Shown piece by piece: positions 1 to 32,000 of a DNA stretch of 32,000 nucleotides. Source of the DNA: PVC group bacterium (GTDB lineage Bacteria > GCA-001730085 > JADFSZ01). The stretch is taken from NCBI GenBank assembly GCA_022560555.1, contig JADFSZ010000001.1, forward strand, positions 4,006-36,005. The letters run 5' to 3'. Below the pieces are notes generated by a model, which was not told the origin of the DNA, did not search any database, and saw nothing but the letters and a program-made list of their open reading frames with translations. The number at the start of each line of letters is the position of its first letter. Positions within the stretch are counted from its first letter, which is position 1. A program made the position numbers and the translations under genes.

Positions 1-213
1 TTATGATATGCGGGGGCCTTCATCGCTTGAACACCCTATTTTGGGTTGCTTGCGACATTATAAAATTTGATTTCATCTATGTCAATTATTATCACGTTTG
101 GCCAATTTTTGTCAATATACACAAGATTAAACACTCAAACATATCGATTTACACAAAAAATAGGTCGATTTCATCTCTCGCCTGTTTTAATATTTCATGA
201 AATTGGAATTTTC

Positions 214-242
214 TTGCTAAATGCGAATTTTTCGAGTATATT
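214..242 (+). promoter_or_regulatory. Putative sigma70-type promoter for the DUF423 operon (TTGCTA - 17 nt - TATATT)
   Basis: ttgcta at 214-219, a 17-nt spacer and tatatt at 237-242. It sits about 30 nt upstream of the ATG at 275 in an AT-rich non-coding stretch. Pattern match only. Confidence 0.35.
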
Positions 243-274
243 CTTGAAAAAATGAACAAAAATGATTACAGACA

Positions 275-667
275 ATGTATCTTTCTAAAATTATGCAAAT
301 TTTCGGCGCTTTCGGAGCCTTTGGAGCTGGCTTAGGTGTAGTCCTGGGAGCTTTTGCCGCGCATGGGCTCAAGGCAAAAATTTCACCTGAACAGCTCGCT
401 ATTTTTGACACCGGTGTCCGCTATCAAATGATTCATTCTTTAGCCCTTATCCTTGTGGTATGTCTTCAGGGGCGTCTAGACGAATTCTGGCTCAAGGGAG
501 CGGGATTTGGTTTCATCCTGGGAATCCTCATCTTTTCGGGAAGCCTCTACCTTCTCGTATTCACGCATACAAAAACATGGGGGGCTGTCACACCCATTGG
601 CGGTATCTTTTTTATTTTAGCCTGGGCCGCGCTTTTTATGGGTTTTGTAAGGACCTCATCGCTATGA
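275..667 (+). CDS. DUF423 (YgdD/TMEM256-like) small inner-membrane protein
   Basis: 130-aa ORF with four hydrophobic helices and Gly-rich segments (FGAFGAFGAGLGVVLGAFAAHGL, GAVTPIGGIFFILAWAAL) typical of DUF423. Its stop overlaps the next start in an ATGA. Confidence 0.75.
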   Translation: MYLSKIMQIFGAFGAFGAGLGVVLGAFAAHGLKAKISPEQLAIFDTGVRYQMIHSLALILVVCLQGRLDEFWLKGAGFGFILGILIFSGSLYLLVFTHTKTWGAVTPIGGIFFILAWAALFMGFVRTSSL

Positions 668-1266
668 ACAAACCCCAAGAATCTGTTTGTTTTCAAAAAG
701 CAATAGCCCTCATTGATGAGGAAAATCAGCTAGATCCCAGACAAGAAATTTTAGAGCAGGGGTCTTTTGGATTTGAGTATCTTTACTCTGATCATGTCAC
801 TCGTTGGATGTATCGGATCACAGATAATCCCGGAGAAAGTCTTTTACTCGCAGCACGAGCCATCCACATTCGCCGCTGGGAAAAACCTCGAAACACATTT
901 CCGATGGATCGAAAGGGTTATCGCCAGTGGCGCAGAACTTTAGCTCTATTTCATGCGGACATAACAAAAGACATCCTCCGGCAAACCGGATACGGTGAAC
1001 AAACAATCACAGAGGTCACGGATCTCATCACAAAGAAACACTTCCCCAAACATCCGGACAGCCAAATACTAGAAGATGCTCTAACCCTCGTATTTTTGGA
1101 GACCCAGCTTTCGGACTTTATTCAAAAGACCGATCATGATAAAGTCATTGGTGTCATACAGAAAACGTGGAAAAAAATGTCCGATCAGGCCCACACGCTT
1201 GCCATGGACATTGCCTATGATCCAAACACAAAAACGATCCTGACAGAAGCGCTCAACAAGGAATAG
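664..1266 (+). CDS. DUF4202 domain protein
   Basis: I use the internal ATG at 664 (MNKPQES...) of track ORF 460-1266, because the upstream part overlaps the DUF423 gene out of frame. [28 protein letters not shown] ... [10 protein letters not shown] ... KTWKKMS matches my recollection of DUF4202 conserved blocks. Confidence 0.7.
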
Positions 1267-1274
1267 TCAAGAAA

Positions 1275-2267
1275 ATGGAAAATGGACTTATACGTATTCG
1301 TGTTGCCGTTACGGGAGCCGCGGGGCACATCGGGTATGCGCTTCTTTTTCGTATCGCGTCCGGCGCCATGTTCGGTCCTAAAACCGAGATTGATTTAAAC
1401 CTACTGGAATTGCCGAATGTTCTATCGGCTTTAGAGGGCGTTCAAATGGAGCTGGATGACTGCGCTCTGCCCCTGCTTCGTTCCGTGACAGTCACGGCTG
1501 ATGAAAATATTGCTTTTAAGGATTGCGATTGGGCCTTACTCATCGGATCTGTTCCCAGAAAAGCCGGTATGGAAAGAAAAGATCTTCTCTCTATCAACGG
1601 AAAAATTTTTATCGGCCAAGGCAAGGCTCTGGATCGATTTGCCAAGCCGACATGCAAAGTACTCGTTGTCGGAAATCCTTGTAACACTAACGCCTGGATC
1701 CTAAAAAGCGTTATGAAAACAATTCCCGCAACCAATGTTTTTGCGATGACGATGCTGGATCAAAACCGGGCTAAATTTCAATTGGCTCTCAAAGCCGGCG
1801 TTCATCCCCATGATGTCACGCACATGGCCATTTGGGGCAATCATTCGAGCACACAGTTTCCGGATTTTTATCATGCTCGTATTTCCTTAAACCCCGTAAC
1901 GGACGTGATTGGAGATCTAACATGGCTCCAAAATGATTTTATTAAGACCGTACAGCAGCGCGGGACGGCCATTATAAAAGCGCGAGGAACCTCTTCAGCC
2001 GCATCCGCGGCCAATGCTGTTGTTGATACCGTCAAAAATCTGATCACCCCCACACCGGAAGGGCACTTTTTTTCTGTAGCCGTTTCTTCCGACGGCAGTT
2101 ACTCTACACCTGTTGGCCTGATGGTTGGTTTTCCTGTACGTATGTCGGGATCTAACTGGGAAATCGTTCAAAATATCGAGCATAATGAATTTGCAAAGAA
2201 AAAGATCAGTTTGACCATTACGGAGCTTGAAGAAGAAAGAGATGCCGTTAAGGATCTCATTAGCTAA
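1275..2267 (+). CDS. mdh: Malate dehydrogenase (NAD-dependent, type-2/cytosolic-like family)
   Basis: 330 aa. N-terminal Rossmann motif [26 protein letters not shown]. Also [21 protein letters not shown] and a C-terminal substrate-binding region, all typical of type-2 MDH. Confidence 0.93.
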
Positions 2268-2374
2268 ATCTTAATTGTTATTTGAATGTTGGATTTTTCA
2301 TATGCGTTTTATTATCAGTTTTTTTGGTTTTACCATTTGTCACTTGTCATTCGGATTTTGTCATTTTTAATATC

Positions 2375-3049
2375 ATGCCTTTATATCAGCTCAATAAATC
2401 CGTATACCTCCTCTCCCCCCATACAGAGGAATTTATCCAGGGGCTTTCTTCAAACACGATCCACACCCCTCACAATGCTTTTCTTGATATTCACGGAAAA
2501 ATCGTTGTGACCTTTGGGCAAATTCTAAGGGACGCCGATCATCTACTGTTTGCGATCGAGAAATCCTTTGAAGAGAAACTTCAAAATCATTTAAAACCTT
2601 TTCTTGATTTGTCAGATACAGAACTCACGGCAGAGCCTTGGTTCACTTATTTTGATCTTGAAGGAAAATCCCCTTTAGAAGACGGAGATTTAAGCATCCC
2701 CGAGAAAGAAGGACGCATGATACTGTCCAAAAACAAAAAAGATGCGGGAATATCTCAAGATGAGTTCACGCTTTGGCGCGTTAAAAACAACATCCCCATG
2801 CAAGGGATAGATTACCACCATGAGATGCTTCTCAATGTGGATGATGTTACTTATGTATCATTCACGAAGGGATGTTTTCTAGGCCAAGAAATCATCTCCC
2901 GCGTTCACAACAAATCCCGTCCACCGAGTAAGCTCGTCGTGAAATACCTAGAAGAATGCACACCCGAAGAGGCTGTAAAGTTAACATCCCGCGTCAAAGA
3001 CCCTGATACAAGTAAAGAGATGGGGTTTGTGTTTGTGAAAAATAAATAA
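2375..3049 (+). CDS. YgfZ/GcvT-like folate-binding protein (Fe-S cluster maintenance family)
   Basis: Signature SFTKGCFLGQEIISRVHNKSRPPSKL (KGCY/FxGQE motif) plus N-terminal EEFIQGLSSNTI (FLQGxxTxD-like). Start set to the ATG at 2375. The track start at 2282 is a TTG that adds a hydrophobic, low-complexity extension. Confidence 0.65.
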   Translation: MPLYQLNKSVYLLSPHTEEFIQGLSSNTIHTPHNAFLDIHGKIVVTFGQILRDADHLLFAIEKSFEEKLQNHLKPFLDLSDTELTAEPWFTYFDLEGKSPLEDGDLSIPEKEGRMILSKNKKDAGISQDEFTLWRVKNNIPMQGIDYHHEMLLNVDDVTYVSFTKGCFLGQEIISRVHNKSRPPSKLVVKYLEECTPEEAVKLTSRVKDPDTSKEMGFVFVKNK

Positions 3050-3056
3050 CCCGGAT

Positions 3057-3668
3057 CTACCGAAGGAATGGATTAGTCTTTTTCTGATGTGCCAATGTGT
3101 CGTACGGCAAGGAATGGTAGTTATGACCCGGATAAATTATCGTTTCGTCGGGTAAGGGAAAGATTTTACTCCGAATGGATTTCAAAAGTGTATCCTGATC
3201 TCCCCCGGGTAAATCCACACGGCCGCAGGAATCAATGAACAAGGTGTCACCGGCTAAAAGATGTCCGGGTGTGTAAAAACAGATACCGCCCGGTGTATGT
3301 CCCGGTGTATGAAGACATGTCACTGAAATAGCCCCAATAGTAATCGTGTCTTGGTCTCGCAGGTTTTTAAGTTCCTTAATGTTGGGTCGGTAATACGGGG
3401 CCTCTTCTTGAGAAAGATAAACCGGAACAGGAAAGTATTCTAAAATCTGCTCCAACGCATCGATATGATCCGGATGTCCATGTGTGAGTAAAATCTTTGT
3501 AATATTGAGTCCCAAACGTTCGGCTTCAAGCCGAATCGCGGGGGCCTCCCAACCCGCATCGACCAAAGCCGCTTCTTTAGAGGAATCATCTCCAAGAAAA
3601 TAGAGAAAATTCTGCATGGGACCCAGTTCCATTTGGTGAATCAACACCCCGTTTGTTTTTTCTGTCAC
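3057..3668 (-). CDS. MBL-fold metallo-hydrolase (glyoxalase II-like)
   Basis: 203 aa with HxHxDH motif (LLTHGHPDHIDAL), later HTPGHTPG and C-terminal PGHNY metal ligands. Convergent with the ygfZ-like gene, with 7 nt between stops. Confidence 0.85.
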   Translation of the reverse strand: MTEKTNGVLIHQMELGPMQNFLYFLGDDSSKEAALVDAGWEAPAIRLEAERLGLNITKILLTHGHPDHIDALEQILEYFPVPVYLSQEEAPYYRPNIKELKNLRDQDTITIGAISVTCLHTPGHTPGGICFYTPGHLLAGDTLFIDSCGRVDLPGGDQDTLLKSIRSKIFPLPDETIIYPGHNYHSLPYDTLAHQKKTNPFLR

Positions 3669-3731
3669 GATCTCCCTTTTAATGTATGATTCAGTATCAT
3701 TATAAATTAAAATCGGAGTAAATCAATCGGC

Positions 3732-3759
3732 TTGACAGGCCCATTCTCCAATCTATAAT
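3732..3759 (+). promoter_or_regulatory. Near-consensus sigma70 promoter (TTGACA - 16 nt - TATAAT) for the redoxin-FIST pair
   Basis: ttgaca at 3732-3737 and tataat at 3754-3759, in the intergenic region upstream of the CDS at 3796. Confidence 0.55.
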
Positions 3760-3795
3760 GACCCTTTAACCCATGATTTGCATTGGACGGATTTG

Positions 3796-4347
3796 ATGTC
3801 TCTCTTAGAATCACTCCAGATTCCCTTAGGAACGCATATTACCCCATTTATCCTCAAAGATCCGGAGGGAACGGTACATACAAGTGATCGGCTCTTTGGA
3901 AGCAAAGGGCTTCTTGTCGCGTTTACCTGTAATCATTGCCCTTATGCTGTTGCCGTATGGCCCCGATTTATCAGGCTGTCCCACGGGGCCAAAGAACTTT
4001 GTATCAACACAGTCGCGATCAATCCTAATATTCATCCAAATTACCCCGAGGACGCTCCCGAAAAAATGACGCAAAAAATTAAAGAATGGCGGATCCCTTT
4101 TCCTTATTTAGTCGATGAATCCCAAGAAGTGGCACGAACCTTTAAGGCCCAATGCACGCCGGATATCTATCTTTTTAATTCACACAAAAAACTTGTATAT
4201 CACGGCCGTATCGATGACAGCTGGAAAGATGAATCCCTGGTCAAGCAAGAAGAATTAAAAACCGCTATCACCCAATTAGCGAACGAAGAGAAAATTTCCT
4301 CCAAACAATTCCCTTCTATGGGCTGCTCGATCAAATGGAGGAATTAA
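3796..4347 (+). CDS. Thioredoxin-fold redoxin (AhpC/TSA-like thiol-disulfide oxidoreductase)
   Basis: CxxC active site in LLVAFTCNHCPYAV, with conserved downstream FPYLVDESQEVARTFKAQCTPDIYLF. I prefer the ATG at 3796 over the TTG at 3778, so the start is uncertain by 18 nt. Confidence 0.75.
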   Translation: MSLLESLQIPLGTHITPFILKDPEGTVHTSDRLFGSKGLLVAFTCNHCPYAVAVWPRFIRLSHGAKELCINTVAINPNIHPNYPEDAPEKMTQKIKEWRIPFPYLVDESQEVARTFKAQCTPDIYLFNSHKKLVYHGRIDDSWKDESLVKQEELKTAITQLANEEKISSKQFPSMGCSIKWRN

Positions 4348-4350
4348 AAC

Positions 4351-5538
4351 ATGGAATTTGTAAGTCGAACTTCGACAAACACGGATACCACGAAAGCCGT
4401 TGAGGAACTAACTCATGATCTCGATGGCACTTATCAATTCGGGATCCTTTTTATTTCCGGTGATTATCGAGATCATTTATCTGAACTTCTTTCAAAACTT
4501 CTCGCCTCCATTTCTGTGCAAACATTAATGGGATGCACTTGCTTGAGTGTCATCGGTTCACATGAAGAGCTCGAAGATCATCCGGGCATGGTTCTTTTTT
4601 TAGCAAAACTCCCGGGGGCTAAAATCGTTCCGTTCTCAATCAGTCAAAATCAAATGGGTCAATTTGAATCAATGAGCGAATGGCACAGTTTTTTTGATGT
4701 TTACCCGAATGAAAATCCCACTTTTTTTCTCTTGTCTGATCCTTTCATGTTTGACACACAAATGTTTATCGATGGCATCAACATGTCCTATCCGGGTCAA
4801 ACCCTTGTCGGCGGCATTGCGTCCGGAGCGACACATCCCGGAGAGAACATGCTCTTTATTAACCAAGAGTTTTTTGATTCGGGAGCCGTAGGCCTCATCC
4901 TCACGGGAGAAGTGACGGTCAAAACAGTTGTTTCTCAAGGCTGTCGTCCTATTGGGAACACATATACCGTGACCAAGGCCGAGAGAAATATGATTTTCAG
5001 CATTGCTAATCATCCTGTTTTGGAAATTTTGCAGGACATTCTGGACAAATGCACTCCAACTGAAAAAGAACTTGCCACACAAGCGCTCTTTGTCGGGATT
5101 GTGATGGATGAATACCTTCACACGTTCAAACGAGGTGATTTTCTCATTCGCGGAGTTATCGGCGCGGATGAACAAGCAGGTGCCATCGCGATCGCAGATA
5201 CCATTCAAACGGGACAGACCATTCAATTTCATGTCCGTGACGGCAAGACGGCCAAGGAAGATCTTGTCTCCTTACTCACATCATTGAAAACATCCCAAAA
5301 AAAAGATTTACCACAAGCCGCTTTGGTTTTTAATTGTAATGGGCGTGGTCAACATATGTATCAAGAACGCCATCATGACATCCAAGCGATCCAAAATCAT
5401 GTTGGTCCCATACCCGTGGCGGGTTTCTTTTGCGCCGGTGAAATCGGCCCTGTCGGAAAACGAAACTATCTTCATGGGTTTACAAACAGCATGGCCTTAT
5501 TTTATCCGGCAGGGGATTCAGAACTGAAAAAATCATAA
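4351..5538 (+). CDS. FIST-domain sensor protein (FIST_N + FIST_C, no output domain)
   Basis: 395 aa. C-terminal blocks ALVFNCNGRGQHMY and PVAGFFCAGEIGPVG are typical of FIST_C. GGAGGA Shine-Dalgarno sits 8 nt upstream of the start, which lies 3 nt after the redoxin stop, so the two are probably co-transcribed. Confidence 0.8.
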   Translation: MEFVSRTSTNTDTTKAVEELTHDLDGTYQFGILFISGDYRDHLSELLSKLLASISVQTLMGCTCLSVIGSHEELEDHPGMVLFLAKLPGAKIVPFSISQNQMGQFESMSEWHSFFDVYPNENPTFFLLSDPFMFDTQMFIDGINMSYPGQTLVGGIASGATHPGENMLFINQEFFDSGAVGLILTGEVTVKTVVSQGCRPIGNTYTVTKAERNMIFSIANHPVLEILQDILDKCTPTEKELATQALFVGIVMDEYLHTFKRGDFLIRGVIGADEQAGAIAIADTIQTGQTIQFHVRDGKTAKEDLVSLLTSLKTSQKKDLPQAALVFNCNGRGQHMYQERHHDIQAIQNHVGPIPVAGFFCAGEIGPVGKRNYLHGFTNSMALFYPAGDSELKKS

Positions 5539-5583
5539 AGCTAATCTTATCTATGCATTACAAAATTATCACTGTTCGTTTTC

Positions 5584-5612
5584 CTTGACGATTAAGCTAA
5601 AATGTGCTATAT
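5584..5612 (+). promoter_or_regulatory. Putative sigma70 promoter with extended -10 (TTGACG - 17 nt - TGcTATATT)
   Basis: ttgacg at 5584-5589, tg at 5604-5605 and tatatt at 5607-5612, about 40 nt upstream of the IscA-type gene. Confidence 0.5.
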
Positions 5613-5650
5613 TGCCTTTATAATAGGTAGTTTGTGAAGAAACTAAAGCC

Positions 5651-6013
5651 ATGACTGATAAATTGAAAACCGAATCAAAGCCCACAGAGTATCCCATCAG
5701 CCTCACGGATGGGGCCATCACAAAAGCGCTTCTGTCTATGAAAGCTGAAGGCAAGACCGGTTGGGGCCTAAAAATCTCAGTTAAAATCGGAGGATGTGCA
5801 GGATACACCTATCTTTTATCATTTGTGGAGCATCCTCTGGACACGGATGAAATTCTTCAAATGCGGGAGCTGAAAGTCTTTGTCGACAAAAACGCGCTTC
5901 GTCTCATCAAGGGCATCACGATTGATTATCTTGACAGCCTCAACGAGAGCGGATTTAAGTTCATTAATCCAAATGCTAAAACCACTTGCGGCTGCGGCAC
6001 ATCTTTCAGCTAA
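5651..6013 (+). CDS. Iron-sulfur cluster insertion/A-type carrier protein (HesB/IscA/ErpA family)
   Basis: 120 aa with the C-terminal FINPNAKTTCGCGTSFS signature and the internal GGCAGY motif. Confidence 0.9.
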   Translation: MTDKLKTESKPTEYPISLTDGAITKALLSMKAEGKTGWGLKISVKIGGCAGYTYLLSFVEHPLDTDEILQMRELKVFVDKNALRLIKGITIDYLDSLNESGFKFINPNAKTTCGCGTSFS

Positions 6014-6118
6014 TCCTCTCCTGGCCCACACCATTAAATCTCGTTAATGTTTGCTTTTGTTTCCTTCCTATAATATAATTTCCAACAGCTTAAACCTTAA
6101 TGGTCGCTTCTCCTCTAA

Positions 6119-7963
<1,845 letters not shown>

Positions 7964-8042
7964 AAAAAGTTTCTAGCTTCTGGTTTTTTGTAGTTGTTTG
8001 TGTGTTGTCACACTATTTACTATTTTACAAATTACGGTAAAC

Positions 8043-9134
8043 ATGGATCGTTCCTTTTATACCCAACTGGCCTCTAACAGCATCCAAGAGATCTCTCCCG
8101 ATACGGACATCTCTCTTAGAATCCTTCGTGATCCGTCCCTAGAACTCTTACCCCTTCTTGACGCGGCTTTTGAAGTCCGTAAAAAATTTACAGGTAAAGA
8201 AGTTGCCATTCACATCATCAACAATGCGCAAAACGGCTTTTGTCCCGAAGATTGTCATTACTGCGCTCAGGCAAAAACATCCCGGGCAGATATTGATGAG
8301 TATCCCACAAAGTCGGATGATGAGATTCTCGAAGAAGCTCGGATCGCGTATGAGTCCGGGGCGTTTCGATATTGCCTTGTTTATGCCGGACGAGGCCCCA
8401 GTCATAAAAGGGCATTGCATATCGCCGGCTTGATTCGATCAATCAAAGAGAAGTATCCCCTCCAGGTCTGTGTATCCGCAGGTCTCATGGACAAATACAA
8501 TATTAAAGTTCTCAAAGAGGCCGGCCTAGACCGACTTAATCATAATTTAAATTCTTCGGAAAGTTTTTACCCTAAAATTTGCTCCACACACACGTATCAG
8601 GACCGTCTCAACACTTTGAAAGCCGCCCGTGACGCTCAATTGGAAATTTGTTCCGGCATGATCGCCGGAATGGGAGAAACACCCAAAGATATTGTCGAAG
8701 TGGCCCAAACGCTTCTTGAGCTGAAAGCTCCTTCGATCCCAATCAATTTTCTTATACCGATCGAAGGGAATGTTCTTGGGGCCCCTCAGGGTCTCACTCC
8801 CGAATATTGTTTACGCATATTGTGTCTGTTTCGGTTTATAAATCCCAAATCCGAAATCCGGGCGGCCGCGGGTCGCGAAGGGCATTTGCGTTCGATGGAA
8901 GTCATGGCGCTTTACCCGGCCAACTCGATTTTTATGGAAGGATATCTGAATACATTGGGGCTTGATCGATCGCGTGTCCTCCGGATGATACAAGATGCCG
9001 GATTCACGATTAAAGGCGCCCTTTCTCTCGATGATCTGATAGACAAAGAAAATCAAAACTCCGGCTTTCATATCGATGGAACTCAGTCGTTTATGAAATC
9101 ATTAAACGATCTTCGCCCCGTAAAACAACCCTGA
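8043..9134 (+). CDS. bioB: Biotin synthase BioB (radical SAM)
   Basis: CPEDCHYCAQ radical-SAM triad and LNHNLNSS (YNHNLDTS-like). The 2Fe-2S ligand positions are conserved (YCLVYAG, VCVSAG, ICSGMI, RAAAGRE). Start set to the ATG at 8043; the track start at 7998 is a TTG with an implausible hydrophobic extension. Confidence 0.88.
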   Translation: MDRSFYTQLASNSIQEISPDTDISLRILRDPSLELLPLLDAAFEVRKKFTGKEVAIHIINNAQNGFCPEDCHYCAQAKTSRADIDEYPTKSDDEILEEARIAYESGAFRYCLVYAGRGPSHKRALHIAGLIRSIKEKYPLQVCVSAGLMDKYNIKVLKEAGLDRLNHNLNSSESFYPKICSTHTYQDRLNTLKAARDAQLEICSGMIAGMGETPKDIVEVAQTLLELKAPSIPINFLIPIEGNVLGAPQGLTPEYCLRILCLFRFINPKSEIRAAAGREGHLRSMEVMALYPANSIFMEGYLNTLGLDRSRVLRMIQDAGFTIKGALSLDDLIDKENQNSGFHIDGTQSFMKSLNDLRPVKQP

Positions 9135-9153
9135 ATCTTCAAGAGCTCATTTC

Positions 9154-10092
9154 ATGATAAATTCTATCCGGAAAGATGTGAAGAATCATGCTCTTTCTCA
9201 ATTAGGCTTTGATGATTGTCGTTTTACGAAAGTTGATAGCCCAAACAATATCACACGTTACAAAGAGTGGCTTTCGAAAAATTTTCATGGAGAAATGAGC
9301 TATCTAGAAAGACACACCGCATTTAAAGAAGATCTAAATCTCTTGCTTCCGGACGTTAAATCCGCAATCGTTCTCGCCAAAAACTACAAAAACACAAACA
9401 AAAAACATCTCAATCAAAAACACAAAATTGCCCGATACGCTGTGGGCCAAGATTACCACGAAGTGATTTCTAAAAAATTAAGCCATTTTGAGCGTTATTT
9501 AAATACTGTCTTACCCGAACATAATTTTTACGCCGGGGTGGACAGCCGCCCTATTCCGGAACGGGATCTGGCTTTAAAGGCCGGGATTGGATTTCGAGGA
9601 AAGAACAGCATGGTGATTAAGCCCGGCTTAGGCAGCTATTTCTTCCTCGCGGTTATTCTTTCGACCTATGAGTTTATGCCTGATCAACCCTCAACCGTTA
9701 ATTGCGGTCAATGCCGCTTGTGTCTGGATGCATGCCCAACGGGTGCGATTACGGATGATTATGAAGTGGACTCGAGAAAGTGTATCAGCTATTTAACGAT
9801 CGAAAAAAAGACTCCCTTGAATGACGGTGAGCTCCAAAGCCTCAACAACTGGATGTTTGGATGTGATATCTGCCAAGAAGTCTGTCCTTACAACCACAAA
9901 CAAGGCAATCTTACGAATTGGAAAGAGTTTGATTCATCCGGCGGTGTTGGTTTTTCTTTTTTTGATAAGCAAAACCCACAAACTGATTTAGCGCTAGAAA
10001 TCCCCAAACATTCCGCAATGTATCGATCCCGAAAAAACATCGGCACAATATGGAAAAACATCCATGCCTCGAGACCCGGCATCCGGGGCTAA
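9154..10092 (+). CDS. queG: tRNA epoxyqueuosine(34) reductase QueG
   Basis: 312 aa. N-terminal GFDDCRF, GEMSYLERH, two ferredoxin motifs (CGQCRLCLDACPTGAI and GCDICQEVCPYN) and CISYLTIE. Confidence 0.88.
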   Translation: MINSIRKDVKNHALSQLGFDDCRFTKVDSPNNITRYKEWLSKNFHGEMSYLERHTAFKEDLNLLLPDVKSAIVLAKNYKNTNKKHLNQKHKIARYAVGQDYHEVISKKLSHFERYLNTVLPEHNFYAGVDSRPIPERDLALKAGIGFRGKNSMVIKPGLGSYFFLAVILSTYEFMPDQPSTVNCGQCRLCLDACPTGAITDDYEVDSRKCISYLTIEKKTPLNDGELQSLNNWMFGCDICQEVCPYNHKQGNLTNWKEFDSSGGVGFSFFDKQNPQTDLALEIPKHSAMYRSRKNIGTIWKNIHASRPGIRG

Positions 10093-10122
10093 TCGGTCCC
10101 TTGTTGCTCACTAGAATACTAT

Positions 10123-10149
10123 TTGACACTTGTTCATAGGTTCTATAAA
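10123..10149 (+). promoter_or_regulatory. Putative sigma70 promoter for trxB (TTGACA - 15 nt - TATAAA)
   Basis: ttgaca at 10123-10128 and tataaa at 10144-10149. Spacing is shorter than optimal. Confidence 0.35.
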
Positions 10150-10242
10150 ATCCTTTGCTCATGGGGCCCAAACCCCGACGAAAGCAAGACGGCTCTTAAC
10201 CGTCTATGCTATGTACACTTACCTAAATCAAGGACAAAAAGA

Positions 10243-11211
10243 ATGAGTGAAAATGTGATCATTATCGGCTCAGGTCCTGCCGGACACGCAGCCGCCATTT
10301 ACACTGCCCGCGCCAAACTCAATCCCCTCATGTTTGAAGGATTCATGGCGGGCGGCGTCGCCGCGGGAGGACAACTAACAACCACGACAGATGTCGAAAA
10401 TTATCCTGGATTTGAGGCCATCAGCGGGCCTGAACTCATGGAAAAAATGCGCAAGCAATCTCTCCGTTGCGGCACGCGCATTGAGACACTTACGGTGGAT
10501 AGTGTAAATTTATCTCAACAGCCCTTTAGTGTCACTGTGGGTGATAAAACATATGAAACAAAAATAATCATTATCGCAACCGGAGCGACAGCCAAGCGTC
10601 TCCAGGCTCCCGGCGAAGATCTTTTTTGGCAAAAGGGAATTTCCGCATGCGCTGTATGTGACGGAGCTCTTCCGCTTTTTCGAGATAAACATCTTGTTGT
10701 CATTGGCGGTGGAGATACCGCCTGTGAAGAAGCCACATTTTTGACACACTTTGCGTCTAAAATCAGTATTCTAGTTCGCAGGGATAAAATGCGCGCGTCA
10801 AAAACGATGCAGGAGCGTGTGTTGACAAATAAAAAGATTGAAATGGTTTGGGATACTGTCCTTGTGGAAGCCATGGGTAACAAAATGCTGACACATCTTA
10901 AAATTAAAAATGTTAAAACAAATAAAGAAAGCACCCTTGAAGCCGGCGGATTATTTTATGCTATAGGGCACACGCCGAACACCGAATTTTTGTCGGGGCA
11001 ACTTGAACTCGATGAAACCGGATACGTCAAAACACGCCCCGGAGCCACCCTAACAAATATACCGGGTGTATTTGCCTGCGGCGATGTGCAAGACAAAACG
11101 TATCGCCAAGCCGTGACGGCGGCCGGTTCAGGATGCATGGCCGCTCTGGAGGCCGAACGCTATTTATCGGAAAAACCTCACTCAAATGACAAATCAAACT
11201 CTGGAATCTAA
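10243..11211 (+). CDS. trxB: Thioredoxin-disulfide reductase
   Basis: Start at the ATG at 10243 (MSENVIIIGSGPAGHAAAIY, FAD motif). Redox-active CAVCDG, NADPH motif VIGGGDTACEEATFL and C-terminal GVFACGDVQD. The 40-aa track extension from TTG 10123 lies over the promoter and leader. Confidence 0.95.
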   Translation: MSENVIIIGSGPAGHAAAIYTARAKLNPLMFEGFMAGGVAAGGQLTTTTDVENYPGFEAISGPELMEKMRKQSLRCGTRIETLTVDSVNLSQQPFSVTVGDKTYETKIIIIATGATAKRLQAPGEDLFWQKGISACAVCDGALPLFRDKHLVVIGGGDTACEEATFLTHFASKISILVRRDKMRASKTMQERVLTNKKIEMVWDTVLVEAMGNKMLTHLKIKNVKTNKESTLEAGGLFYAIGHTPNTEFLSGQLELDETGYVKTRPGATLTNIPGVFACGDVQDKTYRQAVTAAGSGCMAALEAERYLSEKPHSNDKSNSGI

Positions 11212-11923
11212 AAGAGAAACCCAGGAAGAAATTTGGGCGATGTTTGATCAAATCGCCCCCCGGTACGATCTAGCCAACCGTCTTTTATCCTTTGGCCAAG
11301 ACGTCTTATGGCGAAAGAATATAACGCAAGCCATCCCCAATGAGTCATCTTATGATGTTCTGGATGTCGCAACGGGAACCGCGGATGTTCCTTTATCGTT
11401 AGTCAAAAACAAGAAAAGTATTCGCAAAGTTTACGGCATCGATATGTCATCGGAAATGCTCAAAGTCGGAACTAGAAAGATAGCTGAGCATTCTTTAGAG
11501 AATAAAATCAGCTTGTCCCTCGGTGATGCTACAGATATTCCCTTCCCTGATAATCGTTTTGATGTTGTAACAATCGCATTCGGCATTCGCAACATTAAAG
11601 ACACAAAAAAAGCTCTTCAAGAAATGAAACGTGTCTGCAAACCTGGCGGCTCTGTCATTATTCTAGAATTTTCACTTCCTGAAAACCCCCTCATGCGAAA
11701 ATTTTATCTTTTCTACTTTCAAAAGGTTCTTCCGGTTGTCGCGGGATGGATCACGGGAAAAAAGGATGCATATCGCTATCTCAACAGCACGGTCATGGCC
11801 TTTCCTTATGGCCGTGAGTTCAGCTCACTTCTTCAACAGGCAGGATTTATCGATATCAAAACCTCCACCCTTTCATGGGGCATTGCCTCTTTATATCAAG
11901 CGCATATTGGGCATTCCGTATGA
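11186..11923 (+). CDS. ubiE: Demethylmenaquinone/ubiquinone C-methyltransferase (UbiE/MenG)
   Basis: MFDQIAPRYDLANRLLSFGQDVLWRK, SAM motif VLDVATGTAD, FGIRN and YLNSTV blocks. Overlaps the trxB 3' end by 26 nt. A later ATG at 11240 is possible. Confidence 0.88.
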   Translation: MTNQTLESKRETQEEIWAMFDQIAPRYDLANRLLSFGQDVLWRKNITQAIPNESSYDVLDVATGTADVPLSLVKNKKSIRKVYGIDMSSEMLKVGTRKIAEHSLENKISLSLGDATDIPFPDNRFDVVTIAFGIRNIKDTKKALQEMKRVCKPGGSVIILEFSLPENPLMRKFYLFYFQKVLPVVAGWITGKKDAYRYLNSTVMAFPYGREFSSLLQQAGFIDIKTSTLSWGIASLYQAHIGHSV

Positions 11924-13281
11924 GTCCTGTTAAAAACATTATTGAGCTCTGTGACATCACTTTAATGCTCAGAGAGAAAATCCACAATCTTGACACAAAC
12001 TCAGACAAGAACCTATTTCGAATTGAAATTGATATCCAGGAATACTCGCCGTTAGATTGGCTTCTGGGACAGCACCATCCACTTCAATTTTACTGGGAAA
12101 GTCGTGACGGCAAATTCGAAGTCGCGTGGATCGGCTCAACAAAGAAATTTTTCTATCCTCAATCATTCGATTTAAAAACGCTCCATAATGAGATTCAAGA
12201 CCTCATAACACAGGACAGCTCTCTGTTTTTACGTGTTTATGGGGGCCTGGCTTTTAGTAACAGAACCTCTCATGGATCTTTATGGAACCCGTTTGGTCAG
12301 GGAAGTTTTGTTTTGCCGCGTTTGGAGCTCATTCGTAACGATGATCAATATCTATGCGCGATCAACATCCTGAATAGCTCTCAAGACATTTCCTTAGCTC
12401 TGGAGGAACTCTCTCGAGTCCATTTTAAGCCCGGGTCTTCCGATAAAATTTATCCCGAGATCATTTCCCGGACGGATCTTCCCGATAAACCGACATGGAA
12501 GGAACAAATTGAAGAAGCTCTTTTAGCTTTTCAAGAAAAGAGAATTGAAAAAATTGTCCTTGCTCGAAAATCCACTTTTAAATTCGCGAACAAGATCCCC
12601 CCGCTTCTTCTTTTAAAAAGGCTTAAACAGATTTCAGCTCAATGCTATTATTTTTATTTTCAGCCATGTCCTCACACGGCATTTTTAGGGGCTTCGCCTG
12701 AACAGCTTTACAAAAGAGACCATCAAACGATGTGGACCGAAGCCCTGGCCGGAACGCGTCCCCGGGGGAAATCGGCCAAAACAGATCAGATGTGGAGTGA
12801 TGAGCTTCTGACGTGCGACAAGGATATTCGCGAGCATGGTTTTGTCATCCACGGTATCCGTGAAATCTTGAGTACAATATCGAGCAAGATCGAGGAAGAC
12901 CCTCAACTTAATATTTTAAAACTCACCGGTGGTCAACACCTCCTTTATAGATTCAAAAGCCTATGCCATCCAAATGTAAGCGATGCTGAAATCTTAATGG
13001 CTCTATCCCCTACGCCGGCTGTTGCGGGTTATCCAACCCAAAACGCTCTATCTATGATTGAAGAAATAGAGAATTTTGATCGGGGCTGGTACGCGGGGCC
13101 CATCGGGTGGTTGGGACATAATCAAGCCGAATTCGCGGTGGCCATTCGTTCAGGTTTAATGTGCGACAATCAACTGGATCTCTTTTCAGGCGCCGGGATC
13201 GTTAAAGGCTCGGTTCCGGATGCCGAGTGGGACGAAATCGAGGCAAAAATCGGCAGTTTCACAAAAGCCTTTTTGATCTAA
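11920..13281 (+). CDS. menF: Isochorismate synthase MenF
   Basis: Start ATG at 11920 forms an ATGA overlap with the ubiE stop. Chorismate-binding C-terminal blocks SPTPAVAGYP, RGWYAGPIGW, EFAVAIRS and GAGIVKGSVPDAEWDEIEAK. Confidence 0.85.
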   Translation: MSPVKNIIELCDITLMLREKIHNLDTNSDKNLFRIEIDIQEYSPLDWLLGQHHPLQFYWESRDGKFEVAWIGSTKKFFYPQSFDLKTLHNEIQDLITQDSSLFLRVYGGLAFSNRTSHGSLWNPFGQGSFVLPRLELIRNDDQYLCAINILNSSQDISLALEELSRVHFKPGSSDKIYPEIISRTDLPDKPTWKEQIEEALLAFQEKRIEKIVLARKSTFKFANKIPPLLLLKRLKQISAQCYYFYFQPCPHTAFLGASPEQLYKRDHQTMWTEALAGTRPRGKSAKTDQMWSDELLTCDKDIREHGFVIHGIREILSTISSKIEEDPQLNILKLTGGQHLLYRFKSLCHPNVSDAEILMALSPTPAVAGYPTQNALSMIEEIENFDRGWYAGPIGWLGHNQAEFAVAIRSGLMCDNQLDLFSGAGIVKGSVPDAEWDEIEAKIGSFTKAFLI

Positions 13282-13331
13282 CTCTTTTTAAGAGGAAAAT
13301 TTTTAAAGAAACATATCTTAAAGAAAAAATT

Positions 13332-15089
13332 ATGCTTACACAAAATCTTAATATGCTTTGGGCGTCTTTAATGGTTGAGGAGCTTATTCGGAACGGGGTT
13401 GACACATTTGTTATCTCCACCGGTTCTCGTTCTACGCCTCTGGTTGTCGCCGCCGCCGAAAATCCCAAAGCAAAAACAATTGTTCATTTTGATGAACGAG
13501 GGGCGGCCTATTTTGCCTTAGGATACGCGAAAACGAATCAAAAACCCGCGTGTGTGATATCAACATCCGGCTCGGCTGTGGCCAACCTTTTACCAGCCGT
13601 TGTTGAAGCCGCGCATGATCATACTCCTCTCATTATCCTTTCGGCAGACCGACCGCCTGAATTAAGGGATACATCTGCCAATCAGACAATTGATCAAACG
13701 AAAATTTTTGGATCATTCGTCCGATGGTTTTTTGATATGCCTTGTCCGGATCAACATATTGAGCCCCATGTGGTTTTATCTACTATCGATTATGCTCTTT
13801 GGAGAGCCACCGCTTTGTCACCGGGGCCTGTTCATATTAACACCATGTACCGTGAACCACTTGATCTTCTCCCAAATAAAGATTTTGATGAGGCCTATCT
13901 CTCCAAGATAGCCTCCTGGCATCTTTTGGACACGCCTTGGACAACATATCATCATCCGGTCATCCAAAGCACCGCTCAAGACACACAAGAACTCCTTCAA
14001 CATATTCAAAGCGCCAAAAATGGAATTGTTGTTCTTGGTCGAATGACATCCTCTGAAGCAAAATCAGCAGCGGAGCTGACAAAACGGTTAGGCTGGCCCG
14101 TTTATGTTGATACGGTGTCCCAGGCAGGTGACATCCTGCCTAATAACCTCGTCATTCATCACCTTGAGCACATTATCAATAATTCAGAAAATCTAGAAAA
14201 TCTCCACGCCGATCTTATTCTTCATATTGGAGGCAGCCTCATTTCAAAATCTGTCTCAAAATTTTTTCAAAATCAGAATGCTGAAAAATATATTCATATT
14301 ACGGACACCCCGGAGCGCTCAGATCCGTCTCATTGCGTCACGCATCGCATCATGTCAAAAATCCATCCCATTTTAGACGCACTAAAAATCCTTTCTTCAT
14401 TTTCTCCTTCGCCGTCTCATCTTTTATTCCCATTAAAAAGTTTATCCGACAGCATTCATGCATCCATAGAACACACGATGATCAATGAGCAAGAACTTCA
14501 TGAGCCTTTGATTTCCTATCTTGTTTCTAAAAACATCCAAAAAAACACCGGCCTTTTTATATCCAATAGCATGCCAATTAGAGATTTTAATATGTTTGGA
14601 AAGTATTCGTCCGCATCCATATCCATTACAACAAATCGCGGAGCAAGCGGCATTGATGGAAATCTTGCTACCGCGATTGGATTTGCTTATCGAACACAAC
14701 TGCCCACCATTGCCATTTTGGGAGATTTGGCATTTCTCCATGATCTCAATTCTTTGATGCTCCTCGAGAGCATCAAAAGCCCTTTTCTTATGATAATTGT
14801 CAACAATAATGGCAGCGATATCTTCTCCTATTTGCCCATGGCATCCTGGGACAAAGAAAAATTTGAATCTTTTTTTGCGACACCTCACAACCGAACGATG
14901 GAGGACGTCAGTCAACTTGGACGTGTATCTTATCAAAAGCCCGCTTCGCCCGAAGACCTTGAGAATATTCTGAAAACCTTTATGGATTCAGCTAAACCTG
15001 TATTGGCAGAGATTATTCTTGATCGCTCAAAGACACCTTCTATTCGACAGCGCCTCAATTCAACAATTTTCTCTCAATTATCAACATGA
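13332..15089 (+). CDS. menD: SEPHCHC synthase MenD (ThDP-dependent)
   Basis: Start ATG at 13332 (MLTQNLNMLWASLMVEELIRNGVD). STGSRSTPL, FDERGAAYFALGYAK, SADRPPELRDTSANQTIDQ and ThDP motif GDLAFLHDLNSL...NNNGSDIF. Confidence 0.9.
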   Translation: MLTQNLNMLWASLMVEELIRNGVDTFVISTGSRSTPLVVAAAENPKAKTIVHFDERGAAYFALGYAKTNQKPACVISTSGSAVANLLPAVVEAAHDHTPLIILSADRPPELRDTSANQTIDQTKIFGSFVRWFFDMPCPDQHIEPHVVLSTIDYALWRATALSPGPVHINTMYREPLDLLPNKDFDEAYLSKIASWHLLDTPWTTYHHPVIQSTAQDTQELLQHIQSAKNGIVVLGRMTSSEAKSAAELTKRLGWPVYVDTVSQAGDILPNNLVIHHLEHIINNSENLENLHADLILHIGGSLISKSVSKFFQNQNAEKYIHITDTPERSDPSHCVTHRIMSKIHPILDALKILSSFSPSPSHLLFPLKSLSDSIHASIEHTMINEQELHEPLISYLVSKNIQKNTGLFISNSMPIRDFNMFGKYSSASISITTNRGASGIDGNLATAIGFAYRTQLPTIAILGDLAFLHDLNSLMLLESIKSPFLMIIVNNNGSDIFSYLPMASWDKEKFESFFATPHNRTMEDVSQLGRVSYQKPASPEDLENILKTFMDSAKPVLAEIILDRSKTPSIRQRLNSTIFSQLST

Positions 15090-15895
15090 CTGCCCCCTTT
15101 AAGCTCTTCTATCAAACATACGGAAACCCTTCACATCCACCCATCCTATTTCTTCATGGATTTCTCGGATCTCATCGTGATTGGGAATCTATCATTTCAC
15201 AATGCCTTCCTAATTACTTTTCCATAGCGGTTGATCTTCCCGGTCACGGAAAAAGCCCGATATCCGGATCTATTATGACTTTTTCACTGTGTACGGATGC
15301 ACTTGAAGCGGTTTTAAAAGATCTGGGAAGTCTAAAGCCGTTAGCGGTAGGTTACTCCATGGGGGGCCGTCTTCTTTTATGGACGGCCATCCATCGACCT
15401 CATCTGTTTTCTCGGATTCTTCTTGAAAGCGTCCATCCCGGCATTGAGGAAGAAAAGGAACAAGATCAGCGCATCCAATCAGACGCATTATTGTCCCAAA
15501 AACTGAAAGTGATGCCCTTCAATGATTTTCTAAGATATTGGTATCGCTCAAGCATGTTCGCCTCTCTTGTACAAACACCGGACGCACTCGAGAGCATCAT
15601 CCGGCTACGATTAGACAACAATCCCGAAGAATTATCTCAAGCCTTAAAATATCTAGGAACGGGCCGGCAACAACCTCTGTGGGGAGAGCTTAAAAATCTA
15701 AATATTCCTGTGCATTTGCTTGCAGGAGTTTTGGATGAGCACTACGTCCGTATTGCAAGAAGAATCAAAAATATATTGCCTGAGAGTTCTCTTCATTTGA
15801 TCCCAAAAACGGGTCACAATATTCACCTGGAAAATCCTAAAGAATTTTGCCTGCATCTGCATAACTTCTTGACCCTAGAGTTCAACACCCATTAA
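15086..15895 (+). CDS. menH: SHCHC synthase MenH (alpha/beta hydrolase)
   Basis: ATGA overlap with the menD stop. HGFLGS oxyanion region, nucleophile elbow GYSMGGR and C-terminal GHNIH. Assigned as MenH from operon context. Confidence 0.72.
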   Translation: MTAPFKLFYQTYGNPSHPPILFLHGFLGSHRDWESIISQCLPNYFSIAVDLPGHGKSPISGSIMTFSLCTDALEAVLKDLGSLKPLAVGYSMGGRLLLWTAIHRPHLFSRILLESVHPGIEEEKEQDQRIQSDALLSQKLKVMPFNDFLRYWYRSSMFASLVQTPDALESIIRLRLDNNPEELSQALKYLGTGRQQPLWGELKNLNIPVHLLAGVLDEHYVRIARRIKNILPESSLHLIPKTGHNIHLENPKEFCLHLHNFLTLEFNTH

Positions 15896-17332
15896 ATACA
15901 ATTTTTGGTATCCGTAATCTCCTTCTAATAGCGCGTTCGTAAAATTAAATTTACGCTGATATTCTAGAATTTCTTTCTTGTCTCTTACAACGAAAAACGC
16001 TTTCGATTTATTCGGGGGCAACTCTTCGATTGCTTTTTTGGGTTTATCAAATAACCAAACCGTATCCGGCAATCCTTTCATGCGCCCTGCTAAGATCAGA
16101 GAGTAAGGATCCGCTGCAGAAGAGATGTACACAAAGACATTCGAATCAGTTTGATACACATCTCTGATTTTTTTGGCCAATTCCAGAGGATGAAACTCGT
16201 CCAGATAATAAGGCGCAACAAGATCATCCTGCTCCTGTTGAGGCGAAAGAATTGAAGAGAAAATATGGATATTTTGTTTAACGAATTGGCTCCATACAAC
16301 CGTAAGGATGAGAATAATAACAGCGATTATTTTACCATAATACGGATACCGCAATCGTACCCACGATAAGGCCGTCTTCAGCCATACAGAAGATCCAAAA
16401 TACCATAAAGGAAGGAAAATTAGAAACACGCGTGGGTAGGGAGACGGATTTAGGATCAATATTATAATCAACGGAAGCATAAATGAAAAAAGGATCATGG
16501 TATGACACGAATGGTTTTTTAAAAGGCTTGCAAGCCGACGAACTCTTAAAAATATTCCCAGAAGTATCACGAGCACCATCGGCAGACACGCCATAAACAC
16601 CGCTCCATATAAGTGTTCCATAGTTTGCCACGGACTACTCCAACCTGCCTGCCGTCCGGCAAATGTCACCATACTGGACATCTTGGGAAGATACATAATA
16701 CCCGAAGACAATGCGAGACTGCTGATCACCAACCTAGTTTTAAGACAACCTCTCGATTGGGTAAGAAAGAGTGGCATTAGGGCGATAAAATAAAAAATAT
16801 TGAAGGGAACAACCCACACAGCTAAAAAGGTCAAGCCCACAAAAAGAAACCCGCCGCGTCTCACTTCCCCGCGCCGAATAAGCTGCGCACTCCAGAGACC
16901 GAGAACGCCCAGCCACATGGACAACATATATCCGCGAACCGCGCATCCATAGATACTAAATGGTACAGATGTGATAAAAGCCGTTATTCCGAGGAGGGTA
17001 GGCCAAAAACCGAGCGGACGATACCACACACGCCATATTGTGATAACAACACATCCGGATAAGACAAAAGACAACAAACGAAACAAAAAAATGGGATCTT
17101 GAAACCATGATTCTAAAGCTAAAGTCCAGAACCGCAATAGTACATTAAATCCGATATGATTATTGGGAATAGGATAATAGGAAAATATCTCTAAAAAAGA
17201 AGGGAGTGTAACAAATTCAATAATCGTTAATGCCTCATCATACCATAAAGGGCGGCTTAAATGAGGCACCAACAGAGTCCATGACACACACAGTGTAAGC
17301 AGGCCCACCAATTGTACTTTTCGTTCCCTCAT
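15875..17332 (-). CDS. GT-C fold membrane glycosyltransferase (family 39/PMT_2/ArnT-like)
   Basis: 485 aa with about 11 predicted TM helices, a first-loop acidic motif PLWYDEALTI typical of GT39/83-type enzymes, and a ~130-aa soluble C-terminal domain. The 3' end overlaps the menH 3' end by 21 nt (convergent). Confidence 0.55.
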   Translation of the reverse strand: MRERKVQLVGLLTLCVSWTLLVPHLSRPLWYDEALTIIEFVTLPSFLEIFSYYPIPNNHIGFNVLLRFWTLALESWFQDPIFLFRLLSFVLSGCVVITIWRVWYRPLGFWPTLLGITAFITSVPFSIYGCAVRGYMLSMWLGVLGLWSAQLIRRGEVRRGGFLFVGLTFLAVWVVPFNIFYFIALMPLFLTQSRGCLKTRLVISSLALSSGIMYLPKMSSMVTFAGRQAGWSSPWQTMEHLYGAVFMACLPMVLVILLGIFLRVRRLASLLKNHSCHTMILFSFMLPLIIILILNPSPYPRVFLIFLPLWYFGSSVWLKTALSWVRLRYPYYGKIIAVIILILTVVWSQFVKQNIHIFSSILSPQQEQDDLVAPYYLDEFHPLELAKKIRDVYQTDSNVFVYISSAADPYSLILAGRMKGLPDTVWLFDKPKKAIEELPPNKSKAFFVVRDKKEILEYQRKFNFTNALLEGDYGYQKLYLMGVEL

Positions 17333-17368
17333 AAATGCCGATAGTGAAAACGCACTGAGTTCTTCGCT

Positions 17369-17809
17369 TTACCTTGATGTGTCTTCATAAATAATATAAT
17401 TGGGAAATTTATCGGCATATTTTCCAATCCACTCTAATGCGGCCTCTTCTCCCGTAAGCACACGACCCTCTTTTTGGAAGATTTCTTTTTTATATTGTTC
17501 AATATAACAGATCTGTTCTACCATACGGATTCGATTTTCGTCTTGAGGATTTACAAATTTCACACCAACATGATATTCACCTTTGGTCTTCCGGCACCAA
17601 ACAACAGTGGCTTTAACCTGAAATACCGGATCAACCAAAGGGATTTTTATATGAATGATGGCCCCTTCCTTTAGGGTGACCTTTGATCGAAATGATAATC
17701 CGCCTACACTGATATCATCTAAATAATCTTTTGTATCCACGGCAACATCGGCAAGCTGAATATCAATGGGAATATTTGACGGATGTCTGATGAATTCGCG
17801 AAATTTCAT
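17369..17809 (-). CDS. Stand-alone PilZ domain protein (c-di-GMP receptor type) with ~50-aa helical C-terminal extension
   Basis: N-terminal REFIR (RxxxR) and DISVGG (DxSxxG), with a beta-rich core between and after the two motifs. AGAGGG Shine-Dalgarno 5 nt upstream. Confidence 0.8.
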   Translation of the reverse strand: MKFREFIRHPSNIPIDIQLADVAVDTKDYLDDISVGGLSFRSKVTLKEGAIIHIKIPLVDPVFQVKATVVWCRKTKGEYHVGVKFVNPQDENRIRMVEQICYIEQYKKEIFQKEGRVLTGEEAALEWIGKYADKFPNYIIYEDTSR

Positions 17810-17828
17810 TTTGCCCTCTTTCTTTGTA

Positions 17829-18233
17829 TCATGATTTGTTTTTTTTAAGTTTGAGCGATACAGAATTGATACAATATCTTAAATTTGTCGGCGGAGGCCC
17901 GTCTTCAAACACATGCCCCAAATGCGCGTCACACAATGGGCACAATACTTCTTGCCGTACTCCGGATAAGCTTCGGTCCTTTTTGGTGCAAACAGAATCT
18001 TTCTGGATCGGCACCCAAAAGCTGGGCCAACCGGTACCCGAATCAAATTTTTCATCTGATCGAAAAAGATCATTCCCGCAACAGACGCATTGATATATCC
18101 CGGGGGCTTTTTCATCAAAATATCGATTTTGAAAAGGCGCCTCAGTGCCTTTTTCACGGCATATGGCATATTGCTCAGGTGTGAGGGCTGCTTGCCATTC
18201 TTTATCTGTTTTCTTTATTTTTTCTTTTTTCAT
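17829..18233 (-). CDS. msrB: Peptide-methionine (R)-S-oxide reductase MsrB
   Basis: 134 aa. CVCCGNDLFRSDEKFDSGTGWPSFW, a second CxxC (LCPLCDAHLGHVF) and EDGPPPTNLRYCINS. Confidence 0.95.
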   Translation of the reverse strand: MKKEKIKKTDKEWQAALTPEQYAICREKGTEAPFQNRYFDEKAPGIYQCVCCGNDLFRSDEKFDSGTGWPSFWVPIQKDSVCTKKDRSLSGVRQEVLCPLCDAHLGHVFEDGPPPTNLRYCINSVSLKLKKNKS

Positions 18234-18262
18234 CTTTCACGATTTGCGTCTTTGATTTAAAA

Positions 18263-18688
18263 TTATACCATACTTTCCCTAATTTGATTTAGGCAGCGCT
18301 GAAGCTCTTTTTTTCGAAACTCATCGGGGTTCCACAACTGAGTTAATCGCAGTTTTTGCGCCAAACCAGGAACATATGTGAGTGCCTTTACGTTTTCGGC
18401 ATTGTTCAGCTCGACAGTGACCTCCCGCTTAAGGTAAACACACTTTTCGGTTTCCTCAAAAACATCAATCTTGTTCATGGAGGCCGGATGGACATTGCGA
18501 ACTAAACACCCTTCAACACTTCCGGAAGTCTCAGGAACAATCACAGGATAAGCAATGGGATCATCCGTTTGGACTTTAATCCGTTGATACCCTTGAAGCA
18601 CCGCCCCTTTAAGGGCGTATTTTTTACCGATAAGGGCTTCGAGTATTTCAGGAAACATCAAACAGCCGTAAACGAAGAGATGTGGCAT
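18263..18688 (-). CDS. Gamma-glutamylcyclotransferase family protein (AIG2/GGACT-like)
   Basis: N-terminal LFVYGCLM (YGS/TL-type motif), GYQR, YPVIVP, VEGCL and a FEETE...Y.KRE pattern typical of the AIG2-like fold. Confidence 0.72.
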   Translation of the reverse strand: MPHLFVYGCLMFPEILEALIGKKYALKGAVLQGYQRIKVQTDDPIAYPVIVPETSGSVEGCLVRNVHPASMNKIDVFEETEKCVYLKREVTVELNNAENVKALTYVPGLAQKLRLTQLWNPDEFRKKELQRCLNQIRESMV

Positions 18689-18765
18689 AGATTAAATGAA
18701 AATTTAAATGTTAAGTTTCAAGATTCTAAAAACAATAAATGCGAATTTTTTAATTATAGCTGTGT

Positions 18766-19626
18766 TTATTCAAAATTCAGGTTTCCCGAATCGTTGCGAA
18801 TTTCGGAAATCGGTTCTCGATCTTCGATTACACATGCTTCAACTAAAGCCCCGTAAATGGCATGTCGATGCTGTTCATCCGGCATACGCTCCGGGTGCCA
18901 TTGCACCAACAAGCCAAAAGGATAGTCTTCAAGCTCCATAGCCTCAACAACACCATCGGGGCTCGTGGCAACCACTTTGAGCCCTTTCCCGGGTTTTTTA
19001 ACGGCCTGATGGTGAGACGAATTGACCTCAAGAGCCCCATCTCCCAGAATGTCCGCCAAATAAGATTTTTCACTAATGATAATAGGATGAGTGGCATCCT
19101 GGCTTGAGCGATGTGTCTCGGCATGATCAATTTCCGAGGGAATATCCTGAATCAAGGTTCCCTCCCGCACAACATTCACAAATTGGATTCCGAGACACAC
19201 CCCTAAAACAGGCTTTTTTGTTTGAAGCCATTCAGTGATAAATTGTTTCTCAAAGGCAAACCGCCTCTCACTCATCACGTTGACAGTTTCATCATTATGA
19301 TCATCATAAAATTCCGGGGGTATATCCATTCCACCGGTCAAAACAACACCGTCCAAAAGATCAAGGTAATAACGAATAATAGTTTCATCCGTAACAGGGG
19401 GTAAAACAACCGGGATGCCACCCGCCGCGATAACAGCTTGAACATAACTGTCGGATACAGTGATTTTTCCAAAGCCCTCCGTCTCATTGTCGTAAAACAT
19501 ACAAGTGATACCGATCAATGGTCTTTGTTCGGCTCCGGTAAGTACGGGCAAGAAACATAAACCAACAAAAAGGAGGACCCCTAAAATGAAAATCCTTTTG
19601 GAATAATTTTTTCGGATTTTTAACAT
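18766..19626 (-). CDS. Peptidase C26 / class-I glutamine amidotransferase-like gamma-glutamyl hydrolase (PuuD-like) with N-terminal signal/anchor sequence
   Basis: Nucleophile elbow GVCLGIQFVN, HHQAV and the His-Glu pair in VQWHPE. Start set to the ATG at 19626 (MLKIRKNYSKRIFILGVLLFVGLCFLPVLTGAEQ). The longer track ORF to 19875 runs through the csp terminator and the csp CDS in another frame. Confidence 0.82.
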   Translation of the reverse strand: MLKIRKNYSKRIFILGVLLFVGLCFLPVLTGAEQRPLIGITCMFYDNETEGFGKITVSDSYVQAVIAAGGIPVVLPPVTDETIIRYYLDLLDGVVLTGGMDIPPEFYDDHNDETVNVMSERRFAFEKQFITEWLQTKKPVLGVCLGIQFVNVVREGTLIQDIPSEIDHAETHRSSQDATHPIIISEKSYLADILGDGALEVNSSHHQAVKKPGKGLKVVATSPDGVVEAMELEDYPFGLLVQWHPERMPDEQHRHAIYGALVEACVIEDREPISEIRNDSGNLNFE

Positions 19627-19654
19627 ATCATAAAACTTTGTGTGGAAGTGTCCC

Positions 19655-19689
19655 AAAAAAGTAAATGCGGCATCCCAAAGACTGCCGCA
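19655..19689 (-). terminator. Rho-independent terminator downstream of csp
   Basis: Perfect 7-bp inverted repeat (tgcggca at 19666-19672, tgccgca at 19683-19689) with a 10-nt loop. On the - strand it is followed by UUUACUUUUUU (19655-19665). It lies 25 nt after the csp stop. Confidence 0.6.
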
Positions 19690-19714
19690 CTTCCTTAATT
19701 TTGCGATATGTTCT

Positions 19715-19927
19715 CTACTGCTGAAGAGTAACGTCTTGGGCTTGCAGCCCCTTTTCTCCTTCTGCAACGGTAAATTCGACTTTTTGTCCTTCTTCGAGAG
19801 ACTTGTAACCATCCCCGCTAATGGCCTTAAAATGCACGAAGACATCGCTGCCTTGTTCTCGTGTGATAAAACCATAACCCTTAGAAGAATTGAACCATTT
19901 TACAGTACCTTGCTCACGCTCTGCCAT
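19715..19927 (-). CDS. cspA: Cold-shock protein, CspA family
   Basis: 70 aa. RNP-1 KGYGFI and RNP-2 VFVHF motifs ([27 protein letters not shown]). Strong Shine-Dalgarno AAGGGGGTG upstream. Confidence 0.95.
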
Positions 19928-20086
19928 AGATATTCACCCCCTTACCTTCGCTTGGTTCTGACCTGGACAGAGCGTTCGCGACCAGTTGCATAGGGAATGC
20001 GTGATACTGCAACTCTTTGGGTCCTGCTGCACACTGCAATTTCTGTACTGCGCCATAAAACCTCTGCCGTTACTAAAATAAACAAC
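19928..20086 (-). promoter_or_regulatory. Long (~155-160 nt) csp 5' leader
   Basis: Non-coding region between the predicted -10 (20093-20098) and the csp ATG. A long structured leader is the established arrangement for cspA-type genes. Structure not evaluated. Confidence 0.45.
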
Positions 20087-20092
20087 ATGGGT

Positions 20093-20121
20093 ATTATACA
20101 AAAATTTATTTAAGGATTCAA
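20093..20121 (-). promoter_or_regulatory. csp promoter: TTGAAT - 17 nt - TG-extended TATAAT
   Basis: Read on the - strand: ttgaat (20121-20116), tg (20100-20099), tataat (20098-20093). The -35 element overlaps the stop codon of the upstream methyltransferase gene. Confidence 0.55.
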
Positions 20122-21005
20122 TCAAGATTTTCCCGTATACTCTCCTTCTTTTGGAGCACCGTTAGAGTCATCAGGGAGATGCTCATAAAGGAGCTAAACC
20201 GTAAAAAAAGACAATCGAGAAACTTGAACGGAAAAAGCATCAAACAGAACACAAGATACAGATAGCCCCGCAGCCGAGTCGACCCAAAAGAAAACACAAT
20301 AGAAAGAAATTCAATAAAAAAAGCTAAAAATGCGGAAATGGGGCCGGCCACACTGCGTTGCTCTTCTGTTTTCCACCCTCCGAAAAGCTCCCGCACCCCA
20401 TGATGCGTAAATCGATGAAAATCATCGGGAGAGGCATGAAACGGGTATAAAAACGGGATCACATGCAGTCCCCATCCGCCTTTCTTTGTACATTCAGCTA
20501 TTTTGTCCGCGATTTCCCATGGTTTTTTGACATGTTCCAAGACGCTTCGTGATACAAATGCATCCACGCTTTCTTTTTTAAAAGGCAGTTTTTGAAGATC
20601 ACTGACGATATCTACTTCGTCATAGTCAGTAAAATCCAAGCAGATGATATCATCATGTATGCGCCTGTTGCCGCACCCGATATCCACGACGATTTGCTCA
20701 TGCGGGTTCACGTAACGCAATAAAGTTTTTTTGAAATTAAAAGGATAGTCAGGCGCGATGATGTCCACACCAATCGAATAATAATATTTCCCCAGTGTTT
20801 TTTTTAAGCGCCCTTTAAAACTGTTCAAATCATCATGGGGTCCAACGTGATCACAAAAATATATTTTCCCATTTCGTATTTTATACGTGTTTGAACAAGC
20901 CAAGCAGCAAAGCCCCGATGGCTCATATTTCAAATCACCTTGGCAGTGAGGACAGGCCAAAAAAGGAAGTATTTTTTGAAGACGAGTCTGTTGGGACATA
21001 ATCAT
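20118..21005 (-). CDS. Class I SAM-dependent methyltransferase with N-terminal Trm112-like zinc ribbon and C-terminal membrane anchor
   Basis: CPHCQGDL...CLACSNTYKIRNGKIYF (4-Cys ribbon), SAM motif VVDIGCGNRR, acidic DF and SRSVLEHV (Methyltransf_11-like). Two hydrophobic helices at the C-terminus (ISAFLAFFIEFLSIVF, YLYLVFCLMLFPF). Last gene of the filament operon, 32 nt after the preceding stop. Confidence 0.78.
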   Translation of the reverse strand: MIMSQQTRLQKILPFLACPHCQGDLKYEPSGLCCLACSNTYKIRNGKIYFCDHVGPHDDLNSFKGRLKKTLGKYYYSIGVDIIAPDYPFNFKKTLLRYVNPHEQIVVDIGCGNRRIHDDIICLDFTDYDEVDIVSDLQKLPFKKESVDAFVSRSVLEHVKKPWEIADKIAECTKKGGWGLHVIPFLYPFHASPDDFHRFTHHGVRELFGGWKTEEQRSVAGPISAFLAFFIEFLSIVFSFGSTRLRGYLYLVFCLMLFPFKFLDCLFLRFSSFMSISLMTLTVLQKKESIRENLD

Positions 21006-21037
21006 TAAGCGGATGTTTAGGTGTTCTTGAGATCTCC

Positions 21038-21508
21038 TTATTTAGCGATTTTCAGAATTTTTAATTTAGTAATTTCCCCTCTAATCAAACTGTTAATATT
21101 CTGAAAGAAGCTTTTCATAGTCTGAACGTACTTGTCGAGTCGTGGATCAGTTAGATTTGTCATACTTTCCAAGCTTTTAATATTCACATCGTTTGTATTT
21201 TCAACAGATGTCAGCCAGTAAATTATGTATTGCGCGGCCTGCTCGAGACGGCTCTCTCTGGGGATAGTTTCATAAATACCCACCATGATGAAATACGCGT
21301 CCAGTTGCGTCACAGTCATAACAGACGCGTCCCACAATGTGTTAGCCAGTATGACTTCCTTCGTCTTTGTGAGAACGGTTTTTAATTCTACAGAAACTTG
21401 AAACATCTTATCGCGCATACTCTTAAGCTCCGAAATCGTGCTTTCGGCATAAGCCGCCGATGAGGCGAAGAAAATACCTATCGTGAATAAACAAATTATT
21501 TTTTTCAT
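21038..21508 (-). CDS. Secreted/periplasmic hypothetical protein (no family recognised)
   Basis: 156 aa. Clear Sec signal peptide MKKIICLFTIGIFFASSAAYA|E and a predicted helical remainder. AAGGAG Shine-Dalgarno 5 nt upstream. Operon context supports that it is real. Confidence 0.6.
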   Translation of the reverse strand: MKKIICLFTIGIFFASSAAYAESTISELKSMRDKMFQVSVELKTVLTKTKEVILANTLWDASVMTVTQLDAYFIMVGIYETIPRESRLEQAAQYIIYWLTSVENTNDVNIKSLESMTNLTDPRLDKYVQTMKSFFQNINSLIRGEITKLKILKIAK

Positions 21509-21532
21509 AATTTCTCCTTTGTGTGGTTATTT

Positions 21533-22099
21533 TTAGAATTCCTTTTGCGGAATAATCAGTTTTGAGATAACCATATTGCATCTGGCGATACTTGAATCCT
21601 TTGACTTAGGGCCAATTTGAAAACTTTCAACCGTTAAAAATTTAGTTGAGCTTTCAATGCCATGCATAAATTCCACAACTTGTTCCATTTGGGCTTCATA
21701 ATTTATGTTAACTTGAAACTTTTTGGCAATCCCAAGCTCTTTGATTCCCGACGGCTTAATGTCGATTAAATATACCGAAGAACGATTGGCCATCCCTTCA
21801 ACTTCTTTTAAGAGTGATGTCATACCCTGCTCCTCTGTGGCCATGCCTACCAGTAATTTCTCATATTTTTTCATTTCTTTTTCGATACGATCTTTTTGAG
21901 CGAGAATCTTTAAGCTTCTCTTAATCTCGGCCTCCTTGGCCGCAATATCCTGATTGTACATACGAAATTTATCGATGAGCGGCTTGACGAGCATATTATC
22001 AAGAAGCGCGAGCGAGCAAAACAACACAGCTCCGTAGAATACAAGCCTTTCTCTTTTTGAAAGTTTTTTAACGAAATCAACAATAAAATTCAAATTCAC
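21533..22099 (-). CDS. PilO/GspM-like bitopic assembly protein
   Basis: 188 aa, GTG start with AAGGAG Shine-Dalgarno 7 nt upstream. Short cytoplasmic N-terminus, one TM helix (LVFYGAVLFCSLALL), a coiled-coil segment and a ~90-aa C-terminal alpha/beta domain. The architecture and its position after the PilM/N-like gene match PilO/GspM. Confidence 0.6.
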   Translation of the reverse strand: MNLNFIVDFVKKLSKRERLVFYGAVLFCSLALLDNMLVKPLIDKFRMYNQDIAAKEAEIKRSLKILAQKDRIEKEMKKYEKLLVGMATEEQGMTSLLKEVEGMANRSSVYLIDIKPSGIKELGIAKKFQVNINYEAQMEQVVEFMHGIESSTKFLTVESFQIGPKSKDSSIARCNMVISKLIIPQKEF

Positions 22100-22111
22100 C
22101 GTACGGCTCCT

Positions 22112-23566
22112 TTAATCTGAAACACTCGCCAATAAACAGGATATTTCAAAATCCGTCACATCACGAAGCCCGTCTTTTCTTTTGGCTGTGTATTTAGTTT
22201 TGACATTTTTTAGGAATTCAGATTTTTCCATATGATCAACAAAATAAAACACGGTTGACATCGATCGAGCCGTGCCGCGAATCGAAAATCGCCCCCGGCT
22301 ATCATAACGGATAAAATTCAGCTCCAAGTCCGAAGGGATTAATTGATAAATCTCCGTTAAAACTAAAAGAGAATACCCGCGCTTCGATTGATAGTTCCGT
22401 ATGAGCGTAATTTTACTAAAGCTGTCTTCAAGTTTTTCTGCCGCTTCATTTATGGGTTTGTATTTGGTTTCCAAATTAGAGATATAAACACTCTTAAATG
22501 CCATATTCGAAAGCAGAACAGAAAAACCCAGGATAAAAATTATAAGAATAAGAATACCTGTTTTGATCATGTCACGGCTGCGCTCTTCAAGTTGACGCTG
22601 TATTTTTACCTCCTGGGGGATCAAGTTGACTTTAAGATCCTTCCCTGCCGACATGACTCCCATCAGGGCAAGCAAAGAAATCCCTTTCTCTTTTTCCAGA
22701 TTTTGAGCCGCGCTTTTTGAAATGTGGAAATACTTTTCATAGGGTAGTATCTTGACGGGAAGAAGAAGGTTGTCCGATATCGTTTCTTCTGCTCCCACAA
22801 ACATTTCTACCGCTCCCGTAATGAAAGCCTCCCCGGGACGCTTTCCTATATCTTCAGACAAATACGCCTCCAAAGATTTTTTCAACTCATCCGTAAAACG
22901 CTGCAAAGATTGTTCGCGATTACCGGCCATTTCCACGCATCCCAAAGGGATGTTTCGAATAAAAATTACCTTTGCTTGAGAGACAATCGTAAAATCTGTG
23001 TGGGTTTCGTCAATATGGATCATATTGATTGGGGTATTGCTTGAGCTTTTGATTTTAAATATTTTTGAGGCACTCCAGGCTAATGATTCCGGAGCCAAAT
23101 ATACGTTTTCCAATGCTAAGCCCGCATTTTTAAAAATATCGATATATCTTCGAATAATATTTTTCGAGACAATCACCAAAAGCGCTTTTGTATAGTTTTG
23201 TTTGTATACTTCGATGTTGATATAGTCCACAATAATGTCTTCGCGGGAATGAGGGGTATAGCGGCTCGCTTGCAGATTGATAATCTCTTTGATTTCATCA
23301 GGATCAACAGAGGGCAGCTCAATATTTCTTGTAATCACTTGATGACTTGGTACGATCGTCAAGACACCGGCATTACGGGCTTTAGATTCTTCACAATACG
23401 CTTGTATTTGATGCGCGATATCCTCGTCACTCATGGAGCTGATGTTACACGTGTAAATATCCTGGATGTCATGACGAGAGCTCCCCATATGAATAAACCG
23501 CAATGTATCTCCCGAAAGATCAATTCCGACAAGGGCCGTACTTTTCGTCGCGCTTAGATTAAACAT
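22112..23566 (-). CDS. PilM::PilN fusion protein (GspL-equivalent platform protein)
   Basis: 484 aa. The N-terminal ~312 aa are actin-like and PilM-type (ALVGIDLSGDTLRF...). Then come the PilN hallmark VNLIPQEV, a TM helix GILILIIFILGFSVLLSNMAF and a ~120-aa periplasmic domain (coordinates 22115-22630). Confidence 0.72.
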   Translation of the reverse strand: MFNLSATKSTALVGIDLSGDTLRFIHMGSSRHDIQDIYTCNISSMSDEDIAHQIQAYCEESKARNAGVLTIVPSHQVITRNIELPSVDPDEIKEIINLQASRYTPHSREDIIVDYINIEVYKQNYTKALLVIVSKNIIRRYIDIFKNAGLALENVYLAPESLAWSASKIFKIKSSSNTPINMIHIDETHTDFTIVSQAKVIFIRNIPLGCVEMAGNREQSLQRFTDELKKSLEAYLSEDIGKRPGEAFITGAVEMFVGAEETISDNLLLPVKILPYEKYFHISKSAAQNLEKEKGISLLALMGVMSAGKDLKVNLIPQEVKIQRQLEERSRDMIKTGILILIIFILGFSVLLSNMAFKSVYISNLETKYKPINEAAEKLEDSFSKITLIRNYQSKRGYSLLVLTEIYQLIPSDLELNFIRYDSRGRFSIRGTARSMSTVFYFVDHMEKSEFLKNVKTKYTAKRKDGLRDVTDFEISCLLASVSD

Positions 23567-23569
23567 CCC

Positions 23570-24631
23570 TTAGTTCTCCCGCCAAAAAAGTATTTTTCCT
23601 TTGCGATCCGCAACGCATGTAACATCCATTTTTATTTTCTGATTCGCCAAAAAAGCCCGGCATTGAATTTTAAATATTTGAGAATGTGTTTTCAATTTCT
23701 GATCAGCCACAATACTGATCTTCGCGAGCTCTGAAGGGCTTAAATGCGTTCGCTGACTCAACTGAGGCACAATGCTTGATGGATTTGTAAAAATGCCGTC
23801 ATCCGCCGTACCGGGCACCCCATCCTCACCAAAACGAAATGTCATAATTTTGTCGATAATACTCTTATCTAAGCCCAATCCATAAAAAACTTCCCTCGAG
23901 GCCGTGTTCGCGTTAATCTTTCCGTTGCCGTAAATCGTGACATAATTCTTAATAATGTCAACCACATCTTTGTTGACCCCTTTCACTAAATACAATTCAT
24001 CAAAAACTTGAAAAGGAGCGTCTTTCGCTTCGTACGCGAATGCCCCGCTCCGATATTCCCGATCTTCCGCGCTTCCCAGAGGGATGGAGAGCTGGCTGTC
24101 TTCGTCCCGCCAATCTACAATCGCGGCGGCGATTTCTTGAGCTTCTATTTTATCAAAACCAAGGCCGTCTCTCAAAAGTTGGCGCAGAATAATATCATCT
24201 TCTATATTAATATTGATCTTTCTTTCTTCATCAACAAACCCAAATCGAGTTATCAGTTCATTTGACACAATATCACGGTCCACATAGGATATCTCACAAA
24301 AGCCATCTCCAATAGGCATCTTTTTAAAAACAGCTTCTGTGTCAAACCAATACTCGCCTAAAGATGTGTACTCAATAAACTCATCCTCTCCGGGAATAAT
24401 CATTGTGATTGCTTTTTTAACACCGGCTTCCGCGATAGAACGGAGCTTTCCTCTCTCATTTATTCGGGTGGCCAATGTAAGCTTTTGACGAACGGTAACA
24501 CTGGTTATAATCGCAAAAGTGGACAACATCAACAGTGTCCATAAGGTCAAAATAAGGATACTTCCCTGAACTCTACCCTCCCGAAAGGATGCTAACTGTT
24601 TTCGCATAACGTATCTTTTTTGTTCCGTCAT
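23570..24631 (-). CDS. gspK: T2SS minor pseudopilin GspK-like
   Basis: 353 aa. N-terminal hydrophobic segment GSILILTLWTLLMLSTFAI, which lacks the Glu+5. Large globular domain with the GspK-type helix-hairpin-helix block KINANTASREVFYGLGLDKSIIDKIMTFR. Confidence 0.78.
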   Translation of the reverse strand: MTEQKRYVMRKQLASFREGRVQGSILILTLWTLLMLSTFAIITSVTVRQKLTLATRINERGKLRSIAEAGVKKAITMIIPGEDEFIEYTSLGEYWFDTEAVFKKMPIGDGFCEISYVDRDIVSNELITRFGFVDEERKININIEDDIILRQLLRDGLGFDKIEAQEIAAAIVDWRDEDSQLSIPLGSAEDREYRSGAFAYEAKDAPFQVFDELYLVKGVNKDVVDIIKNYVTIYGNGKINANTASREVFYGLGLDKSIIDKIMTFRFGEDGVPGTADDGIFTNPSSIVPQLSQRTHLSPSELAKISIVADQKLKTHSQIFKIQCRAFLANQKIKMDVTCVADRKGKILFWREN

Positions 24632-25163
24632 TAATGATGAGCTTCAAGCGCACGGCTAAAGGCATTTTCTCTTCACTCCAGCGTTCCAGCCACACATAAT
24701 TATTTGTCTCAGTATCGTATTTATAGTATTCAAAAGAGGCGGCTTCAATGTTTTCTAATTCGGATGATATTTCCCCGTCTTTGCCGCGGTATAACATGGA
24801 AATATCCTTAAATGCCCTTGTTAAGGTTTTATTCCGCGCGTCATACGTGTAACTGACTTGGCCGATGGTTTTTACCTCAAACTCTTTTGTGTAAACAATT
24901 GTTGGACATTCAAATAACGTTTTTTGGCCGACAAATTGAATACTTGAATATGCATAGCTGTTTCGAATGTCTTCGGAATATCTTTCTAAAAAAATGTTGG
25001 CATTTTCTAGAGAGACCTCGTTTTGAACTCGGCCCCAGATCATAATCCCCTTAGAAAGCGTTGTGTAAATGACAACACTCACAACCCCCAACAGGGATAC
25101 GACTAAAAGAAGCTCGATGAGCGTCAGGCCTTTAGAATTCCGGACTTTCTTGATAATACGCAT
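24573..25163 (-). CDS. Minor pseudopilin, GspJ-like (prepilin-type N-terminal cleavage/methylation domain)
   Basis: Leader MRIIKKVRNSKG | LTLIELLLVVSLLGV with Glu at +5. Size (~184 aa mature) and the C-terminal MPLAVRLKLII block resemble GspJ. Confidence 0.7.
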   Translation of the reverse strand: MRIIKKVRNSKGLTLIELLLVVSLLGVVSVVIYTTLSKGIMIWGRVQNEVSLENANIFLERYSEDIRNSYAYSSIQFVGQKTLFECPTIVYTKEFEVKTIGQVSYTYDARNKTLTRAFKDISMLYRGKDGEISSELENIEAASFEYYKYDTETNNYVWLERWSEEKMPLAVRLKLIINDGTKKIRYAKTVSILSGG

Positions 25164-25566
25164 AAGCTGTTCTTTCTATGTGAAATTCTCTTGTCTGGTT
25201 TTGACGCTCCCGATTTATATAAAATGAAACTTGAAATAGTAATTTTTTTCTGTCTTTGAGCTTATAATTAAGATTCCACGGATACTTGTCAACACCAACA
25301 ATAAGCGTACCGCTTGTGCGCATCTGAGGCCCCAGACTGCCATATCTCATAAGCTGGTTTTGGGCTTCCCAAATTTTCTCATCCACCCAGGGCATAACGT
25401 TCAGGTAGTCTTTATAGTGACTTAAAAGATCTATATTCACAAAAAATGTTTGAAAGATGGAAACAATCCCCATAGACAATATGGAAACGGCAACCAGTAT
25501 TTCGACTAAAGTAAAACCGCTTTTTCGCCCATCTTTTTTTCTAGTCCTTCCAATTCCGCACATCAT
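25132..25566 (-). CDS. Minor pseudopilin, GspI-like (prepilin-type N-terminal domain)
   Basis: ...GRKSG | FTLVEILVAVSILSMG with Glu+5 and ~127 aa mature. Start placed at the ATG at 25566 (GAGGA ~8 nt upstream). The track start at 25587 is also possible. Confidence 0.68.
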   Translation of the reverse strand: MMCGIGRTRKKDGRKSGFTLVEILVAVSILSMGIVSIFQTFFVNIDLLSHYKDYLNVMPWVDEKIWEAQNQLMRYGSLGPQMRTSGTLIVGVDKYPWNLNYKLKDRKKLLFQVSFYINRERQNQTREFHIERTAYAYYQESPEF

Positions 25567-26056
25567 CGTCACTTTCCTCAATACCATCTTTGCCTATGGA
25601 ATAGAGATCATAATCCTTGCGATGATCTCCCGGGCTTTTATACTGATACGGACGCCCCCAGGGGTCGGTAATGTCTGTTTCTAAATAGGGACCGTGCCAG
25701 TTGGAGGCAGAGGCGGTTTTGCTAAGGAGGGCGCTTAAGCCTTCTGATGTAGACGGAAACGCTCCGTTATCCAGTTCATAGAGTTTGAGCGCTGTCGCAA
25801 TATTAGCCTTAATGTCGGCTTCAGCAATAGTCACACGGGCCTGCTCGCTGCGCCCGGTGAGACGGGGCATCACCATCGCGGCTAAAGCACCGATGATAAT
25901 TACAACGAGCAAAAGCTCAACAAGGGTAAAACCCTGTTGATGGCGAAAGCCATTAACAGATCGGAGTTTTGATTTTTGCTTCACAGTATGCTTTCGATTT
26001 TGTCTTACATCTGTCGACTGTTGACTGTCGACTATTGACCCAAAAATATTTGTCAT
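25541..26056 (-). CDS. gspG: Major pseudopilin GspG
   Basis: G|FTLVELLLVVIIIGALAAMVMPR followed by GspG blocks ALKLYELDNGAFPS, GPYLE, DPWGRPYQYKSPG, YDLYSIGKDG and DDVRNW. Start set to the ATG at 26056, which has AAGGAG 8 nt upstream and avoids overlap with the peptidase gene. Confidence 0.9.
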   Translation of the reverse strand: MTNIFGSIVDSQQSTDVRQNRKHTVKQKSKLRSVNGFRHQQGFTLVELLLVVIIIGALAAMVMPRLTGRSEQARVTIAEADIKANIATALKLYELDNGAFPSTSEGLSALLSKTASASNWHGPYLETDITDPWGRPYQYKSPGDHRKDYDLYSIGKDGIEESDDDVRNWKD

Positions 26057-26070
26057 TTCGTTTTCTCCTT

Positions 26071-26985
26071 TTACGAGCTTAATTTTTCTTCTAAATACTC
26101 CCGCCATCGTTCTTCAAATTCATCCAAATTTTTCATTTTATTCGGGTACGCACTTTGAAGAGCCTCCTCGAGTTTTTTGCCGTCCCGCAGCTCACGGCAA
26201 AACTGGGTAAATCTTTTTGCGCCGAACCGATCGATCATAAAGTTAATCATAGCCACGGATTCCAAATAATATGTTTTGACGAGACTCTCAACATCCAGGA
26301 AAAGGGCCGCCATTTTACCTTCCCGCGTTTTCGTGGCTCGAATATATATCCGATCCATATCCTTCAAAAGGCGAATATCGAGTTTCATCATGTCTTCAAT
26401 ACTGAGAAGTTTGTCCTCTTTATAATATTCCATGGCTGTTTGGCTCATGTATTCTCTCTTGGATTCTTCCGCCCATTGCGCCACTCCTTCATCCAGCCAG
26501 AGAGGAATCTCCCCTTTAAATCCCACAAAATCACGGAAAATCAAATGCGCCATTTCATGAGGCAGCAAGGATTCCACAAACCCTTCTCCCCAGGCATAGC
26601 TGACGATTTGTTTGTGCGTATAATCAGCCATGCCATGCGACCATTCAGGCTGATCGGTCGCTTGAATAAAGGCCTTATGATCGGCAAAGATATAAATCGG
26701 AACACGGTTATCCCATGTCCAAAAACCCGAATATCTCGGATAACCGAGTCCTTGAGCGATCCGCACATAATATTTTTCGGCTTTATCAAGTACGTTCTTG
26801 GCAAACTTGTCGTCATCCGTATAATATACAAAAAAATGTTCCCCGCTCACTTTCTTCCAGTCATAATTATCCAGGCTGACACGAATAGCTCCTTTCTGCC
26901 CGGCAAAGAGATCGCTCGTGTGGCCCAGGGCTAACAACAAAGCGCCCGCAATCCATATACTTTTCAATTGATGCATATGTTTCAT
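26071..26985 (-). CDS. Secreted zinc metallopeptidase, Peptidase_MA_2-like (HExxH + downstream Glu)
   Basis: 304 aa. Signal peptide (SIWIAGALLLALGHTSDLFAG), LLPHEMAHLIF (HExxH) and WLDEGVAQWAEE ~20 residues later (gluzincin-type third ligand). Confidence 0.72.
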   Translation of the reverse strand: MKHMHQLKSIWIAGALLLALGHTSDLFAGQKGAIRVSLDNYDWKKVSGEHFFVYYTDDDKFAKNVLDKAEKYYVRIAQGLGYPRYSGFWTWDNRVPIYIFADHKAFIQATDQPEWSHGMADYTHKQIVSYAWGEGFVESLLPHEMAHLIFRDFVGFKGEIPLWLDEGVAQWAEESKREYMSQTAMEYYKEDKLLSIEDMMKLDIRLLKDMDRIYIRATKTREGKMAALFLDVESLVKTYYLESVAMINFMIDRFGAKRFTQFCRELRDGKKLEEALQSAYPNKMKNLDEFEERWREYLEEKLSS

Positions 26986-27063
26986 TCACGTTCACTAAAT
27001 TGCATGTAAACGGTTCACAGTTTTCGATTTTCAGTTTTTGGTTTTCGGTTATCGGTCAACGAA

Positions 27064-28275
27064 CTACATATTGATTTCAAATATTGGCAAAAGCATCGCC
27101 ATGACTATAAAACCCACTATGAGGCCCATGAAAAGGATAATGAGAGGCTCCATGAGATTGGCTAATATGCGTGACACCTCATCCGTATCGCGCTCATAAC
27201 TTGAGGCCACCTCACTTAAGGCTTCATCCAAAGATCCGGTCTCTTCACCTACAATAAGGAGATTGGTCATAAAAAGAGGAAAAACTTTGACGTCTTTGAG
27301 GCTTTCACCAAGAGGACTGCCGCGTTCCAATTGTTCATAACTCGTTTTTAGCGCGTTTTTCAGAACCTCATTTTTGAGAACCGGTATTGACACATCGAGC
27401 GCCTTGAGAATCGTGATTCCGTTTCGAATCAAAATCTCAAGTGTCCGCGCAAAACGTGATATCTCGGATTTGAGAATAAATTCTCCGTAAATCGGAAGTT
27501 TTAGTTGGAATCGGCCGAAAGAAAGTTTTCCTGATTCTGTTTTAAGGCTCCGGCTAATGACCATACCGAGAAACACACAAGCAATAAGTATCCAAAGCCA
27601 CCAGTCTTGGAGAAAAGTGCTGATGTCAATCAAAATTCTTGTCGGCATCGGGAGCTCTTGTCCCGTCCGGATAAACATCTCGGCCAATTTCGGCACAACA
27701 TAGCTCAACATAAAAATGACGGTTCCGAGTCCAACAAACGCCATCAGCGAGGGATAAACCATCGCCATCCGTAAACGAGCCATCAAAGCATGCTGTTTTT
27801 CCCGGTAATCTGAGATACGCATTAAGGCTTCAGGAAGAGATCCGCTGTTTTCTCCGGCATGAACAATCGAGATATACAAGGATGGGAAAACCTTCGGATA
27901 CTTTTCTAAGGCCGAAGAAAAGGTTCCTCCGTCTTCAACAATGTCATGAATATCATTCAGCATAAAATTGAGACTTGCCTTGTCCGCCTGCTCGGCAATA
28001 ATGGATAAGGCCCTGAGAATGGGGACCCCGGACTTAAGAAGGCTGGCCATCTGACGGCTAAAAAGCGTAATCTGCCTGTGTTTAATCCTTCCCGGCTTGA
28101 TTTTGCTGATTTCTTTCGGAGGCTGAGTTTTGTTCTCTTCTTTTTTTTCCAGCTTAATGGGAAGCAAGCCAAGAGCGTTAATTTTTTCTACGGCATCCTG
28201 CTCGTTATCGGCCTCGATTTGTCCGTCAATAACGTTTTGGGTATCTTTTTTCGCGCGGTAATGAAAAGTAACCAT
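27064..28275 (-). CDS. gspF: Type II secretion/type IV pilus platform protein GspF/PilC family
   Basis: 403 aa. N-terminal FHYRAKKDTQNVIDGQIEA, two T2SSF repeats (FSRQMASLLKSGVPILRAL...; FARTLEILIRNGITILKAL...) and three TM segments. The start lies 1 nt after the gspE stop. Confidence 0.9.
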   Translation of the reverse strand: MVTFHYRAKKDTQNVIDGQIEADNEQDAVEKINALGLLPIKLEKKEENKTQPPKEISKIKPGRIKHRQITLFSRQMASLLKSGVPILRALSIIAEQADKASLNFMLNDIHDIVEDGGTFSSALEKYPKVFPSLYISIVHAGENSGSLPEALMRISDYREKQHALMARLRMAMVYPSLMAFVGLGTVIFMLSYVVPKLAEMFIRTGQELPMPTRILIDISTFLQDWWLWILIACVFLGMVISRSLKTESGKLSFGRFQLKLPIYGEFILKSEISRFARTLEILIRNGITILKALDVSIPVLKNEVLKNALKTSYEQLERGSPLGESLKDVKVFPLFMTNLLIVGEETGSLDEALSEVASSYERDTDEVSRILANLMEPLIILFMGLIVGFIVMAMLLPIFEINM

Positions 28276-28276
28276 A

Positions 28277-30460
28277 TCACTCGTTCAGATCGGAATCAAT
28301 ATACCGATTCAATTTTGCTCTGTCAGCACTTGCAATATCTAAATAACAAACGGCAATATCATACGTTTTGTTCGAAACATCTTCATCAACACGAACAGCT
28401 TTCGCGAGACAGACAATAGGATTTTCGTCACCTTCCAATTCAACCTTAAGATCCAGTAAAGAACCGATCGCAACGGGTTTATGTGCCACAAACAAAATCC
28501 CTCCAGCAGATACATTTTTTGTGACCGCTAACTGCTCAGGCTTAAACACCCCTTTAATCAATTCGTCATGAGATTTGTAAACTTTGTAAGAAATATTCAG
28601 GTTCCGGGCCAATCTAGAATAATTACGCCGCCCCTGAACATTTTCGCTTGATTCATCGCTAAGGGTACTAGGCGGTGGAGATCCCTTGGTCGGCCTCGTT
28701 CCTGTTGCAATGGCTGTTCTCACAGGCACCCCGGGATCCACTATGGGTGTAACCTGCATGATTTCTTCCGCAGTTGTGACACCTTGGACAACTTTCTGCC
28801 AACCGTCTTGTCTTAAAACACGCATACCTTTTTGGATGGCAACACGTTTGATATGGCTGGACGATGTTTTTTTAATAATCAAATCTTTGATTTCATCATC
28901 CACAAGCAATATCTCGTAGATCGCTACACGGCCAAAAAAACCAGTAAAATTGCAATTGGGGCACCCTTTCCCTCGATAAATTTTCATATTCGCGTCTTTC
29001 AGCCCTAAATCCCGGGCCAGGGTTTCTTTGAGTTCTTTCGGTGTGATTTTGTCTTCATATTTACAATCGGAACAGATCATACGTATCAGTCTTTGAGCGA
29101 TAAAGGCTTCCACGCTTGAGGCTACGAGATAGGGCTCCACGCCGATGTCCACAAGACGCGTAATACCGCTCGACGCGTCATTCGTATGAAGAGTGGAAAA
29201 TATCAGATGTCCCGTCAAAGCCACGCGAATAGCGATGGAAGCCGTCTCAAGGTCTCTCACTTCGCCCACCATGATCACATCGGGGTCATGCCGCAAGATA
29301 CTTCTCAGCCCCCGCGCGAAATCAAGTCCGATTTCAGACATAACCTGCATCTGTGTAATCCCCTTCATTTCATATTCCACGGGATCCTCGATGGTGATAA
29401 TTTTACGTTCTCTTGTGTTAATGCGATTCAAACAGGAATAAAGAGTGGTTGTTTTTCCGCTTCCCGTGGGGCCCGTGAGAAATACAATGCCGTGGGGTTT
29501 TTGTATCAGGCTTTCAAAGACTCTTAATTCCGCCATGGCTAGACCCAGCTTTTCCAAACTGAACAGACGACTGCTCGGCAACATTCTCACGACGACACTC
29601 TCTCCGAAAGGCGTGGGAACAGTGGAGATACGCAAGTCCAAAACATCGTCCTGAACTTTCACCATGGCGCGTCCATCTTGCGGCAATCGCCTCTCAACAA
29701 TGTTCAAGCTGGACATAATTTTAATGCGTGAAATAATCGCGTTAATATTTTTTTTGACGCCGGGTGAAATATTTGTCTCATAAAGAAGCCCGTCGATACG
29801 GTACCTTAAAGATACACCGCCGCGAAACGGCTCAATATGAATATCCGTCGCGCGTTTACGCCATCCTTCTAAAATGATTTGATTCACGAGCTTGATAACA
29901 GACTCATCATCAGCTAGATCCTCTAAATCCGTAAGCTCGTCTTTCTCTTGTGCCTTTGAGTCCTTTTTCGAGGCAGTCTCCGCAACGACTGACATTCTGT
30001 CCAAGGTTTCAGCCCCTAAACCATAACTTCTTTTCAATGCTTCCATCATATCTTTTGTCGATGTTAAAACAAACGCGACTTCATAACCGAGCTGCGTGCG
30101 TATCTCATCCTGGGTCTTCAGATCCATGGGGGCATTCACAGCAACAGTCAACGTTCGTCCTTTAATACGCATCGGTAAAAAACGATAGTATGTTGCGATT
30201 TTGACGGGAACAATATCCAGGACTTTCTGGTCTACCTCGGCATTGCGGACATCAACAATTTCAAGCCCAAGCGTATCGGAAAGAACCTGTAAAATATCCG
30301 TTTCTTTAATCACTGATTTACTGATAAGGACCTGCTGCAGCGTTGCACCTGATTGACCAATTTCTTTAAGTAAAGGCTCGAGCTTCTCTTTGGACAACAT
30401 GCCTTTTTGCATCAAAGCTTCTAAGAGGACTGTGTCATGTTTTTTCGTGCTTGGCATCAT
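28277..30460 (-). CDS. gspE: GspE/PilB-family secretion ATPase with N-terminal MshEN-like (T2SSE_N) domain and C-terminal PilZ domain
   Basis: 727 aa, one uninterrupted ORF. Walker A GPTGSGKTTT, Walker B IIMVGEVRD, His box TGHLIFSTLHTND and tetracysteine CSDC...CPNC. After a Pro/Ser/Thr-rich linker comes a PilZ with RRNYSR (RRxxxR) and NVSAGG (NxSxxG). Confidence 0.9.
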   Translation of the reverse strand: MMPSTKKHDTVLLEALMQKGMLSKEKLEPLLKEIGQSGATLQQVLISKSVIKETDILQVLSDTLGLEIVDVRNAEVDQKVLDIVPVKIATYYRFLPMRIKGRTLTVAVNAPMDLKTQDEIRTQLGYEVAFVLTSTKDMMEALKRSYGLGAETLDRMSVVAETASKKDSKAQEKDELTDLEDLADDESVIKLVNQIILEGWRKRATDIHIEPFRGGVSLRYRIDGLLYETNISPGVKKNINAIISRIKIMSSLNIVERRLPQDGRAMVKVQDDVLDLRISTVPTPFGESVVVRMLPSSRLFSLEKLGLAMAELRVFESLIQKPHGIVFLTGPTGSGKTTTLYSCLNRINTRERKIITIEDPVEYEMKGITQMQVMSEIGLDFARGLRSILRHDPDVIMVGEVRDLETASIAIRVALTGHLIFSTLHTNDASSGITRLVDIGVEPYLVASSVEAFIAQRLIRMICSDCKYEDKITPKELKETLARDLGLKDANMKIYRGKGCPNCNFTGFFGRVAIYEILLVDDEIKDLIIKKTSSSHIKRVAIQKGMRVLRQDGWQKVVQGVTTAEEIMQVTPIVDPGVPVRTAIATGTRPTKGSPPPSTLSDESSENVQGRRNYSRLARNLNISYKVYKSHDELIKGVFKPEQLAVTKNVSAGGILFVAHKPVAIGSLLDLKVELEGDENPIVCLAKAVRVDEDVSNKTYDIAVCYLDIASADRAKLNRYIDSDLNE

Positions 30461-30475
30461 TAAGCTCTTTACTGT

Positions 30476-30931
30476 TTATTTGTATTTTGATTTAACATGA
30501 TCACGGTATCTTTCAATGACATAATCGATATCACTTTTCGTGGTCAATACCAGCTTTACTTTTAGGCCCCGGGCTTCGGCCTCGGCCTTTTGAAGCACGT
30601 CAAGATCCAAGGGATTTGTGAGAGCCATGGTCACAGACACATCGTCTTCAGACACCGGGACACAATGAAAATCCATCACCAACGAAGGACTGTATTTCCC
30701 CAAAAGCTTCCAGTCCACATATTTATATTTTAACTCAACTATGGGAATAGTAAACTGCTCAGATAAAACGGCTAAAAGCTCACTCTCCTTGATCCACCGC
30801 TTCTTGAGCAGGATCTCCCCCAGGAACTGATCCGAAATTTTCTGTTCTTTGAGTGCCAAATTTAACTGTTCCGGTTTCAGCATCCCTTTTTCAACAAGAA
30901 TTTCACCGATTTTTTTCTTTTTTCGCTCCAT
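30476..30931 (-). CDS. Stand-alone MshEN / T2SSE_N domain protein (putative c-di-GMP receptor)
   Basis: 151 aa with no ATPase domain. KIGEILVEKGMLKPEQLNLALKEQ - KISDQ - FLGEILLKKRWIKESELLAVLSEQ matches the tandem 24-residue MshEN motif with its 5-residue spacer. The rest resembles the GspE N1 domain (HCVPVSEDDVSVTMALTNPLDLDVL). Confidence 0.8.
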   Translation of the reverse strand: MERKKKKIGEILVEKGMLKPEQLNLALKEQKISDQFLGEILLKKRWIKESELLAVLSEQFTIPIVELKYKYVDWKLLGKYSPSLVMDFHCVPVSEDDVSVTMALTNPLDLDVLQKAEAEARGLKVKLVLTTKSDIDYVIERYRDHVKSKYK

Positions 30932-30951
30932 CTTTAGTCATTTGGATTTCG

Positions 30952-32000
30952 TCATTTGTTATTGATTTGGTCCAATGCTCCGATCAGGTAAAACTTGTTT
31001 TCAGGTACCTGATCCACTCGACCGGACATAATTTTCTCGCATCCGGCCAATGTCTTATCCAAAGGCACATATTCTCCTTTTTTTCCTGTATAAGCCTCGG
31101 CAACCGAGAAAGGCTGTGTCAGGAAAAACTGAAGTTTCCGCGCGCGTTCATATGTCACGCGATCGGCCATAGACAATTCATCGACGCCTATCACAAGCAC
31201 AATGCGCCTCAATTCTTCATATTTCTGAAACATACGGATCACTTCATGCGCAATATCCACATGCCGTTTTCCAATAATATCGATATCTAAATTAGCACTG
31301 GAAGACAGTAAAGGATCCACCGCAGGATAAATTCCTTGCTGCACTTTTTCACGGGATAAGACCATTACGTTATCAAGAAAACTAAAAAGAGCCACCACCG
31401 CCGGATCCGTCAAATCATCCGCCGGCACATAAACGGCTTCAATAGACGTTATCGAGCCTCCTCCCTGGCTTGTTCGAATCCGTTCATGAAATTCACTGGC
31501 TTCGGCCATCATCGTCGGCTGGTACCCCGTCTCGGAGGGAACGCGCCCCATGAGGGTGGATATCTCCGCTCCGGCTTGGATATAACGAAAAATATTATCC
31601 ACAAAAAGGAGGACATCTTTGTTTTTTCTTTGGATGGATTCGGCCAACGTGATCCCCGTCATCGCGACGCCGAATCGAGCTCCCGGAGGTTCGTTCATTT
31701 GCCCGAACACCATCATAGTTTTTGAAAGAACACCATGATGCTTAAGCTCAAGGTAGAGTTCGTTTCCCTCTCGAATCCGTTCTCCGATTCCGGTAAAAAC
31801 ACAGGACCCTTCGTGTTCTTTGACAATATGCTGAATAATTTCCAACGTTAAAACACTCTTTCCCATGCCCGCTCCCCCCAAAATCCCTGTTTTGGATCCC
31901 TTCACAAGAGGAAAAAGCAAATCAATGACTTTCAATCCGGTTTCCAAAACCTCAAACGATTTCTCCTTTTTCTCACTTGTGTTAATGAGGCTGCCCATAT
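30952..32000 (-). CDS. atpD: F1-ATPase beta-subunit-like protein, divergent; 5' end probably beyond window edge
   Basis: 348 aa visible. P-loop GGAGMGKS, GIGERIREGNELY, QMNEPPGAR, DNIFRYIQAGAEIS, VYVPADDLTDPA, YPAVDPL and DELSMAD in place of DELSEED. The Walker A lies ~40 aa from the in-window ATG at 31998, versus ~150 aa in canonical beta subunits, so the N-terminal domain is most likely off-window. Confidence 0.85.
   Translation of the reverse strand, partial: MGSLINTSEKKEKSFEVLETGLKVIDLLFPLVKGSKTGILGGAGMGKSVLTLEIIQHIVKEHEGSCVFTGIGERIREGNELYLELKHHGVLSKTMMVFGQMNEPPGARFGVAMTGITLAESIQRKNKDVLLFVDNIFRYIQAGAEISTLMGRVPSETGYQPTMMAEASEFHERIRTSQGGGSITSIEAVYVPADDLTDPAVVALFSFLDNVMVLSREKVQQGIYPAVDPLLSSSANLDIDIIGKRHVDIAHEVIRMFQKYEELRRIVLVIGVDELSMADRVTYERARKLQFFLTQPFSVAEAYTGKKGEYVPLDKTLAGCEKIMSGRVDQVPENKFYLIGALDQINNK

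Follow-up and report, generated by a model that had tools for sequence, protein, structure and literature searches.

The operon described here lies in a window of 32 kb, the whole stretch of DNA analysed, and is a real pseudopilus (T2SS-like) gene set of an uncultured Omnitrophota bacterium. Its filament genes form one derived clade that has no GspH-like pseudopilin, GspA-like, GspC-like or GspD gene in cis, and they are packed directly behind ATPase genes. Sequence comparison places their descent in the T2SS lineage of these phyla. On balance, the operon seems best understood as the half of a conserved super-operon of Omnitrophota that assembles the filament, working with the ATPase and a large surface protein, and not as a free-standing general secretion system. 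Since the clade lacks a GspC-GspD conduit of its own, and its genes would be transcribed together with those for the ATPase and the large surface protein, the filament would be expected to work with those partners. Conserved gene order and tight spacing are the sole grounds on which this functional coupling of filament and ATPase is proposed.

Extent of the operon

The preliminary description listed twelve co-directional genes with gaps of 0-78 nt and several overlaps, and this gene list stands: the tightly packed ORFs run from 30931 to 20118 (ORF coordinates in the 32-kb window), and they and the other window features given below by coordinate lie on the minus strand. From upstream to downstream, the intergenic spacings are 15, 1 and 78 nt, followed by overlaps of 37, 47, 32 and 59 nt, as computed with longest-ORF starts, and then by 3, 12, 24 and 32 nt. 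Each of the domain assignments made earlier is confirmed by Pfam, and every ORF of the filament module is intact.

The proposed ends of the unit have to be moved. The unit does not begin at 30931, as a gene for the F1 ATPase beta subunit terminates 20 nt upstream, and this junction is conserved (median 11 nt across 65 loci, with an overlap in 11 of them). At the other end, the co-directional run is real; however, the membrane methyltransferase has no homologue in relatives and the secreted orphan is found in five loci only, and the conserved module therefore ends at PilO/GspM. The order of the filament module is kept across dozens of divergent loci with 40-60% identity.

Assembly ATPase, platform and c-di-GMP domains

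The first gene of the filament module (30476..30931) encodes a protein of 151 aa that consists of an MshEN domain only (Pfam MshEN, 45 bits) and is predicted from its sequence to be a stand-alone c-di-GMP receptor. It scores 60.2 against a cut-off of 38 with the NCBIfam c-di-GMP_motif model NF053729, and 50 homologues preserve its two 24-residue motifs, KIGEILVEKGMLKPEQLNLALKEQ and FLGEILLKKRWIKESELLAVLSEQ. The gene is present in 49 of the 69 ATPase-linked loci that include GspE.

Next comes a GspE/PilB-type assembly ATPase of 727 aa (28277..30460; Pfam T2SSE 428, MshEN 61 and PilZ 38 bits), with a degenerate MshEN domain at its N-terminus and a PilZ domain at its C-terminus. Is it closer to GspE or to PilB? 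The NCBIfam scores are 584 for GspE and 571 for PilB, neither of which reaches its cut-off, and PilB/PilF and EpsE are equally near to the ATPase core among PDB structures. The MshEN motif of GspE lacks the Gly and Gln positions; 54 homologues keep the PilZ motifs RxxxR ('RRNYSR') and NxSxxG ('NVSAGG'). In a sister subclade, GspE has an intact MshEN domain, no PilZ fusion and no separate MshEN-only protein. The presence of two putative c-di-GMP receptors, the MshEN-only protein and the PilZ domain fused to GspE, is a new detail of these loci. The inner-membrane platform protein GspF (27064..28275) has two T2SSF repeats (202 bits) and scores 383 with NCBIfam GspF (cut-off 424) versus 311 and 289 with PilC.

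Pseudopilins and alignment proteins

The major pseudopilin GspG (25541..26107; Pfam T2SSG 109 bits, plus N_methyl) scores 139 with the NCBIfam GspG equivalog, against a cut-off of 88.85, and is the sole protein of the operon to pass an equivalog. Its true start is likely to be the ATG at 26056, which has AAGGAG 8 nt ahead of it and would give a leader of ~42 aa ahead of G|FTLVE. Two minor pseudopilins follow. One is weakly GspI-like (25132..25587, G|FTLVE), with a Pfam match to N_methyl only and a gspI score of 24, below the NCBIfam cut-off of 44. The other is weakly GspJ-like (24573..25163, G|LTLIE), with N_methyl, a T2SSJ score of 25 bits (cut-off 28) and an NCBIfam gspJ score of 19. The positions of both are kept in related loci. 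The tip subunit, the minor pseudopilin GspK (23570..24631), lacks Glu5; it matches Pfam T2SSK_1st with 53.5 against a cut-off of 26.2, falls below the cut-off of NCBIfam T2SS_GspK (70 vs 130), and belongs to a family that is detected by an E. coli GspK query.

A PilM::PilN fusion of 484 aa (22112..23566; Pfam PilM_2 54 and PilN 32 bits) is the GspL-equivalent, and as such would join the cytoplasmic ATPase to the periplasm. Its PDB matches are to PilM only, and the PilN N-terminal motif 'VNLIPQE' stands ahead of a TM helix; the homologous fusion in a complete T2SS operon has a faint T2SSL match too. The last conserved gene encodes a bitopic alignment protein of the PilO/GspM type (21533..22099; Pfam T2SSM_b 23.4, PilO 22.6), which scores 51.7 with NCBIfam T2SS_GspM_XpsM, below the cut-off of 60. 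GspF, GspK and GspM are the top NCBIfam models for their respective proteins.

Accessory genes

Between the platform and GspG lies the gene of a secreted small gluzincin metallopeptidase (26071..26985; Pfam Peptidase_MA_2, 53 bits), with a signal peptide, an HExxH motif in the form HEMAH and a downstream Glu. Across 36 sequences, residues H143, E144, H147 and E166 do not vary. Its homologues number 1,333, and all the named ones are 'hypothetical', mostly from Omnitrophota MAGs. In PDB, an AF2 model (pLDDT 82) comes closest in fold to M9 collagenase peptidase domains (E 2.5e-5, TM ~0.5); a secreted metallopeptidase with a predicted collagenase fold is a further new detail of the operon. The gene occurs in 42 ATPase-containing loci and has at times moved beside the large upstream ORF; in another subclade, the metallopeptidase and a GGDEF regulator are found between the large ORF and the c gene.

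The orphan (21038..21508) is a secreted four-helix protein with no match in Pfam or NCBIfam. A single-sequence AF2 model (pLDDT 71) folds as a helical bundle, for which PDB offers no informative match. Among 137 related loci, homologues directly after PilO/M occur only in L002, L004, L007, L031 and L057, and the protein is a lineage-specific accessory. The membrane-anchored class-I methyltransferase (20118..21005; Pfam Methyltransf_11 and Trm112p, with C-terminal hydrophobic segments) has no homologue across the 137 related loci; it is co-directional with the operon yet probably not part of the system.

Parts absent in cis

All the remaining genes of the window are housekeeping genes by Pfam, and no Secretin, T2SSC/PilP or Peptidase_A24 domain is therefore found within the 32 kb; the same Pfam analysis finds no PilT, PilP, PilQ or PilY1. 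Is this an accident of assembly? A 120-sequence secretin HMM and searches with E. coli GspD and GspO found no secretin or GspO in ~100 ATPase-linked loci, 17 of which have a complete E-to-O module and 2-5.6 kb beyond it. The absence in cis of secretin, GspC, GspH-like pseudopilin and prepilin peptidase, already remarked on in the preliminary description, is thus a property of the whole clade and not an assembly accident. No prepilin peptidase was found in any fetched locus, secretin-bearing ones included, nor in four complete T2SS contexts.

A T2SS lineage with complete relatives

The locus was initially described as a T2SS/T4P hybrid. The combination of GspG, GspK, PilM::PilN and PilO/GspM is, however, how a T2SS is ordinarily laid out in Omnitrophota and neighbouring phyla, and PulL/GspL is itself PilM fused with PilN (review PMC10191384). 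The suggested comparison of synteny revealed the same core order in relatives: complete T2SS operons (for instance GCA_016783555.1, L145; also L141, L147, L149 and L017) share with the window the order GspE(MshEN)-GspF-GspG-minor pseudopilins-GspK-PilM::PilN-PilO/M. Unlike the window, they go on with MerR, a GspA-like AAA_22 protein, a GspC-like protein (T2SSC or PDZ) and a GspD secretin, which has an N0 domain. They also have one more minor pseudopilin, and in them there is no PilZ fusion, no MshEN-only gene, no metallopeptidase and no ATPase upstream. In a GspF tree (neighbour-joining, without support values), all the ATPase-linked loci, including the window, cluster together, while the secretin-bearing loci fall outside.

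The F-type ATPase module and the large upstream ORF

The beta gene is represented in the window by its C-terminal 348 codons (30952..32000; Pfam ATP-synt_ab, 231 bits) and runs off the end. Canonical F1 beta is its best PDB match (394-416 bits vs 340 bits for the beta subunit of the Mycoplasma G1-ATPase). An F1-beta-like gene upstream of gspE had been seen correctly, but it is not an unrelated occupant of the slot of gspC and gspD; it closes an F-type ATPase module that shares an operon with the filament module, a pairing conserved across the phylum. The distance between GspE and beta is at most 1.5 kb in 66 of 69 loci. On contig L001, whose beta and MshEN-only proteins are identical to those of the window and whose GspE is 98% identical, gamma and then beta are directly upstream of the MshEN gene.

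In relatives, the order is ε, c, b-δ, α, γ and β, followed by the filament genes; in eight loci, the epsilon gene sits between gspE and gspF. Alpha and beta pass the canonical F0F1 equivalog models (atpA/atpD) and fail those of MMOB1660/1670 and MSC_0618/0619; thus, the ATPase head itself is ordinary. None of the fetched loci yielded a gene for subunit a. The residue at the position of E. coli c-subunit D61 is E in 38/74 loci, Q in 27/74 and another residue in 9/74, and the c-ring carboxylate is lost in 36/74. The module is itself preceded in related loci by a large ORF; this ORF encodes at least 2,934 aa, has Ig-like repeats and a TM helix at its C-terminus, and ends a median of 12 nt ahead of epsilon. 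Relatives at ~60% GspE identity are the source for the large ORF and the Fo-like genes; the window has beta alone, and L001 adds gamma only. Since the clade is fused behind the F-type ATPase module, which itself follows the large ORF, the F1-β-like gene is the key context of the filament operon.

Proposed mechanism and alternatives

The super-operon would thus comprise, in order, a very large membrane-anchored Ig-repeat protein, an F-type ATPase without subunit a and a pseudopilus machine of T2SS lineage. GspG and the minor pseudopilins would be matured by a prepilin peptidase encoded elsewhere. The GspE hexamer may dock onto GspF and onto PilM::PilN and PilO/GspM, and polymerise a short GspG filament primed by a tip of K, J-like and I-like subunits, with c-di-GMP gating its activity via the PilZ domain fused to GspE and the stand-alone MshEN protein. 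Likely roles would be to deploy or actuate the surface protein and to release the metallopeptidase when the bacterium attaches to host or prey cells.

Could the secretin, the GspC/PilP-like connector and the prepilin peptidase simply be encoded in trans? This would make the locus a conventional split T2SS, secreting folded periplasmic proteins such as the metallopeptidase, and the adjacency of the ATPase would be mechanistically meaningless. Such an arrangement is possible, if less likely. It would suit the T2SS-type components, among them a GspG that passes its equivalog cut-off and proteins with GspF, GspK and GspM as top models, and Omnitrophota MAGs do carry GspD-type secretins in other loci. 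The prepilin peptidase is missing from every fetched locus, even where a secretin is in cis; its trans-encoding is therefore normal in these lineages. Substrate genes of the E. coli T2SS adjoin the gsp genes, with chiA beside gsp, and the secreted collagenase-fold peptidase inside the operon resembles such a cargo gene. However, each secretin seen in Omnitrophota belongs to a complete T2SS operon that has a GspE, a GspF and a GspC-like protein of its own, and GspC, GspD, GspA and one minor pseudopilin are missing together from the clade. An epsilon gene between gspE and gspF and the short, conserved beta junction are also hard to square with chance synteny.

A type IVa pilus on the cell surface, serving adhesion or twitching as the published 'T4aP' label from TXSScan implies (Seymour et al. 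2023; PMC10066038), is improbable. The PilM_2 and PilN domains, with PDB matches to PilM only, the PilB-like N-terminal MshEN domain and the closeness of the PilB and GspE scores point that way; against it, the major subunit passes the GspG equivalog while PilA models match its N-terminus only, and a GspK-type tip subunit is present. PilT, PilP, PilQ and PilY1 are not in the window, related ATPase-linked loci have no secretin, and the sister operons encode T2SS that include T2SSC and GspD-N0 secretins; the loss of PilT from a T4aP ancestor is what defines a T2SS (PMC10191384). Least probable by far is a decaying T2SS remnant that has lost its outer-membrane parts and its function. The lack in cis of GspC, GspD, a GspH-like pseudopilin and a prepilin peptidase would be expected of it, but the ORFs are intact, the module order persists in dozens of divergent loci, and the catalytic and c-di-GMP motifs are conserved, all of which makes decay unlikely.

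Comparison with known systems

The window shares with the canonical proteobacterial T2SS (Gsp/Pul/Eps; E. coli gspC-O, L138) the ATPase, the platform, GspG, the GspK tip and L- and M-equivalents. It differs in having no GspC, GspD, GspH or GspO in cis, in an L-equivalent that keeps a full PilM-like domain, and in the MshEN and PilZ domains of its ATPase. With the type IVa pilus machinery (PilBCMNOPQ, PilT) it has in common the PilM and PilN domains, a PilO-like protein and a PilB-like N-terminal domain; unlike that machinery, it has no PilT, PilP, PilQ or PilA-type pilin, and its major subunit is of the GspG type. Control of type IV filament ATPases by c-di-GMP is known from the MshEN domain of MshE and from Xanthomonas PilB-PilZ-FimX (PMC8389850). 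These systems and the window share an assembly ATPase associated with MshEN (intact tandem motifs) and PilZ. In the window, by contrast, PilZ is fused to the ATPase C-terminus and the intact MshEN motif is on the separate protein, the ATPase copy being degenerate.

The co-location of ATPase and 'T4aP' genes in Omnitrophota is already known: in every class of the phylum, genes for an F-type ATPase and for type IV filaments are no more than 10 kb apart (57/66 contigs), with an alpha subunit described as 'type 2/3, Mycoplasma-like' and a proposed role of the ATPase in surface motility or attachment (Seymour et al. 2023, Nat Microbiol; PMC10066038). The window matches in phylum and arrangement, with beta 20 nt upstream and gamma added by L001. 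It departs from the published labels in that its filament genes are of T2SS lineage and alpha and beta fit canonical F0F1 models, not the Mycoplasma ones. The word 'secretin' does not occur in the main text of that paper, which also makes no statement on the adjacency of the large ORF; no mention was found there of a missing subunit a, a variable c-ring carboxylate or c-di-GMP domains. The lack of a subunit a gene in the fetched loci and the loss of the c-ring carboxylate are new details. Like the F1-like ATPases of Mycoplasma (the type 2 gliding motor G1-ATPase and type 3 MSC_0618/0619), the Omnitrophota have an F1-type head beyond, or replacing, a proton-coupled synthase. However, their alpha and beta subunits pass atpA/atpD and fail the Mycoplasma models, and their module keeps the c, b-delta and epsilon genes.

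Gene content and layout of the filament operon

The filament operon consists of twelve ORFs that run in one direction on the minus strand, from 30931 down to 20118. They are tightly packed: the first junctions are gaps of 15, 1 and 78 nt, these are followed by four overlaps, and the last are gaps of 3, 12, 24 and 32 nt. The first half of the operon encodes, by Pfam domains, an MshEN-only protein, an MshEN+T2SSE+PilZ protein (GspE), a T2SSF protein (GspF), a Peptidase_MA_2 protein (26071-26985), a T2SSG protein (GspG) and two N_methyl proteins, one of which has a weak T2SSJ match. The second half encodes a T2SSK_1st protein (GspK), PilM_2 and PilN in a single polypeptide, a T2SSM_b/PilO protein, a secreted protein without hits (21038-21508) and a methyltransferase with C-terminal hydrophobic segments (20118-21005). 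Every domain assignment made for these genes in the preliminary description is confirmed by Pfam. The counts from a promoter and terminator scan of the operon were close to shuffle expectation, and no convincing terminator was found internal to the operon. A horizontally acquired island was considered and rejected, as the operon, at 0.38-0.47 GC, resembles the remainder of the window.

The gene for an F1 beta subunit lies directly upstream of the operon, with a gap of 20 nt to the MshEN-only gene. The remaining genes of the window are housekeeping genes, including those for Mdh, ThiC, QueG, TrxB, UbiE, MenF/D/H, a C26 peptidase, GGACT, MsrB and a PilZ-only protein. A menaquinone-pathway-like run at 11186-15895 (+), comprising a UbiE/MenG-type methyltransferase, a chorismate-binding MenF-like protein, a MenD-like TPP enzyme and a MenH-like hydrolase, suggests that the organism makes a respiratory quinone. 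The Peptidase_C26/glutamine amidotransferase protein (18766-19875, minus strand) is extended at its N-terminus by about 115 aa, a hydrophobic segment among them, and is followed by the GGACT and MsrB genes. The PilZ-only protein (17369-17809, minus strand) adjoins a 485-aa polytopic membrane protein without a Pfam or NCBIfam match (15875-17332, minus strand). This pair could represent a second c-di-GMP-controlled envelope function; neither gene is kept beside the filament module in relatives.

Ancestry of the filament components

Do the components belong to a T2SS or to a T4aP? The major pseudopilin GspG passes the NCBIfam model TIGR01710 (139, cut-off 88.85) and scores 109 bits with Pfam T2SSG. 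For both GspE and GspF the T2SS models score best and stay under their equivalog cut-offs (GspE 584, cut-off 630, with the rival PilB at 571; GspF 383, cut-off 424, with the rival PilC at 311), and PDB matches do not separate T2SS from T4P for either protein. GspK falls below its NCBIfam cut-off (70 against 130) and passes in Pfam (53.5 against 26.2), GspM_XpsM is below its NCBIfam cut-off (51.7 against 60), and the scores of the I-like and J-like minor pseudopilins are also under their cut-offs. The PilM::PilN fusion has the architecture of GspL without a T2SSL match; it resembles only PilM in NCBIfam and PDB, and its PilN motif, VNLIPQE, is kept.

The preliminary description had singled out the mixture of T2SS and T4P-style proteins as a hybrid. 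This is not borne out as a special feature, since PulL/GspL is itself described as PilM fused to PilN, and the T2SS as a T4aP derivative that lost PilT (PMC10191384), and since complete operons share the same layout. These complete operons, found in Omnitrophota and neighbouring lineages, have an identical gene order, which continues with MerR, a GspA-like AAA_22 protein, a GspC-like protein and a GspD secretin with an N0 domain; the PilM::PilN fusion of one of them has a faint T2SSL match. The layout is thus a local form of T2SS, and the filament components have T2SS ancestry.

The start of gspG (25541-26107, minus strand) is probably the ATG at 26056, which lies behind AAGGAG. The leader predicted from this ATG is about 42 aa, which is unusually long; GspG relatives total 131-138 aa, which implies short leaders.

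A derived clade linked to an F-type ATPase

The nearest GspF relatives among GTDB species genomes come from Candidatus Omnitrophota MAGs, with a top identity of 53%, and their loci have the same ATPase/filament arrangement. A short ENA contig (L001) encodes beta and MshEN-only proteins identical to those of the window, in the order gamma, beta, MshEN-only, GspE, GspF. In the 21 Omnitrophota-type loci whose upstream sequence is long enough, the recurrent order is alpha, gamma, beta, sometimes MshEN-only, and GspE, continuing with GspF, often the peptidase, GspG, two minor pseudopilins, GspK, PilM::PilN and PilO/M. The methyltransferase recurs in no related locus and the secreted orphan in only five; therefore, the conserved filament module ends at 21533, and upstream it is continuous with the ATPase genes. 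The methyltransferase was considered as a stand-in for N-methylation by PilD and ruled out, as related loci all lack a homologue of it. The orphan has no family match; modelled from its single sequence, it is a generic four-helix bundle, for which the best PDB match has an E-value of 0.019.

In a neighbour-joining tree of GspF, built without support values and rooted on the far-away E. coli HofC, the ATPase-linked loci form a single clade, the ATPase-less loci that bear secretins fall outside it, and E. coli GspF joins close to the base of the group as a whole. The operon in the window belongs to this derived, secretin-less, ATPase-linked clade.

Among 100 loci that contain the ATPase, 69 extend to GspE, and in 66 of these 69 GspE lies within 1.5 kb of beta. 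At the junction between beta and the filament genes the median gap is 11 nt, and in 11 of 65 cases the genes overlap. In a subclade of eight loci (L015, L018, L019, L020, L022, L024, L027 and L050), the epsilon gene (PF02823) is located between gspE and gspF (e.g., L015:9760-9999), and peptidase and receiver-GGDEF genes lie between a large ORF and the c gene. The filament genes are thus operonically fused to the ATPase. This neighbour, overlooked in the preliminary description, is the main point of the locus. Some relatives carry insertions between beta and gspE or after gspF (L059:13179-13544, L089:17470-17847, L123:13741-14373); these encode single-domain response-regulator receivers, large CHASE4-GAF-PAS histidine kinases, or a TPR protein.

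Components missing in cis

The absence of a secretin, GspC and a prepilin peptidase had been noted from the sequence of the window, and it is borne out. Pfam finds no secretin, GspC/PilP or prepilin peptidase (Peptidase_A24) anywhere in the 32 kb, and no secretin lies in the 21 kb downstream of PilO/M. In cis, searches with E. coli GspD and a 120-sequence secretin HMM found no secretin in the ATPase-containing loci (about 100) and detected secretins in nine ATPase-less loci, and an in-cis phmmer search with E. coli GspO (E<=10) had no match in 137 loci. Of the 100 ATPase-containing loci, 17 show the full E-to-O module plus a further 2-5.6 kb. The prepilin peptidase is also absent from four complete T2SS contexts and every other fetched locus, so that little can be read into its absence in cis. 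The lack of a GspH-like pseudopilin likewise stands: the window has three minor pseudopilins versus four in complete sister operons, and the H-like one is absent. What is specific to the ATPase-linked clade is the joint absence in cis of GspC, GspD, the GspA-like protein and the GspH-like pseudopilin. The earlier finding is real, with these absences, and not the hybrid layout, as its special part.

The ATPase and the large surface protein

In relatives, the ATPase module comprises epsilon (beta-sandwich domain only, PF02823), c (PF00137), a b-delta fusion (OSCP), alpha, gamma and beta. Neither a subunit a gene nor an unassigned ORF is found between the large ORF and beta in the loci of relatives, and a search with E. 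coli AtpB, which has low sensitivity for membrane proteins, had no matches in any locus. The residue of the c subunit at the position of E. coli D61 is E in 38 of 74 loci, Q in 27, and hydrophobic or other in 9 (e.g., L002:2478-2690), and E/Q swaps occur even between near-identical sequences. These counts imply that roughly half of the c-rings cannot bind a coupling ion. The combination of subunit a and a conserved c-ring carboxylate, by which an enzyme is placed among the proton/sodium-coupled F1Fo ATP synthases, was not found in the relatives. Apparently, this is an ATPase without ion translocation.

The head of the enzyme is ordinary; its membrane part is not. The alpha subunit of one relative (L002:3542-5017) passes the canonical NCBIfam atpA models (570 vs. 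554 and 543 vs. 484) and fails MMOB1660 (397 vs. 600) and MSC_0619 (309 vs. 520). The beta subunit of another (L089:12251-13675) passes the canonical F0F1 equivalog and fails the Mycoplasma gliding and type-3 models (the MMOB1660/1670, MSC_0618/0619 set), and in PDB both alpha and beta are nearest to Bacillus-type F1 and not to the M. mobile G1-ATPase. A Mycoplasma-type identity of the Omnitrophota ATPase is thus rejected at the level of an HMM comparison, as distinct from a phylogeny.

The large ORF, seen outside the window in related loci L058-L137 (e.g., L089:2-8806), stops a median of 12 nt upstream of epsilon. A length of at least 2,934 aa can be seen, and the ORF runs on past the edge of every 10-kb flank, so that its N-terminus is never reached. 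Its product carries Kre9/KNH-type Ig-like repeats, and a conserved region at the C-terminus closes with a single TM helix. Its 54 homologues in databases are all contig-end fragments. Very large secreted proteins also adjoin complete T2SS operons of related MAGs (L144/L145:1-123, L147:12697-20529, L149:1-280), where they carry Peptidase_S8/He_PIG/Laminin_G_3 or Peptidase_C1/PKD repeats; in these lineages, large proteins may generally be paired with a T2SS.

c-di-GMP domains and the secreted peptidase

The MshEN-only protein (151 aa) is, as judged from its sequence, an MshEN-type c-di-GMP receptor: it scores 60.2 with NF053729 (cut-off 38), and both of its tandem 24-residue RLGxxLLxxGLLxxxxLxxxLxxQ motifs are kept in 50 homologues. 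The N-terminal MshEN copy of GspE is degenerate (24.6 with the same model, under 38), and the PilZ domain at the GspE C-terminus retains RxxxR and NxSxxG. In a sister subclade, the MshEN motif of the ATPase is intact, and there is no PilZ fusion and no MshEN-only gene. This distribution indicates that c-di-GMP sensing has been kept but repartitioned among the proteins.

The peptidase has a signal peptide, and its HExxH motif and Glu are invariant. Its homologues number 1,333, mostly from Omnitrophota MAGs, and the named ones are all 'hypothetical'. In PDB, the top matches of its confident model (pLDDT 82) are M9 collagenase peptidase domains. It is plausibly a cargo or surface-remodelling enzyme.

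What kind of machine is encoded?

Going by their predicted identities, the parts for assembling a pseudopilus are present: the ATPase, the platform, PilM::N, PilO/M, GspG, and the tip subunits K, J-like and I-like. The prepilins would be matured by a peptidase encoded in trans, a short filament would be polymerised under c-di-GMP gating, and this filament would cooperate with the ATPase and the large surface protein. On balance, the three modules probably form such an integrated machine. The secretin is not needed for filament assembly, as pilQ pilT mutants retain filaments in the periplasm (PMC10191384). The locus might instead encode an ordinary split T2SS, its missing parts supplied in trans; this reading is considered less probable. 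Contigs with secretins are not those with ATPase-linked loci. Among the matches listed (120 per search), the locus-tag prefixes of the large-ORF and peptidase homologues share none with those of the secretin matches, a comparison that carries no weight either way. The supplements of Seymour 2023 contain no pilQ, pilD or secretin entries (PMC10066038). A true T4aP, to which the PilM-like and PilN-like features might point, is a good deal less probable: the major subunit is GspG-type, with PilA models matching only its N-terminal 45 residues, and none of the T4aP markers PilT, PilP/PilQ or a PilA-type major pilin is found in the window by Pfam or NCBIfam. A decaying remnant, a reading that the missing genes would allow, is highly improbable; the module recurs in a conserved order.

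A more specific form of the integrated machine is proposed only tentatively. It would be a single machine without a characterised precedent, in which a TM-anchored Ig-repeat giant is combined with an ATPase that lacks subunit a and has often lost its c-ring carboxylate, and with a secretin-less pseudopilus gated by c-di-GMP. Possibly, the large adhesin is deployed or moved by a c-ring that is turned by ATP without translocating ions, acting along with a pseudopilus piston in the periplasm. Such deployment would serve attachment to, or predation on, host cells.

Significance and comparison with known systems

Omnitrophota are widespread, uncultured and ultra-small bacteria that are thought to be epibionts or predators. 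The locus class, kept across the phylum, unites a T2SS-type filament motor, an F-type ATPase and a very large surface protein, which are normally separate. If the three modules cooperate, the locus would provide a case, outside Mycoplasma, of an F1Fo-type rotary motor that performs mechanical work at the cell surface, as well as a T2SS-lineage machine running without a secretin of its own. On a conservative reading, it is a clear example of T2SS modules rebuilt outside Proteobacteria, and the published labels 'T4aP' and 'Mycoplasma-type ATPase' are corrected.

As a case of gene co-location the locus class has been published before, and the system in the window is a T2SS-lineage type IV filament system, the mechanism of which could be unusual. 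In every Omnitrophota class, Seymour 2023 reported the ATPase and 'T4aP' genes as co-located, an F-type ATPase being at most 10 kb from type IV filament genes, and suggested that they serve attachment or motility on hosts (PMC10066038); the window, with beta 20 nt upstream, falls within this definition. The main text of that report leaves secretins unmentioned and does not state the adjacency of the large ORF, and it was not found to mention subunit a or c-di-GMP domains (PMC10066038). Its 'type 2/3' label for alpha is at odds with the canonical HMM results for the alpha subunit of L002. The locus also differs from the secretion locus of West-Roberts et al., where gspD is found upstream of giant genes.

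What the first reader, a model, noticed from the sequence alone, without database searches (positions are those of the whole stretch)
28280..28633. Canonical PilZ domain fused to the C-terminus of the GspE/PilB-type motor ATPase
After the complete ATPase core, which ends around ...TAEEIMQVTP, a ~35-aa Pro/Ser/Thr-rich linker leads into a 118-aa module. This module carries both PilZ signature motifs, RRNYSR (RRxxxR, aa 611-616) and NVSAGG (NxSxxG, aa 649-654), with beta-strand-like sequence around them. The reading frame is continuous with no stop or frameshift. PilZ proteins normally act on such motors in trans, so a covalent fusion would put c-di-GMP sensing directly on the hexameric motor. 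I am not aware of a characterised example, but I cannot search.
Basis: partly seen in the sequence, partly recalled or inferred. Interest (0 to 1): 0.75.

Follow-up and report, generated by a model that had tools for sequence, protein, structure and literature searches.

The report
Secretion motor ATPase with built-in PilZ sensor
The motor ATPase of a type II secretion-like machine in this Omnitrophota-like genome carries a c-di-GMP-sensing PilZ domain on a flexible tail. The fusion is real and conserved across the phylum, and no paper I could find describes or tests it.

Summary
Confirmed. The minus-strand ORF 28277..30460 encodes one 727-aa protein with three domains:
- MshEN-type N-domain, aa 1-149
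- GspE/PilB-type ATPase, aa 182-568, with all catalytic motifs and the CxxC…CxxC zinc motif
- canonical PilZ domain, aa 611-722, joined by a disordered 38-aa linker

PilZ passes Pfam's cut-off (38-43 bits against 22.5). Its AlphaFold2 model (pLDDT 87.9) matches solved c-di-GMP-bound PilZ structures. R612, R616, N/D649, S651 and G654 are conserved in 119-121 of 121 homologues.

It is not an assembly artefact. About 215 distinct protein clusters and 66 species-representative genomes, nearly all labelled Omnitrophota, encode the same single ORF in the same operon: atpD, stand-alone MshEN, GspE::PilZ, GspF, peptidase, GspG…K, L-like, M-like.

The ATPase's own N-terminal c-di-GMP motif is degenerate. 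The small MshEN protein encoded 15 nt upstream has an intact one.

Most likely the tethered PilZ makes the hexameric motor directly responsive to c-di-GMP. Whether it activates or inhibits is unknown; activation is my guess.

Seven literature searches found no description of this covalent fusion. I rate it a new, uncharacterised variant of known c-di-GMP control of secretion and pilus ATPases.

The parts
28277..30460 (-). Whole gene: 727-aa MshEN + GspE/PilB-type ATPase + PilZ fusion protein, stop codon included
   Evidence: ORF list. Pfam MshEN 60.9 bits, T2SSE 428.2 bits, PilZ 38.2 bits. The best 120 homologues in each of two searches all carry the same three domains.
30014..30460 (-). N-terminal MshEN-type domain (aa 1-149). 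Its four-helix c-di-GMP motif region (aa ~5-63) is degenerate.
   Evidence: PF05157 matches aa 64-149. NF053729 (MshE-related c-di-GMP motif) scores 24.6 bits, below the 38-bit cut-off. The Arg, Gly and Gln of both 24-residue motifs are replaced throughout the family. None of 55 related N-termini matches the strict motif.
28757..29917 (-). T2SSE ATPase core (aa 182-568). It contains the Asp box ITIEDPVE (355), Walker B DPDVIMVGEVRD (392), His box TGHLIFSTLHT (416) and the zinc motif CSDC (463) … CPNC (500).
   Evidence: Pfam. Motif positions. The key residues of these motifs are invariant in 55 aligned homologues. Closest solved structures are PilF, PilB and GspE, and all of them end at query residue ~572.
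29450..29473 (-). Walker A, GPTGSGKT (aa 330-337)
28631..28744 (-). Disordered linker (aa 573-610), rich in Pro, Ser and Thr in this copy
   Evidence: pLDDT is below 50 for aa 577-610 in the full-length model. Identity to homologues is 7%. Linker length, counted from T571 to R612, is 26-49 aa across the family and 40 aa here; the composition is E/S/A/P-rich.
28295..28630 (-). PilZ domain (aa 611-722)
   Evidence: PF07238 above the gathering cut-off. AF2 model pLDDT 87.9 with six strands and a C-terminal helix. Foldseek best matches are PilZ structures at probability 1.00, TM 0.6-0.7.
28613..28630 (-). RRNYSR, the RxxxR c-di-GMP-binding motif (aa 611-616)
   Evidence: R612 in 121/121 and R616 in 120/121 homologues; position 611 is R or K in 104/121.
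28499..28516 (-). NVSAGG, the [D/N]xSxxG c-di-GMP-binding motif (aa 649-654)
   Evidence: N/D 121/121, S 119/121, G654 121/121.
30476..30931 (-). Stand-alone 151-aa MshEN protein, 15 nt upstream. It has an intact tandem c-di-GMP motif: KIGEILVEKGMLKPEQLNLALKEQ, spacer KISDQ, FLGEILLKKRWIKESELLAVLSEQ.
   Evidence: PF05157 45.1 bits. NF053729 60.2 bits, above the 38-bit cut-off. An upstream ORF of this kind is listed in 38 of the 55 complete related loci; tblastn hits in 56 of 66 loci include hits to the fusion's own N-domain. Spacing read.
27064..28275 (-). GspF/PilC platform protein. Its start codon lies 1 nt after the fusion gene's stop codon.
   Evidence: PF00482 201.9 bits. Junction sequence. 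Present directly downstream in 63 of 66 loci.
21533..26985 (-). Rest of the operon: secreted Peptidase_MA (26071-26985), GspG major pseudopilin (25541-26107), N-methyl pseudopilin (25132-25587), GspJ-like (24573-25163), GspK (23570-24631), PilM+PilN fusion equivalent to GspL (22112-23566), PilO/GspM-like (21533-22099)
   Evidence: Pfam. Gene order is conserved in related loci.

Best explanation
The gene encodes the assembly ATPase (GspE/PilB class) of a type II secretion-like endopilus machine in an Omnitrophota-like bacterium. A canonical, c-di-GMP-competent PilZ domain is attached to its C-terminus by a 26-49-residue disordered tether. An assembled hexamer would therefore carry six PilZ receptors.

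Proposed mechanism:
- c-di-GMP binds the RxxxR loop and the [D/N]xSxxG strand of PilZ.
- Binding orders the N-terminal loop and changes which surface the domain offers.
- The tethered domain then docks on, or releases, a part of the motor: its own degenerate N1 (MshEN) domain, the ATPase ring, or the GspL/PilM-like partner.
- This switches ATPase activity or coupling to the GspF platform, so pseudopilus assembly and secretion follow the cell's c-di-GMP level.

I favour activation by c-di-GMP. The neighbouring stand-alone MshEN protein is probably a second, higher-affinity c-di-GMP input to the same motor.

Shown here: the domain identities, the PilZ fold, conservation of the motifs, the flexible linker, the single ORF, the conserved operon, and the spread across the phylum. 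Inferred: c-di-GMP binding, the docking target, and the sign of regulation.
For: - Domains: Pfam hits for all three domains lie above their cut-offs.
- Fold: the PilZ model has pLDDT 87.9. Foldseek's first 33 PDB matches are all PilZ-domain structures; the best are c-di-GMP receptors (MotI/DgrA 5vx6, Alg44 4rt0, 4xrn, MrkH, PP4397 3kyf, YcgR 5y6g, BcsA).
- Ligand residues: R612 121/121, R616 120/121, N/D649 121/121, S651 119/121 and G654 121/121. The linker, by contrast, shows 7% identity and variable length.
- Linker: disordered in the full-length model, and pTM is only 0.50, as expected for a tethered domain.
- ATPase: all catalytic motifs and the zinc motif are intact and invariant.
- Single ORF: it carries Walker A plus PilZ in all but one of the ORFs not cut by a contig end among 66 species-representative loci; L054 misses only the strict Walker A pattern. 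It also appears in all 240 listed hits of two searches.
- Operon: gene junctions of 1 nt and 15 nt, and conserved gene order.
- c-di-GMP signalling in this genome: a second canonical PilZ protein at 17369-17809 and an MshEN protein that passes NF053729.
- c-di-GMP signalling in the phylum: GGDEF domains and pilZ genes are reported in Omnitrophota (bioRxiv 10.1101/2023.11.21.568195).
- Precedents from established knowledge: c-di-GMP binds MshE and a P. aeruginosa T2SS ATPase through the N-terminal MshEN domain (PMC5013675). In Xanthomonas the PilB-PilZ-FimX complex forms on the PilB N-terminal domain, and FimX, the c-di-GMP receptor of that complex, enhances PilB ATPase activity (PMC8389850). 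From my own knowledge, the C-terminal PilZ of cellulose synthase BcsA relieves autoinhibition when c-di-GMP binds.
Against: - No binding or activity data exist for any member of the family.
- A monomer AF2 model cannot show where PilZ docks, and pTM 0.50 gives no preferred arrangement.
- The sign of regulation rests only on analogy. PilZ proteins such as YcgR and MotI, the best structural match, act as brakes or clutches, so inhibition is equally possible in mechanistic terms.
- A minority of homologues lack the first basic residue of [RK]RxxxR.
- NCBIfam equivalog cut-offs for both GspE and PilB are missed, so the machine type (secretion or pilus) is inferred from the neighbouring genes.
- No secretin, prepilin peptidase or retraction ATPase lies in the window.
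Confidence: 0.7

Rival explanations
1. The PilZ domain is a c-di-GMP-dependent brake or clutch. When c-di-GMP is bound, it docks on the ATPase ring or the N-domain and inhibits ATP turnover or uncouples the motor from GspF. High c-di-GMP would then shut secretion or pseudopilus assembly off.
For: The best structural match is B. subtilis MotI/DgrA (5vx6, E 1.4e-5), and YcgR is also among the matches. Both are c-di-GMP-dependent motor inhibitors (my own knowledge). The same conserved motifs and tether support binding, but they say nothing about the sign of regulation.
Against: In the papers I read, c-di-GMP acts on GspE/PilB-class assembly ATPases through receptor domains or partner proteins (MshEN in MshE, FimX with PilZ in Xanthomonas), and the one activity result read is stimulatory: FimX enhances PilB ATPase (PMC5013675, PMC8389850). 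From my own knowledge, the characterised cases, including the cis-fused PilZ of BcsA, are positive regulators.
Confidence: 0.25
2. The PilZ domain is only a protein-protein adaptor or localisation module and does not signal through c-di-GMP. This would resemble the non-canonical PilZ of Xanthomonas and Pseudomonas, which binds PilB but not c-di-GMP.
For: PilZ-fold adaptors on PilB exist, and the PilB N-domain is a known PilZ docking site (PMC8389850; bioRxiv 10.1101/814665).
Against: Those adaptor PilZ proteins have lost the RxxxR and DxSxxG motifs. Here both motifs are kept in 119-121 of 121 sequences, at only ~47-49% overall domain identity to the window copy, which points to selection on the ligand site.
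Confidence: 0.04
3. The fusion is an artefact: an assembly chimera, a frameshift, or a lost stop codon joining a GspE gene to a separate pilZ gene.
For: None found.
Against: The same ~700-780-aa single ORF occurs in about 215 distinct 90%-identity clusters from ENA, JGI, NCBI and Logan assemblies. It also occurs in 66 GTDB species-representative genomes, including single-cell genomes. A 99%-identical copy lies on an independent contig. In the 55 complete loci, PilZ was found only inside the ATPase ORF; no separate gspE and pilZ genes were seen there.
Confidence: 0.01

Closest known systems
MshE / PA14_29490-type ATPases: GspE/PilB-class motors that bind c-di-GMP through their N-terminal MshEN domain (Wang et al. 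2016, PMC5013675; Roelofs et al. 2015, PMC4624772)
   Same: Same ATPase class and same N-domain fold family. The logic is also the same: a c-di-GMP receptor domain sits on the same polypeptide as the motor.
   Different: In those proteins the receptor is the N-terminal four-helix tandem 24-residue motif. Here that motif is degenerate (24.6 bits against a 38-bit cut-off), and the receptor is a C-terminal PilZ barrel on a flexible tether. An intact MshEN motif is present, but on a separate 151-aa protein encoded upstream.
PilB-PilZ-FimX complex of Xanthomonas citri and the Pseudomonas PilZ-PilB pair (Llontop et al. 2021, PMC8389850)
   Same: A PilZ-fold protein is physically associated with a PilB-class motor and links it to c-di-GMP.
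   Different: There PilZ is a separate protein, lacks the binding motifs and does not bind c-di-GMP; FimX's EAL domain is the sensor. Here PilZ is covalently attached, canonical, and presumably the sensor itself.
Enzymes with a cis C-terminal PilZ: cellulose synthase BcsA and alginate co-polymerase Alg44
   Same: A canonical PilZ is fused in cis to the output machine, so c-di-GMP binding directly gates activity. Alg44 and BcsA PilZ structures are among the Foldseek matches.
   Different: The output domain is a hexameric secretion ATPase rather than a glycosyltransferase or a membrane-fusion-type protein. PilZ is joined by a long disordered linker rather than packed against the catalytic domain.
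Thermus thermophilus PilF, a PilB-class ATPase with three GSPII/MshEN domains, one of which binds c-di-GMP tightly (PMC11731258)
   Same: It is the best sequence match among solved structures (6f8l, 460 bits). Its accessory sensor domains are a mix of functional and degenerate copies.
   Different: All of PilF's extra domains are N-terminal MshEN copies. None of the 21 solved homologues listed extends past query residue ~572, so none has a C-terminal PilZ.

Membership tests
PilZ domain (PF07238), canonical c-di-GMP-binding type | Profile match above Pfam's gathering score | tested here: met
   38.2 bits in the whole protein and 43.1 bits for the isolated 118 aa, against a cut-off of 22.5.
PilZ domain (PF07238), canonical c-di-GMP-binding type | RxxxR motif in the flexible N-terminal loop | tested here: met
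   RRNYSR at aa 611-616. R612 is in 121/121 and R616 in 120/121 homologues.
PilZ domain (PF07238), canonical c-di-GMP-binding type | [D/N]xSxxG motif on the barrel | tested here: met
   NVSAGG at aa 649-654. N/D 121/121, S 119/121, final G 121/121.
PilZ domain (PF07238), canonical c-di-GMP-binding type | Six-stranded beta-barrel followed by a C-terminal helix | tested here: met
   AF2 model pLDDT 87.9 with six strands and helix 106-121. Foldseek probability 1.00 to MotI, Alg44, MrkH, PP4397 and YcgR, with TM 0.61-0.72 normalised to the query.
PilZ domain (PF07238), canonical c-di-GMP-binding type | Specific binding of c-di-GMP | not testable with these tools
   Needs ITC, DRaCALA or MST on purified protein.
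GspE/PilB-class secretion ATPase (PF00437 T2SSE) | T2SSE profile match, with Walker A, Asp box, Walker B and His box | tested here: met
   428.2 bits. GPTGSGKT at 330, ITIEDPVE at 355, DPDVIMVGEVRD at 392, TGHLIFSTLHT at 416. The key residues are invariant in 55 homologues.
GspE/PilB-class secretion ATPase (PF00437 T2SSE) | Tetracysteine zinc motif, which separates assembly ATPases (GspE/PilB) from PilT | tested here: met
   CSDC at 463 and CPNC at 500. C463, C466, C500 and C503 are invariant.
T2SS ATPase GspE, NCBIfam equivalog TIGR02533 | Score at or above the curated equivalog cut-off | tested here: not met
   584.2 bits against a cut-off of 630.25. I therefore do not file it as a strict GspE equivalog.
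Type IVa pilus ATPase PilB, NCBIfam equivalog TIGR02538 | Score at or above the curated equivalog cut-off | tested here: not met
   571.3 bits against a cut-off of 675.65.
Type II secretion system (machine-level assignment) | Operon with GspF, the GspG major pseudopilin, minor pseudopilins J and K, and GspL/M-type assembly proteins | tested here: met
   T2SSF, T2SSG (108.7 bits), T2SSJ (25.2 bits, below its 28-bit cut-off), T2SSK_1st, PilM_2+PilN fused in one protein, and T2SSM_b/PilO. Gene order is conserved in related loci.
Type II secretion system (machine-level assignment) | Outer-membrane secretin GspD and prepilin peptidase GspO | tested here: inconclusive
   Neither was found among the window ORFs scanned. 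They may be encoded elsewhere in the genome. Secretin genes are reported in other Omnitrophota T2SS-like loci.
MshEN c-di-GMP receptor (N-domain of the fusion protein) | Tandem 24-residue motif RLGxx(L/V/I)(L/V/I)xxG(L/V/I/F)(L/V/I)xxxxLxxxLxxQ | tested here: not met
   NF053729 scores 24.6 bits against a 38-bit cut-off. Arg, Gly and Gln are replaced in both repeats across the family. None of 55 related N-termini matches. The fold-level PF05157 match to aa 64-149 is met.
Xanthomonas/Pseudomonas type II (non-canonical) PilZ adaptor of PilB | Separate polypeptide that lacks the RxxxR and DxSxxG motifs | tested here: not met
   Here PilZ is covalently fused and both motifs are present and conserved. 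It may work in a related way, but it is not a member of that group.

The most novel reading that the evidence does not exclude
The Omnitrophota secretion motor is a dual-receptor c-di-GMP switch.
- A ring of six tethered PilZ domains acts in cis.
- A separately encoded MshEN protein acts in trans. It would replace the ATPase's own decayed N-terminal c-di-GMP site.
- Both converge on the motor's degenerate N1 domain.

This would give two affinity thresholds, for example MshEN in the nanomolar range and PilZ in the micromolar range. Those thresholds would gate secretion or pseudopilus extension during host attachment by these ultra-small, host-dependent bacteria. A covalent PilZ ring on a hexameric PilB/GspE-class ATPase would be a regulatory design not yet described for any type IV filament machine.
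Probability: 0.25. Interest if true: 0.7.

Novelty: new variant of a known kind. Interest (0 to 1): 0.5.

Why it matters
c-di-GMP control of type IV pilus and type II secretion motors is well studied. In the cases I could find, the signal enters through the N-terminal MshEN domain or through separate proteins such as PilZ and FimX. A canonical PilZ fused to the motor is a third route.

The fusion also gives a one-polypeptide system. Ligand binding and ATPase output could be measured in a single purified protein, which may help show how accessory domains talk to the PilB/GspE hexamer.

This appears to be the standard form of the enzyme across Candidatus Omnitrophota, a phylum of mostly uncultured, very small and probably host-dependent bacteria. 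That suggests c-di-GMP-gated secretion or pseudopilus assembly is central to their way of life. The protein may also serve as a convenient marker for the phylum.

Taken with the decayed MshEN site in the motor and the intact stand-alone MshEN next door, it looks like an example of sensor modules being swapped around a conserved motor during evolution.

Tried and rejected
- Word-indexed search with only the C-terminal 162 aa found nothing. The full-length query was needed.
- A sequence-only PDB search with the PilZ profile gave only marginal hits: YpfA/MotI at E 0.005, plus spurious helical proteins. The fold comparison settled the question.
- I tried to learn whether T2SSE+PilZ fusions exist outside Omnitrophota, and could not.
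  - The HMM search of 1.84 billion representatives with the PilZ profile returned fragments and full copies of this same family, then unrelated PilZ architectures: tandem PilZ, PilZ x3-Hsp70, GAF-HD-PilZ and CBS-PilZ.
  - The search with the most divergent member (L066) again listed only the same family.
  - Only the best 120-150 hits are shown, so absence elsewhere is not demonstrated.
  - One hit, P0190 (3205 aa), is a false positive made of ubiquitin-hydrolase repeats.
- The full-length AF2 monomer model was meant to show where PilZ docks. With pTM 0.50 and no coordinates or PAE returned, it shows only that the linker is disordered.
- I tested whether loci that lack the stand-alone MshEN gene compensate with an intact motif in the ATPase N-terminus. 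They do not: 0 of 55.
- The stand-alone PilZ at 17369-17809 is not a recent duplicate of the fused PilZ; BLASTP finds no significant similarity.
- No GGDEF, EAL or HD-GYP gene was found among the window ORFs of 100 aa or more that I scanned.
Full report
**Observation.**
The finding's coordinates, 28280-28633, lie on the minus strand. They translate to the last 118 residues (aa 610-727) of a 727-aa ORF at 28277..30460.

The reading frame runs without interruption from the ATPase core (…TAEEIMQVTP, aa 563-572), through a 38-aa linker, into the module.

**Domain identity.**
Pfam finds three domains:
- MshEN (PF05157) at aa 64-149, 60.9 bits
- T2SSE (PF00437) at aa 182-568, 428.2 bits
- PilZ (PF07238) at aa 611-722, 38.2 bits; the isolated 118 aa score 43.1 bits (E 5.6e-11) against a gathering cut-off of 22.5

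The ATPase has Walker A, the Asp box, Walker B, the His box and the CxxC…CxxC zinc motif typical of assembly ATPases. Their key residues are invariant in 55 aligned homologues.

It scores just below the NCBIfam equivalog cut-offs for both GspE (584 against 630) and PilB (571 against 676). I therefore call it GspE/PilB-class rather than either one. The closest solved structures are T. thermophilus PilF, Geobacter and Myxococcus PilB, and Vibrio GspE. Every one of them stops at about query residue 572, so none has the C-terminal module.

**PilZ fold.**
An AlphaFold2 model of aa 606-727, built on 46 homologous sequences, has mean pLDDT 87.9. It shows six beta-strands followed by a C-terminal helix.

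In the Foldseek search against the PDB, the first 33 matches are all PilZ-domain structures, at probability 1.00 and TM 0.46-0.72 (normalised to the query). The best ones are c-di-GMP receptors, several solved with the ligand bound:
- MotI/DgrA 5vx6
- Alg44 4rt0
- 4xrn
- MrkH
- PP4397 3kyf
- YcgR 5y6g
- BcsA

**The fusion is real.**
A search with the full-length protein returned 120 listed clusters of 702-759 aa. All carry PF07238, PF05157 and PF00437, at 58-65% identity, plus one 99%-identical copy on an independent ENA contig. Where a source gives a name, it is Candidatus Omnitrophota or Omnitrophica. One entry is labelled Margulisiibacteriota and another Thermoproteota; these are probably binning errors.

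A second search, using the most divergent member I found (L066), gave the same picture. Together the two searches cover about 215 distinct clusters.

A scan of one genome per GTDB species found 66 loci, all from Omnitrophota-type MAGs or single-cell genomes; a few are labelled "uncultured Planctomycetia". In all but one locus where the ORF is not cut by a contig end, PilZ lies in the same frame as a Walker A-bearing ORF, usually ~705-775 aa long. L054 misses only the strict Walker A pattern. An assembly or frameshift artefact is therefore excluded.

**Selection.**
Figures come from the 121-sequence alignment; the last two columns leave out the window copy and its 99%-identical twin.

| Region | Mean identity to the window copy | Mean majority-residue fraction |
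|---|---|---|
| ATPase core | 77% | 0.87 |
| PilZ domain | 49% | 0.72 |
| Linker | 7% | 0.24 |

- The ligand-contacting residues are almost invariant: R612 121/121, R616 120/121, N/D649 121/121, S651 119/121 and G654 121/121.
- The linker varies from 26 to 49 residues and is rich in E, S, A and P.
- In the full-length AF2 model, aa 577-610 have pLDDT below 50, the PilZ block stays at about 77-96, and pTM is only 0.50.
- Together these describe a folded sensor on a flexible tether with no fixed position in the monomer.

**Context.**
The gene sits in a tightly packed minus-strand operon:
- atpD, cut by the window end
- a 151-aa stand-alone MshEN protein, followed by a 15-nt gap
- GspE::PilZ, followed by a 1-nt gap
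- GspF
- a signal-peptide-bearing Peptidase_MA
- GspG
- two further N-methyl pseudopilins, one of them GspJ-like
- GspK
- a PilM+PilN fusion, which is the GspL arrangement
- a PilO/GspM-like protein

This gene order recurs across the related loci. By tblastn, GspF is found in 63 of 66 loci, atpD in 50, the peptidase in 42, GspG in 38, GspK in 33 and PilM/N in 27. Many loci are short, so these are minimum counts.

The machine is therefore T2SS-like. No secretin, prepilin peptidase or PilT lies in the window.

**An unexpected second receptor.**
The N-terminal four-helix region of the fusion protein keeps the hydrophobic skeleton of the MshEN c-di-GMP motif. Across the whole family, however, it has lost the Arg, Gly and Gln of both 24-residue repeats. 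It scores 24.6 bits on NCBIfam NF053729, against a cut-off of 38. None of 55 related N-termini matches a strict motif pattern.

The stand-alone MshEN protein immediately upstream carries a near-perfect tandem motif: KIGEILVEKGMLKPEQLNLALKEQ, spacer KISDQ, FLGEILLKKRWIKESELLAVLSEQ. It scores 60.2 bits on the same model. An upstream ORF of this kind is listed in 38 of the 55 complete related loci. Where it is absent, the ATPase N-terminus is still degenerate.

The genome also encodes another canonical stand-alone PilZ at 17369-17809, with REFIR and DISVGG motifs. It is not closely related to the fused domain.

**Mechanism.**
The shown facts are a catalytically intact GspE/PilB-class ATPase, a canonical PilZ on a long flexible tether, strict conservation of the c-di-GMP-binding residues, and operon coupling to the platform protein.

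The inference is that c-di-GMP binds PilZ and changes how the domain interacts with the motor or its partners. Motor output would then follow c-di-GMP levels.

The most plausible docking target is the motor's own N-terminal domain. The separate PilZ of Xanthomonas binds that domain (PilB residues 12-163) (PMC8389850).

I favour activation, at roughly 60:40. [quoted passage not shown] From my own knowledge, the characterised cases of c-di-GMP control of this ATPase class, and the cis-PilZ of BcsA, are positive regulators. The brake or clutch model (YcgR, MotI) remains open.

**Comparison and novelty.**
c-di-GMP-responsive GspE/PilB ATPases are known, whether through MshEN in cis or through PilZ and FimX in trans. 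Enzymes with a cis-fused PilZ are also known, such as BcsA and Alg44.

Seven full-text searches found no description of a covalent T2SSE-PilZ protein. I also read the MshEN paper, the PilZ-diversity preprint by Galperin and Chou, a 2024 review of PilB cofactors, a 2023 review of c-di-GMP evolution, and the Omnitrophota giant-gene preprint. None describes one.

Public databases already tag these proteins automatically with the three domains, so the architecture is recorded but not discussed or characterised. I rate it a new variant of a known kind, of moderate interest.

I could not establish whether the fusion also occurs outside Omnitrophota. The tools list only the best 120-150 hits, and all of those belong to this one family.

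Noticed in passing
window 30476-30931 (-): A 151-aa stand-alone MshEN protein lies 15 nt upstream of the fusion gene. It has an intact tandem c-di-GMP motif (NF053729 60.2 bits, cut-off 38), whereas the ATPase's own N-domain motif is degenerate. An upstream ORF of this kind is listed in 38 of 55 complete related loci. It looks like a split-off or replacement c-di-GMP sensor for the same motor.
   Followed up: partly
window 26071-26985 (-): A 304-aa Peptidase_MA-type metalloprotease (HEMAH) with a signal peptide is inserted between gspF and gspG. It is conserved at that position in 42 of 66 related loci. It could be a substrate or a processing factor of the system. A protease gene inside a T2SS core operon is unusual.
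   Followed up: partly
window 30952-31998 (-): F1 ATP synthase beta subunit (atpD, cut by the window end) lies directly upstream of the secretion operon, only 20 nt from the MshEN gene. No epsilon-subunit (atpC) gene lies between them. The atpD-MshEN-GspE adjacency is conserved in about 50 of 66 loci.
   Followed up: partly
window 17369-17809 (-): A 146-aa stand-alone canonical PilZ protein (RxxxR = REFIR, DxSxxG = DISVGG; PF07238 58.3 bits). It has no significant similarity to the fused PilZ, so it is an independent c-di-GMP receptor in the same genome.
   Followed up: partly
window 22112-23566 (-): A 484-aa protein combines PilM_2 (aa 47-210) and PilN (aa 402-477) in one chain, which is the GspL-type arrangement. 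It is the likely cytoplasmic docking partner of the ATPase.
   Followed up: no
window 15875-17332 (-) and 21038-21508 (-): Two ORFs, of 485 aa and 156 aa, have signal-peptide-like hydrophobic N-termini and no Pfam or NCBIfam match. The 156-aa ORF lies at the end of the secretion operon and could be a GspC/PilP-like component. No secretin, prepilin peptidase or PilT was seen anywhere in the window.
   Followed up: no
window 4351-5538 (+): A FIST_N + FIST_C sensor-domain protein (395 aa) has no attached output domain. No GGDEF, EAL or HD-GYP gene was found among the window ORFs of 100 aa or more that I scanned.
   Followed up: no
P0190 (hit, not in the window): A 3205-aa protein scored E 8e-24 against the PilZ profile over 10 stretches, but it consists of ten ubiquitin C-terminal hydrolase repeats. 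It is a false positive of the profile search, and a caution for reading that hit list.
   Followed up: yes

Follow-up and report, generated by a model that had tools for sequence, protein, structure and literature searches.

A conserved stand-alone MshEN gene beside a GspE/PilB-type ATPase gene in Omnitrophota encodes a candidate c-di-GMP receptor acting in trans

In the window, the whole stretch of 32,000 nucleotides analysed here, we identified a gene for a 151-aa protein that consists of one complete MshEN domain and lies directly upstream of the gene for a GspE/PilB-type ATPase (for coordinates see Table 1). [quoted passage not shown] We consider it, with moderate confidence, to be a split-off c-di-GMP receptor, probably of high affinity, whose target in trans is the T2SS/T4P-like motor encoded next to it. 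The action on the motor in trans we infer from the gene order, from the complementary decay of the c-di-GMP motif in the neighbouring ATPase, and from precedents in which domains of the MshEN fold touch PilZ (7LKM, 7LKO) or GspL (2BH1).

Table 1. Positions in the window of the stand-alone MshEN gene, its parts and its neighbours
Feature	Position	Strand	Basis
Stand-alone MshEN gene, 151 aa, ATG to TAA	30476..30931	-	ORF list, Pfam PF05157, NCBIfam NF053729, AF2, Foldseek
Predicted c-di-GMP-binding motif, 53 residues (7-59)	30755..30913	-	NF053729 match, 5HTL register, family conservation
MshEN_C / T2SSE_N1-like subdomain, residues 62-146	30494..30748	-	Pfam PF05157; secondary structure; 2BH1 EpsE-N1 match
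Intergenic spacer, 15 nt, acagtaaagagctta, MshEN stop to ATPase start	30461..30475	-	Sequence; terminator scan
GspE/PilB-type ATPase, 727 aa: degenerate MshEN, T2SSE, C-terminal PilZ	28277..30460	-	Pfam
Decayed c-di-GMP motif of the ATPase, residues 11-63	30272..30430	-	NF053729 24.6 bits, below 38; alignment, regex
PilZ domain at the ATPase C-terminus	28295..28630	-	Pfam PF07238; alignment
atpD, F1 ATP synthase beta, N-terminus cut by the window end	30952..31998	-	Pfam ATP-synt_ab, ATP-synt_VA_C
GspF/PilC-type platform protein, next operon gene after the ATPase	27064..28275	-	Pfam T2SSF, two stretches
PilM-PilN fusion (GspL-like), candidate docking site for N1-type domains	22112..23566	-	Pfam PilM_2 + PilN; NCBIfam pilM
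Stand-alone PilZ protein, 146 aa	17369..17809	-	Pfam PF07238, E 1.1e-15

The searches with Pfam and NCBIfam detected no domain other than MshEN in the 151-aa protein, and the T2SSE ATPase domain of Pfam gave no match in the ORF, which stops at TAA; together with the AF2 model, this agrees well with an earlier note on this DNA, made from the letters alone, which had described a separate MshEN polypeptide devoid of an ATPase domain. The MshEN profile of Pfam (PF05157) matched residues 62-146 with 45.1 bits against a cut-off of 23.1 (E 9.9e-12). In the AF2 model (pLDDT 90, pTM 0.78), helices at residues 8-14, 20-33, 37-43 and 49-60 are followed by an alpha/beta part, in which the strands E91-95, E99-104 and E124-129 are accompanied by further helices, giving the layout of a four-helix MshEN_N bundle plus an alpha/beta MshEN_C subdomain that is T2SSE_N1-like. 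The T2SSE_N1-like fold is the part that contacts GspL in the ATPases of T2SS. As the best Foldseek matches of the model we obtained chains A and B of 5HTL (MshE with c-di-GMP), with TM 0.82-0.90 and rmsd 1.6-1.8 A, followed by the c-di-GMP-bound structures of PilF GSPII-B, and the neighbours included two complexes of PilB(N) with PilZ (7LKM and 7LKO) and one of EpsE-N1 with EpsL (2BH1). The alignment by phmmer with the N-terminal domain of Vibrio cholerae MshE was ungapped over 109 residues (residues 3-111 against residues 5-113 of 5HTL; E 2e-10), and in the C-terminal subdomain it placed N106 on D108 of V. cholerae.

The predicted c-di-GMP-binding motif is composed of copy 1 at residues 7-30 (KIGEILVEKGMLKPEQLNLALKEQ), the spacer KISDQ at residues 31-35 and copy 2 at residues 36-59 (FLGEILLKKRWIKESELLAVLSEQ), and both the coordinates and the layout of two 24-residue copies with a spacer of exactly 5 residues, as given in the earlier note, were found to be correct. 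NF053729, the 53-position model of NCBIfam for 'c-di-GMP_motif, MshE-related' (cut-off 38 bits), matched with 60.2 bits and end to end, residues 7-59 on model positions 1-53. In the register of 5HTL, residues K7, G9, Q30, F36, G38 and Q59 correspond to R9, G11, Q32, R38, G40 and Q61, respectively. The fit to the published MshEN consensus is looser than the two departures counted before: K at position 1 of copy 1 and R at position 10 of copy 2 are indeed present, but the departures from the strict consensus are six in all, that is, K for R at position 1, I for L at position 2 and M at position 11 in copy 1, and F for R at position 1, R for G at position 10 and W at position 11 in copy 2, and neither copy matches the strict published regular expression. 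In the relaxed form that Wang et al. 2016 used for searching, the motif is matched by copy 1, and copy 2 fails at positions 1 and 10 only. The motif had also been called intact, which is too strong: Gly3 (G9 and G38) and Gln24 (Q30 and Q59) are present in both copies, but copy 2 has F at position 1 and lacks Gly at position 10.

In MshEN, Leu2 of one motif forms a triad with Leu17 and Leu21 of the other motif, the Arg at position 1 stacks on guanine, and the Gly at position 10 makes the helix-helix turn. Both hydrophobic triads are present in the free protein (I8 with L52 and L56; L37 with L23 and L27). At position 10, copy 1 carries G16 and copy 2 carries R45; the AF2 model still turns at residues 44-48, between helices 37-43 and 49-60. 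The MshEN_N domain in isolation binds c-di-GMP unaided. In both motifs, Gly3 and Gln24 are hydrogen-bonded to the ligand through backbone and side chain, the stabilisation by c-di-GMP is lost in G11L and G40I, and the effect of the Arg at position 1 is below five-fold (PMC5013675). Concerning position 1, K7 fits the extended consensus, in which K and L are allowed, and F36 is outside the strict, extended and relaxed motifs alike; F36 is nevertheless hydrophobic, as is L196 of PilF GSPII-B, which carries K and L at position 1 and binds c-di-GMP with a KD of 6 nM (PMC11731258). Since position 1 of the free MshEN is occupied by K and F, a K/hydrophobic pattern like that of this 6-nM binder, its affinity is probably high.

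A total of 47 unique homologues of 147-168 aa were collected, and the length of the spacer was 5 residues in all (47/47). Gly3 was found in both copies of every homologue (47/47 each), Gln24 in 47/47 and 46/47, and the Leu17 and Leu21 positions were almost without variation. Position 1 of copy 2 was F, Y, I or L, never R or K, throughout the 47 sequences; position 2 of copy 1 alternates between I (27) and L (19), and position 10 of copy 2 is Gly in just 18 of 47. The ligand-contacting positions are under strong constraint, and nature has conserved MshEN motifs of the K/aromatic type. The identity between homologues at the same locus position is only 37-53%; that of the free MshEN is 27-38% to the canonical N-domains of other phyla and 22-31% to the N-domain of its own neighbour. 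Two distant single-domain profile matches lie in loci of the same Omnitrophota type. When free MshEN genes beside motors were sought outside Omnitrophota, the matches in the other 66 GTDB loci were almost all N-domains of ATPases of 545-700 aa; one locus of a Ca. Kuenenia MAG (L052) shows a 147-aa ORF followed by a 283-aa ORF, which may be a broken ATPase.

The neighbouring ATPase was found to carry a degenerate MshEN of its own and a C-terminal PilZ, both of which the earlier reader had missed. Its Pfam matches are MshEN at residues 64-149, T2SSE at 182-568 (E 2.6e-128) and PilZ at 611-722, and this architecture is common to at least 120 orthologous clusters. In the motif of the ATPase, position 3 is occupied by L13 and Q42 instead of Gly and position 24 by I34 and T63 instead of Gln, and in the N-termini of the PilZ-fused ATPases Gly3 and Gln24 are gone from both copies. 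The cut-off of NF053729 was reached by none of 54 ATPase orthologues (best E-value 4.6e-9) and by all free MshEN proteins (30/30). Three Omnitrophota ATPases that have neither a free MshEN nor PilZ (L023, L065 and L079) carry both canonical copies with the 5-residue spacing. The ATPase motif is degenerate exactly where a free MshEN exists, indicating a complementary decay. In the fused PilZ, RNYSR (RxxxR) and NVSAGG ([D/N]xSxxG) are both intact, and R612, R616, S651 and G654 are without variation in 54 orthologues. In a PilZ-less relative (L091), the N-terminus of the ATPase retains an FFG...Q copy 2 that resembles the free protein, and this supports the origin of the free MshEN by duplication from this motor lineage. 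Among at least 120 orthologous clusters, we detected no fusion of a free-type MshEN to a PilZ-type ATPase, and hence there is no Rosetta-stone link within the family.

The order atpD, MshEN (one or two copies), GspE/PilB-type ATPase and GspF was observed in all 23 distinct loci (the window, 14 GTDB species representatives and 8 further metagenome or MAG loci) where the contig reaches the neighbour, and the same order was found when starting from the ATPase and from the distant profile matches. A count of MshEN-only genes beside gspE, proposed in the earlier note, thus gave MshEN followed by the ATPase in every related locus with sufficient contig, and the 15 nt that the note had given for the window, with the ATPase starting at 30460, were correct. 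This gap is too short for a terminator, and a scan of 26000-32000 for promoters and terminators gave counts equal to the shuffle expectation, with nothing inside the two short gaps. On the other side, the stop of atpD lies 20 nt upstream of the MshEN start, a closeness omitted from the earlier reader's account. The gaps between MshEN and the ATPase are often just -17 to +28 nt, in a full range of -17 to +529 nt; sometimes the two are parted by other genes (e.g. REC) or by gaps of 243-529 nt. The tight or overlapping junctions suggest translational coupling. Downstream of gspF, the operon is repeatedly rearranged, with histidine kinases, REC genes and a peptidase gene present or absent; L003 has an insertion coding for a large protein, which proved to be a histidine kinase and no GGDEF or EAL protein. 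A search for genes of diguanylate cyclases and phosphodiesterases in the window gave none. Farther down the same strand, the stand-alone PilZ protein is a third c-di-GMP receptor module nearby.

Taken as a mechanism, the reading that we favour would begin with the binding of one c-di-GMP in the N-terminal four-helix bundle of the free MshEN, probably at high affinity, its gene being presumably co-transcribed with the adjacent T2SS/T4P-like machine. The ligand would change the docking of the N1-like C-terminal subdomain, or of the bundle itself, on the PilM-PilN (GspL-like) platform or on the hexameric ATPase, in the latter case at the decayed N-domain or at the fused PilZ, and this docking would gate the assembly of a pilus or pseudopilus. 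The free protein may have originated as a duplicated or split-off copy of the N-terminal sensor of the motor; after the split, the motor copy would have lost its ligand-contacting residues and the motors of most lineages would have gained a C-terminal PilZ, leaving MshEN as a putative sensor in trans beside PilZ as a putative sensor in cis. Several observations weigh against this reading: copy 2 fails even the relaxed motif and F at position 1 has no experimental precedent; atpD as the upstream neighbour is just as invariable as the ATPase downstream; a REC gene or 243-529 nt separates MshEN from the ATPase in some loci; the free MshEN is closer to the N-domains of other phyla than to that of its neighbour; and the at least 120 clusters hold no Rosetta-stone fusion.

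A bolder form of the proposal, which we regard as tentative and on balance doubtful, is an obligately split switch with two receptors. The free MshEN would have taken over the high-affinity sensing lost by the N-domain of the motor and would dock in trans, perhaps on the fused PilZ in the manner of PilB(N)-PilZ of Xanthomonas citri; together with a PilZ of lower affinity in cis, this would create two thresholds of c-di-GMP, and the junction with atpD, which never varies and is often an overlap, might in addition reflect a functional tie between energy supply and motor.

The same N1-like subdomain could also serve inhibition, an arrangement that we judge unlikely. The free MshEN would then be a decoy that, under the control of c-di-GMP, competes with the N1 of the ATPase for the PilM-PilN platform and prevents the engagement of the motor. 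Its C-terminal subdomain has indeed the GspL-binding T2SSE_N1 fold (2BH1 neighbour; Pfam residues 62-146), and competition is possible because the ATPase holds a complete N1 subdomain (Pfam MshEN 64-149); the PilM-PilN fusion is encoded in the operon, and the two free copies present in some genomes would raise the dose. The sign of the effect, however, is not readable from sequence, and we know of no inhibitor of this kind. Furthermore, c-di-GMP on MshEN promotes pilus assembly in every characterised case (MshE, PilF and PilB; PMC11656802).

That the protein is a general adaptor or buffer, binding c-di-GMP for targets elsewhere and retaining its adjacency to gspE as a trace of the founding duplication, is quite unlikely in our estimation, even though databases commonly contain proteins made up of one, two or three MshEN repeats and nothing else. 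A single domain and a length of 147-168 aa characterise about 55 of the best 150 profile matches, and P0035 and P0036 consist of (MshEN)2 only and (MshEN)3 only; in addition, c-di-GMP is bound by PA3740 of Pseudomonas aeruginosa, an MshEN protein that is no ATPase. A role of this kind does not readily account for the fact that the position is kept at 37-53% identity while the operon downstream of gspF is reshuffled, nor for the tight or overlapping junctions with their suggestion of translational coupling.

We assign only a small probability to a structural, N1-type accessory subunit that binds no ligand, like PilF GSPII-A or XpsE-N, for which the absence from copy 2 of Arg at position 1 and of the Gly that makes the turn at position 10, its failure in the relaxed motif and the structural closeness of 9G1W (the NMR structure of the non-binding PilF GSPII-A) in the Foldseek search could be cited. 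However, Gly3, the Leu triads and Gln24, at which mutations abolish binding or weaken it strongly, show no or almost no variation in 47 sequences, a constraint hard to explain without a ligand; the non-binders XpsE and GSPII-A have lost several of these ligand-site residues, and the free MshEN passes NF053729 with 22 bits to spare.

The F-type ATP synthase as the partner is very improbable, although its gene atpD stands upstream in all loci that reach so far and overlaps MshEN by 1-4 nt, start on stop, in five of them (L001, L003, L014, L017 and L091). MshEN would in this case be the last gene of the atp operon, in the usual place of epsilon after beta, and would couple c-di-GMP to the synthase; the epsilon genes of these operons code for only 74-83 aa, with the N-terminal domain only, and are located at the operon head, and inserted genes are tolerated on the side between MshEN and the ATPase. 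Because the linkage to atpD is equally conserved and equally tight, synteny alone cannot name the partner. The homology of MshEN to the N-domain of GspE/PilB motors and the decay of the motor motif specifically where a free copy exists, however, point to the motor, and gaps of about 140-150 nt open on the atpD side in L010 and L019. To our knowledge, MshEN has no link to F-ATPases. As for an atpD-MshEN fusion in L012, L013 and L015, this candidate was rejected after TAA followed by 12 nt was found between the genes.

The earlier note had itself raised the possibility of a 5' piece of a frameshifted or duplicated gspE, and such a pseudogene fragment or assembly artefact, or an ORF joined to the ATPase by readthrough or frameshift, is practically excluded: both ORFs share one frame in the window, with one TAA and four codons between them, but the 47 homologues conserve the length of 147-168 aa as well as specific sites, the stop at the junction is TAA, TAG or TGA by species (21 loci), only about half of the loci have both ORFs in one frame, the gaps vary from -17 to +529 nt, an intact ATPase of full length that includes an N-domain of its own lies downstream wherever the contig extends far enough, and no ATPase long enough for a fusion exists among at least 120 clusters.

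The significance of the split-off receptor, our preferred reading, lies in the natural separation of sensor and motor. According to a 2024 review, it is still unclear how the binding of c-di-GMP at the flexible N1/MshEN reaches the catalytic core of the motor (PMC11656802). A lineage in which the sensor is severed from the motor offers a natural system to ask if MshEN acts by docking, and hence also in trans, to what target it docks, and how it is combined with PilZ as the second receptor of that motor. Such a receptor would add a layer of c-di-GMP control to the T2SS-like loci adjoining the giant genes of Omnitrophota. These Omnitrophota are uncultured nanobacteria, possibly predatory or host-dependent. 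If the protein should fail to bind c-di-GMP, or fail to touch the motor, it would be merely another orphan-domain protein.

In comparison with known systems, the free protein is in good agreement with the MshEN of V. cholerae MshE (5HTL; PMC5013675) in the two-subdomain fold (TM 0.82-0.90), in the ungapped register over 109 residues, in the two 24-residue motifs with a 5-residue spacer, and in the retention of Gly3, the Leu triads and Gln24. The V. cholerae domain is, however, the N-terminus of a 575-aa-class ATPase and carries R at both positions 1, whereas here the domain makes up the entire protein, K and F stand at position 1, the alpha3-alpha4 turn is without Gly, and N106 replaces D108. 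Thermus thermophilus PilF GSPII-B (8PDK; PMC11731258) recognises c-di-GMP although position 1 is not Arg but K167 and L196 (K7 and F36 in the free MshEN), and its motor has several MshEN units, as does the motor here when free and fused copies are counted together; PilF differs in having all units in one polypeptide and in carrying L, not F, at position 1.

A similar arrangement of domains is that of P. aeruginosa PA3740 (MshEN - xT2SSE_N1), likewise a non-ATPase protein with MshEN_N and an N1-like part. Wang et al. 2016 (Supplementary Tables 3-4) include PA3740 in their list of c-di-GMP binders with experimental characterisation, and MshEN proteins that lack a motor domain are therefore an already known kind. 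By its description only, PA3740 differs in its highly divergent N1 part, that of the free MshEN not being so (PF05157 E 9.9e-12), and in not being described as a conserved neighbour of GspE/PilB. With the complex of GspE N1 and GspL of T2SS (2BH1), the free protein shares the N1 fold of its C-terminal subdomain, and the operon encodes a GspL-like PilM-PilN. In the classical T2SS, N1 belongs to GspE itself. We know of no description of a free N1 protein.

The FimX-PilZ-PilB system of X. citri (7LKM, 7LKO; PMC8389850) provides a precedent for the transfer of a c-di-GMP signal to a pilus extension motor via separate proteins in trans. There, PilB has a degenerate N-domain of the MshEN fold, which touches a protein of the PilZ fold, and here the motor itself owns both a degenerate MshEN and a PilZ. 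The sensor of X. citri is FimX, a degenerate EAL domain, and its PilZ does not bind c-di-GMP; here, in contrast, the putative free sensor is MshEN, and the PilZ is part of the motor polypeptide and carries the canonical binding motifs.

The 151-aa MshEN protein (free MshEN) is a constrained domain standing as a protein of its own, locked between atpD and a GspE/PilB-type motor ATPase gene of which the cis sensor is degenerate. Free MshEN is one complete MshEN domain with no other domain. As proposed in the earlier note, we aligned it to the N-terminal domain of Vibrio cholerae MshE and scored it with HMMs, and both agreed: using phmmer, residues 3-111 matched without gap residues 5-113 of 5HTL, the V. 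cholerae MshEN crystal structure (E 2e-10); the dedicated 53-position NCBIfam model NF053729 ('c-di-GMP_motif, MshE-related') covered residues 7-59 end to end with 60.2 bits (cut-off 38); and Pfam PF05157 covered residues 62-146, the T2SSE_N1-like half, with 45.1 bits (cut-off 23.1). An AlphaFold2 model with 30 homologues in the alignment (pLDDT 90, pTM 0.78) consists of helices 8-14, 20-33, 37-43 and 49-60 followed by an alpha/beta unit, and the closest PDB structures are chains A and B of 5HTL, MshE with c-di-GMP (TM 0.82-0.90, rmsd 1.6-1.8 Å). The motif position and the separate ORF lying 15 nt from the ATPase, as read earlier, were exact.

Features in the window and in related loci of other genomes or contigs (L-numbers)
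Feature	Locus	Coordinates	Strand	Remarks
atpD (F1 ATP synthase beta)	window	30952..31998	minus	truncated by window end
Free MshEN ORF	window	30476..30931	minus	151 aa; ORF list
c-di-GMP motif of free MshEN	window	30755-30913	minus	residues 7-59, by translation
ATPase	window	28277..30460	minus	727 aa; starts with ATG
PilZ domain of ATPase	window	28295-28630	minus	canonical RxxxR and [D/N]xSxxG
Peptidase_MA_2 gene	window	26071-26985	minus	between GspF and GspG-like pseudopilin genes
ORF, no Pfam match	window	21038-21508	minus	156 aa; same gene array
Stand-alone PilZ protein	window	17369..17809	minus	146 aa; same strand, downstream of secretion genes
ORF, no Pfam match	window	15875-17332	minus	485 aa; same gene array
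Short epsilon	related loci	L003 4806-5054; L005 5069-5299; L088 2456-2680; L089 2132-2383; L090 490-726; L091 650-883		PF02823
Giant gene	related loci	L001 1-4581; L003 1-4787; L005 1-4949; L088 1-2441		upstream of atp genes, running off locus end

The motif reads KIGEILVEKGMLKPEQLNLALKEQ, then KISDQ, then FLGEILLKKRWIKESELLAVLSEQ. Two departures from the published consensus had been noted earlier, but we counted six: the strict regular expression matched neither copy, copy 1 (residues 7-30) departing at positions 1 (K), 2 (I) and 11 (M) of its 24 residues and copy 2 (residues 36-59) at positions 1 (F), 10 (R) and 11 (W). Copy 1 passed the relaxed pattern of Wang et al. 2016; positions 1 and 10 are the only ones at which copy 2 violated it. 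Judged by published structure-function data, these departures would fall at tolerant positions. In MshEN, Gly3 makes backbone hydrogen bonds to guanine and Gln24 a hydrogen bond to the ribose-phosphate; G11L and G40I of MshE abolish stabilisation by c-di-GMP, leucine mutants in the motif lower the affinity more than 10-fold, and position-1 Arg mutants change it less than five-fold (PMC5013675). Thermus PilF GSPII-B, with K and L at position 1, binds with a KD of 6 nM and more weakly once Arg is restored, and its authors proposed a hydrophobic position 1 as predictor of very high affinity (PMC11731258). K7 and F36 of free MshEN would be of the same type as this K/L pair. Judging from its sequence, free MshEN likely binds c-di-GMP, and by analogy the affinity is probably high because position 1 is lysine in copy 1 and aromatic in copy 2.

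Site conservation was analysed for 47 unique sequences of the free MshEN family. Gly at position 3 is invariant in both copies (47/47 each), Gln at position 24 is present in 47/47 and 46/47, and Leu at position 21 in 46/47 of each, with the 5-residue spacer kept by all 47; the NF053729 cut-off was passed by 30 of the 30 members tested. Position 10 is Gly in 39/47 and 18/47 (copies 1 and 2), and position 1 is R 21, K 20, L 3, F 2 and Q 1 in copy 1 and F 41, Y 3, I 2 and L 1, never R or K, in copy 2. The sensor proposed earlier is borne out as a domain identity. A word-indexed search gave 31 clusters of 147-163 aa with 37-53% identity, one of them named Candidatus Omnitrophota. When GTDB species representatives were scanned, 14 loci reached E <= 2e-32 (by title 12 Omnitrophota or Omnitrophica, 1 Planctomycetales and 1 only 'bacterium'); E then fell abruptly to ~1e-18, a level at which ordinary ATPases of other phyla matched with their N-domains. 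A profile search against 1.84 billion representatives yielded 36,191 matches, and about 55 of the best 150 were single-domain proteins of 147-168 aa; (MshEN)2-only, (MshEN)3-only, (MshEN)4-T2SSE and (MshEN)n-glycosyltransferase architectures were also found, so that proteins consisting of MshEN alone are in themselves no rarity. Two tandem free MshEN genes, with Gly3 and Gln24 in both copies, precede the ATPase in two species, at L007 2067-2998 and L016 4120-5131. In a Ca. Kuenenia MAG (L052 6977-8268), an MshEN ORF of 147 aa overlaps the 283-aa ORF that comes after it, a pair that could be a broken ATPase or a further split arrangement outside Omnitrophota.

Across loci, the junction between free MshEN and ATPase carries TAA, TAG or TGA and gaps of -17 to +529 nt, no more than roughly half of the loci have the two ORFs in one frame, and none of the 120 orthologous ATPase clusters listed is of fusion length. 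Because stops, frames and gaps differ between loci, readthrough, frameshift or pseudogene origin is excluded, including the 5' fragment of a frameshifted or duplicated gspE that the earlier note had named as a refuting case. In the window, atpD is separated from free MshEN by TGA plus 20 nt, and free MshEN from the ATPase ATG by TAA plus 15 nt; a consensus scan detected no terminator in these gaps, which are too short for one, and from this we infer that the three genes are co-transcribed.

The gene order was recovered three times independently, on starting with the MshEN protein, with the ATPase and with distant profile matches. Related loci run giant gene, short epsilon, c, b/delta, alpha, gamma, beta and, where the contig reaches, free MshEN, followed by ATPase, GspF, usually an MA-type peptidase (kept in most loci, absent in L005 and L091), GspG-/J-/K-like pseudopilins, a PilM-PilN fusion and PilO. 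The proposed count of orphan MshEN genes beside the motor gene gave one order in every related locus with a contig long enough to show it; atpD-MshEN-ATPase is never broken, insertions sometimes lying between MshEN and the ATPase (a REC gene at L001 10629-10994). Histidine kinase and REC genes are also inserted downstream of GspF; two-component genes lie at L003 14017-19089 and L088 11383-18148, those behind GspF including large histidine kinases of dCache/PAS or CHASE4 type, and the insertion points differ between species. In every related locus with a contig long enough (L001, L003, L005 and L088-L091), the F-type ATP synthase genes, with b and delta fused, immediately precede the T2SS-like operon and run in its direction; no a-subunit gene was seen in these atp stretches, and a 1-4 nt overlap between the atpD stop and the MshEN start is frequent. 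Epsilon, at the operon head and not after beta, is 74-83 aa long and retains the N-terminal beta-sandwich without the C-terminal helical hairpin. The giant-gene products, 2,800 to 3,300 aa or more as already visible, may relate to the giant gene/T2SS-like locus association reported in Omnitrophota (bioRxiv 10.1101/2023.11.21.568195). That report describes its locus with gspD and rcpC-type pilus genes, so that it may not be the same locus, and MshEN is absent from the passages searched. In the window, neither GGDEF, EAL or HD-GYP genes nor a secretin gene (GspD or PilQ) was recognised.

The ATPase is composed of MshEN (64-149), T2SSE (182-568) and PilZ (611-722) by Pfam. Its N-terminal motif (residues 11-63) carries L13 and Q42 at the Gly3 sites and I34 and T63 at the Gln24 sites, and scored 24.6 bits, under the NF053729 cut-off. 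The same losses occur in 19 PilZ-fused ATPases of syntenic loci, and the cut-off was reached by 0 of 54 database orthologues (best E 4.6e-9, converted ~35 bits). Both canonical copies with 5-residue spacing are kept in three Omnitrophota ATPases lacking both PilZ and free MshEN (L023, L065 and L079). PilZ residues R612, R616, S651 and G654 do not vary among 54 sequences, and the MshEN-T2SSE-PilZ architecture is common to at least 120 clusters labelled Omnitrophota. The earlier note was right about the adjacent ATPase but missed its decayed MshEN, its PilZ and the atpD linkage. In a more distant locus (L091 6001-8138), atpD and free MshEN precede a 559-aa ATPase without PilZ, the N-domain of which is partly degenerate (QLA, only G-to-A, in copy 1; FFG...Q in copy 2), suggesting that the split is older than the PilZ fusion. 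The most economical history is that the motor sensor was duplicated to its own gene, the free copy remained constrained, the one left in the motor degenerated, and PilZ was acquired in most lineages.

We somewhat favour the view that free MshEN acts on the adjacent T2SS/T4P-like machine, and action in trans on the motor is plausible. By analogy with 7LKM and 7LKO, it would dock on the N-domain of the motor or on its PilZ; on the model of 2BH1, the PilM-PilN platform would be the alternative site. MshEN in trans and PilZ in cis would give the motor two inputs or two thresholds. Four rival readings are less likely. The ATP synthase is a rival partner, and synteny cannot tell it from the motor because both neighbours are invariant. 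Free MshEN could instead be a decoy inhibitor; in characterised motors, c-di-GMP at MshEN promotes assembly (PMC11656802). A general adaptor would suit the abundance of MshEN-only proteins, and has the unbroken gene order to account for. A non-binding structural subunit would fit the departures in copy 2, but not readily the near-invariant ligand-contacting residues.

Both MshEN and the way in which it binds its ligand are well established, and PA3740, a non-ATPase MshEN protein, is among the experimentally characterised c-di-GMP binders (PMC5013675); c-di-GMP control of PilB in trans is known via FimX and PilZ (PMC8389850). In the open-access texts searched (the Wang et al. architecture table, the 2024 PilB-cofactor review and MshEN/stand-alone papers), we found neither a single-domain MshEN gene as conserved immediate partner of a motor gene nor a reciprocal loss of the motif in the motor itself, and the MshEN-T2SSE-PilZ architecture is absent from the Wang et al. 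2016 table and the other texts. Assembled from known parts, free MshEN and its motor represent a clean natural sensor/motor split in an uncultured phylum, directly accessible to test.
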